A DNA stretch of 64,000 nt from Asterias amurensis (lineage: Eukaryota): assembly GCF_032118995.1 (NCBI RefSeq), contig NC_092652.1, positions 15,688,336-15,752,335 on the forward strand, written 5' to 3'. Of this stretch, positions 1 through 64,000 are shown piece by piece; positions within the stretch are counted from its first letter, which is position 1; the number at the start of each line of letters is the position of its first letter. The notes beneath the pieces were generated by a model that saw nothing but the letters and a program-made list of their open reading frames with translations, had not been told where the DNA came from and did no database searches. The position numbers and the translations under genes are program-made.

Positions 1-140
1 AGAAGCCTCACTGGTAGAGCAGAAAGCACTACCTCCCAAATTTTACGTACCAAGTGTCAAGACCAAGACTCGAACCTACACTCTGCTGCTCAAAAACCAG
101 AGCGGTGCTCTTAACCGCTAGGCCATGACACGCCACACAA
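1..140 (-). mobile_element. tRNA-derived SINE copy
   Basis: the reverse complement has a tRNA-like head (tagcggttaagagcaccg...ggttcgagtcttggtc) and a shared tail; related copies at 9655-9795, 2941-3110 (plus strand) and 9960-10085. Confidence 0.7.
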
Positions 141-270
141 GTGGTTTGAACTGGATGCCATGTTGCTAAAATGAATGGCCTTAGCTGGGAATAGAACCAT
201 GGCCACATTGGCGAGAGGTGAGTGCCTTACATACTAGCCATTTATACCATCCATTAACAGTGAAGTCTTA

Positions 271-456
<186 letters not shown>

Positions 457-519
457 TTATTTAAAAGTGAGGAGGCAGTGCAACTCTTCATGAACCTGCA
501 TAATTTTAACAATTAAAGA

Positions 520-895
520 GAAAGTACATGTTTTGTAGTTACTCAAAACAAATATTAAATTAAATACTAACTTGGTAACAGGCATTGGGGAGCTGTTGAT
601 AGTATAAAAAATTATGGGAAACGACTCCCTCTGAAGTAACGTAGTTCTTGAGAAAGAGGTAACTTCTCACTAAAATATGAAAAGATTTCTAGCTGTTAGT
701 CTTTTATTACTATCTGAAAGCACACAATTTCGTCCAACAAGGGTGTTTTTTTCCCCATCATTTTCTCCTAACTTTGAAGACCAATTGAGCCCAAATTTTC
801 ACAGGCTTGTTATTCTATGGTTCTGATTGGATAAACCAAGTGAGAACACTGGTCTTTGACAATTACCTAACGTGTACAGTGTATTTAAGAGATGA
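520..895 (-). mobile_element. MITE family A copy (TIR ggcagtggacactattggtaat...attaccaatagtgtccactgcc), approximate bounds
   Basis: more than 25 related copies in the window sharing the internal motifs cacacgaagttgtgtgc and gagggagccgtttctcacaatg. Confidence 0.85.
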
Positions 896-1218
896 CTCAC
901 TTAGGGCCCAAAGGATGGATGCAAAAAGTGTCATCAAACGCCATATTTGATGATAAACAAAAGTGCACGCATGTACGCGCTGCGCAAAACTCTCAGCCAA
1001 TGATAGCCTTGCATGCGTGCACGTATCACCAAAGATGGTGTTCAATGTCATGTGCAATCTTTCTAAAGGCCTAATAAAAGCAATTTTGATAGAAATTATG
1101 AGTATGCAATAGGAGCATAAGAGGCACACTTGCAAATATTCTCGGTTATTGTAATTCTGAGCTTTTCAACATTTTCAAAAACAAATTATTTTCTTTTACT
1201 CTCACACCAACGAATATT

Positions 1219-1553
1219 AAAGGAACACGTTGCCTTGTATGGGAATTGAATATAAAATGCATATGGTTGGAAAGATGTAATACAATGATCCACACAAGTT
1301 TGCCTCAAAATTGCGTGGTTGTCCTTTTACTGTGCGAACTAACACGGTCGGCCAAAATTTGACTCCCATAAATGGCCGACTGTGTTAGTCGGCGAGGTAA
1401 GAGGAAAACCGTGCAATTTCGAGGCATGTTTGTGTGGATCATTGTATTCTACTTTTACAACATCTTTCTACCCATATGCATTTTATAACAAACGGTTACA
1501 AATGCTTTTCAAAGACCAACCTCAACCCGATCCAAGGTAACATGTTCCTTTCA
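1219..1553. mobile_element. Foldback family B: ~340-415 bp near-perfect palindrome (aaaggaacacgttgcc...ggcaacatgttcctt)
   Basis: four copies: 1219-1553, 1921-2160 (half), 41702-42094, 46091-46478. Confidence 0.85.
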
Positions 1554-1810
1554 GCACTTTTTATAAAAGTACTTTCCAGAGTCCTGTGAAAAAAAAACCT
1601 CAAATTGGATTAGACCCCACAACGTTTGCATTGCTAGAGCAGATGTCTTAATATGAATTACATGTACCCACTAAATGTACTGTCATCATTGGTCAACATT
1701 GAATCTCATCCCCCCCACCCCTTCAAAAAATAACAAACACAATAACAAGAAAACAAAAGAGAATATCATACTCAACAAATTTACAAATAAAAAATGTATA
1801 ATATTCTCAC

Positions 1811-1872
1811 CTGTCCCATGGTACAGTTGTCTCAAATGATTCTGCTATAACATAGAAATTCAAACCCAGATC
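1811..1872 (-). CDS. AGPS: AGPS exon 18 (DLGLNFYVIAESFETTVPWD-)
   Basis: matches human [21 protein letters not shown]; acceptor ttcactaccgcag, donor AG|gtgaga. Confidence 0.88.
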
Positions 1873-2940
1873 CTGCGGTAGTGAAAAGAATCAAAATCTG
1901 GTGACAAATGATATTACCTTAAAGGAACGCAATGCAACGGATCGGACGAAAGCGTTTGTAACCACTTGTTATAAAATGCATCTGGGTAGAAAGATGACGT
2001 AAAAGTAGAATACAATGATCCACACACATTTGCCTCAATATTGCGTGGTTTTCCTTTTACTGAAAACGGTCAGCCATTTATGGGAGTCAAACATTTTACC
2101 CCCATAAATGGCTGACCATGTTAGTTGACGAGGTAAAAGGAAAACCTTGCAATTTGGGCCATAGGAACTGCATAACCCTTTTTTGAGGTTTGATGGCCGA
2201 TGTAGGAGTGCATTTTTTGGTTTGGGTGTATACAGACCAATCCTCCCAAACCAAATAGTGTTAAAATAATGTGTTCACCATATCTCGAAATTGCTTAATG
2301 GGCTAGTTTCTGGATGAAGATTTCAATGCAAGAATAGTAAATAGTTGGACTTGGTTATTACGTCCATTTTTTGACTAAAGATTTTAAACTTCTGATGTAA
2401 CAAAGTCCTCAAAATGATGACAATTTATTTTTTTGAGAAAATTACACCCAAATGTACGTCCAGCTTTGTAGGAAAACAGTTTTGGTGTGCAGCAAATCAG
2501 GACAAGATTACACAAAAGATTTTTAATAAAGTAACACTGCACATTATTAGAACTCAATGAATGGTGAGTTAACTTCTGACATAGACCAGCGATCAGCAAA
2601 AATATACGCCAGTGACCCAATAACATTTTTAGGTACTTCATCGTGACCCACCTGCCACAAATAGCGGTCAGATTAAACCCATTTCTGCACAGGGTAATTT
2701 TGTCATGAAAACAGGATAATCTTAACAGGAATAAATTAATTATCAAACCAAGTCAATTTTATTATTTTATAGCCGTCAGATTGAACCCATTTCTGCACAG
2801 GGTAATGTCATAAAAACAGGACAATCTAATAAGGAGTAAATTAATTATGAAACCAAGTCGTTTTTATTATTTTGAGAAATTGCATCTAACTGATAATGTC
2901 AGGTAAGAAGAAGTATCTGTTATTTGATGATATTGGGGTG

Positions 2941-3110
2941 TCATGTCGAGCAGTAAAGAGCACCAAATTCATGCTCTGCTGATTCTGTTCAGCAGTGTGT
3001 GGGTTCGAATCCCGGTCGTGACACTTGTGCCCCTGAGCAAGACACTTAACCATTACTGCTTCTCTCCACCCAGGGGTAAATGGGAAGTTTGATGACCCAC
3101 CTGCATTTGA
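2941..3110 (+). mobile_element. tRNA-derived SINE (A/B-box head ggttcgaatcccggtcgtga, core ctgagcaagacacttaacc)
   Basis: tRNA-like head followed by a conserved SINE body motif similar to fish and invertebrate tRNA-SINE cores. Confidence 0.7.
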
Positions 3111-3582
3111 GTTGCAACTAGTATATTGAGAATTGTTACCATAAAGAAAGAAAAAAAAAAAACAGTTTAAGTCTTTCTATTTGAGAAGTACCCCGGTATA
3201 ATGTTGTTGGCTCAGAACTGGGTCTGTAGTTGCAGATTCATACTCATAAAGATCAAACTGTTGTTTAATTAAAACTGTGTATAAATTTGAAGGGAAAAAA
3301 AACAACTAAACAAAAATAAATGTTTATTCTTGCTAAAAAAATGCTTTGAAGATCATTATTGTATAAACTCCATTTCCCAGGAGCTCCAAAATATGATTTA
3401 AAGGCATTTGATGAAATCAGTACAAATTACACTATAGACCTTATCATACTGAGCAAAAATTATGATAAGACAGTGTGTGCATTGCCTGGTTTATGGTCTA
3501 CGTCAACCAATACACAGGGTGTTTATCTGCGTTATTTACTGTTAACTAATGATTTTGACACTATAAGCAAACTTTGTCTTAC

Positions 3583-3652
3583 TCTAAGATAAGCGATAGC
3601 ATAGGTCAAATTGTAACCTCTCTGTCCATTGTCTTCCCCTCCTGCCAAGCCG
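3583..3652 (-). CDS. AGPS: AGPS exon 17 ([23 protein letters not shown])
   Basis: matches human [24 protein letters not shown]; acceptor tgtattatttacag, donor AGA|gtaaga; verified against ORF 3532..3783. Confidence 0.9.
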
Positions 3653-4768
3653 CTGTAAATAATACAAACAAACAAATTAAAAACAAAGGCCAAAATAAAC
3701 AAACAAAATACCAGTTGATCATTCGGAAATTTTTCAAAAAGAGGAGGATGGGTCTTTTTTTTCTCTTTTTTTTTCTTCCCCAAGATGGGCGCTTATTGTT
3801 CAAATCAAACAGGCCACCAATTCTTCAGTTTGATCCAACCGCAAACTTGTTTTATATTTATTTGTTGTATGAGAACCCAGGTTAACAGGGTAAGATTATA
3901 ACACTAAAAAGATTCGCTAGTAGGCATTCACTAATTCTGTTTTATGAAACAAGACGGTTACAAGTATTCAAGAGCATCACGTTAGATTTGGGAAAAGGCT
4001 CTAGGTCCGTCCCTTTGGATAAATAAATAAAATACAGAAAAATAAAGCAAAATTTGTTTTTAAAACGATGCCCCCCACCCCAAAAAGAAAGACTTTGGGC
4101 GGGGAGGATCAGCTGGTATTGTTTTTTATATGGCCCAAGTCAATAGTAACGATACTAAGTGTCTTTACATATTGAGTAAGGGAGTGCCAATTTGTCACAA
4201 GAAAAAAAGGAACACTATCCACAGCAAACACCAAACGAAAAGCAAACAAGGATTACAGAATAATTCACACACATTGATAACGACACTTAGAGTTTTCTGT
4301 GAAAAAATGACGTTAGCAATTGCAAAACATTGTAGTAGACTTTGCTCAGTGTTGCAACATTAGATTACAAAGTGTGTCAAGTATAAATCATTATATATTT
4401 CGCTTCAGAAGCCGTTTCTCTTATATAAAAAGGTGTGCAAACATTTTCATTGAAGTTTATTATTAACAAAATTAGTAACAGCTTGGGTGGTGTTTGAAAA
4501 AAACATGAGCATTTGTTTTAAAAGTGTTAATCAAGAATGCCTAGGATAACCAAAAATTCCCTTCTTTTCTTTCTGAAAGCTCACTGATCATGAAGTTCAT
4601 ACTATATTTCCCCCTGAAATAGTATTGTTTTTGTTTCAACCCCCAAAAATCATTTTAAAATTTACCTAGTCAGTTTCCCATGTGGTTTACATGTTTAATG
4701 ATATATGAACTAAGGATACCATGTTATACCATGGTTGATCAACAGAAACATGAACATTGTCTGCAACT

Positions 4769-5012
4769 GGGCCCAATTTCATAGAGCTGCTTAAGCAAAA
4801 ATTTTTGCTTAAGCAAAAAATTCATTGCTTAGTAAAATCAGATTACCGGCCAAGACTCCACTCAATTGTAATGCTAAGTAAACAACAGCTTAATACTAGT
4901 CTTAAGAAATGTATTTGGCAGGAAATTTTGGCCAGTAACATGTGTAATATAAGCGAGCTATTTTCGTGCTTAAGCAATTTTTTTGCTTAAGCAGCTCTAT
5001 AAAATTGGCCCC
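4769..5012. mobile_element. MITE family C (TIR gggcccaatttcatagagctgcttaagc)
   Basis: copies at 4769-5012, 10393-10512 (partial), 43644-43860 and 47817-48080. Confidence 0.8.
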
Positions 5013-5166
5013 TGGTTATTTCAGCTCCACCAATCCTGTAGATGCCTTTAGTGAAAGCTCCAATTATTATCTTCTTGACAAATTCTCCTTCCTGTGCAGA
5101 TTCATACATGCTTTTGGTTTGATTGCTCCAGTCCCATTAAATTTCCTTCACTTTCCACAGTATTTC

Positions 5167-5557
5167 AAGGCAGCGGACACGATTGGTAATTAGTCAACAT
5201 AATTATTAACATAACACCAACTTGGTGACGAGTAATGGGGAGAGGTTGGTAGTATAAAACATTGTGAAAAACGGCTCCCTCTGAAGTGCCATAGTTTTTG
5301 AGAAAGAAGTAATTTCCACGAATTTGATTTCAAGACCTCAGATTTAGAATTTGAGGTCACAAAATCAAGCATCTGGAGGCACACAACTTCGTGTGACAAG
5401 GATGTTGTTCTTTCAGTATTATCTCGCAACTTCAACGACCACTTGAGCTCAAATTTTCACAGGTGTGCTATTTTATGCATATGTTGAGATACACCAAGTG
5501 AGAAGACTGGTCTATGACAATTACCATTAGTGTCCAGTGTCTTTCAAATATTTTTTC
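5167..5557 (-). mobile_element. MITE family A copy in the AGPS intron, ending 14 bp from exon 16
   Basis: both TIRs present (aaggcagcggacacgattggtaat / attaccattagtgtccagtgtcttt). Confidence 0.9.
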
Positions 5558-5570
5558 TGGAAAACTTGTA

Positions 5571-5632
5571 CTAGCCACAATTTCCTGGCTCATTTTCTGC
5601 TTACTGTCATGACTGACAGTGAAAATTCTGCA
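5571..5632 (-). CDS. AGPS: AGPS exon 16 (CRIFTVSHDSKQKMSQEIVA-S); donor phase problem
   Basis: phase-0 acceptor ttttgaag; loosely matches human KVLQHEKQVYDIAAKF; the frame requires the exon to end ...GCT AG but the next bases are ta not gt (the canonical GT one base earlier would give the wrong phase); a MITE end lies 14 bp away. Confidence 0.5.
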
Positions 5633-7902
5633 CTTCAAAAGTGAAAACATCACATAACTAAAAAAGCACAGAAATTTAACGAAAAACAAAACTGATAGAA
5701 GCTTGAATGAAACTATTAAAGGATGAAGTTGAAATACTCTTACCCGAATTGAGAAGCTATTGTGTAGACTTTCTTCTCTTGAGAAGCAACATCCTAGAAG
5801 GAAGTGCAAGACATTGTGTATTATGATAACTGTTACAAAAGAAAACCAACCCTCGCAAGTTAAAGATTAATTAACATGGCCATTATAAAAAAGAAATTAA
5901 ATTACCCTAAACATTTGTTATTATAATGGAAGTTTTTGAATAATGGAAGTTTTTGAGAATGATTCAATTGCAAATATATTACCAAGGGTAAACATCACAC
6001 ACATGCATTTTGAACAGCGCCCTCTTGTGACAAGTGTTTAAAATATTGTTGTTTTTTTTGCTAAAAAAACAGCTGCAAGATATTACTGTAAACAGTGAAC
6101 TAATAAAACTCATAAAAAGTCCAACATTAAAAGGAACATTATTGAATTGGTTTTTGCTAACAACACAGTTGCTGGCAGTGTAAACACACAGTGTAAACAA
6201 ATCTCTAGATGTTTGAGATCAATCGGCCCTCTGGGTCACGAGAGAATAGTGAAAAACAGATTATAAATGAGTAAAACAGTATGCTCCCTCAGCGATAAAC
6301 TCTAATCTCGAGGCTGGATTATTTACTTCTCATCAAATATGACATTTCAGACAGAAATATTTCAAGGGATGTTTCCAATTATCATCATCTATAGATCGAG
6401 TAAGTTTTATGTAAATCTGTGATCTTCACGATTTTTGTTTCTTACCAATTCTGTAACGTTCCTTTAACTTACAAGTTCCTATGAAAATTCTCTGTCGAGA
6501 CACTGTTTTTGTCATTCTAAATTACCCAGGGCCTGACTTCATTGCTCTAATTATTGCTGATTTCTATCAGTTTATGCTAACGATCACTATTCACTGCTTT
6601 ACACTATTTTCCACATACTGTGCAAGGGCCAAACAGGGCCCCTGTCTTTATCTGCAAGGACAAAGACAGATACCTGCTACTCAGATCCAGTGGATACAAT
6701 AATATCATTTGATAAATATGCGGTGACATGATCTTTCAATAGATGCCTTAAAAGTACACTCCTATCACGTGCGCCATAATATTTGACAGCATGGGAAATG
6801 AATGTATGTCAAAGGTGCACATGTACACAGTGACTGGAGGCCGGTCTGTGGCGCTATTCTCAAGCCTCGAAGTGTGACGTCAGATGTTTAGGCTATAGGG
6901 CGAGTTTCTGTGCTAGCTGTGTAAGCAAAGAATGCCCAGTATTTTGGTCTACGCTTGTGCATTATCAAAATTCCCTTCTAACCAGTGAAATAGGCTTGAT
7001 GTAAGCTTGAAATTCCCTGCTGCTGTAAGCACTGATTCTTGGCTTACTATACGGAGAGCCATGCAATTAGGCAAAAAAAAAAATATATGTTGGATTGCCC
7101 GTTCACCCGATTTTGTGCTTGGGTCGGTCGGTCGTGATTATTATTATTATTTTTTTTGAGATGTCAAAGAATGCCCTGCCAAAACTGCATAAACATTTCA
7201 TGAAAGATCTGTTTGTCAAACAAGCAAGGTATTTCAACTTATATCTCGCTCCAAGCACTCTTTTTGCGTCTTTATTTTGGCAAAATCCTTCAAAAACTAT
7301 TTTGGAAAGTCATTTCATTCACCATTTTTTTCGTCCATTCAATAAACGAGCGATACCATATAAGGGCATTACTGGCAACAGCGCCCTGTGTTGTTCAATG
7401 GATTGTTAGACTGGTTCCTTGTGAAATTGTGACGTCGGATAAACCGGCGTGCGGTTTGATATGTGTGAGAGGGAAATCGATCTCCGTTGCGCTTCTGTGA
7501 AGGTTGAATACCACCACTGTGTTGCACCATTTGTTGCACTGGATAATTATTGTTGTCGACAGTAAGTAATCGGTCGAAAATAAATATTTGTGTCAAATCT
7601 GCCATTTTGTAAGCATAAAATATTCATGAAACCACAATTCTGAAGTGAAAAAAAAACAAACAAAAAAACGGGAAAAAAAGAAAAAAGAAAAACGCGACCA
7701 AGATTTTCCTCATTTTACGGTCGGTCGGGATAGGGCAATCCAACATATTTTTTTTTTAGGCCTTAGGCCAAGCACAGATCATTTTTTAGGGAATACAGTT
7801 GTATTGCTTGCTTTTGCCCCATTCAAGGGGAGTTATTTTTCACAAATATTTAACCCATTATTATAAAACTTAATGCAAACAATTTGATTAAAGAATCTGT
7901 AC

Positions 7903-7965
7903 CTCTTTCGTTCCTTCAAAGAGTAGTGTAGCAACCACCATTACGTTAGGATCAAACCTCTTTAA
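7903..7965 (-). CDS. AGPS: AGPS exon 15 ([21 protein letters not shown])
   Basis: matches human [21 protein letters not shown]; acceptor ctttttag, donor GAG|gtacag. Confidence 0.85.
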
Positions 7966-8479
7966 CTAAAAAGGAGAAACAAATTATATTTTAGTTAGTA
8001 TGTAAATGTTTCAATCTGTTGAGATTTCAAAATCAACCATCTAAACGCACACAACCTCATGTGACAAGGGTGTCTTTTCTTTCATTTTTATCTCGCATCA
8101 ACGACCAATTGAGCTCAAATTTTCACAGTTTTGTTATTTTGTGCATATGTTGGGATACACCAAGTGAGAAGACTGGTCTTTGACAATTACCAATAGTATC
8201 CACTGTCTTTAATCACTCCAGTTGAATGAGCACAACAACGATGGCTGCCTCACTATGTTTGTAGTTCTTCTCCGGGTTGGTTCAACTCAAACCAAGGTGA
8301 AACTACCCATTGTGAATTTTTATATCGAAAATGGCGTTTGTGTTCAGCCTTGAGCGCTTTTTGTGAGTACGCTTAATCAATGATAAAAAGAGGGGGTAAT
8401 CAGCACAGTCAACAAAAGTCCCCTATAGAAAGGAAATAGATAATTTCGCAGACGCTTTTCACAATTTCATGCTCTGTAC

Positions 8480-8556
8480 CTTAGTAACATAGACTTTCTT
8501 CAGGCTGTCCATCAGTGAAGTCCACATTGATGCTGCTGGCCCTTTCAGAGCTTGAC
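8480..8556 (-). CDS. AGPS: AGPS exon 14 (GQALKGPAASMWTSLMDSLKKVYVTK)
   Basis: matches human [26 protein letters not shown]; donor AAG|gtacag. Confidence 0.85.
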
Positions 8557-9030
8557 CTGCCAAGCCAATCAAGAATTAAAAGTAAGCAATTATTAAAAAA
8601 GATTTGAGACATTGCATGGTGGGGTATCAATATATATTTGGTTTGCGATAAACACCATGTGTGTATATACTTGCCAGATAGAGTTTGTTCTTAGAGAACT
8701 GTCCTTCTTTATTCTGACTTATACCGCGGAGTAGATTTATCGAATGTTCGGGAGACTTCTAAGTTCTAAAAAAACTGTCCTGCTTTTTAACTTCTACCTG
8801 GGCAGAAGGTATAGAAAATTTGCTGGAACTACTACTTTAGCACTACCAAAGAGTTAGTTCTTGAATTGGTCTCAAAGTTTTGACTAGCTTGCTCTAGTCA
8901 TCGTCAGGAGAAGCAATTATTCCCCTCAATAAAGAATGAATGTTTGGGTCCTGGTAGATAGATCGGAAGCTCTTGCTTTGCTACAGCTGTTTTCCTTTTG
9001 TGTGTAGGCGCCTTGATCGGGTTTTCTGTT

Positions 9031-9262
9031 AAAGGCAGTGGACACTATTGGTAATTGTCAAAGACTAGCCTTCACAGTTGGTGTATCTCAACATATGCAA
9101 CAAATAACTAACCTGTGAAAACTTGAGCTCAATCGGTCATCAAAGTTGCGAGATAATAATGAAAGAAAAAAACACCATTGTCACACGAAGTTGAGTGCGT
9201 TTAGACGGTTGATTTCGAGACCTCAAATTCTAAATCTGAGGTCTCGAAATCAACTTTGTGAA
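9031..9262 (+). mobile_element. MITE family A copy (3'-truncated)
   Basis: starts aaaggcagtggacactattggtaattgtcaaagac. Confidence 0.85.
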
Positions 9263-9320
9263 AAAGTTTAGTGCTACAAAGTGCTTTACCAAGATGAGAA
9301 TGAAAAGAGGAATGTCTCAC

Positions 9321-9372
9321 CGAACTTGAACTGTTCATTGTCCATGAGTCGTATGGATGCTGGTGCACAACG
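9321..9372 (-). CDS. AGPS: AGPS exon 13 (RCAPASIRLMDNEQFKF-)
   Basis: matches human RCAPASIRLMDNKQFQFG; acceptor cccctcag, donor G|gtgaga. Confidence 0.9.
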
Positions 9373-11010
9373 CTGAGGGGTAAAACACAATCCTGTACAG
9401 TTAGAAATTAATAACCTGTCACTCAGCGATGCTCAAGGCTATTTAATATACAGTATTTTCCTGCAGAGCATGTGGGACTACGTTTGAATTATGAGACCTA
9501 CTCCTTTTACATCACCATTAGCCTTTTTTAGGTATGGCGCCAGACACACAAGGCCTGAAGGCCACTTCAAGGTGTGGGCCACAATTATTTTTGTCCAGAG
9601 GCTGTTGCCACCTACTTCTAGGGCTAAAACAGTCCGTAGGCTTGGGTATCATCAGTCCGAAGCCTGGCTGGTAGAGCAGAAAGCAATACCTCCCCAATTT
9701 TACGTAGCAAGTGTCACGACCAGGACCCGAACCCACACCCTGCCGATCAAACAACAGAGCTTGAATCCGGTGCTCTCAACCGCTCGGCCATAACATGCCA
9801 TGGTGGACACTATAGTAGTGCACTGTTCTGTTTGGGTGTATACAGACAAATTTACCCCAACCGAATAGTGTCATAGTATCGTGTCCGCCATATCTCAAAA
9901 TGACTTGTGGCGCAATATGCTGCCAATCAACCAGGACCTCATCTCTTTTCACTAAGTGCACTGGCTCCTTTTATGTGCATTACACAACACACAGGATCAC
10001 CGGCTTTATGTCCCATCCGAAGGACGAAGCATCATGGTTAGGTGTCTTGCTTAACGACACAGGTGTCATGACTCAAATCACTAATGGAGGACCATAGGAC
10101 CATTCCAGGCATTACCAAGTTACAAGGAGCTTTTCTAAACTTTAAATAGAAAATAATTTGGACTTAAACAAAGAAAATTTGATTGGAGCATGATGATTGG
10201 AACCTGTGACCTTGCTTTACCAATTAAGCTATCTTGCCTTTGATGGCGGTCTCCCTATTTTGTCAATAAATTTGCTTGGGGGTGCCACTCAGCAGCCATT
10301 AAACTTTAAACTGCCGTATAGCCAGAGATCACACCCAAGTTTACAGCTTCTTGTCACCCCTGAACAAATGGACAAAATAGGTAGACCAACATCCGGGCCC
10401 AATTTCATAGGGCTGCTTAACAGTAAGCAAATTTCCAAGCTTACTGTCACAGAAAAATTTGCTAAGGCGCAGGCGTATTTCACAGGTTGGCAGAAAATTT
10501 AAGCAGCTATATTTCTTGTTCACCATGGATTTGCATTGTGGCGTCATTTATTTTCATGCAGTAAGCATCGAAAGGTTAGCATGCCATTTAGTGTGCTTTT
10601 GGTTAGCAACGCTAAGGAATGGACATCGTACAGTAATCCCAAAATTGCCACTAAGTAGCTCTATGGTAGCATGACAGCACGTTAATCAAATTGCTACAGG
10701 TTCTAATCCCCCTCTAGAAATTCTTTCTTTGTTCAACCCAAAATTATTCCCCATTCAGTTTCCCTAGTGGATTATGATAAATAAAGAAACATCATTTTAA
10801 AGGCTATAATGTATATAGATTTACGCTATACATGTACTTACACAGTTTGAAGATAATGAAAGGAGAAAGCTTTGCTTAAAAACGTACTTGATGAGGTGCC
10901 ACGATTTTTGAGAAATAGAGGTTGAAAAATATCACAAAAATAATAATTGTCTCATTTTTAGCATGTAAAATGTATTAATACCATAACTGGTTAATACGCT
11001 TTACACGCTA

Positions 11011-11466
<456 letters not shown>

Positions 11467-11795
11467 TTATATATAAAAATATACAGCAAGTTTATATAAA
11501 AAATATATCGCCATGGAGGCTATATCAAAATTTACAAAGAGTCATGAACAAACCACCATCAAAACACACACAAATTCACAAATGAATACAAATCTATCTT
11601 CCTTCTAGAAACAAATCTATCTTCCTTCTAGAAACAAAATATTACACGGGATAGAAATAACTCAAGCTATTGCTCTTTAAATGGAAATATTTTAATAGAA
11701 TAAATGCATACTAACTCTGTCGGAAATACATGTAAATTCATAACATTAGTATGCTGAGCATGTTTCTACTTGTACTTATGTATATATTGTATTAC

Positions 11796-11849
11796 CTGGC
11801 AATTCTTTTCAATGGTTCCTTGTGGTGTCACCATTTTCACATGCACAAG
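11796..11849 (-). CDS. AGPS: AGPS exon 11, 54-nt exon (LVHVKMVTPQGTIEKNCQ)
   Basis: matches human VVHIKMVTPRGIIEKSCQ; acceptor ttattattcag, donor CAG|gtaata. Confidence 0.85.
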
Positions 11850-12046
11850 CTGAATAATAAGAATCAACAAATATTTATGATTACAGATACAATAAAGGCA
11901 TGGCAAACAGATAACATAACATAGGGAAAACATGCTTCATTGTTGACTTTCATACACATGACCAAGATCTTAAGAATACACAACATTTATTACGCGCTTA
12001 ATATGGTTGTTTCTAAGCGCAAATTCAGTATTTTCCTGCAAGGTAT

Positions 12047-12990
12047 GTGGGACTACGTTTGAATTTTGTAATGGTTTACAAGTTGCTGTGTCGCAAAATG
12101 TTGCCAATCAAACCAGTAACACCGAGGTTAACCCTTCTCTTTGTGATAAGTACACTGGGTTCTTTTACGTCGCGTTACACAACACACGGGACCAGCAACT
12201 TTATGTCCTATCAGAAGGACGAAGCATCATGGTTAAGTATCTTGCTTAAGAATACATGCACGTGTAATGACTGGGTTTCGAACCCACACTCTGCTGATCA
12301 GAAACACCACAGCTTGAATTTGGTGCTCTTATACGCTCGGCCACAACACTTCAACTTTTAGAGCATAACTGTGTATTTAGCACCTTATAAGGGTTTACAA
12401 GGTGCTTCAGTGCATTTAGCAGAGCCAGGAACACCAGGGCGTACCCCTTCTCTTTGTGATAAGTACACTGGGTTCTTTTACGTCGCGTTACACAACACAT
12501 GGGACCAGCGGCTTTATGTCCTATCAGAAAGACGAAGCATCATGGTTAAGTATCTTGCTTAAGAACACATGCACGTGTAATGACTGGGTTTCGAACCCAC
12601 ACTCTGCTGATCAGAAACACCACAGCTTGAATTTGGTGCTCTTATACGCTCGGCCACAACACTTCAACATTTAGAGCATAACTGTGTATTTAGCACCTTA
12701 TAAGGGTTTACAAGGTGCTTCAGTGCATTTAGCAGAGCCAGGAACACCAGGGCGTACCCCTTCTCTTTGTGATAAGTACACTGGGTTCTTTTACGTCGCG
12801 TTACACAACACATGGGACCAGCGGCTTTATGTCCTATCAGAAGGACGAAGCATCATGGTTAAGTATCTTGCTTAAGAACACATGCACGTGTGATGACTGG
12901 GTTTCGAACCCACACTCTGCTGATCAGAAACACCACAGCTTGAATTTGGTGCTCTTATACGCTCGGCCACAACACTTCAACAATTACTTG
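12047..12990 (+). repeat. Tandem triplication (3 x ~313 bp) of a tRNA-SINE-like unit
   Basis: three near-identical units (12047-12361, 12371-12674, 12684-12990); ORFs 12047..13038 are artefacts of the repeat. Confidence 0.9.
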
Positions 12991-13069
12991 GATGTGTTAT
13001 GTTTGAGCTTCAGCACTTTAGAGCATAACTGTGCATGATATTTGCGCTGGGCCATGTGTATGCGCCTTT

Positions 13070-13720
13070 GTTGCACATCACATGACTGGTTCGCTTGACC
13101 AATACAAATACAGGATCTATAACAGTTTTTGGAAGCACATCATGGATTGGTTCTTGACAAAGAAATTCACAATCTATTACTGTCTTTGTAGCATACCACA
13201 TGATTGGTTCTTGACCAATAAAAATTCACAATCTATAACGGTCTTTGTAGCATATCACATGACTGGTTCTCGACCAATAAAATTCACAATCTATTACGGT
13301 CTTTGTAGCATATCACATGATTGGTTCTTGACCAATAAAATTCACAATCTATTACGGTCTTTGTAGCATATCACGTGATCGGTTCTTGACCAATAAAAGT
13401 TCACAATCTATTACGGTCGTTTGTGGCACATCAATCCTGTGATTGGTTCTTGACAAAGAAATTCACTATCTTTTACGGTCTTTTGTTGCATATCACGTGA
13501 TTAATTCTTGACCAATAAAAATACAGGATCTATTAGTCTTTTGTAGCATATCAAGTGACTGGTTCTTGACCAATAAAAGATCATTATCTATAATGGTTGT
13601 TTTTGGCACATCACATGATTGGTTCTTGACAAAGAAATTCACAATCTTTTATGGTCTTTTGAAGTATTTCAAGTGATTTCTTTTTTTTTACCATTAAAAA
13701 TACAGAATCTATACTGTTTG
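13070..13720. repeat. Minisatellite, ~62-bp unit x ~10 (catgattggttcttgaccaataaaattcacaatctattacggtctttgtagcatatcac)
   Basis: tandem array visible directly; ORF 13031..13366 is an artefact. Confidence 0.9.
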
Positions 13721-13756
13721 TAAAACAAACATAATTTGGTTACTGAACTCATGTCA

Positions 13757-14002
<246 letters not shown>

Positions 14003-14332
14003 TCAAATTGTATCATGACAAATGTAAGTCAACTGCACCAATAAATTATCTAAACACTTACAAATGGTCAGATATATCGGAAACTCAAATAGTATGCTCA
14101 AAATTAAGTAATTAATCCGATGCACAGTTGCCTTCTGCGCATTTTGAGACGCCCTTCTCCTCATTAAACCCAAGTCTCGACAATCCTGGGTGACAGGTCT
14201 TTTTCCTCAGCTGCGCCACGCATCTGGAACTCTCTACCCGTTAACCTTAGATCTTGTCTTTGTACCACAAAATTAAAATTTCTTCTCAAAACTAGTGCTA
14301 GGTATAAAAGAACTAGTTCAAATGATAAGTCA

Positions 14333-14464
<132 letters not shown>

Positions 14465-15253
14465 TCAGACACAGACTATTCATTTTGGTTTTTACCCATA
14501 CACCGAGTCCTGTGAAAAAATATCACAGGCATGTTACTCGGGTGGGATTCGAACCCACGACCCTTGCAATTCGAGAGCAGTGTCTTACCAACTAGGCTAC
14601 CGAGGTTGCCTGGCAGCCAGAGGCAGTTCGAATCCTATGTTTACCGCAACGATATAATAGATGTTAAATTTGCATCGGGGATAGGACATTGGGGGGGGGG
14701 GACATTACATGACAAGAATCTTTGGTGACCCATATCAAATTAATGTTAGCCAAATGTCTGGCACCCTTGAACAAAGATCTAGCACACAACTTCGTGTGAC
14801 AAGGGTGATTTTTCTTTCATTATTATCTCGCAACTTCAACGACAAATGGAGCTCAAATTTTCACAGTTTTTGTTTGTTTCATGCATATGTTGAGATACAC
14901 CAAGTGAGAAGACTGGTATTTGACAGTTACCAATAGTTTCCAGTGTCTTCAACCATCCATCCTGATTGCATTTATATCAAGTAAGAGTAGGCAGCTTACA
15001 GAAGGTCGAAAGCTAGAATTGCTTCAAACCGTGGAAGATCTTCTCTTATCAGAAGAGGTTGATCAGCTGCCAACCCTAAACTGGGAGGAGCCCAGTTTAG
15101 CCAAACACCTGGAGGTGAGTTTGTAGGCGGCAATGGCAACTATTCAACGTGTGATTCATACTTCGGTATGCCCACAGATTAAGGTATAGTCCGTAAAGGA
15201 TTCGGGCGGTTTTTCAAAATGGCCACAGGTTCACAACAACACGCATAACTTAC

Positions 15254-15333
15254 CATTTGTGACATGTCTAATGATACAATCATGCGTTTCTCTTCGGCCG
15301 GACACTGAACCGACTTGGTCACATTTGTTCCAC
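15254..15333 (-). CDS. AGPS: AGPS exon 8 (GGTNVTKSVQCPAEEKRMIVSLDMSQM)
   Basis: matches human [27 protein letters not shown]; donor ATG|gtaagt; verified against ORF 15179..15394. Confidence 0.9.
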
Positions 15334-15450
15334 CTAAAAGAACAAGTATAGATTCATAGTGGGAGTGATCATTTCTAATTCTACAATTTTTCACTTTTTG
15401 TAATTATTAATTCTGGTGGTGAATCCAAAGATTCTCAGAAAAGAGAACTT

Positions 15451-15832
15451 AAAGGCATTGTACACGATTGGTAATTGTCAAAGACCAGTGTTCTCACTTG
15501 GTGTATCCCATCATAAGCATAAAATAACAAGCCTGTGAAAATTTGGGCTCAATTGGTGTTCTAAGTTGCGAGAAAATGATGAAAGAAAAAACACCCAAAC
15601 ACCCTTGATGGACGAATTTGTGTGCTTTCAGATAGGAATAAAAGACTTCTAGCTAGAAGTCTTTTATTATTTTAGTGAGAAATTACCTCTCTCTCAAAAT
15701 CTATGTTAGTTCAGAGGGAGTCGTTTCCCACAATGTTTTATACTATCAACAGCTCCCCAATGCTCATTACCAAGTCAGTTTTTAAGTTAATATTTGTTTT
15801 CAACAATTACCAAACGTGTACCTTCCCTTTAA
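15451..15832 (+). mobile_element. MITE family A copy (full length)
   Basis: aaaggcattgtacacgattggtaattgtc ... caattaccaaacgtgtaccttccctttaa. Confidence 0.85.
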
Positions 15833-16390
15833 TCACTGTACAAGCCATGAACCCCATAAAGAGAATACATTAACAACCCTGAGAAATTACTCCAGCAGGA
15901 TTCGAACAGGGGACCTACAGGTAGAAAGCGAGGAAAGAAACCACTGGCAACCTGACCCCCTCATTGTATAATTCAATCAAGTTTTACTGCTTCTTCAAAG
16001 ACTATGAAACCCGACACTTGTGTTTTGGGTATACACCCAGGGGTATAAATGGGTACCTGCAATGATAGGGGTTGATAATGTGTTTAAATACGCCTTTGGA
16101 GTGTCACGGCAGCTCAGGCTGTATACTCCTAAAGGAGCTGAGAAATGTGAAAGGGATGTTTTTATTTGACCAATGACCAGGGCACCAATGTAAAGCACAT
16201 TGTTGTTTAACACTCTATAAGAACAAGTTATTATTATATTATTCAAGGAAAAGGTCCAAACTGACAGTTACTTATCTGACTTCATTTCAGGTTTTTATCA
16301 ATATGCAAATATTATTGCATAGAGGTATCAAAATTCCGGTTTCTTGATGATTTTGTTGACGTGAAAAACATGAAAATAGTTTGTACAAAC

Positions 16391-16462
16391 CTCCAAAAGG
16401 AATGACGCAGACATTGTGCTTGCAAGCTAACTCCACTATCTTTACTACACTGTCATGGCCAG
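16391..16462 (-). CDS. AGPS: AGPS exon 7 (TGHDSVVKIVELACKHNVCVIPFG-)
   Basis: matches human [25 protein letters not shown]; coordinates verified against ORF 16287..16475. Confidence 0.9.
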
Positions 16463-17517
16463 CTGTCAAACACAAAGAAAGGCAAAACCAACATGATTAA
16501 TATCACAATATTCTTGCATGTTGAAACTAGACAGCGAAGCTGCCATGGCGAGCTTTCGAATGCCGGATAGACCCAATGACTGACAGAAAAACCAATTATT
16601 TGATCAGCTGATGGTCAAAAGGGTGGAGACATTGACAAGTATGAAGTAATGACCATTCTAGGTTTACACTGTTTTAGCTCATTCAACTGGGATGGAACCA
16701 ATGATAAACTCGTTTAAACGCATACTGCTAAAGCAGCTCGCCAAAAATCAACTGTCATTTGCTCTTAACCTACATCGTACCAGTGCACTGTTTGAAACTG
16801 TTTGCCTGTTTGCCCGTTTCAAAAATGTCAATAGTTCGGAATCAACTGAAATGAAACCACTCAAACTAATCTAATTATTTATTTTGTCATAAGGGTGTAG
16901 TTTATTTTGTCAAAATTAATTCCTGGAAAAACTTATACCCATTTTTTTATTTTTTAAGAGGTGTTTTTTTTCCCCACCCGTTGGCTGTGCCCTGCATGGG
17001 TTCCCAGCAAAGACCCATAAAAATGAACAGTGAAAACAACACTGAAGTACCGGTGCCTCAGAAGACCGGTCCAAGCTGTGCTGTAAACTACGTCATAACA
17101 CGGACTGGATGAAAGTTGTGTAAGTTTGTTGCTATGCATTTTTTATTGTCTTTATTGGACCAAATCCATAGTGTGAGGTCACAATGCTGTTTTGATTCTT
17201 AGCCCATTAGTGGGTTTTCATGAAACTTTTGCCTATTATGAAACGAATGAAAATGTTGGTTTTTAGGGAAAATGTTTTATTGAGTTTTACTCAATTACAT
17301 GTAGTTATTACAATCTCAACTACCTTTCCGTATCAAAAGAACAATAATTTCATTTAAGTTGATTTTAAATAAAATCAGTTAACATAAAAGAGTTCCTTAA
17401 GTCAAAATTCAATTTGTAAAAAAGGTCTATTGTTTTGGTCAGTTGTCTTGTCTGTAGTGATAATTCCAAATGTATTTTTATATTTAAAAGAAACAGTTTC
17501 TTTTTAACGTATTTTTA

Positions 17518-18041
<524 letters not shown>

Positions 18042-18695
18042 TTACAATGATAAACTAAGGGAATCAAATGTGTGTTGAAGAGGTTTTCAACAAATGGTTT
18101 AATCCCAACGAGGCCTAGTTCTTGATAGTTTTACCGAGACGAATTCGAGGTAAATTATCAAGAACCAGGCCTCGACGGGTTTAAACCACTAGTTGAAAAC
18201 CGATTCAACACACTTTGATTCCCATTCATAAATACCTTTTCGGTCAAAAAACATCAACACTTTTGGTCAAAAAGTTAAATAAATACAAAAATTAGGCAAC
18301 GGTGCAGACTGGCGGTACCACAGGTTCTGTCTAAAGAGATCTAATCCCGCTCGTTAATTGGCCGTCCAGCTGGAGGTCTCCTATCTTTTTCCACTGGTCA
18401 GACAGGGGCTTTGTCAGGGTATTTTTTTGTTACTCTGCGGTTTTGCGGGTCGTTCAAGCTCCTCCTCTTCCTTCCTCCATGGTAACAAGTATAGATTTGG
18501 CAACCGGAACACCATGGACCAGGGACACAGAGTGAAAGTGAGCCAGGGTAACTGTGGGGTAAAAAAGGGTCCTGGGGCCTCCCTTGGGGCTGCATTCCAC
18601 CGGGGATAAGAGCTATAGAGTATTATTACTCATTTGTCGTAGTCCAAAAGAACAGTTTACTTTGCAATGTTTGAGTTGAACAGAAATCATGATTA

Positions 18696-18816
18696 CCATG
18701 GGCACGGAATAGTCTGTCCTGGGGATCGAATGAAAATGACACTCCAGCACGCTGAATAGCAGCAACAAAGTCTTCATTGCGTATCACATTAGGTATGTTC
18801 TCTGGACGTATTTCTT
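18696..18816 (-). CDS. AGPS: AGPS exon 5 (EEIRPENIPNVIRNEDFVAAIQRAGVSFSFDPQDRLFRAH-)
   Basis: matches human [28 protein letters not shown]; donor CATG|gtaatc. Confidence 0.85.
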
Positions 18817-19489
18817 CCTAGTATTGAAAAACAAATCAAAATGTTTTAAAGAATTATTATATTATAAGAAGATTCATTTCAATAGAAGACAAATAATAGG
18901 ATTCATTTGACAGCTGAATTGACTTGTGAAATGGTATAGACCCATTGCACAATGCGCAGCGCACCTATACATTCCCAGTTGTATGCCATTTTCAGAATCA
19001 AAATCGAGCACAAACATTCTTAGAAGATTTGACTACCAAAATGATGGAAATGGTAGACACAGATTGTTCATGAGGAAGTGGTCTACATAAATCAATAGAT
19101 CCCTTACATTATAACATGAAATGGCGCTCAGTAATCTTTGCTTAGCATCTAGTTCTTGCAAAAGGATTGAAAGATTGACAAAAACAGACCAGGTATCAAA
19201 TAATGAACCACAAGGGAATGTGAAATGATTTGGGGTTGAACATAAAACAAGTGAAGAGCGGGACTTGAACCAATGACCTCCAGATTAACATCGGTGCTCT
19301 TCTAACTGACCTGTCTAGCCCTATTTTTTCATAACTCTGTTCAGGGGTGTCAGTCAGAAGCAAAACAACTGTTAACTGTCACATAACCAGGGATCACACC
19401 CACATGTAACCAGGGGTCACACCCAATTTCAAATAAGTCTACGTGTTCATTCAAGGATTTGGGATTTTTTTGTAACACAACAAATTATG

Positions 19490-19860
19490 TCCACAGATTT
19501 ACATTAAACTTACACAGTTTGAAGATAATTATAGTAGAAAGCTTCCCTGAAAATATTACTTGCTGAGCTGCTGTAGTTTTTGAGAAATGAGTAAAACAAT
19601 GTCACAAAAATAATTTTTGTCTCAGATTTAGCACGTAAAACGTGTTTACCAGTTATGGTATAATTATTGCCAATTGGTAACTACGTTTTTACATGTTAAA
19701 ATAATTTTAATTTCACTGAGACGAAAAGTACTTGCTTCTCTTGTTTTACTAATTTCTTAAAAACTACAGCACCTCAACAAGTAATATTTCAAGGGAAACT
19801 TTCTACTATCATTATCTTCAAACAGTATATTTAATGTAAATCTGTGGACATTGTGTTTTG
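19490..19860. mobile_element. Foldback family E: ~370 bp palindrome (ccacagatttacattaaacttacacagtttgaagataat...)
   Basis: the two arms are reverse complements; half-copies at 10800-11040 and 51440-51600. Confidence 0.75.
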
Positions 19861-20794
19861 TGTCCTACACAAATTACCCAGACCCTCTAACATTGGAACA
19901 CATATTTGGGTGGTTTTAGGTAGACCTATTAAGACCTAAGCTAAAGTAGTAGTCCAGTCTAATTTCTAGACCATCCGCCCTGGTAATAGTTATAAAAGCA
20001 GGACAGTTCTTTTCAGAACTGAGAAGTCTCCCGAACCTCCGATTATCTACTCCTCGGCAGTAGAATAAGCAAGACAGTTCCCTAAGAACAACTCTACCTG
20101 GCAAGTAGATACACACATGGTGTTACCGCAAACCAAATATACATTGATACCCCACCATGCAATGCCTCAAATCCTATAGGTAGACCTACTCAACAAAAGT
20201 TAAAGCCATTGAAAAAACTGCTTACATGACAAATGCAAAGTGTCCCTCTATTTTTCTTTGAACTGTTTTGCAACACCAACTGTTTAAACCCATTAGATTG
20301 AAGTTATGAAATGTTGTCATCCTGAACGATCTTATAACCTGAAGTTAATCCGGTAAAATAAACTAATCACTTATCTTTTTATGCAATGTATAAATTACCA
20401 AACACTTAACACTTTGTATTGTGTAAGCACTTTTCTGGTAATATGGAAGTAAACAATGGATTTAATTGAATTAAATAACGTTGATTCTGTTTAATCTAAT
20501 CATTATTTTTTTACAGTATTATCAACTCGCTGATAAATAAACTCTTAAGATACATCTAAAAAAAAACTAACTTATGAAGATTTAATCAAATTTTCATTCA
20601 TGGCCTTGCTTCACCCAGGTTTTTTTTTGCTCTAAGCGGTTATAAGCAAGCAAAAAGGGTTCTTCAAGCCCCAATTTTCTTCTAAGCACAGTGTTTAAGC
20701 ACAGCGCAAAGTGCAACATCATTGCAATACGCTGTTAGTGTGCAGCTAAAAAATAACTCTACAAACGTAGCCATTCAGTCTTGATTTTTGGGGT

Positions 20795-21065
20795 TGAACA
20801 AAGAATTGACTAGAGTGGGATTCGAACCAATGACCTCCGGATTAACGTGCCGGTGCTCTACCAACTGAGCTATCTAGCCCTATATTGGCGGTGTCCCTAT
20901 TTTGCTGCCAGTCAGAAGCCATACAATTAACTGCCGTGATAGCTCAGTTGGTAGAGCACCGGCGCGTTCATCAAGAGGTCGTTGGTTAGAATCCCACTCT
21001 AGTCAATTCTTTGTTCAACCCCAAAAATCATTTCAAATTTTACCCAGTCAGTTTCCCTTGTAGTT
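20795..21065. mobile_element. Inverted pair of tRNA-like SINE heads (tagctcagttggtagagcaccgg...ggttcgaatccc) with tail ttctttgttcaaccccaaaaatca
   Basis: I rejected these as true tRNA genes: the anticodon and T stems are not properly complementary; related copies at 19245-19325 and 60640-60900 (another inverted pair). Confidence 0.65.
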
Positions 21066-21129
21066 TATATTGATATCATTCGATATTGACCTACATATAT
21101 GATCATGATATACACCCTAACCCATCATC

Positions 21130-21545
21130 AGCCATTGAACATTTTAAAGCCATTGGACACTTTCGGAACAGATAAAAAATAAAAGAAATCACAGATTTAC
21201 AAATAACCTACAGTGTACAGGGTTTACAGAAGGGAATGGTGAAAGACTTCTCTTGAAACATTATTCCATGAAATGCTTTACTTTTTGTGAAAACATTAAA
21301 ACAATTATCAATTCTCAATATCGAGAACTACGGATTTATCTCAAACACATGTCATGACACGACAAAACATGCGGAAACAAGGGTGGGTTTTCCCGTTATT
21401 TTCTCCCGGCTCCGATGACCGATTGAGCCTAAATTTTCACAGGTTTGTTATTTTATATATAAGTTGTCATGTGATACATGAAGTGTGGGCCTTTGGACAA
21501 TCTGTTTACCGAAAGTGTCTAATGGCTTTAGGACAGGTGACACTA
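21130..21545 (+). mobile_element. MITE sub-family A' (TIR aaagccattggacactttcgg...ccgaaagtgtctaatggcttt)
   Basis: a second copy at 57775-58160 in inverted orientation; shares the internal ccgattgagcctaaattttcacagg motif with family A. Confidence 0.8.
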
Positions 21546-22997
21546 AAGGAATTCCACTTTGTGACAGAAATTAAGACTTTCTTCACAGTTACAGAACTTG
21601 ACAGCCTCATAATTCTCCAGACATGTTCCTGTAGGACTATGACCGCAGTAAATCACCCCACTGAATGAAAGATGTTATCTAGTTTGCTCCGTAATCAATG
21701 AGATTTCCCAAGTGCCGCTTTGTTACAGTTACATGCAAAACAGCCATTGTCTGATCAATGCAATCTACATGTTTACAGATGACACAAAATTTATCAATCC
21801 TTTTGACAAACAGATAATACTTTGACCTCAGAGCACACAGAGTGACGATTATTGCACTTTGATCTGACAGTCCGAATTCCAAATTGTGAAACTGTCAGAT
21901 ATCTTTAAAAAATACATTTTGTGTACTATGTACCAGGCTGGTAAATGTATCTTCATTAGACCATGTATCTTTAAGTCGCCATCTTGTAGGGCAAACCGTA
22001 TGCGCGTCTAAACGTGTACATCAAAGAAACACGCAGCATGCAGCATTCCTGGTTTGATTTCAATGGCACAAGCACGCACACACAAACGCACACACACATG
22101 CACACGCTCACTGACGCCATTTTGTAGGGCAGATATTTGAACGGTGATGTCATATTCAATACAGTCTATTGAATAAATTAGCGTGGTTCAAAAATTAAAC
22201 ATTCCCACAATTGTTACAAACTGTGCACTAGGAGGAGGGGGTTGAAATCAGACGTAACCTTTTTCAGTTTTACAATCTAAAAACCCTGTAAAAAGACAAT
22301 TTACTAATAATAAATTCAACCCATAAATCATGCACCCTTGGTCTCAATATCTGTGCAGATTTAATGATCAGCCTTATGACAAAAGCCTTATGACAAATTG
22401 GAATGTCGGGGCGACATCATCGCCACAAACTAACTTTTACCACATCCATTTTTAAACAATAATTGCATTGTCATAAAGTCAAACTTATTTGAGTCAATTC
22501 TTAAACTCTCAATTAATTTTTGTGCAAGTCAAGGCAAGCCTCAAGTTAAATTCCCTCAAGTCAAGTCAAGACACATGTCATTTTTTTACCGACCAACGTC
22601 AATGCAAGTTACAAGTTATTTTTCCCCAAGTCAAGTCAAGTCGCAAGACAATGAAATTGGCGGCTCGAGTCCAAGTCAGAGACGCGAGTCAACAACACTT
22701 GTTCTGCTGGCTTGTCATTAACAAACTTAAGGGCAAACCCTGCAAGGGCAAAACAAATCTGAAATCAAAGTAAAGTGGAAAGCATAAAGCACGGTTCAAA
22801 CTTCCTGCGAATGCGCGATAAGAATGTTGAGGTCACAAATTCGCAACGAATAATTCGCAGAATTTGAGTTGTGCTCAACTCTCTTGCGAATGTAGCAGCG
22901 AAAAACCTAGTTGTGATGTCAAATTCACGTAAAATTTGCATCACATTCGCATTCGCAGGAAGTATGAACCGGGCTTTATACTTGCTTAAAGCCTCAC

Positions 22998-23085
22998 CTG
23001 TGGATCTACTTTCATGTCGGTATTAATTCCCTCTATTGATTCTATCCATGCTTTAAAGTGCGGCAATTCACCAGCAATGTTGTAC
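22998..23085 (-). CDS. AGPS: AGPS exon 4 (RYNIAGELPHFKAWIESIEGINTDMKVDPQ)
   Basis: matches human [26 protein letters not shown]; acceptor tttcag, donor CAG|gtgagg. Confidence 0.85.
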
Positions 23086-23953
23086 CTGAAACGAATAAAG
23101 AGTGCATACATGTACTCTTTTATGTCTGTCAAAACAACAATTTCAGAGCTCTTGCAGGAAAATAAGAGTGGACAGCATTACAAACAGTTGTTCCCTTATC
23201 TGATATACGTCTGTAGATGCAAACACAAATTTTTAAATAAATAATGAAACTAGTTCCAAACACATGGAAAAAAGGTCCATCAATTTTCATTGTTCAACTT
23301 ACATGTGGTCCCTGTAGGGAAATTTTTCAGAAAAAGGAATAATCATGATAATATTTGGAACAGTGGCAAGTCCGCACAACTGTTTGTGCAAAAGACTGAA
23401 CGGCTGACGTACAAACTAATGCATGGTGAAATACATCGCTTGATGAAAAATTTTAACTTAAATAATTTCAATCTGCAAATTAATGACACACTGGACTGTC
23501 TTCCATTATGTTGCTTTTAAGGCCCTTGTTCATTATGACATTATGCATGGCTAAATTAACCCTCCAGTTGAATGTTGAATCATTATTGTATTAGTAGAGT
23601 TGATTCCAGATAGATGAGAAGTCTCCCAACGATGACTAGAGCAAGCTAGTCGAAACATTGAGACCAATTCAAGAACTGACTCCGCAGCAGTGCAGTAAAT
23701 TACAATCCTATGGCTTAAGTACATAGTATTCCCAGCCAATTCTCTATACCTTCCGCCCGGGTAGCAGTTAAAACGCCGGACAGTTCTTTTCAGAACTGAG
23801 AAGTCTCCCGAACATCCGGTAAATCTACTACGCGATAGTAGAATAAAGAAAGACAGCTCTCTAAGAACAAACTCTACCAGGCGAGTAGATACACACATGG
23901 TGTTCCGACAAACCAAGTATAAATAGATGAGACAAGCTACATTTAATAAATAC

Positions 23954-24043
23954 CTGCTTCCAGTGAAAGAGAAGTTACTGGTGTCGTCAATCTCAAACTT
24001 TGAATCTCTATAACCCCATCCATTCCACTTTAATACCTCCTGC
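23954..24043 (-). CDS. AGPS: AGPS exon 3 (RQEVLKWNGWGYRDSKFEIDDTSNFSFTGS-)
   Basis: matches human RQEVMKWNGWGYNDSKF...; acceptor ttacag, donor AG|gtattt; coordinates cross-checked against ORF 23551..24114 frame. Confidence 0.9.
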
Positions 24044-24525
24044 CTGTAAACAAAAAGTATTTCAGCAAATCTTAAACCATAGATAACCATTAATAAGAAA
24101 AATAAAACACACATTAAACCCCTTACCCCTTGGTTTACACTTACTTGGATTCTTCCTCAGTCTGACGAAATCCACTGTTTGGTAACTCAACACCCAAACT
24201 TTTGCTCAACTTTTTACTGGACCATAATTATTCTTTAAAACAAGATCAGGGGCCGATTTCAAGATTTATCGTATCTGCACATTAATTGTTGTTGCTTAGT
24301 AAAGTGTGATGTCACACAATACAAATCACTATGGTAAAACTGACAATTTGTCTTACGATGGAGTGATTTGCTTTGTGAAATCGACCCAATAGCAGTTTAA
24401 AATGTCAACTCTTTTTATTTGAACAAGACAGGTTTTTACTCAATCTGCCTGGCTAGTGTTAATCCTCTGTGACGAAACAAACATACGTTATTTGTTAGCA
24501 AATTTATAAACTTGATAATTGTTAC

Positions 24526-24608
24526 CTTCGTTTGGGAATGCGAACTCTCTTCTCTTGTACCGAGCTGGCACTGCATTCATTCAGCTGTATGGGACCTTGA
24601 GTTGTAAC
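24526..24608 (-). CDS. AGPS: AGPS exon 2 (VTTQGPIQLNECSASSVQEKRVRIPKR-)
   Basis: acceptor tttcttgcag, donor AAG|gtaaca; matches human ...LSTNECKA...IPKKRQ. Confidence 0.8.
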
Positions 24609-25035
24609 CTGCAAGAAATTAGATTCAACAAAATATCACATCATTAGGTGTCTTTCTGAGTTGTCTAGTGGTATAAAACCAAGAGTGGAAATGAGTCCTT
24701 GAGAAACACCATTATAAAACCATAACTGCTCTGTCCTTGTTATCGAACATAAAGAACTATTGTAATGTGGTGTTGTGTAACCCTCATCAAGGATCCCAGA
24801 TTGTTTGGTATAAAAAGAAGGTGCTCTTCCAATTGATTCTGGCAAGGTCCGGCATCAAGTTATGTAACCTCACCTTGCATTTCTTTGAGGCATTAAAAAA
24901 ACATAATAAAATAATTCTGAATCCGTTTATTTGGAATTGAATATAACGACAAATTGATCAGAGCAAGATTAGAGCCAACAAACTCTACAACCAGCTGGCA
25001 CTCCACTCCACAGTAAGCTCAGCATTGGTCCATAT

Positions 25036-25250
25036 AGACGATGTGACCTATGTTTACATTTAAACCGCGCTCTGTTGAAAAAACGATGTACACGTATACG
25101 TCATGTTTCGCCGAACAAAAAGACATGTAGTCATGGTAAGATTGCATACACTTTTTAGCTGGCTGCCAAAACACAAAGGTTTTGCCCGGCGGTATGCGCG
25201 CGAATCATGTTATGGTTTTGGTGTGACATCAGAGGTCACATCGTCTATAA
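25036..25250. mobile_element. Small element bounded by a perfect 15-bp inverted repeat (tagacgatgtgacct ... aggtcacatcgtcta)
   Basis: perfect terminal inverted repeats ~200 bp apart in AGPS intron 1. Confidence 0.5.
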
Positions 25251-25539
25251 TCGTCTCTGAAAAAAAAAAGGTGCAATAAATGATAAACTCCCACCGTTAT
25301 TACGGCGACCGCCATATTGTCACTGGATGGTGAAGATTCTGAATATTTAATCACTTCTTGCAAATTGTTTTCTTGCGGAATGGAATTTCTGGACCCACTG
25401 GAGCTTAATGAAAGTACAAAGAACACAGATTGACATATAGAGCCTATAATATCTATAAAATATTGGTGAGATTCGGTTTCTTAAAAAATTGAACAGGTTC
25501 TATAATTGTGACTGGCAACAAAGTTTGTACATGGTGACC

Positions 25540-26700
25540 TACACTAGAAACTATAAGGCGCCTTAAATCTACATCAACGAGGTTCCTGGAGACTACCCCT
25601 AGAACTATGAGGCTTGTTCCGCTATCGCCTCCGCTATCGCCACAGAGCCGTTTGCGAACGAACGTCATAATCATAGTTCTAGGGTAGTCACCTGGAGACG
25701 ACAGGGGTTGTTCTAAAACCCCCTCGACCCACGAACCTCGACTTTTGTGCTTTTTTTCTTTTCTGTACACCAAAATTGCCACAGTTCACATTATTTTATT
25801 TATTTTAAATCTACGGACATAATTCTTTGTTGGCAGGGGCCGTCCAGGGTAAGGCAAAAGTTTTAAAAAAAACTGTCATCAAAGCGATGTGCCCTCTCGG
25901 ACCCCTCCAACAAAAAAAATACATGTTTATAAAAACCAGCCAATCACGCACACAATTTTATATGCTGACGTCGACTATACTTCTTCCATACCTCGCCATC
26001 ACAGCTAAGCGTACGAGACACACCATACACGAAGCAAACTGCGCATGATTGGCTGGGTTTGGGTCCTGTGGCAATTTTGATGTACAATGTACAGAAGAAA
26101 AAAAATCGCGGCATTACCACGCATATCTCTTGGTCGACCCAAGCCTGTATAAATAAAGATTATATCCAAACTGGGAACCTGGGTTTACCGCCTGAGTATG
26201 ATTACGTGGCCAACTCCATGAACTCAGACAGGCAGATATTCGGCTGATTGCTCCCGTCCTGTGTACTTTGCTCTATGCGTAGCTCGAGGTTGTAGACCCA
26301 ACCGACCAAATGGCCCATAGGTGTTTTGGGGTTGTTGTCTGCCACACCCGCGGCCACACAGGGGGACTACACTGCTCGTACTGCCCGTACGGCCAACGAG
26401 AGCAGGATTTGTGTGCACATGACGTGCGGAAGTGAAGTAACTAAACTCCAATTATATGCAAAGTGGCCTCATTTGTCCTAGGGAAAATATGCAGACCATT
26501 TCATTTCGGATTTTGGTGTTGACACATAATGTTACATTGGACGGAAGTTGCGTCCCCTGTTCTTTAGATCACACACTGTGAGATCTAAATCGGGAACTTA
26601 ATTCCTGCTCGGCCGTTAATGAATTCGCAATTGGGACACACTTCAAATACAGCGCGGACGGCGAGGGGTCGTGGGGGTCGAGGTTTTTTTAGAACAAACT
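25540..26700. mobile_element. TIR-bounded ~1.1 kb element in AGPS intron 1
   Basis: termini tcgagg(ggg)ttttagaacaa...cgtctcc are inverted at 25690-25745 and 26645-26700; the inner palindrome ctggagactacccctagaactatga...tcataatcatagttctagggtagtcacctggag lies at 25575-25700. Confidence 0.5.
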
Positions 26701-27240
26701 AGACGACAGCGGATCAAAATCAGTTCAAAGTGCAAGTGAAGTAGTGTAGCCATAGCCTATATAGGGCCAAGAAGCAGAGGCCAGGGGAGTCCAGTGTAGG
26801 AAAAGTTTATGTATCCCCTGCCACAACATTTTTTTGGTTATGAAAAAAATTAACAGTACGTAGTAGTTCCACTATTCATGCTATTCTAATTTATTTACTC
26901 ACAAAGTGACAAGTCAAACAAAAGAGACATCCACGTATTCCTTGTTAAAAAATGAACGAACAAGTTGTGGCAGGCGAAAAGTTTTCCCCAGCTAGCAGTG
27001 GCATGCAGAAGATGATGGGATAACTTTCCGTATGGCGCCACCACTTTTTCACTAATTTTTACAAAAAGGGATATATCAATCAGGTAAATAAGTTCCTATA
27101 TTATTTTATATCGAATGAAAAAGTGGTGGCGCCATACGGAAACTTTTCCAGATGATGAACAGTGTGTTTGTTATGTTTTAGTTAAATGTTAGGCATGTTT
27201 TGTCACCATCATCATGGTCATTGTCCATGCCAGTACCTAC

Positions 27241-27399
27241 CGTCTCATCGCCTCGTTTCCCCGTATCACAATTGCTGCTTGCGCCACTCCCAGACCGGCA
27301 CGCAAAGTCACTACTTAGCGCTGTAGTTTTGTCTTTGCTTGAGTCAAACTGAGGCTTGAGGTGCCCCAGGATCACATTGGTACGCTCCCTAGCAGCCAT
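27241..27399 (-). CDS. AGPS: AGPS exon 1 (start codon 27399-27397); encodes MAARERTNVILGHLKPQ...GDET, donor ACG|gtaggt
   Basis: N-terminal Met with PTS2-like nonapeptide RTNVILGHL (human RLRVLSGHL); Kozak aaaATGG; strong GTAGGT donor; phase 0 joins exon 2. Confidence 0.6.
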
Positions 27400-28529
27400 A
27401 TTTTCCCAAGTCAGACAAAGATCTTGATCGGGAAAGTCGGTAATAAAATAAAACTACAGGCAGCCCTGGACTCTCGCTCTCTCCGATGTGCAAACTACAT
27501 TCACAACGTCAACAACGACAACGTGTGTTATGTGAATGGCCTTGTTTTAATAAACTTGCTTAAGTCGCACAAGGGCAAACTACCACACTTACCAATCTAA
27601 TTTTCTTCATTGCATAAATTTAGAAAAATTAAAACGTACTCTTTTTATGATTTAAAAAAAATGAATAAAAGCTTTCTAATATCAAAAATACACCAGTTAA
27701 AAATTATACACAAAATATTTTATGTAATGCTTTATTAAAAGGACTAGTGTAGCTCTAGGTAAATTTCGCATCACGCCATACACGATTCTTTTTGTCAAAG
27801 AAGTAGTGACATGACCAGGGGCGCCCCCTAGACAGGTGGTGAAGTTGGGGCGGGGGTTGAAGGGGGGGGGCTCTAAAATATTGATGTAAGAATATGTGAA
27901 TAAAATCAACAACAACGACAATCTTCGAGTAATACCATTGTTGACGCTGGCAGAATTACCAGCGGGGCATAAACCGTCCGGAACAACAAGGATGAAAAAT
28001 TAATTATTTTTGTCTCAATGCGACTGAACCGGTCGCAAAATGAAAACTCTGGCTGCTCAGCTTGCGACAGTTCGCAGTGAAATTGGGGGGGGGGGGCACG
28101 GAATCGCCGGGGGGGGGGGGCACATAATCATGTTCAATGTGCGCACGAGGGCGCTCTGAGTTTACGAAATGTGAAATGGTTATCAAGATGATCTGAATTT
28201 CTGAATGTCATGCAGGCAGATATTTCCCTCAAAACCAGCAACTAACCTCAGTCTCTGGTAAACGCTCATTCGAGCAAATCAAATAACTGCTTATGTTTCG
28301 TGAAATCCTTTATTAATCTGTTTGAGTGTTCAGGAACTTTTAGTCAAGAATAATATAAATGAGTCAACTGAAAGAATGTAGAGGCTATTTCCCTACACAC
28401 AATAATCATCACACTTAATTAAAACATAACACAGTCAGCATGTAAAAAATAAGAAGAATGATCCAATAGCCTGTAGAGTAAACAATGTGGTTGTGTGCCC
28501 CCCCCCCCGGGGGGGGGGGTGTCTACCCG

Positions 28530-29600
28530 CAAGTAAGTTAGTATTATATACACCCCGCTTGGGCAATTTGCCCAGATCTGTATAGTCTTTGTGCAACTTG
28601 CCCGAAAAGATATACCAACTGAGCAACATAGATCGGCCAACTTGTCTATACATCATGCCCAACTTGGGCAAATTTAATTGTCTACATTATGATACACAAT
28701 GCCCAACTTTGAAAACTTGTAAAAATTGATATCGCGTGCCCCAATCGGGCAATTTGTCGACATTGATATACATTTGCCCCGCTTGAGCAACGTGTCTACA
28801 TGGAATGCCAAACTTGGGCAACTTAGTACGCCCAATTAGGGCAGCTTGCCTACATTGATATCATATACACCGGTTTGACAACTTGTCTATACATTGATAT
28901 ACGCCTCTTGACTAAATTGAACAATTATCTGTCGACATTGATAACTTACGGTATGATACCGTCCCGATTGGGAAACTTGTCCATACTGATAATTATAAAC
29001 CCCGACTTGGCAGTTATTTTGTCTACATTGATATACATATGCCGAACTTGGGCAACTTGTCTACATTAATAATTTGCCGAACTTGGACAACTTGTCTACA
29101 TTAATAATCCGTCCAACTGGGCAACTTGTCTAGCTACATTGACAACTTAGTATGCCCCACTAGGGCAACTTGTCTACATTGCTATTATTTGCTCCAATTT
29201 GGCAGTTATTTTGTCTAACATTGATATAATCAATAGTTACAGGTAAAAACTTTCATACTCACATTGATATCATATGCCGAACTAAGGCAACTTGTCTACA
29301 TTAATAATATATGCCCAACTTGGACAACTTGTCTAGCTACATTGTCATATGTCCAACTTGGGAAAAAAAATCTACATTGATATATTAATATGCCCCACTT
29401 GGACAATTTTTCGACATTGATATACAATAATTTTATGCCCAACTTTGACAACTTGTCTGCCCAACTTGGGCAGCGTGTCTATATACATTATGCCGAACTT
29501 TGACAACTTGTCTACATTCATATCAGTCCAACTTGGGCAACTTGTCTGCATTGCTATAATATACAGTATGCCCGTTAGGGCATTTTGCCTAAATTTATAT
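28530..29600. repeat. Satellite array, ~40-bp degenerate unit (atgcccaacttgggcaacttgtctacattgatat) x ~25
   Basis: about 1.1 kb of tandem variants; flanked by C9G10 and G10-12 homopolymer tracts at 28495-28520 and 28090-28130. Confidence 0.9.
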
Positions 29601-30093
29601 CACAAATTACAGGTAACTGTCATACTCACAGGTGTTTGTTTTAATGATTTTAATGATTTATGTTTGCTATTTCTTCTTCTGTGACTAAACAGAATAAAAC
29701 TATTCTGAAGTAAACAACAATATCTTATAACGGTCTAAACATAATTTTACTTTTAAGAATAATTATGATATACACATTTCGATGAATATAATAGCTATTT
29801 TTTTTCTTCTAATTAGTATGAAGTTGCAATCAATCTTCAATAATGATATTGTTTCAGATAAGATTGAGAAAGAAAAAGCATGTTTCTCCAGATTTGCCTT
29901 TATAACATACAAAGCTGGACATGGTGAAAACTTCCCTTGACAGGTTTGTGCCTGCATGCCGTACTTTGTCTAAAATAACTAAAAACAATAGTTCAGATCT
30001 CACGAGACCAAAAACCTGATGTCCTCAAGATGGAAAAGTACTTTTTTTTCCCCGCACCCTTCTCGTGCCTTCAATTCACGCTTGAGCCTTAAG

Positions 30094-30286
30094 CCCGGTT
30101 CATACTTCCTGCGAATGCGAAACGAATGTTGACGTCACAACTTCGCAACGAAAAATTTGCAGCAGTTCAACTCTGCTCAACTCAATTGCGAATATCGCTG
30201 CGAAAGGAGGGGTGTGACGTCGAATTCACGTCATTTTCGCTTCGAATTCGCATTCGCATGAAGTATGAACTGGGCTTTAATTTACC
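30094..30286. mobile_element. MITE family D (TIR gcccggttcatacttcctgcgaatgcgaa)
   Basis: copies at 22789-22975 and 30094-30286, plus a partial copy around 42780-42880. Confidence 0.75.
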
Positions 30287-30783
30287 CAGACTTGCTATTT
30301 TAATTATATCGGTCATAAAATGTGAATAAATCTTTAAATATAACCATGCAATGTTGTCAACAAAGCCGAAGCCCGTCTCGAACCCCACCCCCAGAGAGAG
30401 GCACCGCAAACAAAATAATACAACAGATTTTACGAACCTAAAACATAATATAGCATTTTTTTTAAAGCGCACTTTATCTGATCTGCACATGCCACGAAAA
30501 CGCCATCGACTCAGCGCTGGGAAGATTTTTTGTTGTGGCCGAAAGCCAGAAATGAGGCAATTAAATTCAGTAGTTTTCCCTGAAACCACGAACAAAGTTA
30601 CTCGGGAAGGTCGGAGTTTGTTTGTTTGTTGTTTGTTCGTTCGCCACTCCCGAGGGCTACCCCTTCCGGAATAAGGGTGCCATATGTAAGCGCAAAACCA
30701 AAACACGCAACCTCAAATCCCATACATCAATCAAATTGATACAAAGGTGTAATTGAGTTTTTTTTTTCAGATGAGCCAGTACC

Positions 30784-31056
30784 ATGGCAACAAAAAATGC
30801 ACCAAATGGCTTGGATAAGGCCTTCAATCAAAAACATTTCCAACATCTGAGCAGGGCACATCATCCCCATACTCCCCAACGGATCAATATGATGACAAAG
30901 GTGGTAAAATTGGGCAGAGCAGACGTGTGGCTCAAGATTAAAGAGCCTAATTGGCAAATGTACCCCATGAGCGAATACTTGAATCGAGTCCTGCACGCCG
31001 TCCTTGAGACAAGCAGCTGCATCCATCTTGATGTGAAAGATGTTATAGGGAAGTGA
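30784..31056 (+). CDS. Uncharacterized plus-strand ORF A (90 aa; MATKNAPNGLDKAFNQKHFQ...YLNRVLHAVLETSSCIHLDVKDVIGK)
   Basis: protein-like composition; possible donor GGGAA|gtgaaa joining ORF B in frame via acceptor ccccacaag at 31225; no recognized domain. Confidence 0.2.
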   Translation: MATKNAPNGLDKAFNQKHFQHLSRAHHPHTPQRINMMTKVVKLGRADVWLKIKEPNWQMYPMSEYLNRVLHAVLETSSCIHLDVKDVIGK

Positions 31057-31238
31057 AATCAAAGCCATCAGAGAAAGAACTTTTGCCCCTTTAAGTTGCT
31101 CTCAAAGAGGGGAAAAATCCGGGAGGAACAGCTGAAACTGATGGAACTCTTAGGAAGGTAATTAGGAAGTGTTTCCCAAAGGGAGAATTACTTTAGCGTC
31201 GTACATAGAAACTGTACCCCACAAGATCCCCACGACTA

Positions 31239-31757
31239 ATGAGCCACCGGTCCGTGTGCCCCATCGAAGAGTACCCCTCACCACTAAATGGCAGACACCA
31301 AGGCTCCTCAGACCCTTATACACACAATATTGATAGCATACGCCTCTGCGTAGACCATCAGGCTATAAAATACAAACAGACAAAGATGACCGACCGTCTG
31401 AACAGCCCAGCAGTTTCCCATAAGCTGATGGAGGTCTTTTTTGGCGATCTCAACATAACAATGGACGTCTCTTTCTATCTTTCGACGATATCCTGGTGTT
31501 TTCCAGCTCCTTTGATGAACACAAAGATTGGAAGTGGTAATCTAGGGCTAATAAAGCCGGAAACCCAGGAAGTGCCACTATTTCCGGAGAGAATGTCAGG
31601 ACACCTGAATGTATATTATTCACAATGTGGGGATATCGGATGGGGAATGTTTTTACGCGAAAAAGGTCACCAGAAGGTCACTGGCATAGAACAATTTCCA
31701 GTGTTGAGTTGTAAGATATTACTTAGGACACTTATAGGGCCTAATACTAATATTTAG
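31239..31757 (+). CDS. Uncharacterized plus-strand ORF B (172 aa; MSHRSVCPIEEYPSPLNGRHQGSSDPYTHNIDS...)
   Basis: 519-nt open frame in AT-rich DNA with no similarity I recognize; could be TE-derived or a novel gene. Confidence 0.2.
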   Translation: MSHRSVCPIEEYPSPLNGRHQGSSDPYTHNIDSIRLCVDHQAIKYKQTKMTDRLNSPAVSHKLMEVFFGDLNITMDVSFYLSTISWCFPAPLMNTKIGSGNLGLIKPETQEVPLFPERMSGHLNVYYSQCGDIGWGMFLREKGHQKVTGIEQFPVLSCKILLRTLIGPNTNI

Positions 31758-32180
31758 GTAAATTCTTACTTAATTTTCTAGAGCCTAGCGTTTACAATAG
31801 ATGTCACAGTAGATGGATTGCACATGACCGCCATCTTTGATGACAAACGATGGACAGATGCACACGTGCATGAGCTGCACACGAGCAAAAACGTGAACGT
31901 GAACGTCGAAAAATGGGCTGTTTCTAAGTGATGTCACAACTTAGAGTATAATTTTTGTATTTTGTACTTACGTACAAGTTGGCCACACCTTCCATTAAAT
32001 CACTGTTTGGGCATTATTGGGAATTTGGTTCTATTATGGGCTACCCGGTGCAAAATGGAGGATATTTCCCCCTGCACCCGTTCGAGAATGAATGAATGAA
32101 GGACGATGGCGTGGTGTGGCGATTTATGTCAAAAGCAAGAAATTATCTTGTCGATCCCTGCCCCAATAAATCTGTTCCAT

Positions 32181-32458
32181 TCATTCCATTTTACCAAACA
32201 GTACTAACTTCGCCCCCATTAACTCCCAATCCAACTCAAATCCTAGTATCGCCTGTATCTCCATTTGGGACACTTTGATGAACTCTTTTGCCTTCATCAC
32301 TGAGTCGGAGAGCTTTTTCTGATCAGTATCCCCTGGATTCGTTGGGTGGACAAGCAAACGAGTAACTATATGACTTTTCGCCATGATTGTCGCCAAGAGC
32401 TGGAAAATCTTATCAATGACGCCCTCGACGTCCAAAACAACTCCATGCGATAGCAACT
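32181..32458 (-). CDS. Unknown proline-rich protein gene, putative terminal exon (ELLSHGVVLDVEGVIDKIFQLLATIMAKSHIVTRLLVHPTNPGDTDQKKLSD...LVLFGKME, stop at 32183-32181)
   Basis: acceptor tgttttag; frame verified against ORF 32181..32507; an alternative donor TTTG|gtaaaa 12 nt before the stop cannot be excluded; no clear AATAAA downstream. Confidence 0.55.
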
Positions 32459-32989
32459 CTAAAACATTAAAACACACAGAATGATTTGGTGAAAGGATCA
32501 TCTTCATAAATATCCTATTTTTATGCAGGTTTGCCGAAATCTAGCAGGAAAAATACCTGCATTCATGTTTATTCATGGACTAATTTCATAAGAATCGATT
32601 TGGCAGCAGGTGATTCCGTAACAATTTCCCTTTCAAAATTAGCATGTTGTGATATGGTATTTCTAGTCTGCCTAATTTTTGTTGTGTTAGCAAAATGGAT
32701 GCTTGGGTGTTTGTTTTTATATAATAAAATAAAAGTTTACAAAGTTTACACGTTTTATAATTTGATGGTATGATTGTTCTACACAATAGTGCACACAGTC
32801 GTACATCATTGCGTATCCGAAGACCTGCTTGATTCCTTTCCATTGCTCTCTTTGAAACAAATCTCTGAAAGTGCCCAATTTATGGCATTAGGACTACCTA
32901 TGTTTAGGTCATAATTTTTATAGATAAAAGGGGAGCCTTAATTGTTTTATGGAACACATTGATTAAACACCATGTTTAAAAATTCTCAC

Positions 32990-33083
32990 CTGATTCTAGT
33001 TTTTCTTTGATGAGTCTGCGTGAGTCAATGTGTTGAACGACGAGAATCTCTTCAAAACCAGGAAAGAATACCCAAGAACCGTT
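32990..33083 (-). CDS. Unknown proline-rich protein gene, exon 3 (NGSWVFFPGFEEILVVQHIDSRRLIKEKLES-)
   Basis: acceptor tgtcacag, donor CAG|gtgaga; phase-consistent with exons 2 and 4. Confidence 0.65.
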
Positions 33084-33342
33084 CTGTGACAATCAAAGAG
33101 TAAAGAAAATTCTCGATCAAACTTAACTACTTTATTTTATAACATTATTGAATTTTGATCTTTACTACATGCATACCCCCCCCCTCTCACCAACGGCCCA
33201 TAGCAATTGTTGTGCTCGTCTCGTCTAAAAAAAGAATTGGGCTAGATTCTTTACAATGAACACTAATTACTACTCAATGAAATTGCTGCATTAAAAAAAT
33301 AAAAAATAAGGAGTGTACAGGCAGAATTCCATAGTAACATAC

Positions 33343-34331
33343 CTGTCCTTGCATGCTAAGGAGGCGTTCTGTGTTGGTCGACATCCCTCTTGGTTGATCT
33401 ATAGATAGAGCACACATCGCCATATCATCCATCCCCATACCATCCATCCCCATGTCAGCCATCCCAATTTCTGCCGCCATTTTGAGACTCTCCCATGGCG
33501 CCCTGGATCGCTCCTCCTCTGATTGTAATCTATCCCAACTTACCCCTGTCAGGGGGACTGCGGGCAGGGATCGAGGTAGGGATCCAAGAGATCGAGGTGG
33601 GGGTGAAGCGGGTACGTACTGAGCGGGTGCCCCTGGGAGGGGTGGGTGTGGGGGTGGAGCGGGTACATACTGAGCGGGTGCCCCTGGGAGTGGTGGATGT
33701 GGGGGTGGAGGGGGTGGAGCGGGTGCAGATTGAGCGGGTGGGTAAGATTCTCCTGGAAGGGGGTGTGGATGTGGGAGTGGAGCGGAAACAGACTGAGCGG
33801 GTGGGTATGTAAGTTCTCCTGGGAGGGGTGGATGTGGGGGTAGAAAGGGTTCAGACAGAGCGCGTGGGTAATGGTGTTCTCTTCTTGGGAGGGGAGGACG
33901 TGTGATACCTTCGGTGAGTAGGGCAATGGGCTCGTCATCTAGTGTACATGTATCGCGATGCATTGCAAGGCCAGTTGGCCTTATCATCTCTATTTCCGTC
34001 TCGTCTAAAGTATCTTCCAAGGACAACTCTTCTTCACGAAGCTCAAGTGATTTGCGACGAATACTTTTCTTAAGCCGGAGTGCTAATTTCGTAAAAACAT
34101 TCTTAGGCTTACGTTTTGGGGTTTCAACAGCTGGTTCGTAATGCACTTCTTTCTTTCGCACCACCACGGATGGCAAAAGGTCCAATTCTTTTGGTTCCGG
34201 CCTCCATTCTTCTTGTAGTACTACAGGGAAGTCTTCCATCATGACTAATTGATCGAATTCGGGTGAAGCTGGAATTTCTATTTCTATAGCTTGCCGTCTC
34301 TCTGGGAGAACTTCAATGGTTAACATCGACT
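33343..34331 (-). CDS. Unknown proline-rich protein gene, exon 2 (989 nt; ESMLTIEVLPERR...HPPLPGAPAQYVPAPPP repeats...ERLLSMQGQ)
   Basis: 330-codon open frame (ORF 33274..34326) in AT-rich DNA; acceptor ctgtacag; donor CAG|gtatgt inside the ORF at 33343; internal ~60-bp coding tandem repeats at 33540-33900. Confidence 0.7.
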
Positions 34332-34430
34332 CTGTACAGATTTAAAAAGAAAACAATTGACTGTAACAGTTGTGAATTCAGTTAACTGCGAACCCCATTA
34401 TTCTACTATCCATACAGAAATATATCCTCA

Positions 34431-34432
<2 letters not shown>

Positions 34433-34493
<61 letters not shown>
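34433..34493. repeat. (CAG)n microsatellite with CAA interruptions, ~80 bp upstream of... just 5' (genomic, higher coordinate) of exon 2 of the unknown gene
   Basis: cagcagcag... run; lies in the intron between exons 1 and 2. Confidence 0.95.
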
Positions 34494-34692
34494 AGAGACA
34501 AAGTACTGCATGCCCATTGTGAATTATCGAAAACAATTTGATAAAGTGCAATTTGGAAACGCACTGATTGAAAATTTAACCTTTCTTCAAGGGAAATATT
34601 CGGGTCTGAGAAAATAGCACTGTTGAGACAACTCTCCTCCAACCCATCATACGTTGTTTATTTCTATATCACAAATGCAAGCAATCGAAACA

Positions 34693-35074
34693 AGCATATT
34701 TAAAGACATTTGACACTATTGGTAATTGTCAAAGACCAGTCTTCTCACTTGGTGTATTTCATAATATGCATTAAATAACAGACCTGTGAAAATAATCTCG
34801 TACCTGTGCGAGATAATAATGCAAGAAAAAACACACTTGTCACACGAAGTTGTGTGCTTTTGTATGGCTGATTTCGAGACCTCAAGTTCTAAACTTGAGG
34901 TCTAGAAATCAAATTCGTGGAAAAATACTTCTTTCTCGAAAACTACGTCACTTCAGAGGGAGCCGTTTCTCACAATGTTTTATACCGTCAACCTCTCCCC
35001 ATTACTCGTTACCAAGTAAGGTTTTATGCTAATAAACTTTTTGAGTAATTACCAATAGTGTCCACTGCCTTTAA
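34693..35074 (+). mobile_element. MITE family A copy (full length), about 140 bp 3' of exon 1 of the unknown gene
   Basis: TIRs gacactattggtaattgtc / accaatagtgtccactgcc. Confidence 0.9.
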
Positions 35075-35211
35075 GGGGCATGGAAAAACATCAGTATTGT
35101 TGAACCACCGTTCAAGCTACATTTGTCCACAATCTGGCAATGTGTGCCCCTTTTTTTAATTAAACGCTTGACCCTCAAATGAAAAGAATTGAGAACAAAT
35201 TTTTTATTTAC

Positions 35212-35305
35212 CGTCATCATCTTCCTGTGATATTTGGGGAGAAAATGGTATGGATGGAACGAGTCGTCTTGCTTTACTCATTGGTTGGTCCTGCTGTCTT
35301 TCCAT
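35212..35305 (-). CDS. Unknown proline-rich protein gene, exon 1 (MERQQDQPMSKARRLVPSIPFSPQISQEDDD-)
   Basis: ATG with purine at -3 and G at +4; donor G|gtaaat; phase joins exon 2. Confidence 0.55.
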
Positions 35306-35499
35306 TTCAATCTTACACCTTCATTGCAACCAAAACCAGCAATATTGTGAGGCTATAAATATGGCGCAATTATTATTAAGGACATTTTACTTGGGGGAGG
35401 GGACAATATATTGTATGTTTGGGTGTGCTGTTTGAGTGAACACTATTTTGTAATAACTCATAAATGCTAGCATAAAAACTTACATGGTATCAAGCAATG

Positions 35500-36650
35500 G
35501 AGAGTAGTACGAAACATTGTAGTATGAAACATTGTGCACTGCAAAAACGTTGGTCAAATTATTTGTTGGGCAAAGTAACTTCAACAATTATTGGTCAATA
35601 ATTGCCCAACAAAACCAATAATTGGTGTTGTTGGGCAAACATTTTGTTTGCCAATTTTTTGTTTAAAAAGCGGAACAAAAGTTGGGCAAGTGTTGGGCAA
35701 ATAATTCGTAATCTGAATTTATCATAACTGTTGGTTACACTTTTGCTTATTTATTGGGCAACTTTTTGGGTAACTTTAATTAATTTTGATTGTTGGTTAA
35801 AATGATGCACATCAGTTGGTCGAAATCATCCGATCATGCGCACTACGATCAAAGAGTTGCCCAAAAGTTGGGTATGGTATAAAAAACATAGCGATATTTT
35901 CCAACATGGCGAGTGGAGGAGTGGCTGTGACGAGCGGGGTTGTCCAGTAGATATAGATCAAATTTGAAGGTTAGTTTTTAACTAAATATGAAGTTGTGTT
36001 TTCTATTCAGTCGTACATAGTCGTGACAGTTGCAGAGCGAGCAACACAGCGACACTACTGTTGAATTAGTTTCAGTTTTTAGTTTCAGTTTCATCATGCC
36101 ATTATGTGCAATGCCGGTTGTGGCATGTATGCGTGTGCTTGCGCTGCAACTGTCACGACTGTGTACAACAACTGAACAGGAAACAAACTGTATTTAGTTA
36201 AAAACTAACCTTCCAAAGCATCTACAAACCACTGAGCACCCTCTCGATTTTGAGAGAGATGTCGAGGTCACAGCTCACTACCGTTTGCCATCGTGGAAAA
36301 GATATTTTCTATGCCTGGTTGTATGACGTATCACAGGAGAAACTGTAAATCAAAGGGTTAAATATGTTCACCATTTGTTGGATAACACCGAAAAGGGTTA
36401 AATCATCGCCCAATAAGTGGATTATTGATAATGTATTAAATACCCAGAAAATGGGTAAACAAAATATTACCCAACTGTTGGTTAGCAAAATATACCCAAC
36501 TATTGATGAGGAAATATACCCAATTATTTGGCAATCAGAGTGCCCAACTTTGATGGGTAATATTTTGCCCAAAAGTTGGAGGAGTTCACTATTCGCCCTT
36601 AATTGGGTAAAAGGTTGGGCATTTTTTTACCCAATTTTTTTACAGTGTGA
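35500..36650. repeat. Large (~1.1 kb) inverted-repeat/foldback structure with a central ~260-bp palindrome (35960-36220)
   Basis: the left arm is rich in ttgggcaa and the right arm in ttgcccaac/ttacccaa motifs; nested perfect inverted repeats tcgtgacagttgcagagcgagcaa / ttgcgctgcaactgtcacga and ggttagtttttaactaaata / tatttagttaaaaactaacc. Confidence 0.7.
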
Positions 36651-37472
36651 GAAAGATTAATTTTCCACGAATTTGATTTCGATACCTCAATAAGATTTTG
36701 AGTTCCCGAAATCAAGCATCTAAAAGCACACAACTTCGTGTGACAAGGGTGTTGTTTTCTTCCATTATTAACTCGCAACTTCGAGGACCAAATGAGTTCA
36801 AGTTGTCACAGGTTTGTTATTTTATGCATACGTTCAGATGCACCAAGTGAGAGGAATGGTCGTTCACAATTACCAGTAGTGTCCAGTGTCTTTAAGCATA
36901 ACCTCTGAAGGAGTTTAGCTGCGGAATGGCTTTGCAATACTACTATTTAATATTTTTATACAAACAAAGCAAACAACGCATGTCTCGTTAATAAAGCAAA
37001 ACTTAGAATGACAGGCGCAGCCATATGATAATCTCATTTTGAAAATAAGTTGGCTATAAGAAGTATACCGGTTGTTTTATTCTCAACATTTCGACTGAAG
37101 CATGTCATTAACCGAGAATGGAATATAAATTATTATCCTTAGCATACAAAGCTTCCAATCCTGCTTCATATTTTAAATTATCGAGATGTCAAGTTCTTTG
37201 GTAAAAAGAGGTTAGACCATATCCAAGTAAGCTTGACGCGCACACAACTTTTCCAAACAAAGAATACCAATGGCAGACTTTGGAGCACGAAGTGGCAGCA
37301 GAATTCAGGTAAATTTCCAGTGATTACGTATAGCTCTGAGCATACGCACATTACCGAGATCAATGAATTTTACCTGGTAAGTCTGCTGCCACCAAGCGTC
37401 CCAAAAACTCCCATTGGCGTAAAGATTATAGTAATTAAACTGCGATGGACTTATTCCCCGGATAATTGTAAA

Positions 37473-37478
37473 TTTATT
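37473..37478 (-). promoter_or_regulatory. PARP4: AATAAA polyadenylation signal candidate for PARP4
   Basis: the minus strand reads gcataataaatttac about 85 nt after the predicted stop. Confidence 0.35.
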
Positions 37479-37560
37479 ATGCGCAGCAGTTTAATGAACT
37501 TAGAGCCCGGCTGCAACTATTTTTTCTGCACATCTAAATTTGCCACTGTCGTAGTGCTTA

Positions 37561-37693
37561 TCAATGGGGAATTTTGCTGTTCGAAATCGATTTAAAAAGG
37601 GAATCCTTACAAAAAACATCTGGAAAATGTTTGAGAATGACATTTCTTATGTGCTGAAGAAAAACGAAATAATGTCCAGATGCGGATGTTGAA
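37561..37693 (-). CDS. PARP4: PARP4 putative terminal exon (TSTSASGHYFVFLQHIRNVILKHFPDVFCKDSLFKSISNSKIPH, stop TGA at 37563-37561)
   Basis: the only acceptor (aaaccag) giving an open frame in the correct phase; weak polypyrimidine tract; AATAAA 85 nt downstream. Confidence 0.4.
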
Positions 37694-38093
37694 CTGGTTT
37701 AAGTTCACCCTGCCCATCCACGAGCGCAGTCAAAAGGAAACCACCGGTGAGGTGCCATCCAATGTCGTTGTTTAGGGCCAACATTGGATGGACATTACAA
37801 CCGTACATACATGTGCGTTTGATTAGCTTCCCCTGGTCGACCCCGATCTGCCCGGTGCGTTCAAATAGCTTTACGTCATTTCAGGGGCTCACCCGGGTCA
37901 GCCCCAAGTGCCCTGCTCGTGGAACGGGTCACTTGGGGCTTGCACGAGGTGCATGACGTCACCACGAAATGTATGATACGAAATGTTTTAAATGCCCAGC
38001 GCAGTATACCGCCTGCCACCTGGAAGGCACAAGAATGTAGTTCAAGGCGATCGAATGGTCTACACACCAGTCATTTATGGAACGAATACTCAC

Positions 38094-38151
38094 GTTTCCG
38101 CCCATTCAACAGCTTGCTGTAAAGAGTCCAGCTCATCCACATTGGAGAAAT
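38094..38151 (-). CDS. PARP4: PARP4 C-terminal exon (DFSNVDELDSLQQAVEWAE-)
   Basis: acceptor gttaacag, donor AC|gtgagt; phase-continuous. Confidence 0.5.
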
Positions 38152-38763
38152 CTGTTAACGTTAAAAACCACGGTTCATCTAATTCATAAATGGCGTTATA
38201 TTCATGAGCCTCGAAAAAGTGTGACATCAGAAGTTCAGGCTATTTATCGTGCTGTTTTTACTGCCATTATGAACGTTTGTTGCAGATCAGTAGGCCTATG
38301 TCCAACAAACCTTTCTGTCCAACGTACAATATGTCTGAGAAACCTTGTGGACGTACGTCCTCTTAAAGTATCTAAATAACTGGGGCCACGGGTCAAGATG
38401 GGTGGGGCAGGGTTGGGCAGGCATGTCCGATTTCTTCCTAGGCTTTAATTCTGTACGCGGGGAATTCTCGAAGTACAGAAGATTAGATAGAAGCTGTGTG
38501 TTTGTCAAAGTTACATTTCCCTCCAAAAACTCCTGGCTGACCCGGTTCCATGGATCGGCACATCTGAGCCGTTATGGGCCAGTGTGACCCAAAATGACAC
38601 ACAAATGGGTCATTCTGGAGCAGACCCTCATAAGCTAAAATCCCATGTTTCAACCAGTTTCCCGGCTAGCCTGACTCAAATATGGATCAGACCTCAATAA
38701 TGACCCGAGAGTTGTTATATATAGGGTAGACTTAAAGTTGATTGAAAGACTGTTTGGATTTTA

Positions 38764-38899
38764 CCTTCCGATAACGTCGTCTCCAGAACCTCTGCCGGTA
38801 AATGTTTCTTCACCTCCTCAGAGGCATCATTGACAAGATCAAATGCCTGCCTCATATCAGGTTCAACACGAGCACAGAACTTTGAAAAGCGATGAGCAA
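38764..38899 (-). CDS. PARP4: PARP4 C-terminal exon (VAHRFSKFCARVEPDMRQAFDLVNDASEEVKKHLPAEVLETTLSE-)
   Basis: acceptor gtttttttag, donor G|gtaaat; phase-continuous with the 40061 exon; weak similarity to human SICPRLELGNDWDSATKQLLG. Confidence 0.55.
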
Positions 38900-39272
38900 C
38901 CTAAAAAAACAAAAACACGTGTAAAACTATTTCCAGATCATCTCATCTTTAGACAGGTGCGTTCACACACGTTTGTCAACCCAGTAAAAAGAGACCTTGT
39001 CTTTTTTCTCCCATTAGTTGCAGTGTTTATTTCATTTTTTACATACTTATTTGGTTGTCATCCGTCGTCATTTTCGAACAAATTCCTTTGGAAAATTTAT
39101 TTCTTTTCTAAAACTTCGCCAACCTTATAAAGCCTCGCCTTACAACTTTGTTACGGTTTGGTTGAAACATTTACGTTAGCACAGCACAACAGGTCCATGC
39201 ACATAAAGCCAGCAAACTGCAGTCAGCCAGGGTTGTCAAAACCCATACAAATTAAACCCATTTTGGGATGTT

Positions 39273-39366
39273 TCTTCTTCTTCTTCTTCTTCTTCTTCTT
39301 CTTCTTCTTCTTCTTCTTCTTCTTCTTCTTCTTCTTCTTCTTCTTCTTCTTCTTCTTCTTCTTCAC
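39273..39366. repeat. (CTT)n microsatellite, about 31 units
   Basis: a perfect ctt run. Confidence 0.97.
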
Positions 39367-39444
39367 TTTAGGTTCGCCTTTATGTTTGAAGATAAACGCA
39401 TTATCATATACACAAGGGCGAGCACATAGCGATAAGAGTGTCCT

Positions 39445-39843
39445 TTAAGAGACTTGACACTAGTAATCGCCAAACCAGTCTTCTGACTTTGTGTATCTCT
39501 TGTGTATCTCAACATATGCACAAAACAACAAACCTGTGACAATTTGAACTCAGTTGGTCGTCGAAGTTGCGAGATAATAGATGAAGAAAAAACACCCCTG
39601 TCACAAGTTGTGTGCTTTCAGATGCTTGATTTTAGGACCTCAAAATCTAATTATGAGGTCGCGAAATCAAATTACAATATTTTAGTGGGAAATACTTCTT
39701 TCTCGAAAACTACGTTACTTCAGAGGGAGCCGTTTCTCACAATGATTTATACGATCAACAGCTCTCCATTGCTCATTACCAAGTAAGTTTTTATGCTAAC
39801 AATTATTTGGAGTAATTACCAATAGTTTCCATAGTGCCTTTAA
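39445..39843 (+). mobile_element. MITE family A copy
   Basis: TIRs gacttgacactagtaatcgcc / accaatagtttccatagtgcc. Confidence 0.85.
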
Positions 39844-40060
39844 GCATTGATATTTTTTATAACACACAGGACACAGCTTAAAACGTTGCGTCTGAATAAC
39901 AAAGCAATTATTAATAGTTTTAGTGGCTTGCTCAATGACACATTAGTGTAAAAACCGTGACTCGAACCCACACTCTGCTGATCAGAAACACCAAAAGAGC
40001 TCAAGTTGTCTCATTAGATGAAACTATAGGAATATACAATGGAATTATACAGATATTTAC

Positions 40061-40210
40061 CTTTAAGGTAAGGGGTTGAGTGTGAGACAGTTTTTCCTTG
40101 GCTACTTTGTAGGCCTTTGAAAAGTACTTCTCAGCAGTTTTGAAGGAATATGAGTCTGCTGCTGCAATAGCCGTCTGGAGGAGTTTGTTCACAAGATTAG
40201 AAGGCGAGAT
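40061..40210 (-). CDS. PARP4: PARP4 C-terminal region exon (ISPSNLVNKLLQTAIAAADSYSFKTAEKYFSKAYKVAKEKLSHTQPLTLK)
   Basis: open 50-codon exon with acceptor tttgattgcag and donor AAG|gtaaat; weak similarity to human ...IPWAFEAIKQASEWVRRTEGQYP; exons between 40211 and 44007 are not resolved. Confidence 0.6.
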
Positions 40211-41701
40211 CTGCAATCAAACGTGATTCAATAATTGCAGTTTTATTATAAACATTAACTGACATAATTCACGAGAAATTCTGAAAAACATTCAGGATTC
40301 ATTGAACAAGTCTTTCAAGATGCTATCTATAATCTTGACTGGATAAATCATCACCCAAGTCATTTTCGTTGTTAGATTCATTTATCTTGGCAAAGTAATT
40401 TACACCTGTGGAGCTCTGTAATGTATGTTTTCTTTTGTAGTATGCCATTTTTGTGATGTGGTTGTGTCTTTAATGATATCAGCTTGGAATAAGATACAAA
40501 AGCAAAGTTAGGCTTATTGGCCAGGTCACACAGACCCCAATAACGAAAACGAGAACGATAAAATGCACGCTCTCGATTGGTTGAATTGCTCCACGCAAAA
40601 TACGCCGCCACGCTTATATTCAACCATTCGAAGGCATGCATTTTTAACGTTCTCGTTTTCGTTCTCGTTCTCGTTATCGAGGCCTGTGTGACCGGGCCTT
40701 TAGTCAGAGTATGTCATGAGAACGATATTTGGCTAAAGGGCCATTGCAGATTTTTGTCCTTTGATGAAACGGGTATAAACCACAAGGGAAAGAGACTGGG
40801 TAACTATTTAAATGATTTCAGCTTGAACACAAAATAGAGCGGGATTTGAACGAGCGACCTCCGGTTTAAAGTCACCTGGAAATATTTATACGTGTAAAAA
40901 ATATATAAAGTTGTTCGGGGGCTGACTCCGCCTACCCCTTTTGTGACGTCAATCGAGGCAGACTTTGCCTGCAATGCGTATAGTAAACACACGTGCAAAG
41001 TACATACGTCCAAGTCGTGAGTTGGTATATTTCAAAAAGTGTTTTTCTGCATTCAGAAAACGTACAAACTCACGACATGGTCCTTACATGTAATTTGCAA
41101 CTGTGTTTACTCGACGCATTACAGGCAAAGTTTGCCTCGATTGACGCCACGAACAGCGCCCTCTCGGGTCGGGGTCTACTCTTAAATTTGTAAATAACAT
41201 AAGAACTGAAACCTTAGTTAACTGTTTATTTACATTCCACTCATCAAAACAAATATGTTGGTGACAAAAGCTATATTTTGAAAAAATACCACTTCTATGT
41301 GACTTTAAAGTGCCAGTGCTCTGTACCAACTGAGCTGTATATAGATCAAGTTCTTTGTTAGAGTCTTCCTATTTTGCCAAAATATGAGTGGAGTATCGAA
41401 TCCATTTGATTATTAGCAAGTAAAAGTGGGTACCAACCATATCTTTATAGCCGCAGTATTTAACCAGACACCAGAAAAATATCAATTTCCAAAACTAGCG
41501 TCAAGAATTCTTTTGAGATTAAAACTTGTTGACAGTAATTTTATTTATTTCTTATCAACGAAGGGGACTCCAGACCAAATAATTTTGCAGGATGCTTACT
41601 ATACTATCACTACAATCTTCATAAAAAGTAAGCGTTCAGATGAAAATAAAACACTTAAACACTTGTTAAAGGTTTTTACCACAAATTATGACCCCTTCCT
41701 T

Positions 41702-42094
41702 AAAGGAACACGTTGCCTTGGATTGGACGAGTTGGTCTATAAAAAAGCGTTTGTAACCGTTTGTTATAAAATGCATCTGGTTAGAAAGATGTTGTAAAAG
41801 TAGAATACAATGATCCACACAAATTTTCCTCGAAATTGCGTGGTTTTCCTCGAAATTGCGTGGTTTTCCTTTTACTGTGCGAACTAACACGGTCGGCCAT
41901 TTTTGACTCCCATAAATGTCCGACCGTGTTAGTCGACGAGGTAAAAGGAAAACCGTGCAAATTCAAGGCATGTTTGCATGGATCATTGTGTTCTACTTTT
42001 ACATCTTTCCAACCATATGCATTTTATAACAAACGGTTACAAACGCTTTTCAAAAACCAACTCGACCGATCCAAGGCAGCGTGTTCCTTTAAAG
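41702..42094. mobile_element. Foldback family B copy (in a PARP4 intron)
   Basis: the full palindrome centred on ggccatttttgactcccataaatgtccgacc. Confidence 0.85.
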
Positions 42095-44007
42095 ACTACC
42101 TCAATATTTTGGCATATAAATCCCGGTGCATACTTAATGCTACTCTCACACTAGGGAGAAAATGCTAGCGAATGTGCTTACGAACGTAAATATAATCGCG
42201 CAAACTTCGCAATATTCGCCACAAATTTACTACGTTCACAAGTCATTCTCCACCCCCTTACGAAGATCTGTCACTTTATGCAGCTCTCACACGGCGAATA
42301 TGCTAGCGAATATGCTAGCGAATATGCTAGCGAATATGCTATCGGAAGGACATTATTTGACAATCGCTCAAACTTCGCAGCATTCGCCGTGTCTTCGTTA
42401 TGAGCGCTGGTAACAAATTCGGAACGTTCACAAATAATTCCCCACCTCCTTACGAAGATCGCTCAATTTACAAACCGGTTTGTTAATTTCAGCGAATGTT
42501 GCGAAGACGGTCATTCGGCGTGATTTTCGTAAGCATTGGTAACCCTGGTAATAGCGTGCGTAAGCGTTTGCAACGTTCGTAAAGGCATTGGCAAGCGTTG
42601 GTAAGCATTCGTAATATATTCGTAAGATATTGGTAAGGAGAGGGCCGACCGAGGACGATCGAGAGGTGAGACCGAGATGAAAATATTCACTATCCAACCG
42701 CCATTTTGGACGAATTCTACGCGCAGTTCAGATAATGTTCGCAAGAACATTCGCCACTCTGTGAGAGCAGCAACTTTGCTCAACTCACTTGCGAATATCG
42801 CTGCGAAAGGAGGGTTATGACATCAAATTTACGTCAAATTCGCTTCGCATTCGCATTCGCAGGAAGCCGGGCTTTACTGCGAATGCGATACTAATTTTGA
42901 CATCAAAAATTCACAACGAATAAATCGAAAACATGGCGGTGACCCAGAACCGCCCGGTGAATAGTTGCCATTGCCGCCTACAAACTCACCTCCGGGTGTT
43001 TGGCTACACTGGGCTCCTCCCAGTTTAGGGTTGGCAGCTGATCAACATCTTCTGATGAGAGAAGATCTTCCACGGTTTGAAGCAATTCTAGCTTTTGGCC
43101 TTCTGCAAGATGCCTCTGCTCTTCCTTGATATAAATGCAATCAGGATGGATGGTTAAAGACACTGGACACTATTAGTAGTTGTCAAAGACCCAGTCTTCC
43201 CACTTGGTGTATCTGAACATATGCATACAAAAAAAACCTGTGAAATTTGAAGACTCAATTGCTCGTCGAAGTTGCGAGATAACAGTGGAAGAAAAAACAA
43301 CCCGTTTCACACGAAGTTGTGCGCTTTCAGATGCTTGAATTCAGGACCTCAAAATCTAATTCTGAGGTCTCAAAATCAAATTCGTGGAACATTTTGAAAA
43401 ACATGAATCACAAGGAACGCAAAAAAAAAAAAACATACCGCAAAGGGGGCGGGGTGACTTCTTTAGAGGTAAATATAGTGTGCTGAAAATTTGGAACATT
43501 GGGGGGGGGGGGGGTAAACTGCGATGGTCAGATTAAGGGGAACAAAATCCAATGCTGAGTGTTCAAATTAATCACTCTATATTTCGATTGCAGCAATCAA
43601 AATAAGAAACTCGATTTCTGGCGTCTTATTTTTTTTGTCTTCAGGGCCCAATTTCATAAAGTCTGTAAGCACAAAAATTGCTTAGCATGAAATTTCTTCC
43701 TTGATAAAAACAAAATTACCAACCAAGTTTTAATGGGTTCCATATTGCTCCGCTGTTGTTTGCTTATCCTGGAAATTTAGTTGGTAATCCTGTTTTTATA
43801 AAGGGACAAATTTCATGCTTAGCAAATATTTGTGCTTACAGGCTTTATGAAATTGGGCCCTGGTCAGACGGCATTTGAAGATTTTGGTGCTGGTATTATT
43901 ATCTGTACAGTGAGATTTAGACTGTTCCCCCCCCCCCCCCCCCCCCATCATTGTATATCTACCCTGGACTTTGTATTTCATGTTACAACACCATCATATC
44001 TCCTTAC

Positions 44008-44190
44008 TTCTTCTCTTTCTTCAACTGCTATGAAGCTTGTCATAGGTGTCACGATCGAATGGCGAATGCTCAGCTCTACAATTCGTGACTTAAGCTCATG
44101 CTTTTGAGCCTCGTGTTCCGGGCGGTCAGCGTGAAGGACGCCCTCTTCCCAGTCTCTGATCACAGCATGTGCTGCCAACTTGTGGATTAT
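44008..44190 (-). CDS. PARP4: PARP4 exon (IIHKLAAHAVIRDWEEGVLHADRPEHEAQKHELKSRIVELSIRHSIVTPMTSFIAVEEREE)
   Basis: aligns to human MIHKLAARALIRDYEDGILHENETSHEMKKQTLKSLIIKLSKENSLITQFTSFVAVEKRDE; donor GAA|gtaagg. Confidence 0.9.
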
Positions 44191-44489
44191 CTGTTCCAGG
44201 CAGGATTTTGTTTTGATTATTTGTTTTCAAAGTTTAATCTAAAATAAATAAACCAGTTTGATTGACCCTTCCTTTTAAAATTGCATTCACGCATGCATAT
44301 TAATACAAACACTACAGTGGGCAATTGAGCACTGTAGGCAGAGGTACAAAATTGTATGGATCACGCCACTGTTCCTTCAATTTTGCCTGCAATTATTACA
44401 TAATGTGCAATTGACATGTTTCACCGGAAGGATACATTCTTTCAATGTTTTGGGGCCAAATGATATAGCCACAGATCTAGTCCACAACC

Positions 44490-44755
44490 GGGATTCTGCT
44501 GGGATCCCTTTCGAATACCGTTAGGATCCCAACGGGATTCCCGGTAGGATCCCGTCGGGATTCCCGATAGGATCCCGTCGGGATTCCCAGTGGGATCCCG
44601 TCGAGATTCTTGGTGGGATCCCGTCGGGCTCGGTGAGGTCCCGTCGGGATTCCGTCGGGGTTCCCGGTGGGTTCCCGTCGGGATTCCCGGTGGGATCCCG
44701 TCGGGATACCCGGTGGGATCCCGTCGGGATTCCTTGTGGGATCCCGTCGGGATCT
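44490..44755. repeat. Tandem ~24-bp repeat (gggattcccggtgggatcccgtcg) x ~11
   Basis: direct tandem copies; each unit contains the palindromic GGGATYCC core. Confidence 0.9.
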
Positions 44756-45362
44756 ATTTGTTTGTATCACTTCTTTGGTACAATTCTTCTAACAGGGAAC
44801 GCTGTTTTTACTCTTATACATATGCCTTTTATTACTTGAGGCTATACACATCATTTTCATCCGACAATAACAACTGTTATTTCTGTTCATTTCCTTTTCT
44901 AACTAGTGGACTTAATAGTAACCACTTGTGAAAATTACGTCCTCCGATTTTTTCTGACGAAACTATAAGGAAAATCTTAAAATTGAGCTTCCCTGTAATG
45001 TTTTCGAAAAAACAGTATTGGCTTGGCTATTGATCGGAGCTTCACTCAGGCAGATGACACCTGAGCCGGAGCATAGCCGTGGTTTCGAAAAAGCCAATGG
45101 TAACCAAAGTCACAGATTCCCGGTGTGATAAAGGTCACATTTAATGATGCAAGACTCAAGCGAGATCAGAATGAGGGAGTCTTAGGCCCAGAGGGTTGAA
45201 GTAACGTCTTGACTATCATTAATAAAACCTAAGGTATCTTATACAAAGGGAATCCTAGATTGTGGTCAAATATTAAATTAGTCTTTGCTCCCCCACCCCC
45301 CTATAGATAGGGACATGATTTTTCAGAGCCTATGACGGGAATCAACTGAATAAGTTTCTTAC

Positions 45363-45443
45363 ATTTCCTTCGGTATGCGGTTGGTCTATTGCAGAGAGTA
45401 CTGTCTCAACCTTTTTGCCGTTTACTTCAGCAAAAAGCGTTGC
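45363..45443 (-). CDS. PARP4: PARP4 exon (ATLFAEVNGKKVETVLSAIDQPHTEGN)
   Basis: aligns to human ATLCALIQEKEFCTMVSTTELQKTTGT; acceptor ttttcctctag, donor AAT|gtaaga. Confidence 0.8.
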
Positions 45444-46090
45444 CTAGAGGAAAACAATACCAAAAACCCCTCATTAAATTACTACAACTGTGAAATCAGA
45501 AGCATTCTACCTTAGACTAAAGCAACACTTCCACGGCAATACAGCTCTCCAAAAGTTGTTGTTTTTAATAAGATCTTTTCTTGGTTAATTTAGGGTACTT
45601 TTCTCATTTCACATTTCAAAAGCATACAAAGTATGGTAAATGTAACATGTCCTATCTCATTCTCTTTTTAAACTTTCGTCCTGTAGGGGTTATTTTATTT
45701 TTACCAAAAAAACTTGCTTTTCTAAAAATGTAATTTTTCGAGTTGCATGGGCTCTTTTGCCTTGGAAGGACCAAAAGACGGACAGCATTTCTTATGGAAT
45801 GCCATTAATTGATTGTATATTATAGTACAAAGTTCAGAATCAGACATTTTGAAATCATGGTGTACACATCATAATGTTCTGTTTTTGGTGTGAGTGAATT
45901 TGTTTAATTTTTAGGGCCACTAAAAAGGCACGGGTGTAAAAAATTTACATCATGGGTGACACATAATACCAAAATCAAGGGACTGAAGTACCACAGAACA
46001 GAACTTCGAGGGCCCCAACATTAGACCCACACAAGACCTGCACAGTCTGTTTTGACTGTTAAATTTAAGCGTCACATTTTCTTCAGGCTT

Positions 46091-46478
46091 AAAGGAACAC
46101 GTTGCCTTGGATCGGACGAGTTGGTCAAAACAAAAGCGTTTGTAACCGTTTTTTATAAAATGCATATGGTTGGAAAGATGTTTTAAAAGTAGAATACAAT
46201 GATCCACACAAGTTTGCCTCGAAATTGCGTGGTTTTCCTTCTACTGTGCGAACTAACATGGTCGGCCATTTATGGGAGTCAAAATTTTGACCCCCATAAA
46301 TGGCCGACGAGTTAGTCGACGAGGTAAAAGGAAAACCACGCAATTTCGAGGCATGTTTGTGTGGATCATTGTATTCTACTTTTACAACATCTTTCTACCC
46401 ATATGCATTTTATAAAAAACGGTTACAAACGCTTTCCAAAGACCAACTCGACCGATCCAAGGCAACGTGTTCCTTTAA
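46091..46478. mobile_element. Foldback family B copy (in a PARP4 intron)
   Basis: the full palindrome with a palindromic centre atttatgggagtcaaaattttgacccccataaat. Confidence 0.85.
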
Positions 46479-46514
46479 TAAGGGTATGAATTCATAGTTG
46501 ATGCCATCCCGTAC

Positions 46515-46673
46515 CTTGGCAAAGTTTCGCAACAGCCCGTAGACAATGAGACGGTTCTTCCTGAACAAGGAGGTGATTTGAGCGGGAGCTTGGAGTAGTG
46601 GAAGGGTTTCTTGACTGTCTTGATCCCACTGGACACTCACTGATGTTACGGCAGGCTGACTGGCTCGGGAAAC
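46515..46673 (-). CDS. PARP4: PARP4 exon (VSRASQPAVTSVSVQWDQDSQETLPLLQAPAQITSLFRKNRLIVYGLLRNFAK); 5' boundary uncertain (acceptor at 46673 or 46679)
   Basis: aligns to human SPSCHSVSVKWQQLNPDAPEALQAPAQVPSLFRNDRLLVYGFIPHC; one or more exons between this exon and the 48239 exon are unresolved (phase mismatch). Confidence 0.75.
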
Positions 46674-47816
46674 CTGGAGCTTAATCTATAATCGTTGTTC
46701 CAAATTGTTAAAAACAATAATTTTGTATAATATCAGCTCTCCAATGCTTGTTACCAAGTAATTTTTTTTACTATTTGTTTTGAGTAATTACCAAACGTGT
46801 ACCTTCCCTTTATTGGGCATAAATTTCAACCACATATAGGCCCACTCACTTTTTTCTCCCAGGTTGATTTCGCTGCACTGTCAAAGAACTCAAAAGCTCC
46901 TCCACCTTGTCTTGCAACAGCCGCAAGAAGATGACGATTTGCTGTCGCACTACATCAGTCAAATCAAACAAAGTCAAGACAATCTCAAGATATTGGTTAC
47001 AACAATTGGAGCAGATGTTTGGATGAACTGTGCCATTGATAACACAAGCATGGAATTTGGCACACAATCAGATTGTCCAGTGTTGTAGTCAAGACCGGTA
47101 CACCCGAGACCAAGCCAAGACAGCACCAAGACCAAGACCAGCATATCCAAGACCGAGACAAGACAATGACCAAGACAAAGACCAAGCAAGTCGACACCAA
47201 GACAAAGACCAGAGTGTCAAGGGGGAGACCGGTCTCGAGAACTACAACACTGGATATGTCATCAGAAAGTTATTTGGTTATGTAGTGCCAAACTTTACGT
47301 TTTCAAAGAACAAGTCTGTGATGGCCCTCTAGCCAAATATTTTGTTCATTAAGTAAAGACCTTTTTAAACTACTCTATGGGGCAACCCTATGATTAACGG
47401 CTAGCCCTTTCACACTTGGATCGCTTTACCGTGATTTACCCCGGCAAATTGCCATGATCCCTGGGAATAGCCACCACTGTCCTGGAGTAGGGGTAAGCGG
47501 TAAAATCCCAGGGTATTCATGGAATAGCATGTGGGACAGTGTGAAAGTGCGTCGGTAACAAACTCCTGGGGCCTCCGCCGAGCTGTATTCCATTTTAAAA
47601 AATAATTTAAATTATACAATTAAATATACAAAAAATCTCTAAAATGTAAAATCTCTAATATCAAAATCTCACAAAGTTTGCAATATAATTTTTCTTAGGT
47701 AATATTGTATATTGCATCTTGGTCTGTTTTAGCTCTACAATAATTATGTTGAGTCCTGTTGACAAATCCTAACTCGTTGGTTAGATTCGAACCCGTGGGC
47801 TCTGCCATTCTAGACC

Positions 47817-48080
47817 AGGGCCCAATTTCATAGCGCTGCTTAGCGGCCTATTTTGTGCTTACTGTGTGATTTCTATTTCATGAAAAGGCATGCTAACCTT
47901 CCGGTGCTTACCACACGAAAATAAATGACGTCACAATGCAAATCCACGGTAAACACGCAATATGGCCGCCCAATTTTCCTGCTAACCTGTGAAATACGCT
48001 AAGGCTTAAGCAATTTTGTTCTGCTACAGTAAGCACGCAAATTTGCTTATACCGTTAAGCAGCGCTATGAAATTGGGCCC
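47817..48080. mobile_element. MITE family C copy (in a PARP4 intron)
   Basis: gggcccaatttcatagcgctgcttagc ... gcttataccgttaagcagcgctatgaaattgggccc. Confidence 0.8.
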
Positions 48081-48238
48081 TGTTATCATAGGACTAAGCA
48101 TCGAGCTAGGATGGGAGGAATGCTTGAAGATTGCCATGCCTTACAACCCTGCCTGTACCAACAGAAACTAAAACATTCAATGCACCTCGTACATAGATTG
48201 TCAATTTTAGTTTAACACTTGCTGTAGACGTAATTTAC

Positions 48239-48497
48239 CTCACACCACACGTGAAGATTCTTGTGAAGGCTCTGTTGCGTCCAACAGCTCTCAAAGTCGC
48301 CTCTTCGTTATTCAGATGACCGTCAGTTACCAGGAACAGATTTCTATGCGCGTGCTCCTGTTTCAGCAAGTTCTGTGACTGCAAAGGGCGCCAGAAGTCG
48401 GTTCCTCCTCCAACACTGTAGCCTTTAATGAACTCCTTGGCCGATTTGACAGTCTTTCTGCTCTTTTGTTGACTTGCGGGAAAAAGCTCATCGAATT
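48239..48497 (-). CDS. PARP4: PARP4 exon, VWA domain (EFDELFPASQQKSRKTVKSAKEFIKGYSVGGGTDFWRPLQSQ...NLFLVTDGHLNNEEATLRAVGRNRAFTRIFTCGV-)
   Basis: aligns to human YKELFSYPK...NTDFWKTLRYL...NILLVSDGHLQDESLTL...RLFACGIG; donor AG|gtaaat. Confidence 0.9.
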
Positions 48498-48820
48498 CTG
48501 TCCCCGAAATGAGAGGGGGGAAGTCAGTTCAAACCTTTGCAAGACTTATTTATCATAAGGTACATGTTGTGCATACCCACACAAAGGGGGGGGGTCATAT
48601 ATACTTTTTTAACAGAAGGCCTACTTATTATAAAGATGGTATTGGTAGTAAGTATTCTGCAAAACTTTTTCGTCTTAAGTTCCCCTGTCGACTTTAAATC
48701 AATAAGAAGTATGCTGAAAAACGTAAATTTCCAAAGATAGCCTTGAAGCATTTGTTAGAGATTTAAAATCCCATGGTTTCCGTGTGTGAATGCTGCACCC
48801 AGAGATGCATAAAGGCCTAC

Positions 48821-49007
48821 CTGTACCGAAGACTACCACATTGAAGGTACAACTTGAAGGAAGATTCTTCACAATAAGAAGCAGTATTTTCTTGGCCTCT
48901 TCAAGACTGCTTCCCTTCATGGAGTTTGATGAATCCATTACAAGGACCATCTCTGGATTAGCTAGGTTACTCACATCCAGTTCAGGATAAAATACCAGCA
49001 TGGCGGC
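48821..49007 (-). CDS. PARP4: PARP4 exon, VWA domain (AAMLVFYPELDVSNLANPEMVLVMDSSNSMKGSSLEEAKKILLLIVKNLPSSCTFNVVVFGT-)
   Basis: VWA MIDAS-like DxSxS motif; aligns to human ACMLVFQPDLDVDLPDLASESEVIICLDCSSSMEGVTFLQAKQIAL...VNIIQFGTG. Confidence 0.92.
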
Positions 49008-49463
49008 CTGTTGTTGATATAGAACTACTTGTTACATAGAAATATACTTACAAGATACTTACAAGATATTTCATTAAAATAAAAAGTTGTTGTTTGAAGT
49101 ACTTGGTAACAGTGTACCCCATAAATCTAAGCAAAAACAAATGAAGCACTTAAATGAAGCATATTAATTAATATATCGCACCTTAAACAGAAACCAACCA
49201 ATATGCACAAGCCCCTGCAATACAAAACCCTTTAAGAGTTAAGAGTAACTTAAATATAAATATGAATAGTAAACTTGCGGGTACACATGTGTAAAATCTC
49301 TTTAAGGGGAGTGTTGGCTCTGAAAAGAGCCGGTTTGGTCTTGAACAGTATACTCTGCTCGTCTTCAGGAGAATTCTTTCACTACTAATACAATATTACA
49401 ATCCGAGGTCGTTGGTCCAAGCAAAACGACCCAAACAAAACAAGCAAGCAACATCTGTGTTAC

Positions 49464-49601
49464 CTGGTCATCAGATCCTGGTTCCGGCTCTTCTATCCAC
49501 ACTCTTGGCTTGTGAATCTCCTCTATACCAATCAATAGCTGAAACCCTTCATCGAGTTTGGAGTCTTTGCCGAGCTTGATGGACGCCTTGTTATCCGATT
49601 G
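49464..49601 (-). CDS. PARP4: PARP4 exon (QSDNKASIKLGKDSKLDEGFQLLIGIEEIHKPRVWIEEPEPGSDDQ)
   Basis: aligns to human ...SGFSLHIGLSAAYLPRMWVEKHPEKESE; acceptor tttctttctcag, donor CAG|gtaaca; verified against ORF 49365..49634. Confidence 0.85.
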
Positions 49602-49969
49602 CTGAGAAAGAAATCCAAACATCAAAAATATCACCTTTAAGAAATGTGTTTGTATGGCCTACCCTCCGAAGACATTTTTCAATAGGTCCTCACTAGTTGG
49701 TTCTTTGTTTTCATGGGTCCTCTGAAGTCATTTGTGTACAAAACCATCAAGGATTGCTTCAATACGGGAACAACAACAGAAAGCCCCCCAAAAAGGTGTC
49801 CTCTATAACGTAGTGTGTCAAATTTTCAACACTCGGAGAATTATCTCTGCCAGAATCCCGCAAAACGGCGGGGTTCCTGTGTGAATCGTACAAGAATCCG
49901 ATCGGGAATTCTGTATCATTTTCGTTACCACCTTTTCGAACTTTGTGTGTGTAAGAATCCATGGCTTAC

Positions 49970-50051
49970 TTTAACAAGAATAGAATGTGTAGATGACTCG
50001 ATACTTGTGATCTTAGACGCCATGGTAACTGCAACATGAATCGACTGCTCC
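49970..50051 (-). CDS. PARP4: PARP4 exon (KEQSIHVAVTMASKITSIESSTHSILVK)
   Basis: aligns to human KQSFSLTMSIEMPYVIEFIFSDTHELKQK; donor AAA|gtaagc. Confidence 0.8.
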
Positions 50052-50188
50052 CTGTAATAACAAACACATCAAATACAAATCACTGTCAAGAACGGCCATA
50101 TTTGTTGAGGAGAAATGGACGAAAAGTTGTAACTCGATCACAATGATAAATTTAATATCGTTAGCATAACGGACAAGTTAAAACTTAC

Positions 50189-50397
50189 TTGTAAATTGTT
50201 TCTAGTTCAACATCGACAACATCTCGCTCTGAGGGTGTCCCTTTAGCAAGAACCTCTTGGCGTTTCCATGGTGCAACGGTACCGAGAAGATTAAAAGCAA
50301 GTCTGTCGCCCTCCACGGAAAGTTCTGTCACATACGTCACTTTAATGAGAACATCAGCTTGTGGGGGAAGATTGCCAACGCTGACCGAGAACACATG
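50189..50397 (-). CDS. PARP4: PARP4 exon, VIT domain (HVFSVSVGNLPPQADVLIKVTYVTELSVEGDRLAFNLLGTVAPWKRQ...ETIY-)
   Basis: near-identical to human DVFTVSVGNLPPKAKVLIKITYITELS...PATVAPWQQ; donor AA|gtaagt. Confidence 0.92.
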
Positions 50398-51102
50398 CTT
50401 AAAAATAACAGATGAAAACGGAGTTAACTTTGCAACCATTTTCTTTTAAACGTCAAACAAAAAGACACTGTCAAAACAAGGTTTTCACTCGTCACCATTG
50501 CCATCGTTCATGCTTACACCACACAAGAAAGACAAGTCTCTGTTTAAAAATAAAGATTATGGCAACAGATAACTACAAAGTGTGATGCAAGTTGGTAACT
50601 TTTAAAAGCAACACTGAAAATAAATTATGGTTCTCCCTAATTCAGTGACACTTTCACTATTGACTTGAAATGCATCCGTTTTCAGTTTTGTCATTGTTGG
50701 GTGGTCGAAGGCACCATTGGGACGATTGATGCATGCCAGTGTAATGAGAGTCACCGGGGTGGCACGTGCGGCTAAGTGCTCGCCTCTCACTATTGACCCT
50801 GGATCGATTCCCAGCTATAGGGCCATGTGAGTAGAGTTGTGCAATGGTTCTTTTTTTCATGCAATAAGGAAGTTTCTCCAGGCCCTCCGGTTTTCCTCTA
50901 TCTTGAAAAGTTAAGCACTTCGATCTCTGGCTGTGCTCAATGTAAGGCTGCCTGAGACACATTCCATGCATGCAGCCCGAACACGTTGTAGCCGCGTCCT
51001 CAACAATTCAGCTTTCGCCAGCTGCAAGTAGGGATGATTAGCCTCCCAAATTAATATCACTATTGTTACTATTAATAATACTACTATGAATAAGTAACTT
51101 AC

Positions 51103-51321
51103 AGGAAATTCTTCGTCCATAAGATAAGCTCCGTGCCCAGCCTCCACTGCTTGGCGATACTCCCTGTGAGCTTTTTCCTTCTCCTTCACGACACCAACTA
51201 CATGTTTATCATTGATGAAAGCCTCAAATCCACAAACTGCCGCTGATTGGTCTAGTGGAAATACGTACTTGGCTTCCATGGTTTCGTCACTATTGTTACG
51301 ATACGACTGCAGGACCACTAC
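51103..51321 (-). CDS. PARP4: PARP4 exon, VIT domain (VVVLQSYRNNSDETMEAKYVFPLDQSAAVCGFEAFINDKHVVGVVKEKEKAHREYRQAVEAGHGAYLMDEEFP)
   Basis: near-identical to human VIVFQTYTNKSHVPIEAKYIFPLDDKAAVCGFEAFINGKHIVGEIKEKEEAQQEY...GHGAYLM; donor CCT|gtaagt. Confidence 0.93.
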
Positions 51322-51771
51322 CTGGTTGATTCAACATTGGAATGTCTTAGCTTGAAGACACTGGAAACTATTCGGAATTGTCAAAGACCAGTCTTCTCAC
51401 TAATGTCTCAACATAAACATAACAAACCTGTAAACACAATTTCCACAGATTTACATTAAACTTTACACCATTTGAAGATAATGATGGTAGAAAGCGAACC
51501 TTAAAATATAAGTTTCTGGATGAGGTGCTGTAGTTTTCGAGAAATGAGTAAAACAATGTCAAGAAAGCACGATTTTTCTCATGGTCATTGAGACGAAAAT
51601 TATTTTCATGACATTGTTTTTAGGGCAGTGTTTTTTGTGTTTGTTGTCCACAAAAAGTACCCAGACCCTTTAATATATAGACACCTAATAGTGTACAAAA
51701 AGTACCCAGACACCTAAACAGTTGATAACTATAATTAGTTGATACCTGAATGCTTATGAATACTACCTTAC

Positions 51772-51908
51772 CTCAGCCACTAGATCCAGTAGTTTTGCTC
51801 TGACGTGTACAGCTTGTAGGGTGATTGAGTCTGATGTTTCATTTTGACTGACGAGGCCAGCATCAACGCCTGCTATGGGATCCTTTGCACATTCTACATC
51901 ACTGAGAT
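51772..51908 (-). CDS. PARP4: PARP4 exon (DLSDVECAKDPIAGVDAGLVSQNETSDSITLQAVHVRAKLLDLVAE), start of VIT domain
   Basis: aligns to human ...VHIKGRIIDTVAQ; donor GAG|gtaagg. Confidence 0.8.
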
Positions 51909-52783
51909 CTGTTAGTTAAGGACGTTTATGTGTTAGTGTAACTGGTGAGAATTCAAACTTTGGTTCACCATACAGTGTAGTGCGGGCTGCTGTGAAAACA
52001 GCGAGCCCCCCCCCCCCCACCCTAGTCCGTGGTTGGACTCCTCCTTTGGAAATAGTCCAGTCGAGACACTAAATTGTGTCACTGGTGAAAGTTGATTTTG
52101 GTTGATAGCCCAATTCAGTAAATGTGTTTACCTGGGGTGCGTTCCACTCGCGCAAACGACTCGCAACCGAAGATATAGAATATAATTATTTAATTCTATA
52201 TCATATGGGCGGCGCCCTGAAATGAAGATGGCGCGCACCATACGTAGTTTTTTAAAACTTTGTTTTGCTGCAATAGTCCTCTTTTTGACATCATTGCATC
52301 AACTAATTAATTTTGTCATTCCAAATCTGCCTTATCCTCAACCGAGAATACAATGTAATTATGTTTGTGACAAAGAAATAATACCGTATGCTTGTCCGTC
52401 ATTTTAAAAACCACTCGCCAACACCTCCGAAGTATGTTCACCTAAAGTTGCCAACGTTCGCCAACAGTGGCAGCGAACAACTCGTTCCAATTGTTGGCGA
52501 ACGTGCGCAACTGTTGGCAACGTTTGCGCGAGTGGAACGCACCCCTTTATCCTAGAAGTCGCCATTTATGTGTGTTGTAAAGGCCGTTTCTCGTTAAAGA
52601 AAAAAATAAAAAGGTCATTATATACGTGTAATTTGACACCTAGCTTGAATCATAACCAAAAGTTATTGAAAACTGAGGTCTGTGTGCTCTGCGTGCTGGG
52701 AAAAAATTTGTGCAGCGAACTCGATCAACTCTCATGGATACGAGGTTGATAAGTAGACTTTTGTCTGATGTCTTACACATTAC

Positions 52784-52970
52784 CAATTGTTGTTGGAGCA
52801 CTACTTTGAACCTCCTCGACTTGTTTAAAGATGATCATCTCCTCCGGTCCTTCTGCAATCTGAGGAGTTTCACAGAGAGGTATCTCCACCTCAGTTTCTC
52901 CTGGCAGGGTGAACTCAACAAGGTAGCGCATACATTGCTGGATCGTCTCGTATACAACAAACTCATCATC
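52784..52970 (-). CDS. PARP4: PARP4 exon, end of catalytic domain (DDEFVVYETIQQCMRYLVEFTLPGETEVEIPL...SSAPTTI-)
   Basis: near-identical to human DDEFVVYKTNQVKMKYIIKFSMPGDQ; acceptor taactacag, donor G|gtaatg. Confidence 0.88.
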
Positions 52971-53768
52971 CTGTAGTTACGGTAAGATTAATTCGTACTC
53001 AAAGTTTTCAGCGCAGATGTCTGGAATGGTTTTATTATAGTGTCTGTGTGGAGTGTGTTGATACTGATGCAAAGACATGTTACGCAGATTTTGAACACTT
53101 GGTTTGGTTGTGTTTTTTCAATCAGCCTTTAACTACAGGAAATCTCCGACAAAAAAAAAACGGGCCAGAAACAAACATCCTTTTCATCTGACAACTAACA
53201 CCTGTTATCTCCATGTAAATCCTTTTCCCAGACAGTGGACTTAACCGGGTCTTGTACAAACCAGCAGGGCTGCTGACTGCCCCAGCAGGCAGATTGAGTT
53301 ACCGATTTAATTTTATTTTAACACACCCACTGTAGGAAATGATCCCCGATGCAACTTTAACGTCTCTTATGATGTATAGTTTCCAAGTTTTCAGGCAAAA
53401 CTTGGAAAATCTTTATGTCATTGAAAAACCTGACAACTGACACCCCATCCCCTGGCCCACTTGTTTGCATTGATCCAGTCTAGGATATCAATGACGATCG
53501 TCATCCTCTGTGCATTGTAACTGGGAAACACAATGAAATACTCAACTTGGAGGTTGGGACAACTGATTCGTGTAAAAGAGAATTAACATTTTGGTATTTA
53601 ATTGCTGTGTTAATAAATAAAAATGTGGATTTTTGTTGGGGTAGGATTATGGAATAATGTTCAACCATCATGATCACATTTTATCACAATATTATAACAT
53701 AGCGTTTGTCAACCAAAAGTGTATGTGCGCATGCGTGCATGCATATTCATCGAAGGGCTAAAATGTAC

Positions 53769-53958
53769 CTCAAACTCGGACTCTATTGGGTGTGCAGAAC
53801 GACTGCTGACCCCATGGGTACTATGGTGCCCCTCTGGTGCCTGATTGAGAGTCATATCAAACTTGTACAGCTCCTTGACGTTTCCCAAGGCAACCTTGTT
53901 GATAACCATTAGTCTGGTACAGGCTTGCTGACTAGGTGGTGAGTATTGGTGAACCGTA
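53769..53958 (-). CDS. PARP4: PARP4 exon, PARP catalytic (STVHQYSPPSQQACTRLMVINKVALGN...GHHSTHGVSSRSAHPIESEFE)
   Basis: LGEVALG-like motif; aligns to human ...FDSVHGVSQTASVTTDFE; verified against ORF 53709..53909. Confidence 0.88.
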
Positions 53959-54781
53959 CTGCAATATGGAAGATGACAATGGAGTTTTACATGTCCAAAT
54001 CAATGGACAATATGTGACACAAATGATACAGGTTTAAACTAACTTCCTTGCACCCTTTTTCAGGGAGGCAATTAGACCCTGAGACTATTTAAAAGGTCCT
54101 ACCGCGGCTTATCTTGATCGTTAAAAATGTAGTGTTTTGTGATGAAAAAATTCAAATCAAAAGAGCCGCTCCGTTTTCCACCTGGACCAGTTTCATATTG
54201 CTTAGCTTACTGTATAAAGAAAATAGAAAATTAATCTGGGATTCCTCCCGGGGTAGAGGGATTCCTGTTTCAAACTAAGATCCTAGTTTAGGTCATTAGG
54301 AAGAACCCGGATTCCTGGCGGGAAAATTCACAGCCGGGATCCCGGTGGTAATTTTTAATTAGATTTTTGTTAGTGGGAATTTTTGTTAAGAATTTGTTTT
54401 CCTTTGTAATGTTTCTTTTCATAGAATGTGGACTTACTATAGCTTGTTCATCAAAAGCTGTTGATCCTCTGGAGCTATATAATGCTTTGAAATAAATGAT
54501 GTTGAAATATTGAATTCTAAAGGTTGTATTGAAATATCAGTACAAAGTTAAGTGATACAAAGATCATAGAATCCAACAATATAGGCCTTTACACTTACTT
54601 CGAATAAACATTCCTTTTCTATTTATTTTTTTGGTAAGACCCTGCGTTTTTACAAGTTCCATACAGTAAACATAATATGAAAACAAACCTACATGTACCT
54701 TAACAAAGCCAGCTCTTTATGGGTTTTAAGTTAGCAAAAACCAAAATATGCAAATAAAGAAGGCTCACATACAAGTCCTAC

Positions 54782-54880
54782 CTTACTCTGTCGGCAAAAT
54801 AAATGCCTTGACCAAGGAGACCGGCATCTCGACGAGAACCACCGTACTCTTCAACAACAATCTTCGGTAACAACAAACCC
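54782..54880 (-). CDS. PARP4: PARP4 exon, PARP catalytic (RGLLLPKIVVEEYGGSRRDAGLLGQGIYFADRV-)
   Basis: GxGIYFAD motif (PARP1 GKGIYFADMVS); donor AG|gtagga chosen for phase. Confidence 0.85.
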
Positions 54881-55553
54881 CTGGAAGTATAAGACAAGCA
54901 TGGAAATGGTGTCACTGTGTCCCATGACATAACAAAACCTCATTAATTAACTTCCAATAGGCAGACAAAACTATTGTTACATGGCAATCAATTAATCAAT
55001 CAATCATTACTGGAATCACTAGTCATCTTTAAAACAAAGGTACAACATACGCATACATTGCACGATGCCTTAAAATAAATAAAACTATGAAAATCCCATC
55101 TGTAAAGTAATATTTCAATCACAATTTGTGTTGAATTTGTGACATTAAGCAGCCAGGGATACAAACAAATTAGCAACGTCAAGAACCAATACTACAGGCC
55201 TCGGTGTAGCCAGGATTTGTTCACCAAAGGTGTCATAAAACGGGGGCATAGTTGTTTTCCAGCGGAGAGAACAATGTCATGATTTTTCTTCTTATTTGAG
55301 GGTACCATTATGCAAATGTCTGATTCTGTGCTGCACGTGGAGACTGGACAATGATAGACCAGTCAACATCGCGCGTATTCGAACATTGCGTGAGTTTGTT
55401 TCTCCTTACATCTGAAAGCAATGATGAAATACACAAAAGACTTGCCCTTTGATTAGGGAGTCAGTGCATAATCCATTCCCAAATACGCTCCACCCTATCA
55501 CACTACCCCACTATGTCTGACAATTCTGTCGATAGCTATTACTTGACATTTAC

Positions 55554-55691
55554 CTTGCGAGAATTCCAAGGAAAGTGGCTGGTCTTGATCCGTGGAGGAG
55601 GAGTTGGTTGTTACCGATGGTCCCGTCAAATGATGCCTCTTCAATCCCTCGAGTGGCGGCAAATATTCTCTTAATATCAAGAGGTTCCTCA
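55554..55691 (-). CDS. PARP4: PARP4 exon, PARP catalytic domain (EEPLDIKRIFAATRGIEEASFDGTIGNNQLLLHGSRPATFLGILA-)
   Basis: H-G-S catalytic motif; aligns to human/PARP1 [23 protein letters not shown]; donor AAG|gtaaat. Confidence 0.9.
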
Positions 55692-55999
55692 CTGCAAACC
55701 AAATACGGACCACAGCCTTAAAGACACTGGACATAATTGGTAACTGTCAAAGAACAGTCTTCTCACTTGGTTTATCTCAACATATGCATAAAATAACAGA
55801 CCTGTGAAAATTCGAACTCAATCGGTCTTCGGAGTTGGGAGATAATAATGAAAGAAAAAAACACCCTTGTCCCACGAAGTTGTGTGCTTTCAGATGCTTG
55901 ATTTCGAGACCTCAAAATCTAATACTGAGGTCTCGAAACTACATTACTTCAAATGGAGCCGTTTCTCACAATGTTTACAGCTCTCCATAAGCCGAAGTC

Positions 56000-56190
56000 T
56001 CAGCTTCCGATGGGATCTTACCGGGATAGGGAAATCTCAGCTTCCGATGGGATCTTACCGGGATAGGGAAATCTCAGCTTCCGATGGGATCTTACCGGGA
56101 TAGGGAAATCTCAGCTTCCGATGGGTTCTTACCGGGATAGGGAAATCTAAGCTTCCGATGGGATCTTACCGGGATAGGGAAATCTCAGAA
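56000..56190. repeat. Tandem 41-bp repeat x ~4.5 (ccgatgggatcttaccgggatagggaaatctcagcttc)
   Basis: direct tandem copies. Confidence 0.9.
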
Positions 56191-56624
56191 TTATTCCGGT
56201 TTCTTACCGAGATCCAAGGTGAGTTTATTCGGAAGAACCGGGATTCAAGGCGGAATAATTCTCAACCGGGATCCCGGTGGGATTTTATGGTAAGAATTTT
56301 TAGTGAAAGTTTTTGACTTGTTAATAATTTGTTTTTCATTTGAACTATTTCTTTCTATAGAATTGGGACTTATAATCTTGTTCATCATAAGTAACATAAT
56401 AGAATCCTATCAAGCTAACCGCTGATATCACAATGACTAGAATAAGTATTGTCTTCTAGTTACTGAATCACAATTTCTTGATTTGTGTTATTCATAACCA
56501 TAGACGTTAAACCAATGTTTGAATGAGAGAGACTGGCTGTTGCCAGCTTGGTGTTTATATCCCTTTGTTGGAGTTTACTGAGATCACTTGCTTTGTAGAT
56601 CATTCAAACAAACAAAAAAACAAA

Positions 56625-56726
56625 CAAACACACAGACAGACAGACAGACAGGCAGACAGACAGACAGACAGACAGACAGACAGGCAATCAGACAGACAGA
56701 CAGACTGACAGACTGACAGACAGACT

Positions 56727-56761
<35 letters not shown>

Positions 56762-56885
56762 TGACAGACAGACAGACTGACCGACAGACAGACTGACAGA
56801 CAGACGGACAGACAGATTGACAGACAGACTGACAGACTGACAGACTGACAGACTGACAGACTAACAGACTGACAGACTGACAGAC
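56625..56885. repeat. Compound microsatellite (gaca)n/(gactgaca)n
   Basis: cagacagacagacag...gactgacagactgaca; ORFs 56523..56708 and 56688..56906 are artefacts. Confidence 0.95.
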
Positions 56886-56996
56886 TGACAAACTAAAAGC
56901 GCACACATCGAAGAGGCCTGATTCATGATCACCTCATGGGCGATTTCAATACAAATTTCCCATCATTCTTATCCCAAAACAAGGGAGCATGCCTAC

Positions 56997-57157
56997 CTTG
57001 ATTTCGTTTCCATTAAGAAAGCTTTTATCTTCACGAACTCTGGATGATTTGGAGGTAGGTAGCTAATGAAACACTGTATGGCGTGATACCTTGCTTGGCT
57101 ACTACTGCGTTGGGACCAGTCGGTTGACTCACTTACATTCACTATATCTTTGATTAA
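56997..57157 (-). CDS. PARP4: PARP4 exon (LIKDIVNVSESTDWSQRSSSQARYHAIQCFISYLPPNHPEFVKIKAFLMETKS-)
   Basis: aligns to human LIRDMVNVCETNLSKPNPPSLAKYRALRCKIEHVEQNTEEFLRVRKEVLQ; donor AG|gtaggc. Confidence 0.85.
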
Positions 57158-57546
57158 CTGTAATACAAGGAAATAATTAAAGCATAACAATGCTCGAAGC
57201 TTATATATGTGTTATAAACTGTTACTTTATTTGATACTCTTATTGAGAGGGAAACGTGACGTCATCGGACATTAACATTTATTGCTTTGTACAAGAACAA
57301 TGAAAACTTGCACTTTTCAAAAGCCTAAGGTGCGGTCCATGCCATTTTGATTGATTCTCATTCAAATTCGAAAATGAAGTACATGATCCGTTCAAACTGG
57401 CGAAAGAGTGGATTAAAAAAAATGAATTTGACCTAACAGCCCCTTTTGCAAAGCCAACATAATGCACGATTCCCAGCCAGATTTATGCAGATTCAATCCT
57501 GAGGGAGTTTTGAACATTTCACCATATACACGATTTCAACACTTAC

Positions 57547-57735
57547 CTGGCACAGCTCTTGTTTGGTGGCGATTATTCGTTTGTGACTTATAAAATCTTG
57601 ATATCGTGGCCTATAAGGTATTAATTCATAGAACTCCCTGTTGAGATTGAATAGTTTTTCTTCATTATCATCCTCCTCCGAATTCTTTTCGAGATTCTTC
57701 CTGATCTGCAATAGTACACCTTCTGCTTTTTCAAC
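57547..57735 (-). CDS. PARP4: PARP4 exon, PARP regulatory helical domain (VEKAEGVLLQIRKNLEKN...NREFYELIPYRPRYQDFISHKRIIATKQELCQ)
   Basis: FY-x-LIP motif; aligns to human VSKAEGILLLVKAALKNG...MTEFYRLIPHKGT...ADLCQ; donor CAG|gtaagt. Confidence 0.88.
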
Positions 57736-57774
57736 CTACATTAATTGAGTTAAAGGGAAGTTTTTTGTTTATGT

Positions 57775-58160
57775 TTGGTAATCATTCTTAAAGCCATTGG
57801 ACACTTTCAGTAAACAATATTGTCCAAGGCTCACACTTCGTGTACCACAACTTATATATAAAATAACAAACCTGTGAAAATTTAGGCTCAATCGGTCATC
57901 GGAGTCGGGAGAAAATAACGGGAAAACCCACCCTTGTTTCCCCACGTTTCGCCGTGTCATGACATGTGTTTAAAATAAATCCGTAATTCTCGCTATCGAG
58001 AATTGATAATGTTTTAAAGTTTTCTCCAAAAGTAAAGCATTTCATGGAATAATATTTCAAGATAAGTCTTTCATTATTACCTTCTGTAAAACCTTTAAAT
58101 TATTTGTAAATTTGTGAACTTTTTTCTTTGTTTCTGTACCGAAAGTGTATAATGGCTTTA
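57775..58160 (-). mobile_element. MITE sub-family A' copy
   Basis: aaagccattggacactttcag ... ccgaaagtgtataatggcttta. Confidence 0.8.
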
Positions 58161-58548
58161 AAGGCAGTGGACACTACTGGTAATTACTCAAAATAATTAT
58201 CAGCAAACAACCTCACTTTAACGAGTTATGGGGAGAGGTTGGTAGTATAAAACATTGCGAGAAACGGCTCCCTCATATAAAAGTGACGTAGTTTTTGAAA
58301 GAGAAAATTTTCCACAAATTTGATTTCGAGACCTCATGTTTAGAATTTGAGAGATCGAAATCAAGCATCTGAAAGCACACAATTTCATGCGACAGGGCTG
58401 TTTTTTCTTTCTTTCATAGTTATCTCGCAACTCCGACGACCAATCAAGCTCAAATTTTTACATGTTTGTTATTTTATGCATATGTTGAGACACACCAACT
58501 GTGAAGGCTAGTCTTGGACATTTACCAATAGTGTCCAGTGTCTTTAAA
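58160..58548 (+). mobile_element. MITE family A copy abutting a family A' copy
   Basis: aaaggcagtggacactactggtaat ... accaatagtgtccagtgtctttaaa. Confidence 0.9.
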
Positions 58549-59032
58549 ATGAATTTGGCCTTTGCTTGGATAGAAGCCTACAACAGCGTTTGATGTTACA
58601 AAACATTTTGAGAAACATTTCACTTCTAAGCAATGCGGTTACGAATGAGACCGTTTCAGATTGTGTATTCCTATTTTGTTACAGTGATGATTCTTCCTGC
58701 ATGAACATTATTCACTTTTTTTTGGGGGGGGGGGGGGGGGGGCGATATCTCAAAAAACCGACCAAGGTATCGACTATAAGGGAAGACATTTGGAATGTCT
58801 TTTGAGCATCTGGGTTTCATGCAGATGTATATCTTCTAAGGAGCCAAAGTACATGAAATGTCATTTTAAGTTTGCCTCCCTGATACCTTTTTGTTTTGGG
58901 TCGACCGAGAATCACTCTTTATCTCTTTATAGTTCGCGCGACTCTGAAGGGGCCTATCGTAACCGGGGTGTTAGAAACATTTTTGGTAAAGCAAAAACTC
59001 ACTCTTCCGAGTCCAATTTTCCTGTACGAAAC

Positions 59033-59143
59033 CTTAAGCAACTCCTGCAGCTCACCAATGGTCTCCCGCCAGACGTACTCCATGAGGCGAGCAACTTCAT
59101 CTGAGATTGCAGGGCCATCTCGAAGACCGGACTCCAAAGCTTG
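59033..59143 (-). CDS. PARP4: PARP4 exon (QALESGLRDGPAISDEVARLMEYVWRETIGELQELLK)
   Basis: aligns to human QALLLEEVMNSSTLSQEVSDLVEMIWAEALGHLEHMLLK; verified against ORF 58919..59137 (TTG start artefact). Confidence 0.8.
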
Positions 59144-59272
59144 CTAAATGGTAAATAGTTTGAACAATTGATTAAACAAGAGCAACTATGAGGCCTATTT
59201 TTGTGGACAAGTTTACCCGACTATATTTTTTGTAAACCCTGCCTTTGCTGACAAAATCATAAGCCCGACTTA

Positions 59273-59649
59273 AAGACAGTGGACACTATTGGTAATTGTC
59301 AAAGACTAGTCTTCTCACTTGGTGTATCTCAACATCTGCATGAAATAACAAACCTGTGAAAATTTGAGCTCAGTTGGTCGTCGAAGTTGCGAGATAATAA
59401 TGAAAGAAAAACACCCTTGTCACACGAAGTTGTGTGCGCTTAGATGGTTGATTTTGAGACATCAAAATCTAATTCTGAGGTCTCGAAATCTAATTCGTGG
59501 AAAATTACTTCTTTCTCGAAAACTGTGTCACTTCAGAGGGAGCTGTTTCTCACAACATTTTTTACTATCAGCCTCTCCACATTACTCGTAATCAAGTAAG
59601 GTTTTATGCTAATAATTATAGTAATTACCAATAGTGTCCACTGCCTTTA
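59273..59649 (+). mobile_element. MITE family A copy in a PARP4 intron
   Basis: aaagacagtggacactattggtaattgtc ... accaatagtgtccactgcc. Confidence 0.9.
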
Positions 59650-59869
59650 TCATAAACAAATAATATGAAACCCAATGGGTTCTTAAGATATTACAAAACA
59701 TTTTTTTTTTACGCAACTGTAAGAAACACCAGGGCAAACGGATGATGTTTTTGCTTGATATTGCAGTTTTTTGTTGTTCATTGAATTACACATAGTGAAG
59801 CGGACCTACAAGCTCAATGTCCAACCCGGGCAACATAATGGCATATTCATAAATACCTCAGACAGTGTC

Positions 59870-60290
59870 GCTATTCCTATTGGTGGCGAGCGCGTCACGT
59901 GGGTGTCTATAAACCTTTGTTTATGACCAGTAAAAAGTGTTGAAACATGGGCGTGACACGCGAGCTTGCACCTGTTCTTATAAGACGGTTTCTTCATTCC
60001 TATATTGGTCGAGAGCAACGGCAGAAACAGTTGTGCCATATCACGCGATACGCGCGACGCCCACAGCATTCCCTTATAAGGAGTTGTTTACCCGAGGGCG
60101 GCGGAGGGCCTTACCATTTCAGAGCTGGAGGGGTGTTGTGTTGAAAGAAATCATTGAACAATATAATTTTTGCATTTATTTTACTTTTTGACCAAAAAGT
60201 GTTGATGTTTTTGACCGAAATAGTATTTATGAATGGGAATCAAAGTGTGTTGAATCGGTTTTCAACTAGTTGTTTAAATTAACTGTATGG
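59870..60290. repeat. Composite ~400 bp repeat (CG-rich ~250-bp unit with internal inverted repeats gcgcgtcacgtg/cacgcgatacgcgcg, followed by a ttgaaaac...tttgacc module); a second direct copy at 61900-62160
   Basis: the two copies are ~90% identical over ~250 bp; the trailing module is also found (inverted) at 18060-18290; ORFs 59937..60191 and 61965..62150 are artefacts. Confidence 0.75.
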
Positions 60291-61241
60291 GCTAGTACCT
60301 ACGTTATGTCATAGCTGGTACCATCATTTTGGTAAAATAACTAGCAAATATTTTGGTATTTGGCATATTAATAGAATATGAACAACCATAGCTACTTTGA
60401 TGCATGTGTACAAGAGTTTTCCATTCCGGCTTGGTTTCAAGAGTTGACTCAACTATTTCACACTACCAAACCACGACTTTTCACACTACAAACATAACAT
60501 GCGCTGAATGCTGTTTGTACTCTTCGTTGAATGTAACACAAAGTTTACAAAGAACAAAATTAAATATCAAGTAGTTAACATCAAAGGGTAACTGACTGGG
60601 TAAGTTTCAAATAGTTTGGGTTCGAATAAAAGAAAAATGACTGGAGCGGGACTTGAACCAAAAACCTCCGGATCAACGAACCGGCGCTCTACCAAGTACG
60701 CTATCCAGCCCTGTGTTGGCGGTCTCCTTTTTTGAGACAAAATGGTAATACAGCTTCTGACTGGCACACACAAACAGAGATTTTGACTAAAGGAGACAAC
60801 ACAGGGGGCTGGACAGCTCAGTTGGTACAGCGCAACTACGTTCATATTATGGAGATTGTTGGTTCAAGTCCTGCTCCGGGCAATTTTTCTTTGTTTAAAC
60901 CCTAACTATAAAAATAACTTATAATACTCTTTTGTTCTTTTTGCAGATTCTTTTGCAATTTTTGCTGGTATTTGTGTTGTAACTCATCGAAAAGCATAGT
61001 TATAGTTAAAGAGAACCTTGTTAACATTATGTCTTTACATTTTGACAATGAACTGCAAAAACCCCAGCGTTAAATTGCTTCTCTTGGTATCCAAGAGACA
61101 ACAACCACACAGTGTTAATTTCACCAACAAAAAGTTAACTAACACCATGTCAGTGTTGTCACATAACAAGAGTTTGATCATTTTGCAGTGTGGGGAAAGA
61201 CAATTTCAAAAAGTTCATTAAAAAGACCAGAAGGTTTTTAC

Positions 61242-61391
61242 ATTGCGATAGACTTGTGATCCAACCCATCGAGACAGGAATTTCTTTGTTTTGTGAAACT
61301 TGGAGAAGGTAGAGTAAATCTTGGCGTAAATTGCGAGGGCTTCATCGATGGACTCCGCATAGTGGCACTTTTTGGTGCCGCAATTCTCATC
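61242..61391 (-). CDS. PARP4: PARP4 exon (DENCGTKKCHYAESIDEALAIYAKIYSTFSKFHKTKKFLSRWVGSQVYRN)
   Basis: aligns to human QFAIKKTSEDASEYFENYIEELKKQGFLLREHF; acceptor cattgccag, donor AAT|gtaaaa. Confidence 0.65.
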
Positions 61392-62202
61392 CTGGCAATG
61401 ACAAAAAAAAAGTTTATTATTATACATAATAATATAAAGAATAAAAAGAAAAATATCAACCAGGGAATATAAGTATTTTTTACAAGAAACTGACTTTGTA
61501 ACATTTGATAGTTGGGTGCATTCAAGATCAGGTGTACTGTACTCCTTTGTAGATGACAATCAACAACAATACCTTGTTTGTTTACGGATATTCAGGTCAA
61601 ACCTTGAACCGATAACCGGGGGCACTGAACGCCTTTAAAAAACAACTTGACATCTTCAATTCGTACCAGCACAAACCACAAATGTCACTAATGTTTCAAA
61701 GGAGTACAGAGCCCCGGTTACTGGTTCTAGGTCATTGACCTAGGACGGAGATTCAAACCAACCGTTTGAAGTTATAAGTACTGATTTCCTTCCCTTGGAC
61801 ACCGGTCACCGTTGCGTATAGAACTACTGTTTTGCAAAAGCATTTATTAGTATTTGTGTGATGAATCATGATATGCAACATTTATTTTATATTCATAAAG
61901 TGGAGAGCGCGTCACGTGGGTGTGCATAAACCTTTTGTTAATGACCGGTAAAAAGTGTTAATTCATGGACGTGACACGCGACCTTGCACCTGTTCTTATA
62001 AGACAGTTTCTTAATTCCTATTGTTCGAGAGCAACGGCTGAAAACGTAATTGTGCCACATCACGCGATACGCGCGACCCCATTCCCTTATAAGGAGTTGT
62101 TTACGCGAGGAATTAAACCACTAGTTGAAAACCTCTTCACCAGACATTGATTCCCTTACTAAAAACGCACTTGTAAAGTTTTAGAGCGTCTTGAACACAG
62201 AC

Positions 62203-62364
62203 CTTCATTTCCGATAGCATCCCTGTATGGGTGAAGACCCTACACGGATATTTGGACCACGCATCATTTCCCTCGTCGTCTCCCAGAGTCTTCTCGGGCT
62301 GGACGACATGGAGCTCCAGTAACCTAAATTGAACGTCCTCGTCCGGCTCAGGTTGTGCTGGATC
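62203..62364 (-). CDS. PARP4: PARP4 exon (DPAQPEPDEDVQFRLLELHVVQPEKTLGDDEGNDAWSKYPCRVFTHTGMLSEMK)
   Basis: acceptor catttttaag, donor AAG|gtctgt; aligns to human ...VVVELQCSRDSRDCPFLISSHFLLDDGMETRR; verified against ORF 62137..62472. Confidence 0.7.
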
Positions 62365-64000
62365 CTTAAAAATGAAAATATAACAGTTTTCTCGTTCAAT
62401 TCCAGCAACAATGAATTCAAATGTTACAACGTATTTAAAGTCACGCATTTTTCTTATTGGCCGATCACTCACTTAGGGATTAAAAGGGTGGAAACGAGTT
62501 CTTAAACGGCCATTTAAAACTGGCAGCGTCGTTGCCGTGTGATATCGCACGGCATGGAACTCATGGAATAATATTCGACAAAGTTTTGAAACATGCACCA
62601 AGCTTATTATATTTTGTTTGTAAACCCGCATTTTTTTATGATGACGTTTTAGGGTCACGCAAGTAGAAAATATCATGTGGAACTGTAAAGTTCTTTCAAA
62701 GCCCGAGGGTTCTGTGTTTCAACTTTTGAGGAGATTTTATAAATTAAGGCTTTAAAGCTGTTCATATTTCGCTTTGAAATTAGGAGAGTGCCTCATAAAA
62801 ACAGGCAGCAAGTCAGTTTGGGAAAAAACATATTTTCGGGGTCTTTTTTAACTGGGGCAGGCCCCTATATGCATCATTAGAAGAAGAAAAAACTACATTT
62901 GGCTGACCTGCCGAAAGTTGAAATGAATGTGAAGTTTAAGTGAATATTTTTATCACTTAGTATAAAAGCACAGGCTGCTATGTGAATAAGTTTGTAAATG
63001 TGGTACACCCCTGGATGTTGTACATAAAATATCCCTTCATACTGTACGTCACGTTTTAGGTATTTTAGGCTGGTGGTTGACTCAACAAAAACCAATCAAG
63101 CGAAAACAGAGTGTAATATTTTTTTCCAGAGGTCAATCTATGCAATAAGTAAATACTACTAGGCTGTTAGTACCAATTTCGGTACCAGTATAAACACAAA
63201 TGCTTTCTATACATTATTGTGCCAGACCGATGGCACTGGTGATTTAAAGTATATGAGCAGCCGAAATACTGCAGTGTACAACAACAAAAACAAATCAACT
63301 CAATTGAAGCTTTTATTCTAAGACTATACCTGAAATGCGGCACTTTTTGCTATGTCATAGAAGTGCTCTGGAAAGCCAGGCGCGGCAGGGTCGCCCCATT
63401 TCCACACACTGGGAAACAAATCACAAAAATAAATCACACTCTCGAAATCAAATTCGTGGAAAACTGCTTCTTTCTCAAAAATTACGTCACTTCAGGGGGA
63501 GCCGTCTCTCACAATGTTTTGTACTGTCAACCTCTCCGAAACCAAGTGAGGTTTTATGCTGATAAATATTTTGAGTAATTACCAATAGTGTCGTCCACTG
63601 CCTTTAAAGATTGAAAATTAATACCCTAGCCCTAGAAAGACGTCGGGCTACAAATAACCATGCCAGTAGGACTATATAGTTTGTGCAGTTAAAACCAGAT
63701 TTGCTTGATGTAATGGTTTCCTTCGTCAATGCAATAACAAAATAATGCTTTAAACATACACACAGTACTTACTTGTTTTCAGCCTTACTCATTTTCGATG
63801 CTCATTGTACACAGGAAAGACAGCAACTGATAAGTGAAGGTTATAGTGGCTCAGTGACGTCTGATGGTCAACAGGTTGAATGCGGAACTGCTGAAACTAT
63901 GCTTTAAAGGCAGTGTACACTATTGGTAATTACTCAAAATAATTATCAGCATAAAACCTCACTTGGTAACGAGTAATGGGGAGAGGTTGATAGTATAAAA

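Follow-up and report, generated by a model that had tools for sequence, protein, structure and literature searches.

Interrupted gap repair at transposon ends is known from the P-element and Mu literature. Ectopic sequence can be copied into a break in templated insertions and in SDSA or MMBIR-type copying (PMC8421209, PMC11724301); the templated inverted duplications in PMC11724301 are very short (~5-34 bp). Pack-type, or transduplicating, TIR transposons are a further described class (PMC8903248), with Turmoil-1 as an animal case (PMC2572040). Such elements are defined by two TIRs that face inward, by a TSD and by belonging to a cluster of similar elements. Small dispersed duplications leave gene-fragment pseudogenes. 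PARP4 is the vault poly(ADP-ribose) polymerase (PDB 11jf, 9bw6, 9bw7).

Here we describe two related segments, copy A and copy B, in the window, a 64-kb stretch of Asterias amurensis DNA. Copy B is like PARP4 in sequence (EDVDxLPxxxWE), domain colinearity, intron positions and phase, and selection, and shows no essential difference from other PARP4 genes; its upstream intron here is 883 nt long and holds two MITEs, one of which ends 29 nt from the acceptor. Copy A resembles templated insertions: it is a short (~390-nt), inverted copy whose source lies close by on the same chromosome, it has no transposon-type ends, and its breakpoints lie at or in hairpin-forming repeats. It differs in being longer (390 nt) than the duplications of PMC11724301 and in being ancient, known only as a fixed, decayed product, and an empty site is needed to read its junction microhomology. 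With Pack-type elements it shares a host exon fragment joined to the end of a TIR element, whereas the inward-facing TIR pair and the TSD are missing and a cluster of similar copies was found neither in the window nor in the leaky protein databases. Copy A is thus not a mobile Pack element, though it may look like such a capture at its earliest stage. It is like a gene-fragment pseudogene in being a single-exon fragment with intron flanks, a frameshift, stops and a neutral pattern; unlike the typical one, it keeps AG and GTGAGT and perfect splice-proximal blocks, and lies antisense in an intron of another gene. We hold with considerable confidence, as a joint claim, the identity of both copies and the non-transpositional origin of copy A; this confidence does not extend to the choice between the two repair routes given below.

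A BLAST search with 14700-15300 against the window finds an inverted homologous pair, 14781-15157 on the plus strand against 43325-42947 on the minus strand (88% identity over 382 nt, E 1e-133), in agreement with the first-pass annotation of this DNA. That annotation gave the shared unit as ~190 bp, which is too short. The full unit is ~390 nt, 14781-15169 (+) against 43325-42930 (-), at ~88% identity, and includes 172 nt of a MITE of family A (MITE-A) and ~14 nt of a second MITE. The exon copies lie ~28 kb apart in opposite orientations. Between A and B, identity is 85% in the MITE part, 100% in a 29-nt spacer, 92.5% in the exon part and 100% over the 33 nt after GTGAGT; homology then fades to ~15169. 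In both copies the module starts directly after the same family-A terminus, ...GTGTCTT(T/C)AA (14952/14953 in A, 43154/43153 in B), and both keep the GAG/GTGAGT donor and the conserved GGCGGCAATGGCAACTATTCA stretch, as had been reported.

BLAST found no module copies beyond these two in the 64-kb window. Three protein-database searches with the module returned only the ortholog of copy B (protein P0001, on contig L001) and missed P0004, which bears the module (82% identical); eukaryote gene models of this lineage are almost absent from the protein collections, and such negatives say little on copy number. The window count hints weakly that only two copies of the module may exist in the genome.

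Copy B and its surroundings in PARP4 comprise the following features.

44008-44190, minus strand: upstream PARP4 exon, 183 nt, 61 codons (IIHKLAAHAVIRDWEEG...SFIAVEEREE).
43125-44007, minus strand: GT..AG phase-0 PARP4 intron of 883 nt, between the exons 44190-44008 and 43124-42990.
43125-43153, minus strand: native 3' end of that intron, 29 nt (CCATCCATCCTGATTGCATTTATATCAAG), with polypyrimidine tract and AG, between the MITE terminus and the exon.
43126-43125, minus strand: AG acceptor of copy B.
42990-43124, minus strand: copy B, a PARP4 exon of 135 nt, 45 codons (EEQRHLAEGQKLELLQTVEDLLSSEDVDQLPTLNWEEPSVAKHPE), phase 0/0, identified by cross-species comparison, selection and colinearity.
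42989-42984, minus strand: GTGAGT donor of copy B.
42957-42989, minus strand: donor-proximal intron block GTGAGTTTGTAGGCGGCAATGGCAACTATTCA, identical in A, B and L001 and kept in part in contig L002.

The gene neighbourhood consists of AGPS (1-24100) and PARP4 (42990-59100), both on the minus strand, with PARP4 upstream. Exons for the PARP_reg, PARP catalytic and VIT domains run on the minus strand from 57.7 kb down to 50.2 kb, upstream of copy B; the latter follows closely on exon 44190-44008 and reads in the sense direction of the gene. The intron/exon boundaries of PARP4 in the window, GAA/GT...AG/GAA and GAG/GTGAGT, are in frame. A profile of the joined exons matches human PARP4 (PDB 11jf_P; also 9bw6 and 9bw7) at residues 1123-1216 with E 2.2e-19; the alignment spans the module motif EDVDFLPYMSW (EDVD-LP---W), and the module itself corresponds to about residues 1185-1216. 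In a tblastx comparison with the more distant PARP4 locus L005, a colinear chain of exons joins L005 342-5528 to window 59107-43014, with the module as its last link. In the same comparison PARP4 exons downstream of 42990 were not found, being too diverged. The module peptide matched no Pfam family.

Selection on copy B can be read from its relatives. Between B and L002 there are 8 synonymous and 7 nonsynonymous differences (omega 0.20, Nei-Gojobori), and L001 against L002 gives omega 0.24. Against its ortholog L001 the exon of B is 98.5% identical, compared with ~86% in the flanks. Copy B is a real exon rather than intronic cargo because its position is conserved, it matches human PARP4, it is colinear with the other exons and it is under purifying selection. 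These comparisons identify it as a genuine, ancient and constitutive-looking PARP4 coding exon; cross-species conservation is the ground on which its splice sites are taken to be in use. The second copy had been placed in a PARP4 intron; it is instead a PARP4 exon and the source of copy A.

The intron sequences next to the splice sites are strongly conserved. The 29-nt intron end at 43125-43153, which lies outside the MITE family alignment, and the block at 42957-42989 (14953-14981 and 15115-15147 in A) are 100% identical in B, L001 and A. For B and L001, this suggests that the intron sequence next to the splice sites is under constraint; for copy A, the identity is probably chance (P ~0.05 at A's own rate). 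The zero A-specific changes in these 62 nt looked like a signal at the bulk rate (P ~0.002-0.004), which weakens to P ~0.05 at the A-branch rate of ~4.6-6%; the blocks were moreover picked post hoc.

Orthologous and more distant loci place copy B in a conserved gene structure. L001 is a 677-bp marine metagenome contig (SOLA, ERZ23498373) bearing P0001, the matching protein in the databases. It aligns with B over its full length (~650 nt), including flanks that are absent from A, at 86.3% identity. L003, from the same study, is the ortholog of window 44727-43680, also at 86.3%. Since this divergence at the single-copy PARP4 locus equals that of L001 from B, L001 is the ortholog of B in a sister species. 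The 650-nt alignment had raised the idea of a larger composite repeat family, which is ruled out with L001 an ortholog and not a paralog. A protein query with PARP4 exons returned two short proteins only, on contigs of 1.1 and 1.6 kb; an exhaustive protein search also gave P0002 (1173 aa), a spurious match to a low-complexity repeat protein. L002 is a 1.6-kb contig of a related species (GCA_014845345.1, JACSEG010018677.1) found by protein search with the upstream exon 44190-44008. In it the upstream exon and the module are contiguous, in frame, as one exon (...IAVEEREE/EEQMQIAEGQKLELLHTVEDLLSSEDVDQLPTLSWEEPTVAKQPE/gttaga), with homologous intron sequence on both outer sides. Scanning of metagenome contigs gave the more distant PARP4 loci L005, L008, L009 and L011. 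A phase-0 intron at the same site as in the window follows ...E(K/E)REK/GT in L005, L009 and L011, with GC in L008. In L005, L008 and L011, where sequence reaches that far, a homologous exon of 40-45 codons follows (e.g. DEDMSKRKGPGINELVDKENVDILTYMGWEEDEKAGKKVE/gt); it contains ...DLVxKExVDxLxYxGWE... and ends at /GT in the same relative position as copy B.

The 883-nt intron at 43125-44007 of the window is present in the SOLA sister species and absent in L002 (318-345) and in L006/L007 (2180-2524). Because the same phase-0 site has an intron in the four distant PARP4 loci, its absence is best read as exact loss, with the L002 lineage keeping both neighbouring introns. The converse, a MITE-driven gain of the intron at 44007-43125 (introner-like), is ruled out, since the site is shared with those four loci and the intron ends are not MITE ends. 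In the window most of the intron is filled by a MITE-A fragment and a palindromic MITE at 43642-43862; this self-complementary MITE-like element of ~220 bp occurs also at 4757-5014. Tandem arrays in PARP4 introns, among 44518-44754, 56620-56890, 39272-39364 and 55994-56188, comprise a 23-bp unit (GGATCCCGTCGGGATTCCCGGTG), (ACAG)68, (TTC)31 and a 37-bp unit x5.3; the GGATCCCGTCGGGATTCCCGGTG array lies ~330 nt upstream of exon 44190-44008.

The MITEs around the two copies are as follows.

43154-43389, minus strand: MITE-A fragment in the PARP4 intron (about positions 150-385 of 385, left TIR missing), from BLAST to full-length copies.
42766-42950, minus strand: MITE-C, palindromic, in the intron downstream of the copy B exon, with inverted repeats; other copies, at 22802-22978 and 30106-30263, start GGTTCATACTTCCTGCGAATGCGAA.
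15428-15839, minus strand: divergent full-length MITE-A-like copy, inverted relative to the MITE part of copy A.

Family A is a real, non-coding 385-bp MITE with TIR TTTAAAGGCAGTGGACAC...GTGTCCACTGTCTTTAAA and ~17 copies in the 64-kb window, for example at 5163-5547, 17514-17887, 34696-35074, 58157-58550 and 59272-59647. Its flanks fit a TA or TTAA duplication and its targets look like TT/TA/AA, with a strong TTTAAA-like preference; the copy at 5163-5547 has TTTCAA on both sides. An internal hairpin has arms of 17-21 nt, at 43335-43355 and 43359-43379 on the B side. One family-A MITE has inserted 29 nt upstream of the acceptor of copy B, and the palindromic family-C MITE lies ~40 nt downstream of the donor. 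The truncation of the MITE-A at copy B is also present in the ortholog L001.

The first 172 nt of the shared unit are this family-A repeat, and all copies of it stop at the same point. This bears on the proposal that the module is an exon of the autonomous parent of the MITE, from a transposase or accessory gene, with the MITE as its deletion derivative. Adjacency of module and MITE is the one observation that speaks for it. The module, however, lies outside the MITE TIR, whereas a parent and its MITE share termini; ~15 other MITE-A copies with the same terminus have unrelated flanks; and the peptide is homologous to human PARP4, with no transposase homology. We reject this proposal.

Copy A consists of four parts.

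14781-14952, plus strand: MITE-A part (about positions 215-385 of the MITE); weak similarity may reach left to ~14766.
14953-14981, plus strand: 29-nt PARP4 intron end with AG, 29/29 identical to B and L001.
14982-15114, plus strand: pseudo-exon, 133 nt, with a 2-nt deletion, first codon TAA and TAG downstream.
15115-15169, plus strand: donor GTGAGT and ~55 nt of PARP4 intron; the last ~14 nt (GATTCATACTTCGG) are the start of MITE-C, where homology ends.

Copy A lies within an intron of AGPS, as the first-pass annotation had it, between the exons at 13757-14002 and ~23940-24045, and is antisense to the gene. The AGPS exons, on the minus strand, include 13757-14002 (FAD_binding_4), 11011-11466 and a LKWNGWGY exon at ~23940-24045 (near 24000). 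Other repeats in AGPS introns are a 313-bp unit present 2.7 times at 98% identity (12132-12986) and a 58/180-bp tandem array of ~10 units at 80% (13066-13661). Sequences resembling tRNAs occur at 14534-14606 (-), 20807-20879 (-) and 60638-60710 (-), with a fragment at 15887-15907 (Rfam 37-49 bits); one is separated by 175 nt from the left end of copy A. Rather than tRNA genes, these are probably the head regions of tRNA-derived SINEs.

An open frame had been reported in both copies. The quoted frame is present in both, but in A it is open over the last 37 of the 45 codons only, with the 2-nt deletion and TAA/TAG at the start. The pseudo-exon carries 8 substitutions relative to the state common to B and L001, and A differs from B by 1 synonymous and 7 nonsynonymous changes. 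These patterns mark copy A as a dead gene fragment that is decaying neutrally, and its order of parts as a partial copy of the PARP4 locus: MITE end, 29-nt intron end, exon and ~55 nt of the next intron. A three-way alignment of A, B and L001 over 14781-15169 has 33 changes private to A, 10 to B and 9 to L001. Copy A is thus older than the species split of B and L001, because it is the outgroup to both orthologs.

The left end of copy A is inside MITE-A, at the base of the internal hairpin, and the right end is ~14 nt inside MITE-C. The flanks are unique in the window, with similarity to the PARP4 locus at chance level only. A later transposon insertion in B might have hidden a longer A/B homology; the best match of the right flank, 15167-15200 against 42116-42085, is no better than shuffles, and the last ~14 nt of A already match the start of MITE-C. 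No TSD brackets 14766-15169, where short repeats occur at chance level only; a 16-nt direct repeat, 14746-14761 / 15097-15112 (13/16), is among these.

Capture of a host exon was the second proposal of the first-pass annotation. Copy A is indeed a host-exon copy on a MITE end; transduction by the MITE is the part that finds no support, there being no other TIR, no TSD and just two copies in the window, with none found elsewhere in the leaky databases. In a Pack-type version, a family-A element, or a composite of two, would have moved the PARP4 exon between its ends, maybe in multiple copies. Transduplication is a known process (PMC8903248, PMC2572040), the module is joined to a MITE-A terminus at both loci, and the second MITE-A-like copy (15428-15839) lies 496 nt right of copy A, inverted. 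Its nearer end (15449), however, faces outward, away from the module, so the two MITE ends flanking the module of copy A both point outward and there is no inward-facing TIR pair; by the criteria for Pack-type elements (PMC8903248) such a layout speaks against one single element. Neither A nor B has the left TIR, a second MITE-A is lacking at B, and neither TSD nor further copies were found, the latter in the window or in databases that are leaky. Moreover, B sits at a conserved PARP4 exon position in other species, which makes it the source and not an insertion. Such a transposition we regard as very improbable.

Retroposition would account for some features of copy A, which is a contiguous sense-strand intron-exon-intron piece of the PARP4 primary transcript. 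A reverse transcriptase, such as a LINE enzyme that jumps between templates, would have copied a fragment of unspliced pre-mRNA and placed it in the AGPS intron. The 5' limit of A lies at the 3' base of a stable hairpin, a stall point for a polymerase moving 3' to 5' on its template. Against this, the right end has no poly(A), simple-repeat tail or LINE 3' sequence (neither end of 14766-15169 has a poly(A) or LINE tail), there is no TSD, and the MITE part of A shares none of the derived sites of the MITE in B. We consider this origin improbable.

Derived sites were called in the MITE against a consensus of ten other copies. There are 10-11 in B and L001 only, 8 private to A and 0 common to A, B and L001. 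Those of B and L001 belong to the PARP4 locus alone and do not mark a subfamily. The MITE part of A is nearer to other MITE copies (90%, 88%) than to that of B (85%). Private divergence of A is ~5% in both the MITE and the exon parts, and in the MITE the B lineage reaches 10-13%.

The absence of common derived sites, with the MITE of A not specially close to that of B, would also be expected if an older duplication of the exon region had been free of any MITE and each copy had later received a MITE-A of its own, in one orientation and at the same TA/TTAA site, and the strong TTTAAA-like target preference of the MITE is in keeping with this. The history requires, however, two hits at the identical nucleotide in one orientation, and the exon part of A is only ~4.6% privately diverged, so that the duplication is not older than the MITEs. 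We find it exceedingly improbable.

We infer that copy A originated when DNA was copied directly in the course of break repair or replication, and not through a transposase or as part of a multi-copy element. The route that we favour, tentatively, is aberrant gap repair (SDSA) primed by a MITE. The AGPS intron would already have held its own resident MITE-A, and a break would have occurred at or near the right end of that element. Repair would have proceeded by invasion of the homologous MITE-A in the PARP4 intron; synthesis would have continued past the MITE end and across the exon for ~215 nt before end-joining of the new strand. In a simpler variant, which we think somewhat less likely, all ~390 nt would have entered as one contiguous templated insertion. 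MITE-primed repair fits better because no derived MITE sites are shared, because the MITE of A is nearer to other copies than to B's, and because its divergence is lower. The rate argument against contiguous insertion is marginal (p ~0.02-0.05). Against the MITE-primed route, the MITE of A is without its left half, and its final ~40 nt, in which the switch must fall, hold 0 informative sites.

On a further reading, copy A would be the preserved first step in the acquisition of a host exon by a TIR element in an animal, through MITE-primed repair. Repair from a MITE lying 29 nt off a PARP4 exon would then have carried a symmetric (phase 0/0) exon with its splice signals into the neighbouring gene. 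We rate this reading as rather unlikely.

The result is mainly a correction: the apparent mobile exon is an ordinary conserved PARP4 exon and its twin a dead fragment, and neither copy requires that any element, gene or mechanism be new. Where a MITE lies beside a splice site, a real exon can be mistaken for transposon cargo. Copy A offers a clean case, open to dating, of a short inverted copy within one chromosome with breakpoints in two hairpin-forming MITEs, and comparison across species exposes a precise intron loss in a related species. If the MITE-primed route is true and general, dense hairpin-forming MITEs beside splice sites would open a way for exon shuffling and Pack-like capture in the MITE-rich genomes of marine invertebrates.

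Follow-up and report, generated by a model that had tools for sequence, protein, structure and literature searches.

A proline-rich reading frame downstream of PARP4 exons in Asterias amurensis probably encodes the linker and a strongly diverged MINT/MVP-ID domain of the same gene

PARP4, the vault PARP, ends in an acidic or Pro-rich disordered linker and, behind it, a helical domain that forms the C terminus (PMC10450202; PMC12280208). In the human protein, this MVP-ID/MINT domain (Pfam PF26156) spans residues ~1562 to 1724, adopts a compact eight-helix fold (PDB 9bw6/9bw7), and docks the enzyme on repeats 3 to 5 of MVP, the major vault protein, inside the vault shell. The MINT residues K1618, Q1682, and R1689 contact MVP (PMC12280208). 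The linker of primate PARP4 evolves rapidly, with positively selected residues at ~1504 to 1521 (PMC10450202). Acidic or Pro-rich tails also follow the motif EDVD..W in PARP4 fragments of frog and oyster.

We analyzed a window of 64,000 nucleotides from Asterias amurensis, in which a preliminary description had placed an unassigned four-exon gene at positions 32181 to 35305. The minus-strand join 35305-35212 + 34331-33343 + 33083-32990 + 32458-32181 amounts to 1,455 nt and forms an unbroken open reading frame (ORF) of 484 amino acids, with GT...AG at all internal boundaries, in agreement with the preliminary description. Exons 2 to 4, their phases, and the variable repeat stand; the ATG-bearing exon 1 is the weak point of that model. 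The features of the region are as follows.

33343-34331, minus strand: exon 2, a large linker exon of 989 nt with an open frame and AG/GT sites
33901-34331, minus strand: acidic part of exon 2
33544-33900, minus strand: Pro/His-rich repeats of exon 2
33415-33462, minus strand: Met-rich repeat of exon 2
33343-33372, minus strand: predicted helix TERLLSMQGQ at the end of exon 2, leading into the MVP-ID-like domain
32990-33083, minus strand: exon 3, 94 nt (NGSW...KLES), opening the MVP-ID/MINT-like domain, with a phase-0 acceptor and a phase-1 donor
32181-32458, minus strand: exon 4, terminal, carrying the remainder of the MVP-ID-like helical domain and a TGA stop at 32183-32181
35212-35305, minus strand: exon 1 of the preliminary model (ATG...GACG/gt), of uncertain status

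The codon-usage LOD of all four exons ranges from 0.10 to 0.24, inside the range of PARP4 exons in the same window, with exon 4 at 0.145. The exon 2 acceptor (TGTACAG/AG) is kept in contig L003 of the ENA SOLA (Banyuls) marine metagenome. An alternative donor at 32193, suggested earlier as a route for splicing to continue, is not needed, as the MINT domains of Lottia and Trichoplax likewise end a few residues past the equivalent L(L/I)G.

Directly upstream, from 57735 to 42990, lie colinear PARP4 exons (six-frame reading, homolog search, tblastn colinearity) with 37 to 47% identity to homologs and E values down to 1e-157.

57735-52800, minus strand: PARP regulatory and catalytic exons with the H-Y-E residues
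51915-50206, minus strand: VIT exons
49016-48241, minus strand: VWA exons
46951-43981, minus strand: post-VWA exons
42990-43124, minus strand: last homology-supported PARP4 exon (...EDVDQLPTLNWEEPSVAKHPE/gtgagt), ending in phase 0 with no stop
38765-38900, minus strand: candidate for an extra exon of the linker, 136 nt long, phase 0 to 1 (ab initio prediction only)

According to tblastn, the PARP regulatory, catalytic (H-Y-E), VIT, and VWA parts are colinear, as in one gene, and LLLHGSR, GIYFAD, and DDEFVVY are present. The best matches of a concatenated PARP4 query of 612 aa, which cover 100% of it, are PARP4 proteins of molluscs, fish, and cnidarians. The motif in the exon at 42990-43124 fits EDVD.L..(I/L)SW, as it occurs in PARP4 of molluscs and fish. 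Exons of AGPS are found farther downstream on the same strand, at ~24 to 11 kb.

On the same strand, 7.7 kb separate the last homology-supported PARP4 exon from the four-exon model. This interval, between 42990 and 35.3 kb, holds ab initio exon candidates only, among them 40210-40061 and 38900-38765. The ORFs at 40216, 38900, and 38239 showed no similarity to PDB sequences or human PARP4, and the actin-like linker segment of the oyster and L007 PARP4 is absent from this window. Two routes lead in frame from 42990 to 34331, one via 38900-38765, with strong sites, and one via 35311-35212. The candidate exon at 38900-38765 has an acceptor score of 0.84, a donor score of 6/8, and a codon LOD of 0.27 (top 1.5% of null stretches); it is present in all of the best exon chains and joins PARP4 at 42990 to exon 2 in frame. 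A better in-frame chain thus skips exon 1 of the preliminary model. We propose that the region is probably the C-terminal third of PARP4, composed of a linker and a strongly diverged MINT/MVP-ID domain, and no separate gene. Exons 2 to 4 most likely close the upstream PARP4 gene as its three final exons, to which they would be spliced.

It is improbable that the region is instead a stand-alone gene, for example one arisen by fission of PARP4 or driven by an internal promoter, with a transcript from ~35.3 kb encoding a 484-aa linker plus MINT-like protein. Exon 1 does carry an ATG, an in-frame TGA six codons upstream (35323-35321), and a usable donor, and its codon LOD of 0.15, a value reached by 6% of null stretches, is compatible with coding. 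The only phase-compatible acceptor that would make it an internal exon, an AG at 35313-35312 joining it to 42990 in phase 0, scores just 0.32 compared to 0.78 to 0.84 for the other acceptors, a weakness more in keeping with a first exon. Short database proteins named as MVP-ID domain-containing also exist, though they resemble annotation fragments. Against a separate transcript, promoter evidence was not found, the 400 bp upstream being AT-rich with repeated TTGCCCAAC motifs, and the upstream PARP4 would be left without a terminal exon, a stop, and a docking domain. The chains that link PARP4 to exon 2 in frame use stronger sites. Moreover, the domain of fish, Lottia, and Trichoplax either forms the PARP4 C terminus or comes immediately after the PARP4 gene model. 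The segment at 35212-35305 may open a separate transcript, may be internal to PARP4 with its start at 35311, or may be no exon.

As part of PARP4, exon 2 would encode a disordered linker that is acidic at first and continues with HPPLPG...PAQ..P..PPP units, variable in number, and with a short repeat of Met, Asp, and Gly. This linker would lie between the VIT-VWA (ITIH-like) body and the tail, as in all PARP4 proteins. The acidic character reported for the N-terminal region is evident from its composition, with 38 D/E versus 25 K/R in the first 175 aa (19 versus 8 in the first 80 aa). The Pro-rich segment covers aa 176 to 293, where 45 Pro and 7 His occur among 118 residues. About six copies of a repeat had been counted there, and we recognize five clear units of 17 to 24 aa (RPPLPRREHHYPRALSEPFLPP, HPPLPGELTYPPAQSVSAPLP, HPHPLPGESYPPAQSAPAPPPPPP, HPPLPGAPAQYVPAPPP, and HPPLPGAPAQYVPASPPP) and a degenerate sixth; the DNA unit, however, varies from 51 to 72 bp and is not a uniform 60 bp. 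TRF resolves the Pro-rich repeat DNA into a period of 51 with 2.3 copies (92% matches) and a period of 63 with 3.9 copies (70% matches). The Met-rich stretch was also described accurately and corresponds to a 15-bp tandem repeat with 3.4 copies.

SOLA contigs from Banyuls plankton are 93 to 97% identical to the window, and the contig used for comparing the repeats, P0002, shows 87 to 97% identity including the introns. It lacks two of the Pro units and carries one GMADM unit more, in support of the earlier expectation that the copy number is polymorphic. The number of Pro repeats thus appears to differ in a related haplotype or species, as judged from these two sequences. Exon 2 is 91% identical to P0002 (exon 4 is 97% identical to P0001), and all six indels that distinguish exon 2 from P0002 are multiples of three, with lengths of 84 nt and 39 nt among them; apart from the gain or loss of repeat units, four further in-frame indels set the linkers apart. 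Together with the PARP4-like codon usage, these six in-frame indels support the coding status of the region. The long ORF had also been considered as part of a repeat element, a reading that we rejected because it is unlike the SINE-like and other repeats of the window and is conserved in frame in the related contig.

The end of exon 2 together with exons 3 and 4 would encode a strongly diverged MVP-interaction domain (MINT/MVP-ID, PF26156) of ~125 aa. With both MAFFT and HMMER, the entire module can be aligned to MVP-ID domains from 35 vertebrate sequences at 18 to 25% identity, and the HMM alignment pairs profile positions 10 to 135 with query positions 5 to 126 in a colinear manner. The features in common are TE.LLS.Q...G.W, LLAT, K.A.E(F/W)(I/V), and L....DW....K/QL.(L/F)G, and the end of exon 2 (TERLLSMQGQNGSW) fits TELLSLQTEDGFW of human PARP4. 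MINT profiles were built in house from the 35 vertebrate sequences, with or without those of Lottia and Trichoplax. Exon 4 ranks first among 1,660 six-frame segments of the window with three versions of the profile (E values of 1.2, 0.4, and 0.29), and no other MINT-like segment was detected among these segments by profile search. The scores of ~7 bits (E of 0.3 to 0.4 against 1,660 segments) are below any standard threshold, while the real HMMER score was reached by 3 of 2,000, 4 of 1,000, and 5 of 1,000 shuffled sequences. With hhalign, the module matched MINT at P 0.03, and 14 of 300 shuffles scored as high. The same profile recognizes the MINT domain of Trichoplax with an E value of 1e-12, suggesting that the module is an unusually diverged copy.

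Searches of general databases with the module were largely empty. Scanning the whole protein and its C-terminal 148 aa at E ≤ 10 against a local copy of Pfam without PF26156 yielded nothing but a chance match to Thymopoietin (E of 0.055), and a PDB sequence search with the C terminus gave no meaningful match. Both word-indexed and exhaustive HMMER searches (phmmer, 1.8 billion representatives) with the C-terminal 183 aa retrieved only exon ORFs from the species' own SOLA sequences. The longest PARP4 in the searched databases is ~1,070 aa, and full-length PARP4 tails are therefore probably missing from them. BLASTP of the module against one fish MINT was not significant, AF2 on the single module sequence gave an unusable model (pLDDT of 43.6), and fold searches with the module did not recover MINT. 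Considering the upstream PARP4, the layout of linker and terminal module, the full-length alignment with MVP-ID/MINT, and the structure of the opening exon, an unassigned gene with an unrecognized C-terminal domain is not the best reading.

This exon structure is shared with distant animals. The exon that opens the domain has its phase-0 acceptor exactly at [DEN]G.W and a phase-1 donor; it measures 94 nt here and, as read from DNA, 88 nt in Lottia (27709-27796), 100 nt in Trichoplax (23441-23540), and 103 nt in a fish contig. The position of the second intron agrees within 0 to 10 residues, depending on the alignment, and the next exon runs to the stop in Lottia and Trichoplax, as in this window. 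In both of these genomes, the MINT exons lie 7 to 9 kb past a truncated PARP4 gene model that does not include them, indicating that PARP4 annotation is fragmented in other genomes too. No MINT domain was found within 10-kb flanks downstream of PARP4 from Candidula, Acropora, and one ENA invertebrate.

Several residues of the family are lost. The module has the entry motif NGSW with TE.LLS.Q ahead of it, and its end motif keeps L-6 and DW. It departs, however, from the MVP-ID pattern of (D/E)G(F/Y)W at the entry and YP...RLE(L/F)G..W near the end, with IQ in place of YP, a pair conserved in all family members examined. The position of Arg1689 is a gap or Ile, and those of K1618 and Q1682 are not conserved. 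Lottia MINT has Thr at the R1689 position and retains YP. We infer that the module would still fold like MINT. Binding of the module to MVP is doubtful, since its sequence does not retain the conserved YP, the conserved Arg1689, or the contact residue Lys1618.

That the module is no MINT homolog, and that the exons form an unrelated lineage-specific gene adjoining PARP4 with motifs matching by chance, is quite improbable. Such a reading would agree with the lack of significant database matches beyond the species' own sequences, the marginal profile scores, the missing YP and R1689, and the fold searches without MINT. Nonetheless, it requires that the first rank among 1,660 segments with three profiles coincide with a shuffle p of ~0.002 to 0.005 and that the full-length colinear alignment be due to chance. 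It would also leave to coincidence a phase-0 intron exactly at G.W with a phase-1 intron ~31 codons further on, an arrangement shared by three distant animals, and a terminal position on the right strand just after a PARP4 otherwise without a tail. A nonfunctional remnant, either a decaying PARP4 tail or a repeat-derived ORF no longer expressed as protein, is highly improbable: the unusual divergence, the lost contact residues, the absence of a canonical poly(A) signal (AATAAA) within 1.8 kb of the stop, the similar nucleotide identity to SOLA contigs of exon 4 (97.8%) and its flanking intron (96.5%), and the three synonymous versus three nonsynonymous differences in exon 4 would suit it, but this divergence is too small to measure selection, and the 484-codon frame is open over four exons with intact splice sites, in-frame indels, and codon usage like that of neighboring coding exons.

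Taken as a PARP4 tail, the locus most likely represents a known kind of gene and no new kind of system. Its value for annotation is that an apparent orphan proline-rich gene would be the missing tail of PARP4, which is also omitted from the Lottia and Trichoplax models. More tentatively, and with the odds rather against it, divergence of the PARP4 domain that docks to the vault may, in this marine invertebrate lineage, go far beyond the range seen from placozoans to mammals, with loss of the conserved YP and of the arginine that contacts MVP, behind a linker whose Pro-repeat number varies in the population. If so, the PARP4-MVP interface could have been rewired in coevolution with the host MVP, or PARP4 could have been released from the vault, and conflict-driven evolution of the kind proposed for the primate linker would be possible. 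Such a diverged example of the docking domain, together with its variable linker, might help to find the MINT residues needed outside vertebrates.

As with known PARP4 C termini, a same-strand gene of the BRCT/PARP/VIT/VWA type has the module at its 3′ end, where by genomic adjacency it is the final coding element ahead of the stop at 32181. A long Pro-rich linker, predicted to be disordered, comes first and the module, all-helical by prediction, follows; its ~125 aa end a few residues before the stop, as in Lottia and Trichoplax. It shares with MVP-ID the entry TE.LLS.Q..(D/N)G.W, the LLAT helix, the terminal L....DW...L.G, and the structure of the opening exon. It differs from MVP-ID in its low identity, nonsignificant profile scores, and loss of YP and Arg1689, and also lacks ~9 residues of the VLQLMRVEK helix while having ~10 extra residues after the second intron. 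VWA5A, set beside the module by description only, offers an earlier case of a MINT-like fold that lacks the arginine for vault docking. It is without a PARP catalytic domain, unlike the gene upstream, in which regulatory and catalytic PARP exons occur with H, Y, and E in place. Finally, as in primate PARP4, the segment between the ITIH-like body and MVP-ID is the most variable part, although the variation here consists of tandem-repeat copy number and indels and not of point substitutions with demonstrated positive selection.

Minus-strand sequence upstream of the four exons (35305-35212, 34331-33343, 33083-32990, and 32458-32181), read in six frames, contains unmistakable PARP4 exons:

Segments of the PARP4 stretch
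Within 57735-42990, minus strand: regulatory and catalytic PARP segments (LLLHGSR, GIYFAD, and DDEFVVY; H-Y-E present)
Same stretch, minus strand: VIT, MEAKYVFPLD...AFINDKHVVG
Same stretch, minus strand: VWA, from the six-frame reading
Same stretch, minus strand: post-VWA segments, IRDWEEG...FIAVEEREE and EDVDQLPTLNWEE

When the concatenated translations were used as a query, PARP4 proteins from molluscs, fish, cnidarians, and Trichoplax were matched (37 to 47% identity, E to 1e-157), and tblastn placed segments of these relatives colinearly from 57735 to 43981. The final recognizable PARP4 exon (43124-42990) ends with ...AKHPE before gtgagt, in phase 0 and without a stop. The N-terminal part of PARP4 may include two exon-like ORFs, 62472-62140 and 59143-58922, with the gene possibly starting from about 62470. 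Minus-strand ORFs at 24156-23554 and 11460-11008 (EVLKWNGWGYRDSKF and a second, 20-residue stretch) presumably encode AGPS (alkylglycerone-phosphate synthase); in that case AGPS, with a possible first exon near 27400 (MAARERTNVILGHLKPQ), would follow as the neighboring downstream gene in this orientation, its exons lying at about 24 to 11 kb. Flanked by PARP4 exons upstream and AGPS exons downstream on one strand, the four exons therefore lie where a PARP4 tail is expected. The preliminary description had called them an unassigned gene; the frame and exons 2 to 4 stand, but separation from a known gene is not the favored reading, given the colinear PARP4 upstream on the same strand. The exons are likely the 3′ part of PARP4, coding for a variable disordered linker and a highly diverged MVP-ID domain.

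GC content (39%) and GT-AG introns mark the window as eukaryotic. As proposed, the four exons join into 1,455 nt with canonical sites at all junctions and an uninterrupted 484-aa frame, and their codon usage resembles that of the adjoining confirmed coding exons. It is nonetheless conceivable, if unlikely, that a separate transcript encodes the linker and domain alone: an in-frame TGA lies six codons 5′ of the exon 1 ATG and, were exon 1 internal, its sole phase-compatible acceptor (start at 35311) scores 0.32, versus 0.78 to 0.84 for exons 2 to 4. Even so, an exon 1 starting at 35311 would still join the PARP4 exon end at 42990 in frame. A crude exon-chain search from 42990 to exon 2, using splice sites and codon usage, yielded a better in-frame path than that through exon 1, i.e., 42990 to (42544-42446) to 40210-40061 to 38900-38765 to 34331, of which candidate exon 38900-38765 is the strong element (acceptor, 0.84; codon LOD, 0.27). 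No homology support was found for these candidate intermediate exons, which are ab initio predictions only. At the other end, donor 32193 scores below the other donors and is not called for by the comparison with MINT, the MVP-interaction domain of PARP4. A scan of the 1.8 kb past the stop codon (32180-30300) found no AATAAA; the earliest ATTAAA is at 30304.

Several repeats were noted around the gene. Multiple copies of an interspersed, SINE-like element (core ...CACTATTGGTAATTAC..., pseudo-peptide RSRNQ..STQLR..VFF..IISQLRR) occur in PARP4-region introns at about 35090-34750, 43340-43170, 39617-39500, 55918-55775, 58457-58221, and 36805-36650, and a second repeated element (pseudo-peptide PTVLVRTVKGKPRNFE) at about 41900, 46260, and 1350. 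Upstream of exon 1, the AT-rich stretch 35560-35780, with TTGCCCAAC / GTTGGGCAA motifs repeated in both orientations, resembles a small inverted-repeat element more than a promoter. A PARP4 intron carries a long tandem repeat (56933-56587) with a peptide-like pattern in all three frames, and the intron immediately upstream of exon 2 holds a (CTG)21 microsatellite (34433-34495; CAG on the plus strand).

The human PARP4 C-terminus comprises a long disordered linker, a site of positive selection in primates, and then the helical MVP-interaction domain (MVPID/MINT, residues about 1562/1570-1724), which docks onto MVP repeats 3-5 through contacts including S1614, K1618, Q1682, and conserved R1689 (PMC10450202, PMC12280208). 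Its database name is PF26156 PARP4_MVP-ID. As references we used the human sequence from PDB 9bw6/9bw7 and 74 vertebrate examples. In genomic DNA, MINT exons were also found 7.4 to 8.2 kb downstream of the truncated PARP4 model of Lottia gigantea (KB201931.1; locus L004, 27709-28530) and about 8.7 kb downstream of that of Trichoplax adhaerens (DS985264.1; locus L008, 23441-23948). Both sets are left out of the annotated "partial" models; no gene is called over the Lottia exons, and the Trichoplax annotation places a separate 148-aa gene (22084-23135) between model and MINT exons.

The module encoded by the end of exon 2 and exons 3 and 4, earlier described as an unrecognized domain, aligned end to end with 35 vertebrate MINT domains in MAFFT (18 to 25% identity), and its HMMER alignment to a vertebrate-only profile was colinear over positions 10-135. 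Its entry motif TERLLSMQGQNGSW matches human TELLSLQTEDGFW; the module also keeps the LLAT helix and the terminal L....DW....L.G. Exon 4 ranks first among 1,660 six-frame window segments under each of three profile versions, and composition-preserving shuffles matched the real profile score in 3/2000, 4/1000, and 5/1000 cases. Gene structure, counted as evidence independent of sequence scores, agrees: in the window, as in Lottia, Trichoplax, and a fish contig, the domain-opening exon (94, 88, 100, and 103 nt, respectively) is preceded by a phase-0 intron placed exactly at the start of [DEN]G.W and followed, about 30 codons on, by a phase-1 intron, and the next exon, as in Lottia and Trichoplax, reaches its stop a few residues past the last motif. 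Counting against a MINT assignment are the lack of any significant standard score for the module against MINT or databases (Trichoplax MINT, by contrast, gives E 1e-12), the conserved MINT residues that it lacks (below), and the low or moderate confidence of its AlphaFold2 models. An unrelated gene adjoining PARP4 would fit the missing scores; set against the full-length alignment and shared opening-exon structure, it seems quite improbable. Homology to MINT is probable from weak sequence signals combined with position and gene structure, and "unrecognized" is only partly apt.

Ahead of the module, residues 1-175 of the frame form the acidic region first described. Proline makes up 38% of residues 176-293 (33900-33544); the repeat coordinates and approximate count of six were sound, with five clear units of 17 to 24 aa and a degenerate sixth, but the units measure 51 to 72 bp rather than a fixed 60 bp. 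The Met-rich stretch that had been noted consists of tandem 15-bp repeats. In the SOLA (Banyuls) marine metagenome, three short ENA contigs match the window at 87 to 97% identity, introns included, and so derive from this species or a sibling of it. Among these contigs, L003 retains the exon 2 acceptor, and its protein P0002 covers exon 2 with 91% identity over aligned columns and six indels, each a multiple of three; two remove Pro-repeat units (five copies in the window versus three in P0002) and one is an extra GMADM unit. These differences support the suspected variability in repeat number as well as a coding exon 2. A decaying remnant, which the module's divergence might suggest, seems very unlikely given this pattern and the intact frame.

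In two invertebrates, a segment close to the actin N-terminus (AGFAGDDAPRA...GRPRH.GVMVGMGQKDSYVGKE) lies downstream of the VWA in the linker region, within the Saccostrea cucullata PARP4-like protein itself (P0006) and in separate ORFs called downstream on ENA contig ctg1160 (17942-18358 / 20083-20385); its presence in two independent assemblies disfavors a simple chimeric misprediction. An actin-like exon was searched for in the window and is absent. The module conserves neither the YP common to all examined MINT family members nor the residues equivalent to R1689, K1618, and Q1682; Lottia has Thr in place of Arg1689. Whether the module might retain MVP binding is, judged from these residues, uncertain. 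The locus matters chiefly for annotation and for asking if vault docking persists without conserved contact residues; most likely, its exons represent a new, divergent member of the known PARP4 tail type.

What the first reader, a model, noticed from the sequence alone, without database searches (positions are those of the whole stretch)
35500..36650. About 1.1-kb foldback structure with a nested 260-bp palindrome immediately upstream of the unknown gene
The region 5' of exon 1 of the proline-rich gene (ATG at 35305) is a long imperfect inverted repeat. Its arms carry many complementary short motifs (gttgggcaa vs ttgcccaac). It is centred on a near-perfect palindrome (35960-36220) with 20-25-bp perfect stems. 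It is either a foldback-type transposon or a hairpin-forming promoter-proximal element. It also separates the 3' end of PARP4 (37561) from the next gene.
Basis: seen in the sequence. Interest (0 to 1): 0.5.

Follow-up and report, generated by a model that had tools for sequence, protein, structure and literature searches.

The report
Foldback-shaped non-coding DNA transposon insertion
The 1.1-kb "foldback" is real but ordinary: it is a non-coding cut-and-paste transposon with CACTG...CAGTG ends, arrays of a TTGGGCAA motif near both ends and an internal hairpin, and it landed inside another small repeat about 230 bp upstream of a gene.

Summary
Window 35537-36647 (1111 bp) is a discrete element. 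It splits one copy of a ~390-bp repeat that occurs about 20 times in the window. A full-length homolog with identical termini lies between unrelated flanks in a metagenome contig (L007).

Anatomy:
- Ends are 5'-CACTG...CAGTG-3', within 22-nt imperfect terminal inverted repeats.
- There are 18 copies of TTGGGCAA-like motifs, all in the outer ~330 and ~240 bp (0.8 expected by chance).
- There is no ORF longer than 98 aa.
- The central palindrome is 35931-36246 (DNA fold z = -11).

The palindrome is also present in L007, so it belongs to the family and is not a nested private insertion. The two arms are inverted homologs only near the termini (66-75%) and next to the centre (75-80%). The middle of the arms is not alignable.

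Best reading: a non-autonomous class II transposon with foldback-like architecture, probably of the CACTA/Mirage/Chapaev (CMC) group. It would be mobilised in trans by a transposase that binds the subterminal motifs.

The target-site duplication is unresolved: TG/TG here, TA/TG in L007, and 32 bp of the host repeat are missing at the junction. The 8-10-bp duplications of classical Foldback, Mutator, P and hAT elements are absent. Nothing supports a host promoter or hairpin function. Interest is low.

The parts
35537..36647 (+). Whole element: a 1111-bp non-autonomous DNA transposon, 5'-CACTG...CAGTG-3'
   Evidence: It interrupts a host repeat copy. Homology to L007 1912-647 starts exactly at CACTG and stops at CAGTG(TG), blastn E = 5e-159. 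No ORF is longer than 98 aa.
35537..35558 (+). Left terminal inverted repeat, CACTGCAAAAACGTTGGTCAAA
   Evidence: 17/22 nt match the reverse complement of the right end. It is identical in L007.
36626..36647 (-). Right terminal inverted repeat; its reverse complement is CACTGTAAAAAAATTGGGTAAA
   Evidence: L007 has CACTGCAAAAAATATTGGTTAA at the same place.
35550..35864 (+). Left subterminal array: 10 sites of TTGG(G/T)(C/T)AA, 8 forward and 2 reverse
   Evidence: 8 of the 10 sites are identical in position and sequence in L007. Motif columns are 95% conserved against 78% for non-motif columns.
36406..36634 (-). Right subterminal array: 8 sites of the same motif, 5 reverse and 3 forward. It includes a 24-bp tandem unit at 36460-36528.
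35931..36246 (.). Central imperfect palindrome. The stems are 35963-36043 / 36136-36216 and the loop is 36044-36135. Weaker inverted homology extends to about 35888-36312.
   Evidence: It is present, and more complete, in L007 (fold z = -12.4).
36044..36135 (+). Loop / middle domain. It contains the 13-bp unit TTAGTTTCAGTTT twice and a small hairpin. It is poorly conserved: 55% against L007, with indels including a 43-nt deletion in the window copy.
35435..35536 (+). Left fragment of the interrupted host repeat (profile positions 17-112). It ends with a 15-bp tandem duplication at 35504-35535.
36648..36900 (+). Right fragment of the interrupted host repeat (profile positions 145-399). 32 profile positions are missing at the junction.
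35212..35305 (-). Putative exon 1 of the neighbouring proline-rich gene. This is context, not part of the element. Its ATG lies 232 bp from the element's left end.
   Evidence: Read from the sequence. It joins in frame to the conserved acceptor ...tgtacag|AGTCGATG at about 34331. This is an inference; no RNA data were available.

Best explanation
Window 35537-36647 is one copy of a family of non-autonomous cut-and-paste (class II) DNA transposons. It inserted into a pre-existing small inverted-repeat element in the intergenic region between a PARP4-like gene and a proline-rich gene.

The element encodes nothing. It carries the cis signals for transposition:
- 5'-CACTG...CAGTG-3' termini within ~22-nt imperfect inverted repeats;
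- on each side, an array of 8-10 copies of an 8-9-bp motif, (G)TTGG(G/T)(C/T)AA, in mixed but largely opposed orientation.

The inferred mechanism is that a transposase, or an accessory DNA-binding protein, from an autonomous relative elsewhere in the genome binds these subterminal motifs. This brings the ends together, and the enzyme cuts at CAC/GTG.

The foldback shape, including the central 316-bp palindrome, is best read as a legacy of how the family arose. One element half was copied in inverted orientation and the coding region was lost, after which the arms decayed unevenly. It is not a host-selected hairpin.

The termini, the short or absent target duplication and the subterminal repeats point to the CACTA/Mirage/Chapaev (CMC) group. 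This superfamily call is inferred, not shown.
For: Mobility and boundaries (shown):
- The host repeat is present in about 20 copies or fragments in the window. Its profile positions 17-112 and 145-399 flank the segment at 35536/35537 and 36647/36648.
- An independent full-length copy lies in L007 (JACSEG010010595.1). It is 73% identical overall and 81% identical in aligned columns. Homology begins at CACTG and ends at CAGTG, and the flanks are unrelated (27% identity in the left flank).

Non-autonomy (shown):
- There is no ORF longer than 98 aa.
- A pseudo-protein built from all ORFs of both copies has no homolog.

Cis signals (shown):
- There are 18 motif sites against 0.76 expected, confined to the outer 35550-35864 and 36406-36634. 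L007 has the same layout with 21 sites.
- Motif columns are better conserved than neighbouring columns (95 vs 78%, Fisher p = 3.6e-4 in the left arm).
- The left inverted repeat is 22/22 identical between the two copies.

The palindrome is integral to the family (shown):
- It is present in both copies, and is longer in L007.
- It has no separate copy elsewhere in the window.

CMC assignment (inferred):
- The CAC...GTG termini are invariant in Chapaev elements and in animal CACTA elements (PMC4079192, PMC6004678).
- Animal CACTA elements make 2-bp duplications, which were detectable in only 7 of 14 SmTRC1 copies (PMC1636069, PMC4298943).
- Here the flanks are TG|...|TG, and in L007 TA|...|TG.
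Against: - Only two copies are available, so the target-site duplication is not established.
- In the window, the right-hand TG also aligns to the host repeat's own CG (CG to TG), and 32 bp of the host repeat are missing at the junction. A 15-bp tandem duplication lies next to it. The site has therefore been rearranged.
- In L007 the 2-bp flanks differ (TA vs TG).
- Both copies are followed by TG, which could mean the element ends ...CAGTGTG and makes no duplication.
- No transposase or autonomous partner was found, so superfamily membership rests on termini alone. Many animal CACTA elements start with CCC rather than CAC (PMC1636069).
- The motif-conservation test is biased, because the sites were chosen as intact in the window copy. 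After allowing for that, the excess is only marginal (about p = 0.05).
- The higher conservation of the central stems (~90%) compared with the arms (~80%) is unexplained and could reflect function.
Confidence: 0.85

Rival explanations
1. It is a non-autonomous DNA transposon, but of a superfamily other than CMC (hAT, P/Galileo-like, Mutator/Foldback, PIF/Harbinger-ISL2EU, or an undescribed group). The missing long target duplication would then be due to age and to the rearrangement at the junction.
For: - Subterminal short repeats also occur in hAT, P and Harbinger elements (established knowledge).
- The junction in the window has lost 32 bp of host repeat, so a right-hand duplication could have been deleted.
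- The 2-bp match in the window has a chance probability of about 1/16, and the flanks are mismatched in L007.
- A foldback shape evolves in several superfamilies (PMC4079207).
Against: - Two independent copies both lack any 3- to 10-bp direct repeat. The L007 8-mers TTTTGATA and TGGCGACG match at 3/8 positions.
- The termini are CAC...GTG, not hAT-type YARNG, P-type CATG or Harbinger-type GG.
- The target in the host-repeat consensus is TG, not the TA or TWA required by Tc1/mariner or PIF.
Confidence: 0.3
2. The central palindrome, or the whole foldback, is a functional hairpin used by the host. It could be a hairpin-RNA, siRNA or miRNA precursor, or a cruciform-forming regulatory module of the promoter 230 bp away.
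For: - The fold is very stable (z = -11 here, -12.4 in L007).
- The stems are the best-conserved part between the two copies (~90% against ~80% in the arms).
- The element lies close to a putative transcription start.
Against: - The same hairpin occurs in L007 in an unrelated flank, so it travels with the transposon.
- Differences between the left and right stems are shared by both copies, and the few lineage-specific changes are not compensatory.
- The only Rfam hits are sub-threshold (MIR156, 26.6 bits against a gathering score of 62).
- The window copy has lost 43 nt of one inner stem relative to L007.
Confidence: 0.05
3. It is a composite: a palindromic miniature element (35931-36246) nested inside an older, unrelated 0.8-kb transposon.
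For: - The palindrome is far more self-complementary than the arms.
- Nesting is common in this window. The element itself sits inside another repeat.
Against: - The same arrangement is present in L007, so any nesting predates the family.
- Inverted homology fades gradually beyond the palindrome, to about 35888/36312 here and further out in L007, rather than ending at a sharp edge with a duplication.
- No solo copy of the palindrome exists in the window or in the fetched loci.
Confidence: 0.05
4. It is a local inverted duplication or an assembly artefact (a foldback chimera), not a mobile element.
For: Palindromic chimeras occur in long-read assemblies (general knowledge).
Against: - The palindrome is imperfect (88-96% in the stems) and has a 92-nt asymmetric loop.
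- A homolog occurs in an independent assembly.
- The edges coincide with the interruption of a host repeat.
Confidence: 0.02

Closest known systems
Animal CACTA / CMC non-autonomous elements (for example ENS1_Cis of Ciona savignyi and the CMC-NA miniature elements, PMC6004678; SmTRC1 and Spongebob, PMC1636069 and PMC4298943)
   Same: - Invariant 5'-CAC...GTG-3' termini.
- A very short (2-bp) and often undetectable target duplication.
- Short imperfect terminal inverted repeats.
- Non-coding derivatives mobilised in trans.
   Different: - No autonomous partner or transposase is linked to this family.
- The 2-bp duplication is unproven here.
- Many animal CACTA elements begin with CCC.
- The long internal palindrome is not a described feature of those families.
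Plant En/Spm (CACTA) defective elements (dSpm/I)
   Same: - CACT(A/G) termini.
- Arrays of a short motif in both orientations within a few hundred bp of each end. In En/Spm these bind TnpA and bring the ends together (established knowledge; subterminal repeats are discussed in PMC2613891).
   Different: - Plant elements make 3-bp duplications.
- Their motif is 12 bp and unrelated in sequence.
- This element comes from an animal-like genome.
Foldback elements (Drosophila FB, Tetris, Galileo; sea-urchin TU; Tm1) as summarised in PMC4079207
   Same: - Non-coding.
- The two halves are inverted relatives, with repeated short units in the arms and a variable middle domain.
- The shape arose by loss of the transposase gene.
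   Different: - Classical foldbacks have long, highly similar inverted repeats built of tandem repeats. Here arm identity is 44-75%.
- They make 8-10-bp duplications, which are absent here.
- Most belong to the Mutator or P superfamilies.
Hairpin-forming miniature inverted-repeat elements that give rise to small-RNA precursors
   Same: A long stem-loop that is stable as single-stranded DNA or RNA and is carried by a transposon.
   Different: There is no evidence of transcription or processing, the Rfam matches are below threshold, and the stems show no compensatory substitutions.

Membership tests
CMC (CACTA/Mirage/Chapaev) DNA transposons | Termini 5'-CAC ... GTG-3' | tested here: met
   CACTG...CAGTG in the window and in L007. 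The criterion is taken from PMC4079192 and PMC6004678.
CMC (CACTA/Mirage/Chapaev) DNA transposons | Target-site duplication of 2-4 bp | tested here: inconclusive
   The window has TG/TG, but the right-hand TG also aligns to the host repeat's own CG, and 32 bp of host repeat are missing. L007 has TA/TG. No 3- or 4-bp repeat is present in either copy.
CMC (CACTA/Mirage/Chapaev) DNA transposons | Autonomous partner encoding a DDE transposase with the CMC signature | not testable with these tools
   No eukaryotic genome collection for the source organism was available. The element has no ORF longer than 98 aa, and the ORF pseudo-protein search found nothing.
CACTA / En-Spm type | Subterminal arrays of a short repeated motif in both orientations | tested here: met
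   18 sites against 0.76 expected, confined to the outer ~330 and ~240 bp. L007 has the same layout.
Classical Foldback elements (FB / Tetris / Galileo type) | Long (hundreds of bp) highly similar terminal inverted repeats built of tandem repeats | tested here: not met
   Arm-to-arm identity is 66-75% in the terminal ~120 nt and 44-51% in the middle of the arms. Only one short tandem array is present (24 bp x 2.8).
Classical Foldback elements (FB / Tetris / Galileo type) | Target-site duplication of 8-10 bp | tested here: not met
   The flanking 8-mers are ACATTGTG vs TGAGAAAG in the window and TTTTGATA vs TGGCGACG in L007. Caveat: the window junction is rearranged.
hAT | 8-bp duplication and termini of the YARNG type | tested here: not met
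   No 8-bp repeat is present in either copy, and the termini are CACTG.
Tc1/mariner and PIF/Harbinger | TA or TWA target duplication | tested here: not met
   The host-repeat consensus at the target is CATTGTGAGAAA, with no TA or TWA at the junction. The flanks are TG/TG and TA/TG.
Transib / RAG-like | 5-bp duplication and a CACWRTG heptamer | tested here: not met
   The termini read CACTGCA. The 5-mers are TTGTG vs TGAGA and TGATA vs TGGCG.
Helitron / Helentron | 5'-TC ... CTRR-3' ends, a 3' subterminal hairpin, insertion at A^T or T^T without duplication | tested here: not met
   The ends are CACTG and CAGTG, and the flanks are G^T and A^T.
Known structured RNA families (miRNA precursors and others, Rfam 15) | Covariance-model score at or above the family's gathering threshold | tested here: not met
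   The best hit inside the element is MIR156, 26.6 bits against 62 (E = 0.018). Nothing reaches threshold.

The most novel reading that the evidence does not exclude
The family could be an undescribed lineage of CMC-derived hairpin transposons in which the well-conserved central stem-loop is a functional module. The stem-loop is about 90% identical between two copies that are otherwise 73% identical. It could act as a hairpin-RNA or small-RNA source that lets the host or the element regulate the family, or as a DNA hairpin needed for transposition. This copy, 232 bp from the start of a lineage-restricted proline-rich gene, could contribute to that gene's promoter.
Probability: 0.05. Interest if true: 0.45.

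Novelty: new member of a known kind. Interest (0 to 1): 0.15.

Why it matters
The main value is for annotation.
- The interval should be masked as a nested transposon (a DNA transposon inside a miniature inverted-repeat element). It should not be treated as a regulatory hairpin.
- The putative promoter of the proline-rich gene is bracketed by three transposon insertions.

The nesting gives a relative age: the host repeat is older than this insertion.

A 316-bp palindrome can stall replication, cause deletions (the junction here is already rearranged) and confuse assemblers.

If the source genome is available, this copy and L007 provide a seed for defining the family, its target duplication and its autonomous partner. 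That would add an animal CMC-type family with an unusual foldback layout to repeat libraries.

Tried and rejected
- Other copies in the window: blastn at word size 9 and an nhmmer profile of the two copies found none. The only other TTGGGCAA cluster (28559-29533) is a minisatellite that is not significantly similar (E = 0.45).
Scans of viral contigs (3 patterns) and of prokaryotic genome contigs (2 patterns) gave nothing.
- Related PARP4 loci from ENA and Logan (L008-L011, about 53 kb): these contain neither this family nor the host repeat, so they come from distant species.
- Spurious-ORF trick: a concatenation of all ORFs of both copies, searched against 5.8 billion proteins, gave no hit.
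- Organism identification: the proline-rich ORF has one homolog (67%, marine metagenome ERZ23498661). No paper mentions JACSEG.
- Literature search for the terminal sequence strings returned only primers.
- Rfam at a permissive E-value gave only sub-threshold hairpin-like hits.
- Explanations considered and rejected: a nested private miniature element, an assembly artefact, and membership of Tc1/mariner, hAT, Transib or Helitron (see the membership tests).

Full report

Yes. Reading 35200-36900 and searching for repeats show a central inverted repeat. Its stems are 35963-35988/36191-36216 (26 nt, 96%) and 36010-36043/36136-36169 (34 nt, 88%), around a 92-nt loop. Aligning the region to its own reverse complement gives 35931-36246 at 67.7% over 334 columns, E = 8.6e-29. 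As single-stranded DNA this segment folds at -77.2 kcal/mol, against -34.8 +/- 3.9 for dinucleotide shuffles, z = -11.

Outside the palindrome the two arms are related, but weakly. Their best local inverted alignment scores 32 against 15.4 +/- 2.4 (0 of 300 shuffles reach it). The end-to-end alignment is only marginally better than shuffles, at 8 of 300.

Sites within one mismatch of TTGGGCAA number 18 inside the element against 0.76 +/- 0.97 expected. All of them lie in 35550-35864 or 36406-36634, and none lies in the central 540 bp. The exact-motif density is about 100-fold that of the rest of the window.

**2. Where are the edges, and what does it sit in?**

The window carries about 20 copies or fragments of a ~390-bp inverted-repeat element, with termini TTAAAGGCAGTGGACAC...GTGTCCACTGTCTTTAA. 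One copy is split. Its profile positions 17-112 are at 35435-35536 and positions 145-399 are at 36648-36900. The intervening 1111 bp, 35537-36647, begin with CACTGCAAAAAC and end with TTTTTTTACAGTG.

So the 'foldback' is an insertion into an older repeat. The first and last 22 nt are imperfect inverted repeats (17/22). There is no ORF longer than 98 aa.

**3. A second family member**

A scan of metagenome contigs with the degenerate terminal pattern CACTGYAAAAAMRTTGGKYAAA returned six loci. Five are chance matches. One, L007 (JACSEG010010595.1, 2038 bp), contains a full-length homolog at 1912-647, ~1266 bp, blastn E = 5e-159.

In the pairwise alignment, similarity starts exactly at CACTG. The 30 nt to the left are 27% identical. 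Similarity ends at CAGTG plus a shared TG, and the flanks on both sides are unrelated. This establishes a discrete mobile unit.

Identity between the two copies varies by region:

| Region | Identity, window vs L007 |
|---|---|
| Left arm | 81-85% |
| Two central stems | ~90% |
| Inner right arm | 78% |
| Loop | 55% |
| Outer right arm | 51-58% |

The central palindrome is present in L007 and is longer there (z = -12.4). The window copy has lost 43 nt of one inner stem. The palindrome therefore belongs to the family. It is not a private nested insertion.

**4. How far is it a foldback?**

I aligned both left halves with the reverse complements of both right halves.

| Segment of each half | Left vs right identity |
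|---|---|
| Terminal ~120 nt | 66-75% |
| Inner ~180 nt | 75-80% |
| Middle ~300 nt | 44-51% (noise) |

Left-versus-right differences in the stems are shared by both copies, so they predate the split between the copies. The few lineage-specific changes are not compensatory. L007 retains stretches of inverted homology that the window copy has lost through deletions.

The simplest history is an ancestral element made by inverted duplication of one half with loss of coding sequence, followed by uneven decay.

**5. Mechanism**

- **Shown:** discrete termini; subterminal motif arrays confined to both ends in both copies; no coding capacity.
- **Suggestive:** motif columns are better conserved than neighbouring columns (95 vs 78% in the left arm, Fisher p = 3.6e-4; 66 vs 51% in the right arm, p = 0.046). 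The sites were chosen as intact in the window copy, and this bias halves the expected divergence, so the corrected excess is marginal.
- **Inferred:** a transposase or accessory protein from an autonomous relative binds the (G)TTGG(G/T)(C/T)AA sites, pairs the ends and cuts at CAC/GTG. This is how TnpA and TnpD act on En/Spm (established knowledge).

**6. Which superfamily?**

The target-site duplication is the usual discriminator, and it is not resolved here.
- In the window the flanks are TG|element|TG. The host-repeat consensus at the left junction is CATTGTGAGAAA, which fits a 2-bp TG duplication.
- However, the right-hand TG also aligns to the host repeat's own CG 32 positions further on. 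Those 32 positions are missing, and a 15-bp tandem duplication (35504-35535) abuts the junction. The site has been rearranged.
- In L007 the flanks are TA and TG.
- Neither copy has any 3- to 10-bp direct repeat. This argues against hAT, P, Mutator/Foldback (8-10 bp; PMC4079207), Transib (5 bp) and PIF (TWA).
- The target is TG, not TA, which argues against Tc1/mariner.
- The termini exclude Helitrons.

CAC...GTG termini are invariant in Chapaev elements and are reported for animal CACTA elements that make 2-bp duplications (PMC4079192, PMC6004678). In SmTRC1 the 2-bp repeat was visible in only 7 of 14 copies (PMC1636069). Spongebob also makes 2-bp duplications (PMC4298943).

I therefore place the family provisionally in the CMC group (about 0.45). 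The broader claim, a non-autonomous class II transposon, stands at about 0.85.

**7. Host function?**

The element lies 232 bp from the ATG at 35305. That ATG opens a 94-nt exon whose GT donor (after 35212) joins in frame to the acceptor ...tgtacag|AGTCGATG before the 350-aa proline-rich ORF. The acceptor is conserved in the only homolog, L001. The PARP4-like gene is on the same strand, upstream.

Nothing suggests that the hairpin is a host element:
- it travels with the transposon;
- no Rfam model reaches threshold (best is MIR156, 26.6 bits against 62);
- there is no covariation in the stems.

The somewhat higher conservation of the stems is the only loose end.

**8. Verdict**

This is a correctly spotted structure with an ordinary explanation. 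It is a new, or at least locally uncharacterised, member of a known kind of element: a foldback-shaped, non-coding DNA transposon nested in another repeat. Interest is low. The residual novelty lies in the family's architecture and in the unproven possibility that the conserved hairpin does something.

Noticed in passing
window, e.g. 5161-5556, 15439-15834, 17512-17891, 34690-35078, 39434-39846, 58154-58557, 59262-59649: A ~390-bp inverted-repeat element occurs in about 20 copies or fragments in 64 kb. Its termini are TTAAAGGCAGTGGACACTATTGGTAATT...AATTACCAATAGTGTCCACTGTCTTTAA, so it is TTAA-flanked (piggyBac/Kolobok-like target). From memory it resembles the 'TTAAAGGRR' T2/Kolobok elements of Xenopus; this was not tested.
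   Followed up: partly
window 35504-35535 and the junction at 35536/36648: A 15-bp tandem duplication (GTAGTAYGAAACATT x2) lies immediately left of the insertion, and 32 profile positions of the host repeat are missing at the junction. The insertion site was rearranged, by an unknown mechanism and in an unknown order.
   Followed up: partly
window 34690-35078 and 35435-36900: Two copies of the host repeat in opposite orientation bracket the 360-bp segment that holds the putative promoter and exon 1 of the proline-rich gene. The proximal upstream region of that gene is thus almost entirely transposon-derived.
   Followed up: no
window 28498-29600: A C11G11 palindrome (28498-28519) is followed by a ~1-kb degenerate minisatellite with units of 33-37 bp, such as TGCCCAACTTGGGCAACTTGTCTACAT... 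The units contain the same TTGGGCAA/CCCAA core as the transposon's subterminal motif. The region is not significantly similar to the family profile (E = 0.45).
   Followed up: partly
window 33274-34326 (-), with repeats at 33415-33465 and 33597-33871: The proline-rich 350-aa ORF contains 15-, 51- and 63-bp tandem repeats. It has a single detectable homolog (P0001, 67% identity, a 1.2-kb contig of marine metagenome ERZ23498661) and no Pfam domain. It appears to be a lineage-restricted gene.
   Followed up: partly
window 34433-34495: A (CAG)21 microsatellite (CTG on the gene strand) lies in the putative intron between exon 1 and the large ORF exon.
   Followed up: no
window 11008-11460 (-) and 50911-51318 (-): There is an exon resembling alkyl-dihydroxyacetone-phosphate synthase (recognised from memory, not tested) and the VIT-domain exon of a PARP4-like gene. 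The best database identity for the VIT exon is only 79%, so the source genome itself seems to be absent from the protein collection.
   Followed up: partly
L007 424-654 and 488-614: The flank of the second family copy carries a CTT/GAA-rich low-complexity tract. It matches a simple repeat at window 39250-39377 only through composition. It gave no clue to the organism.
   Followed up: no
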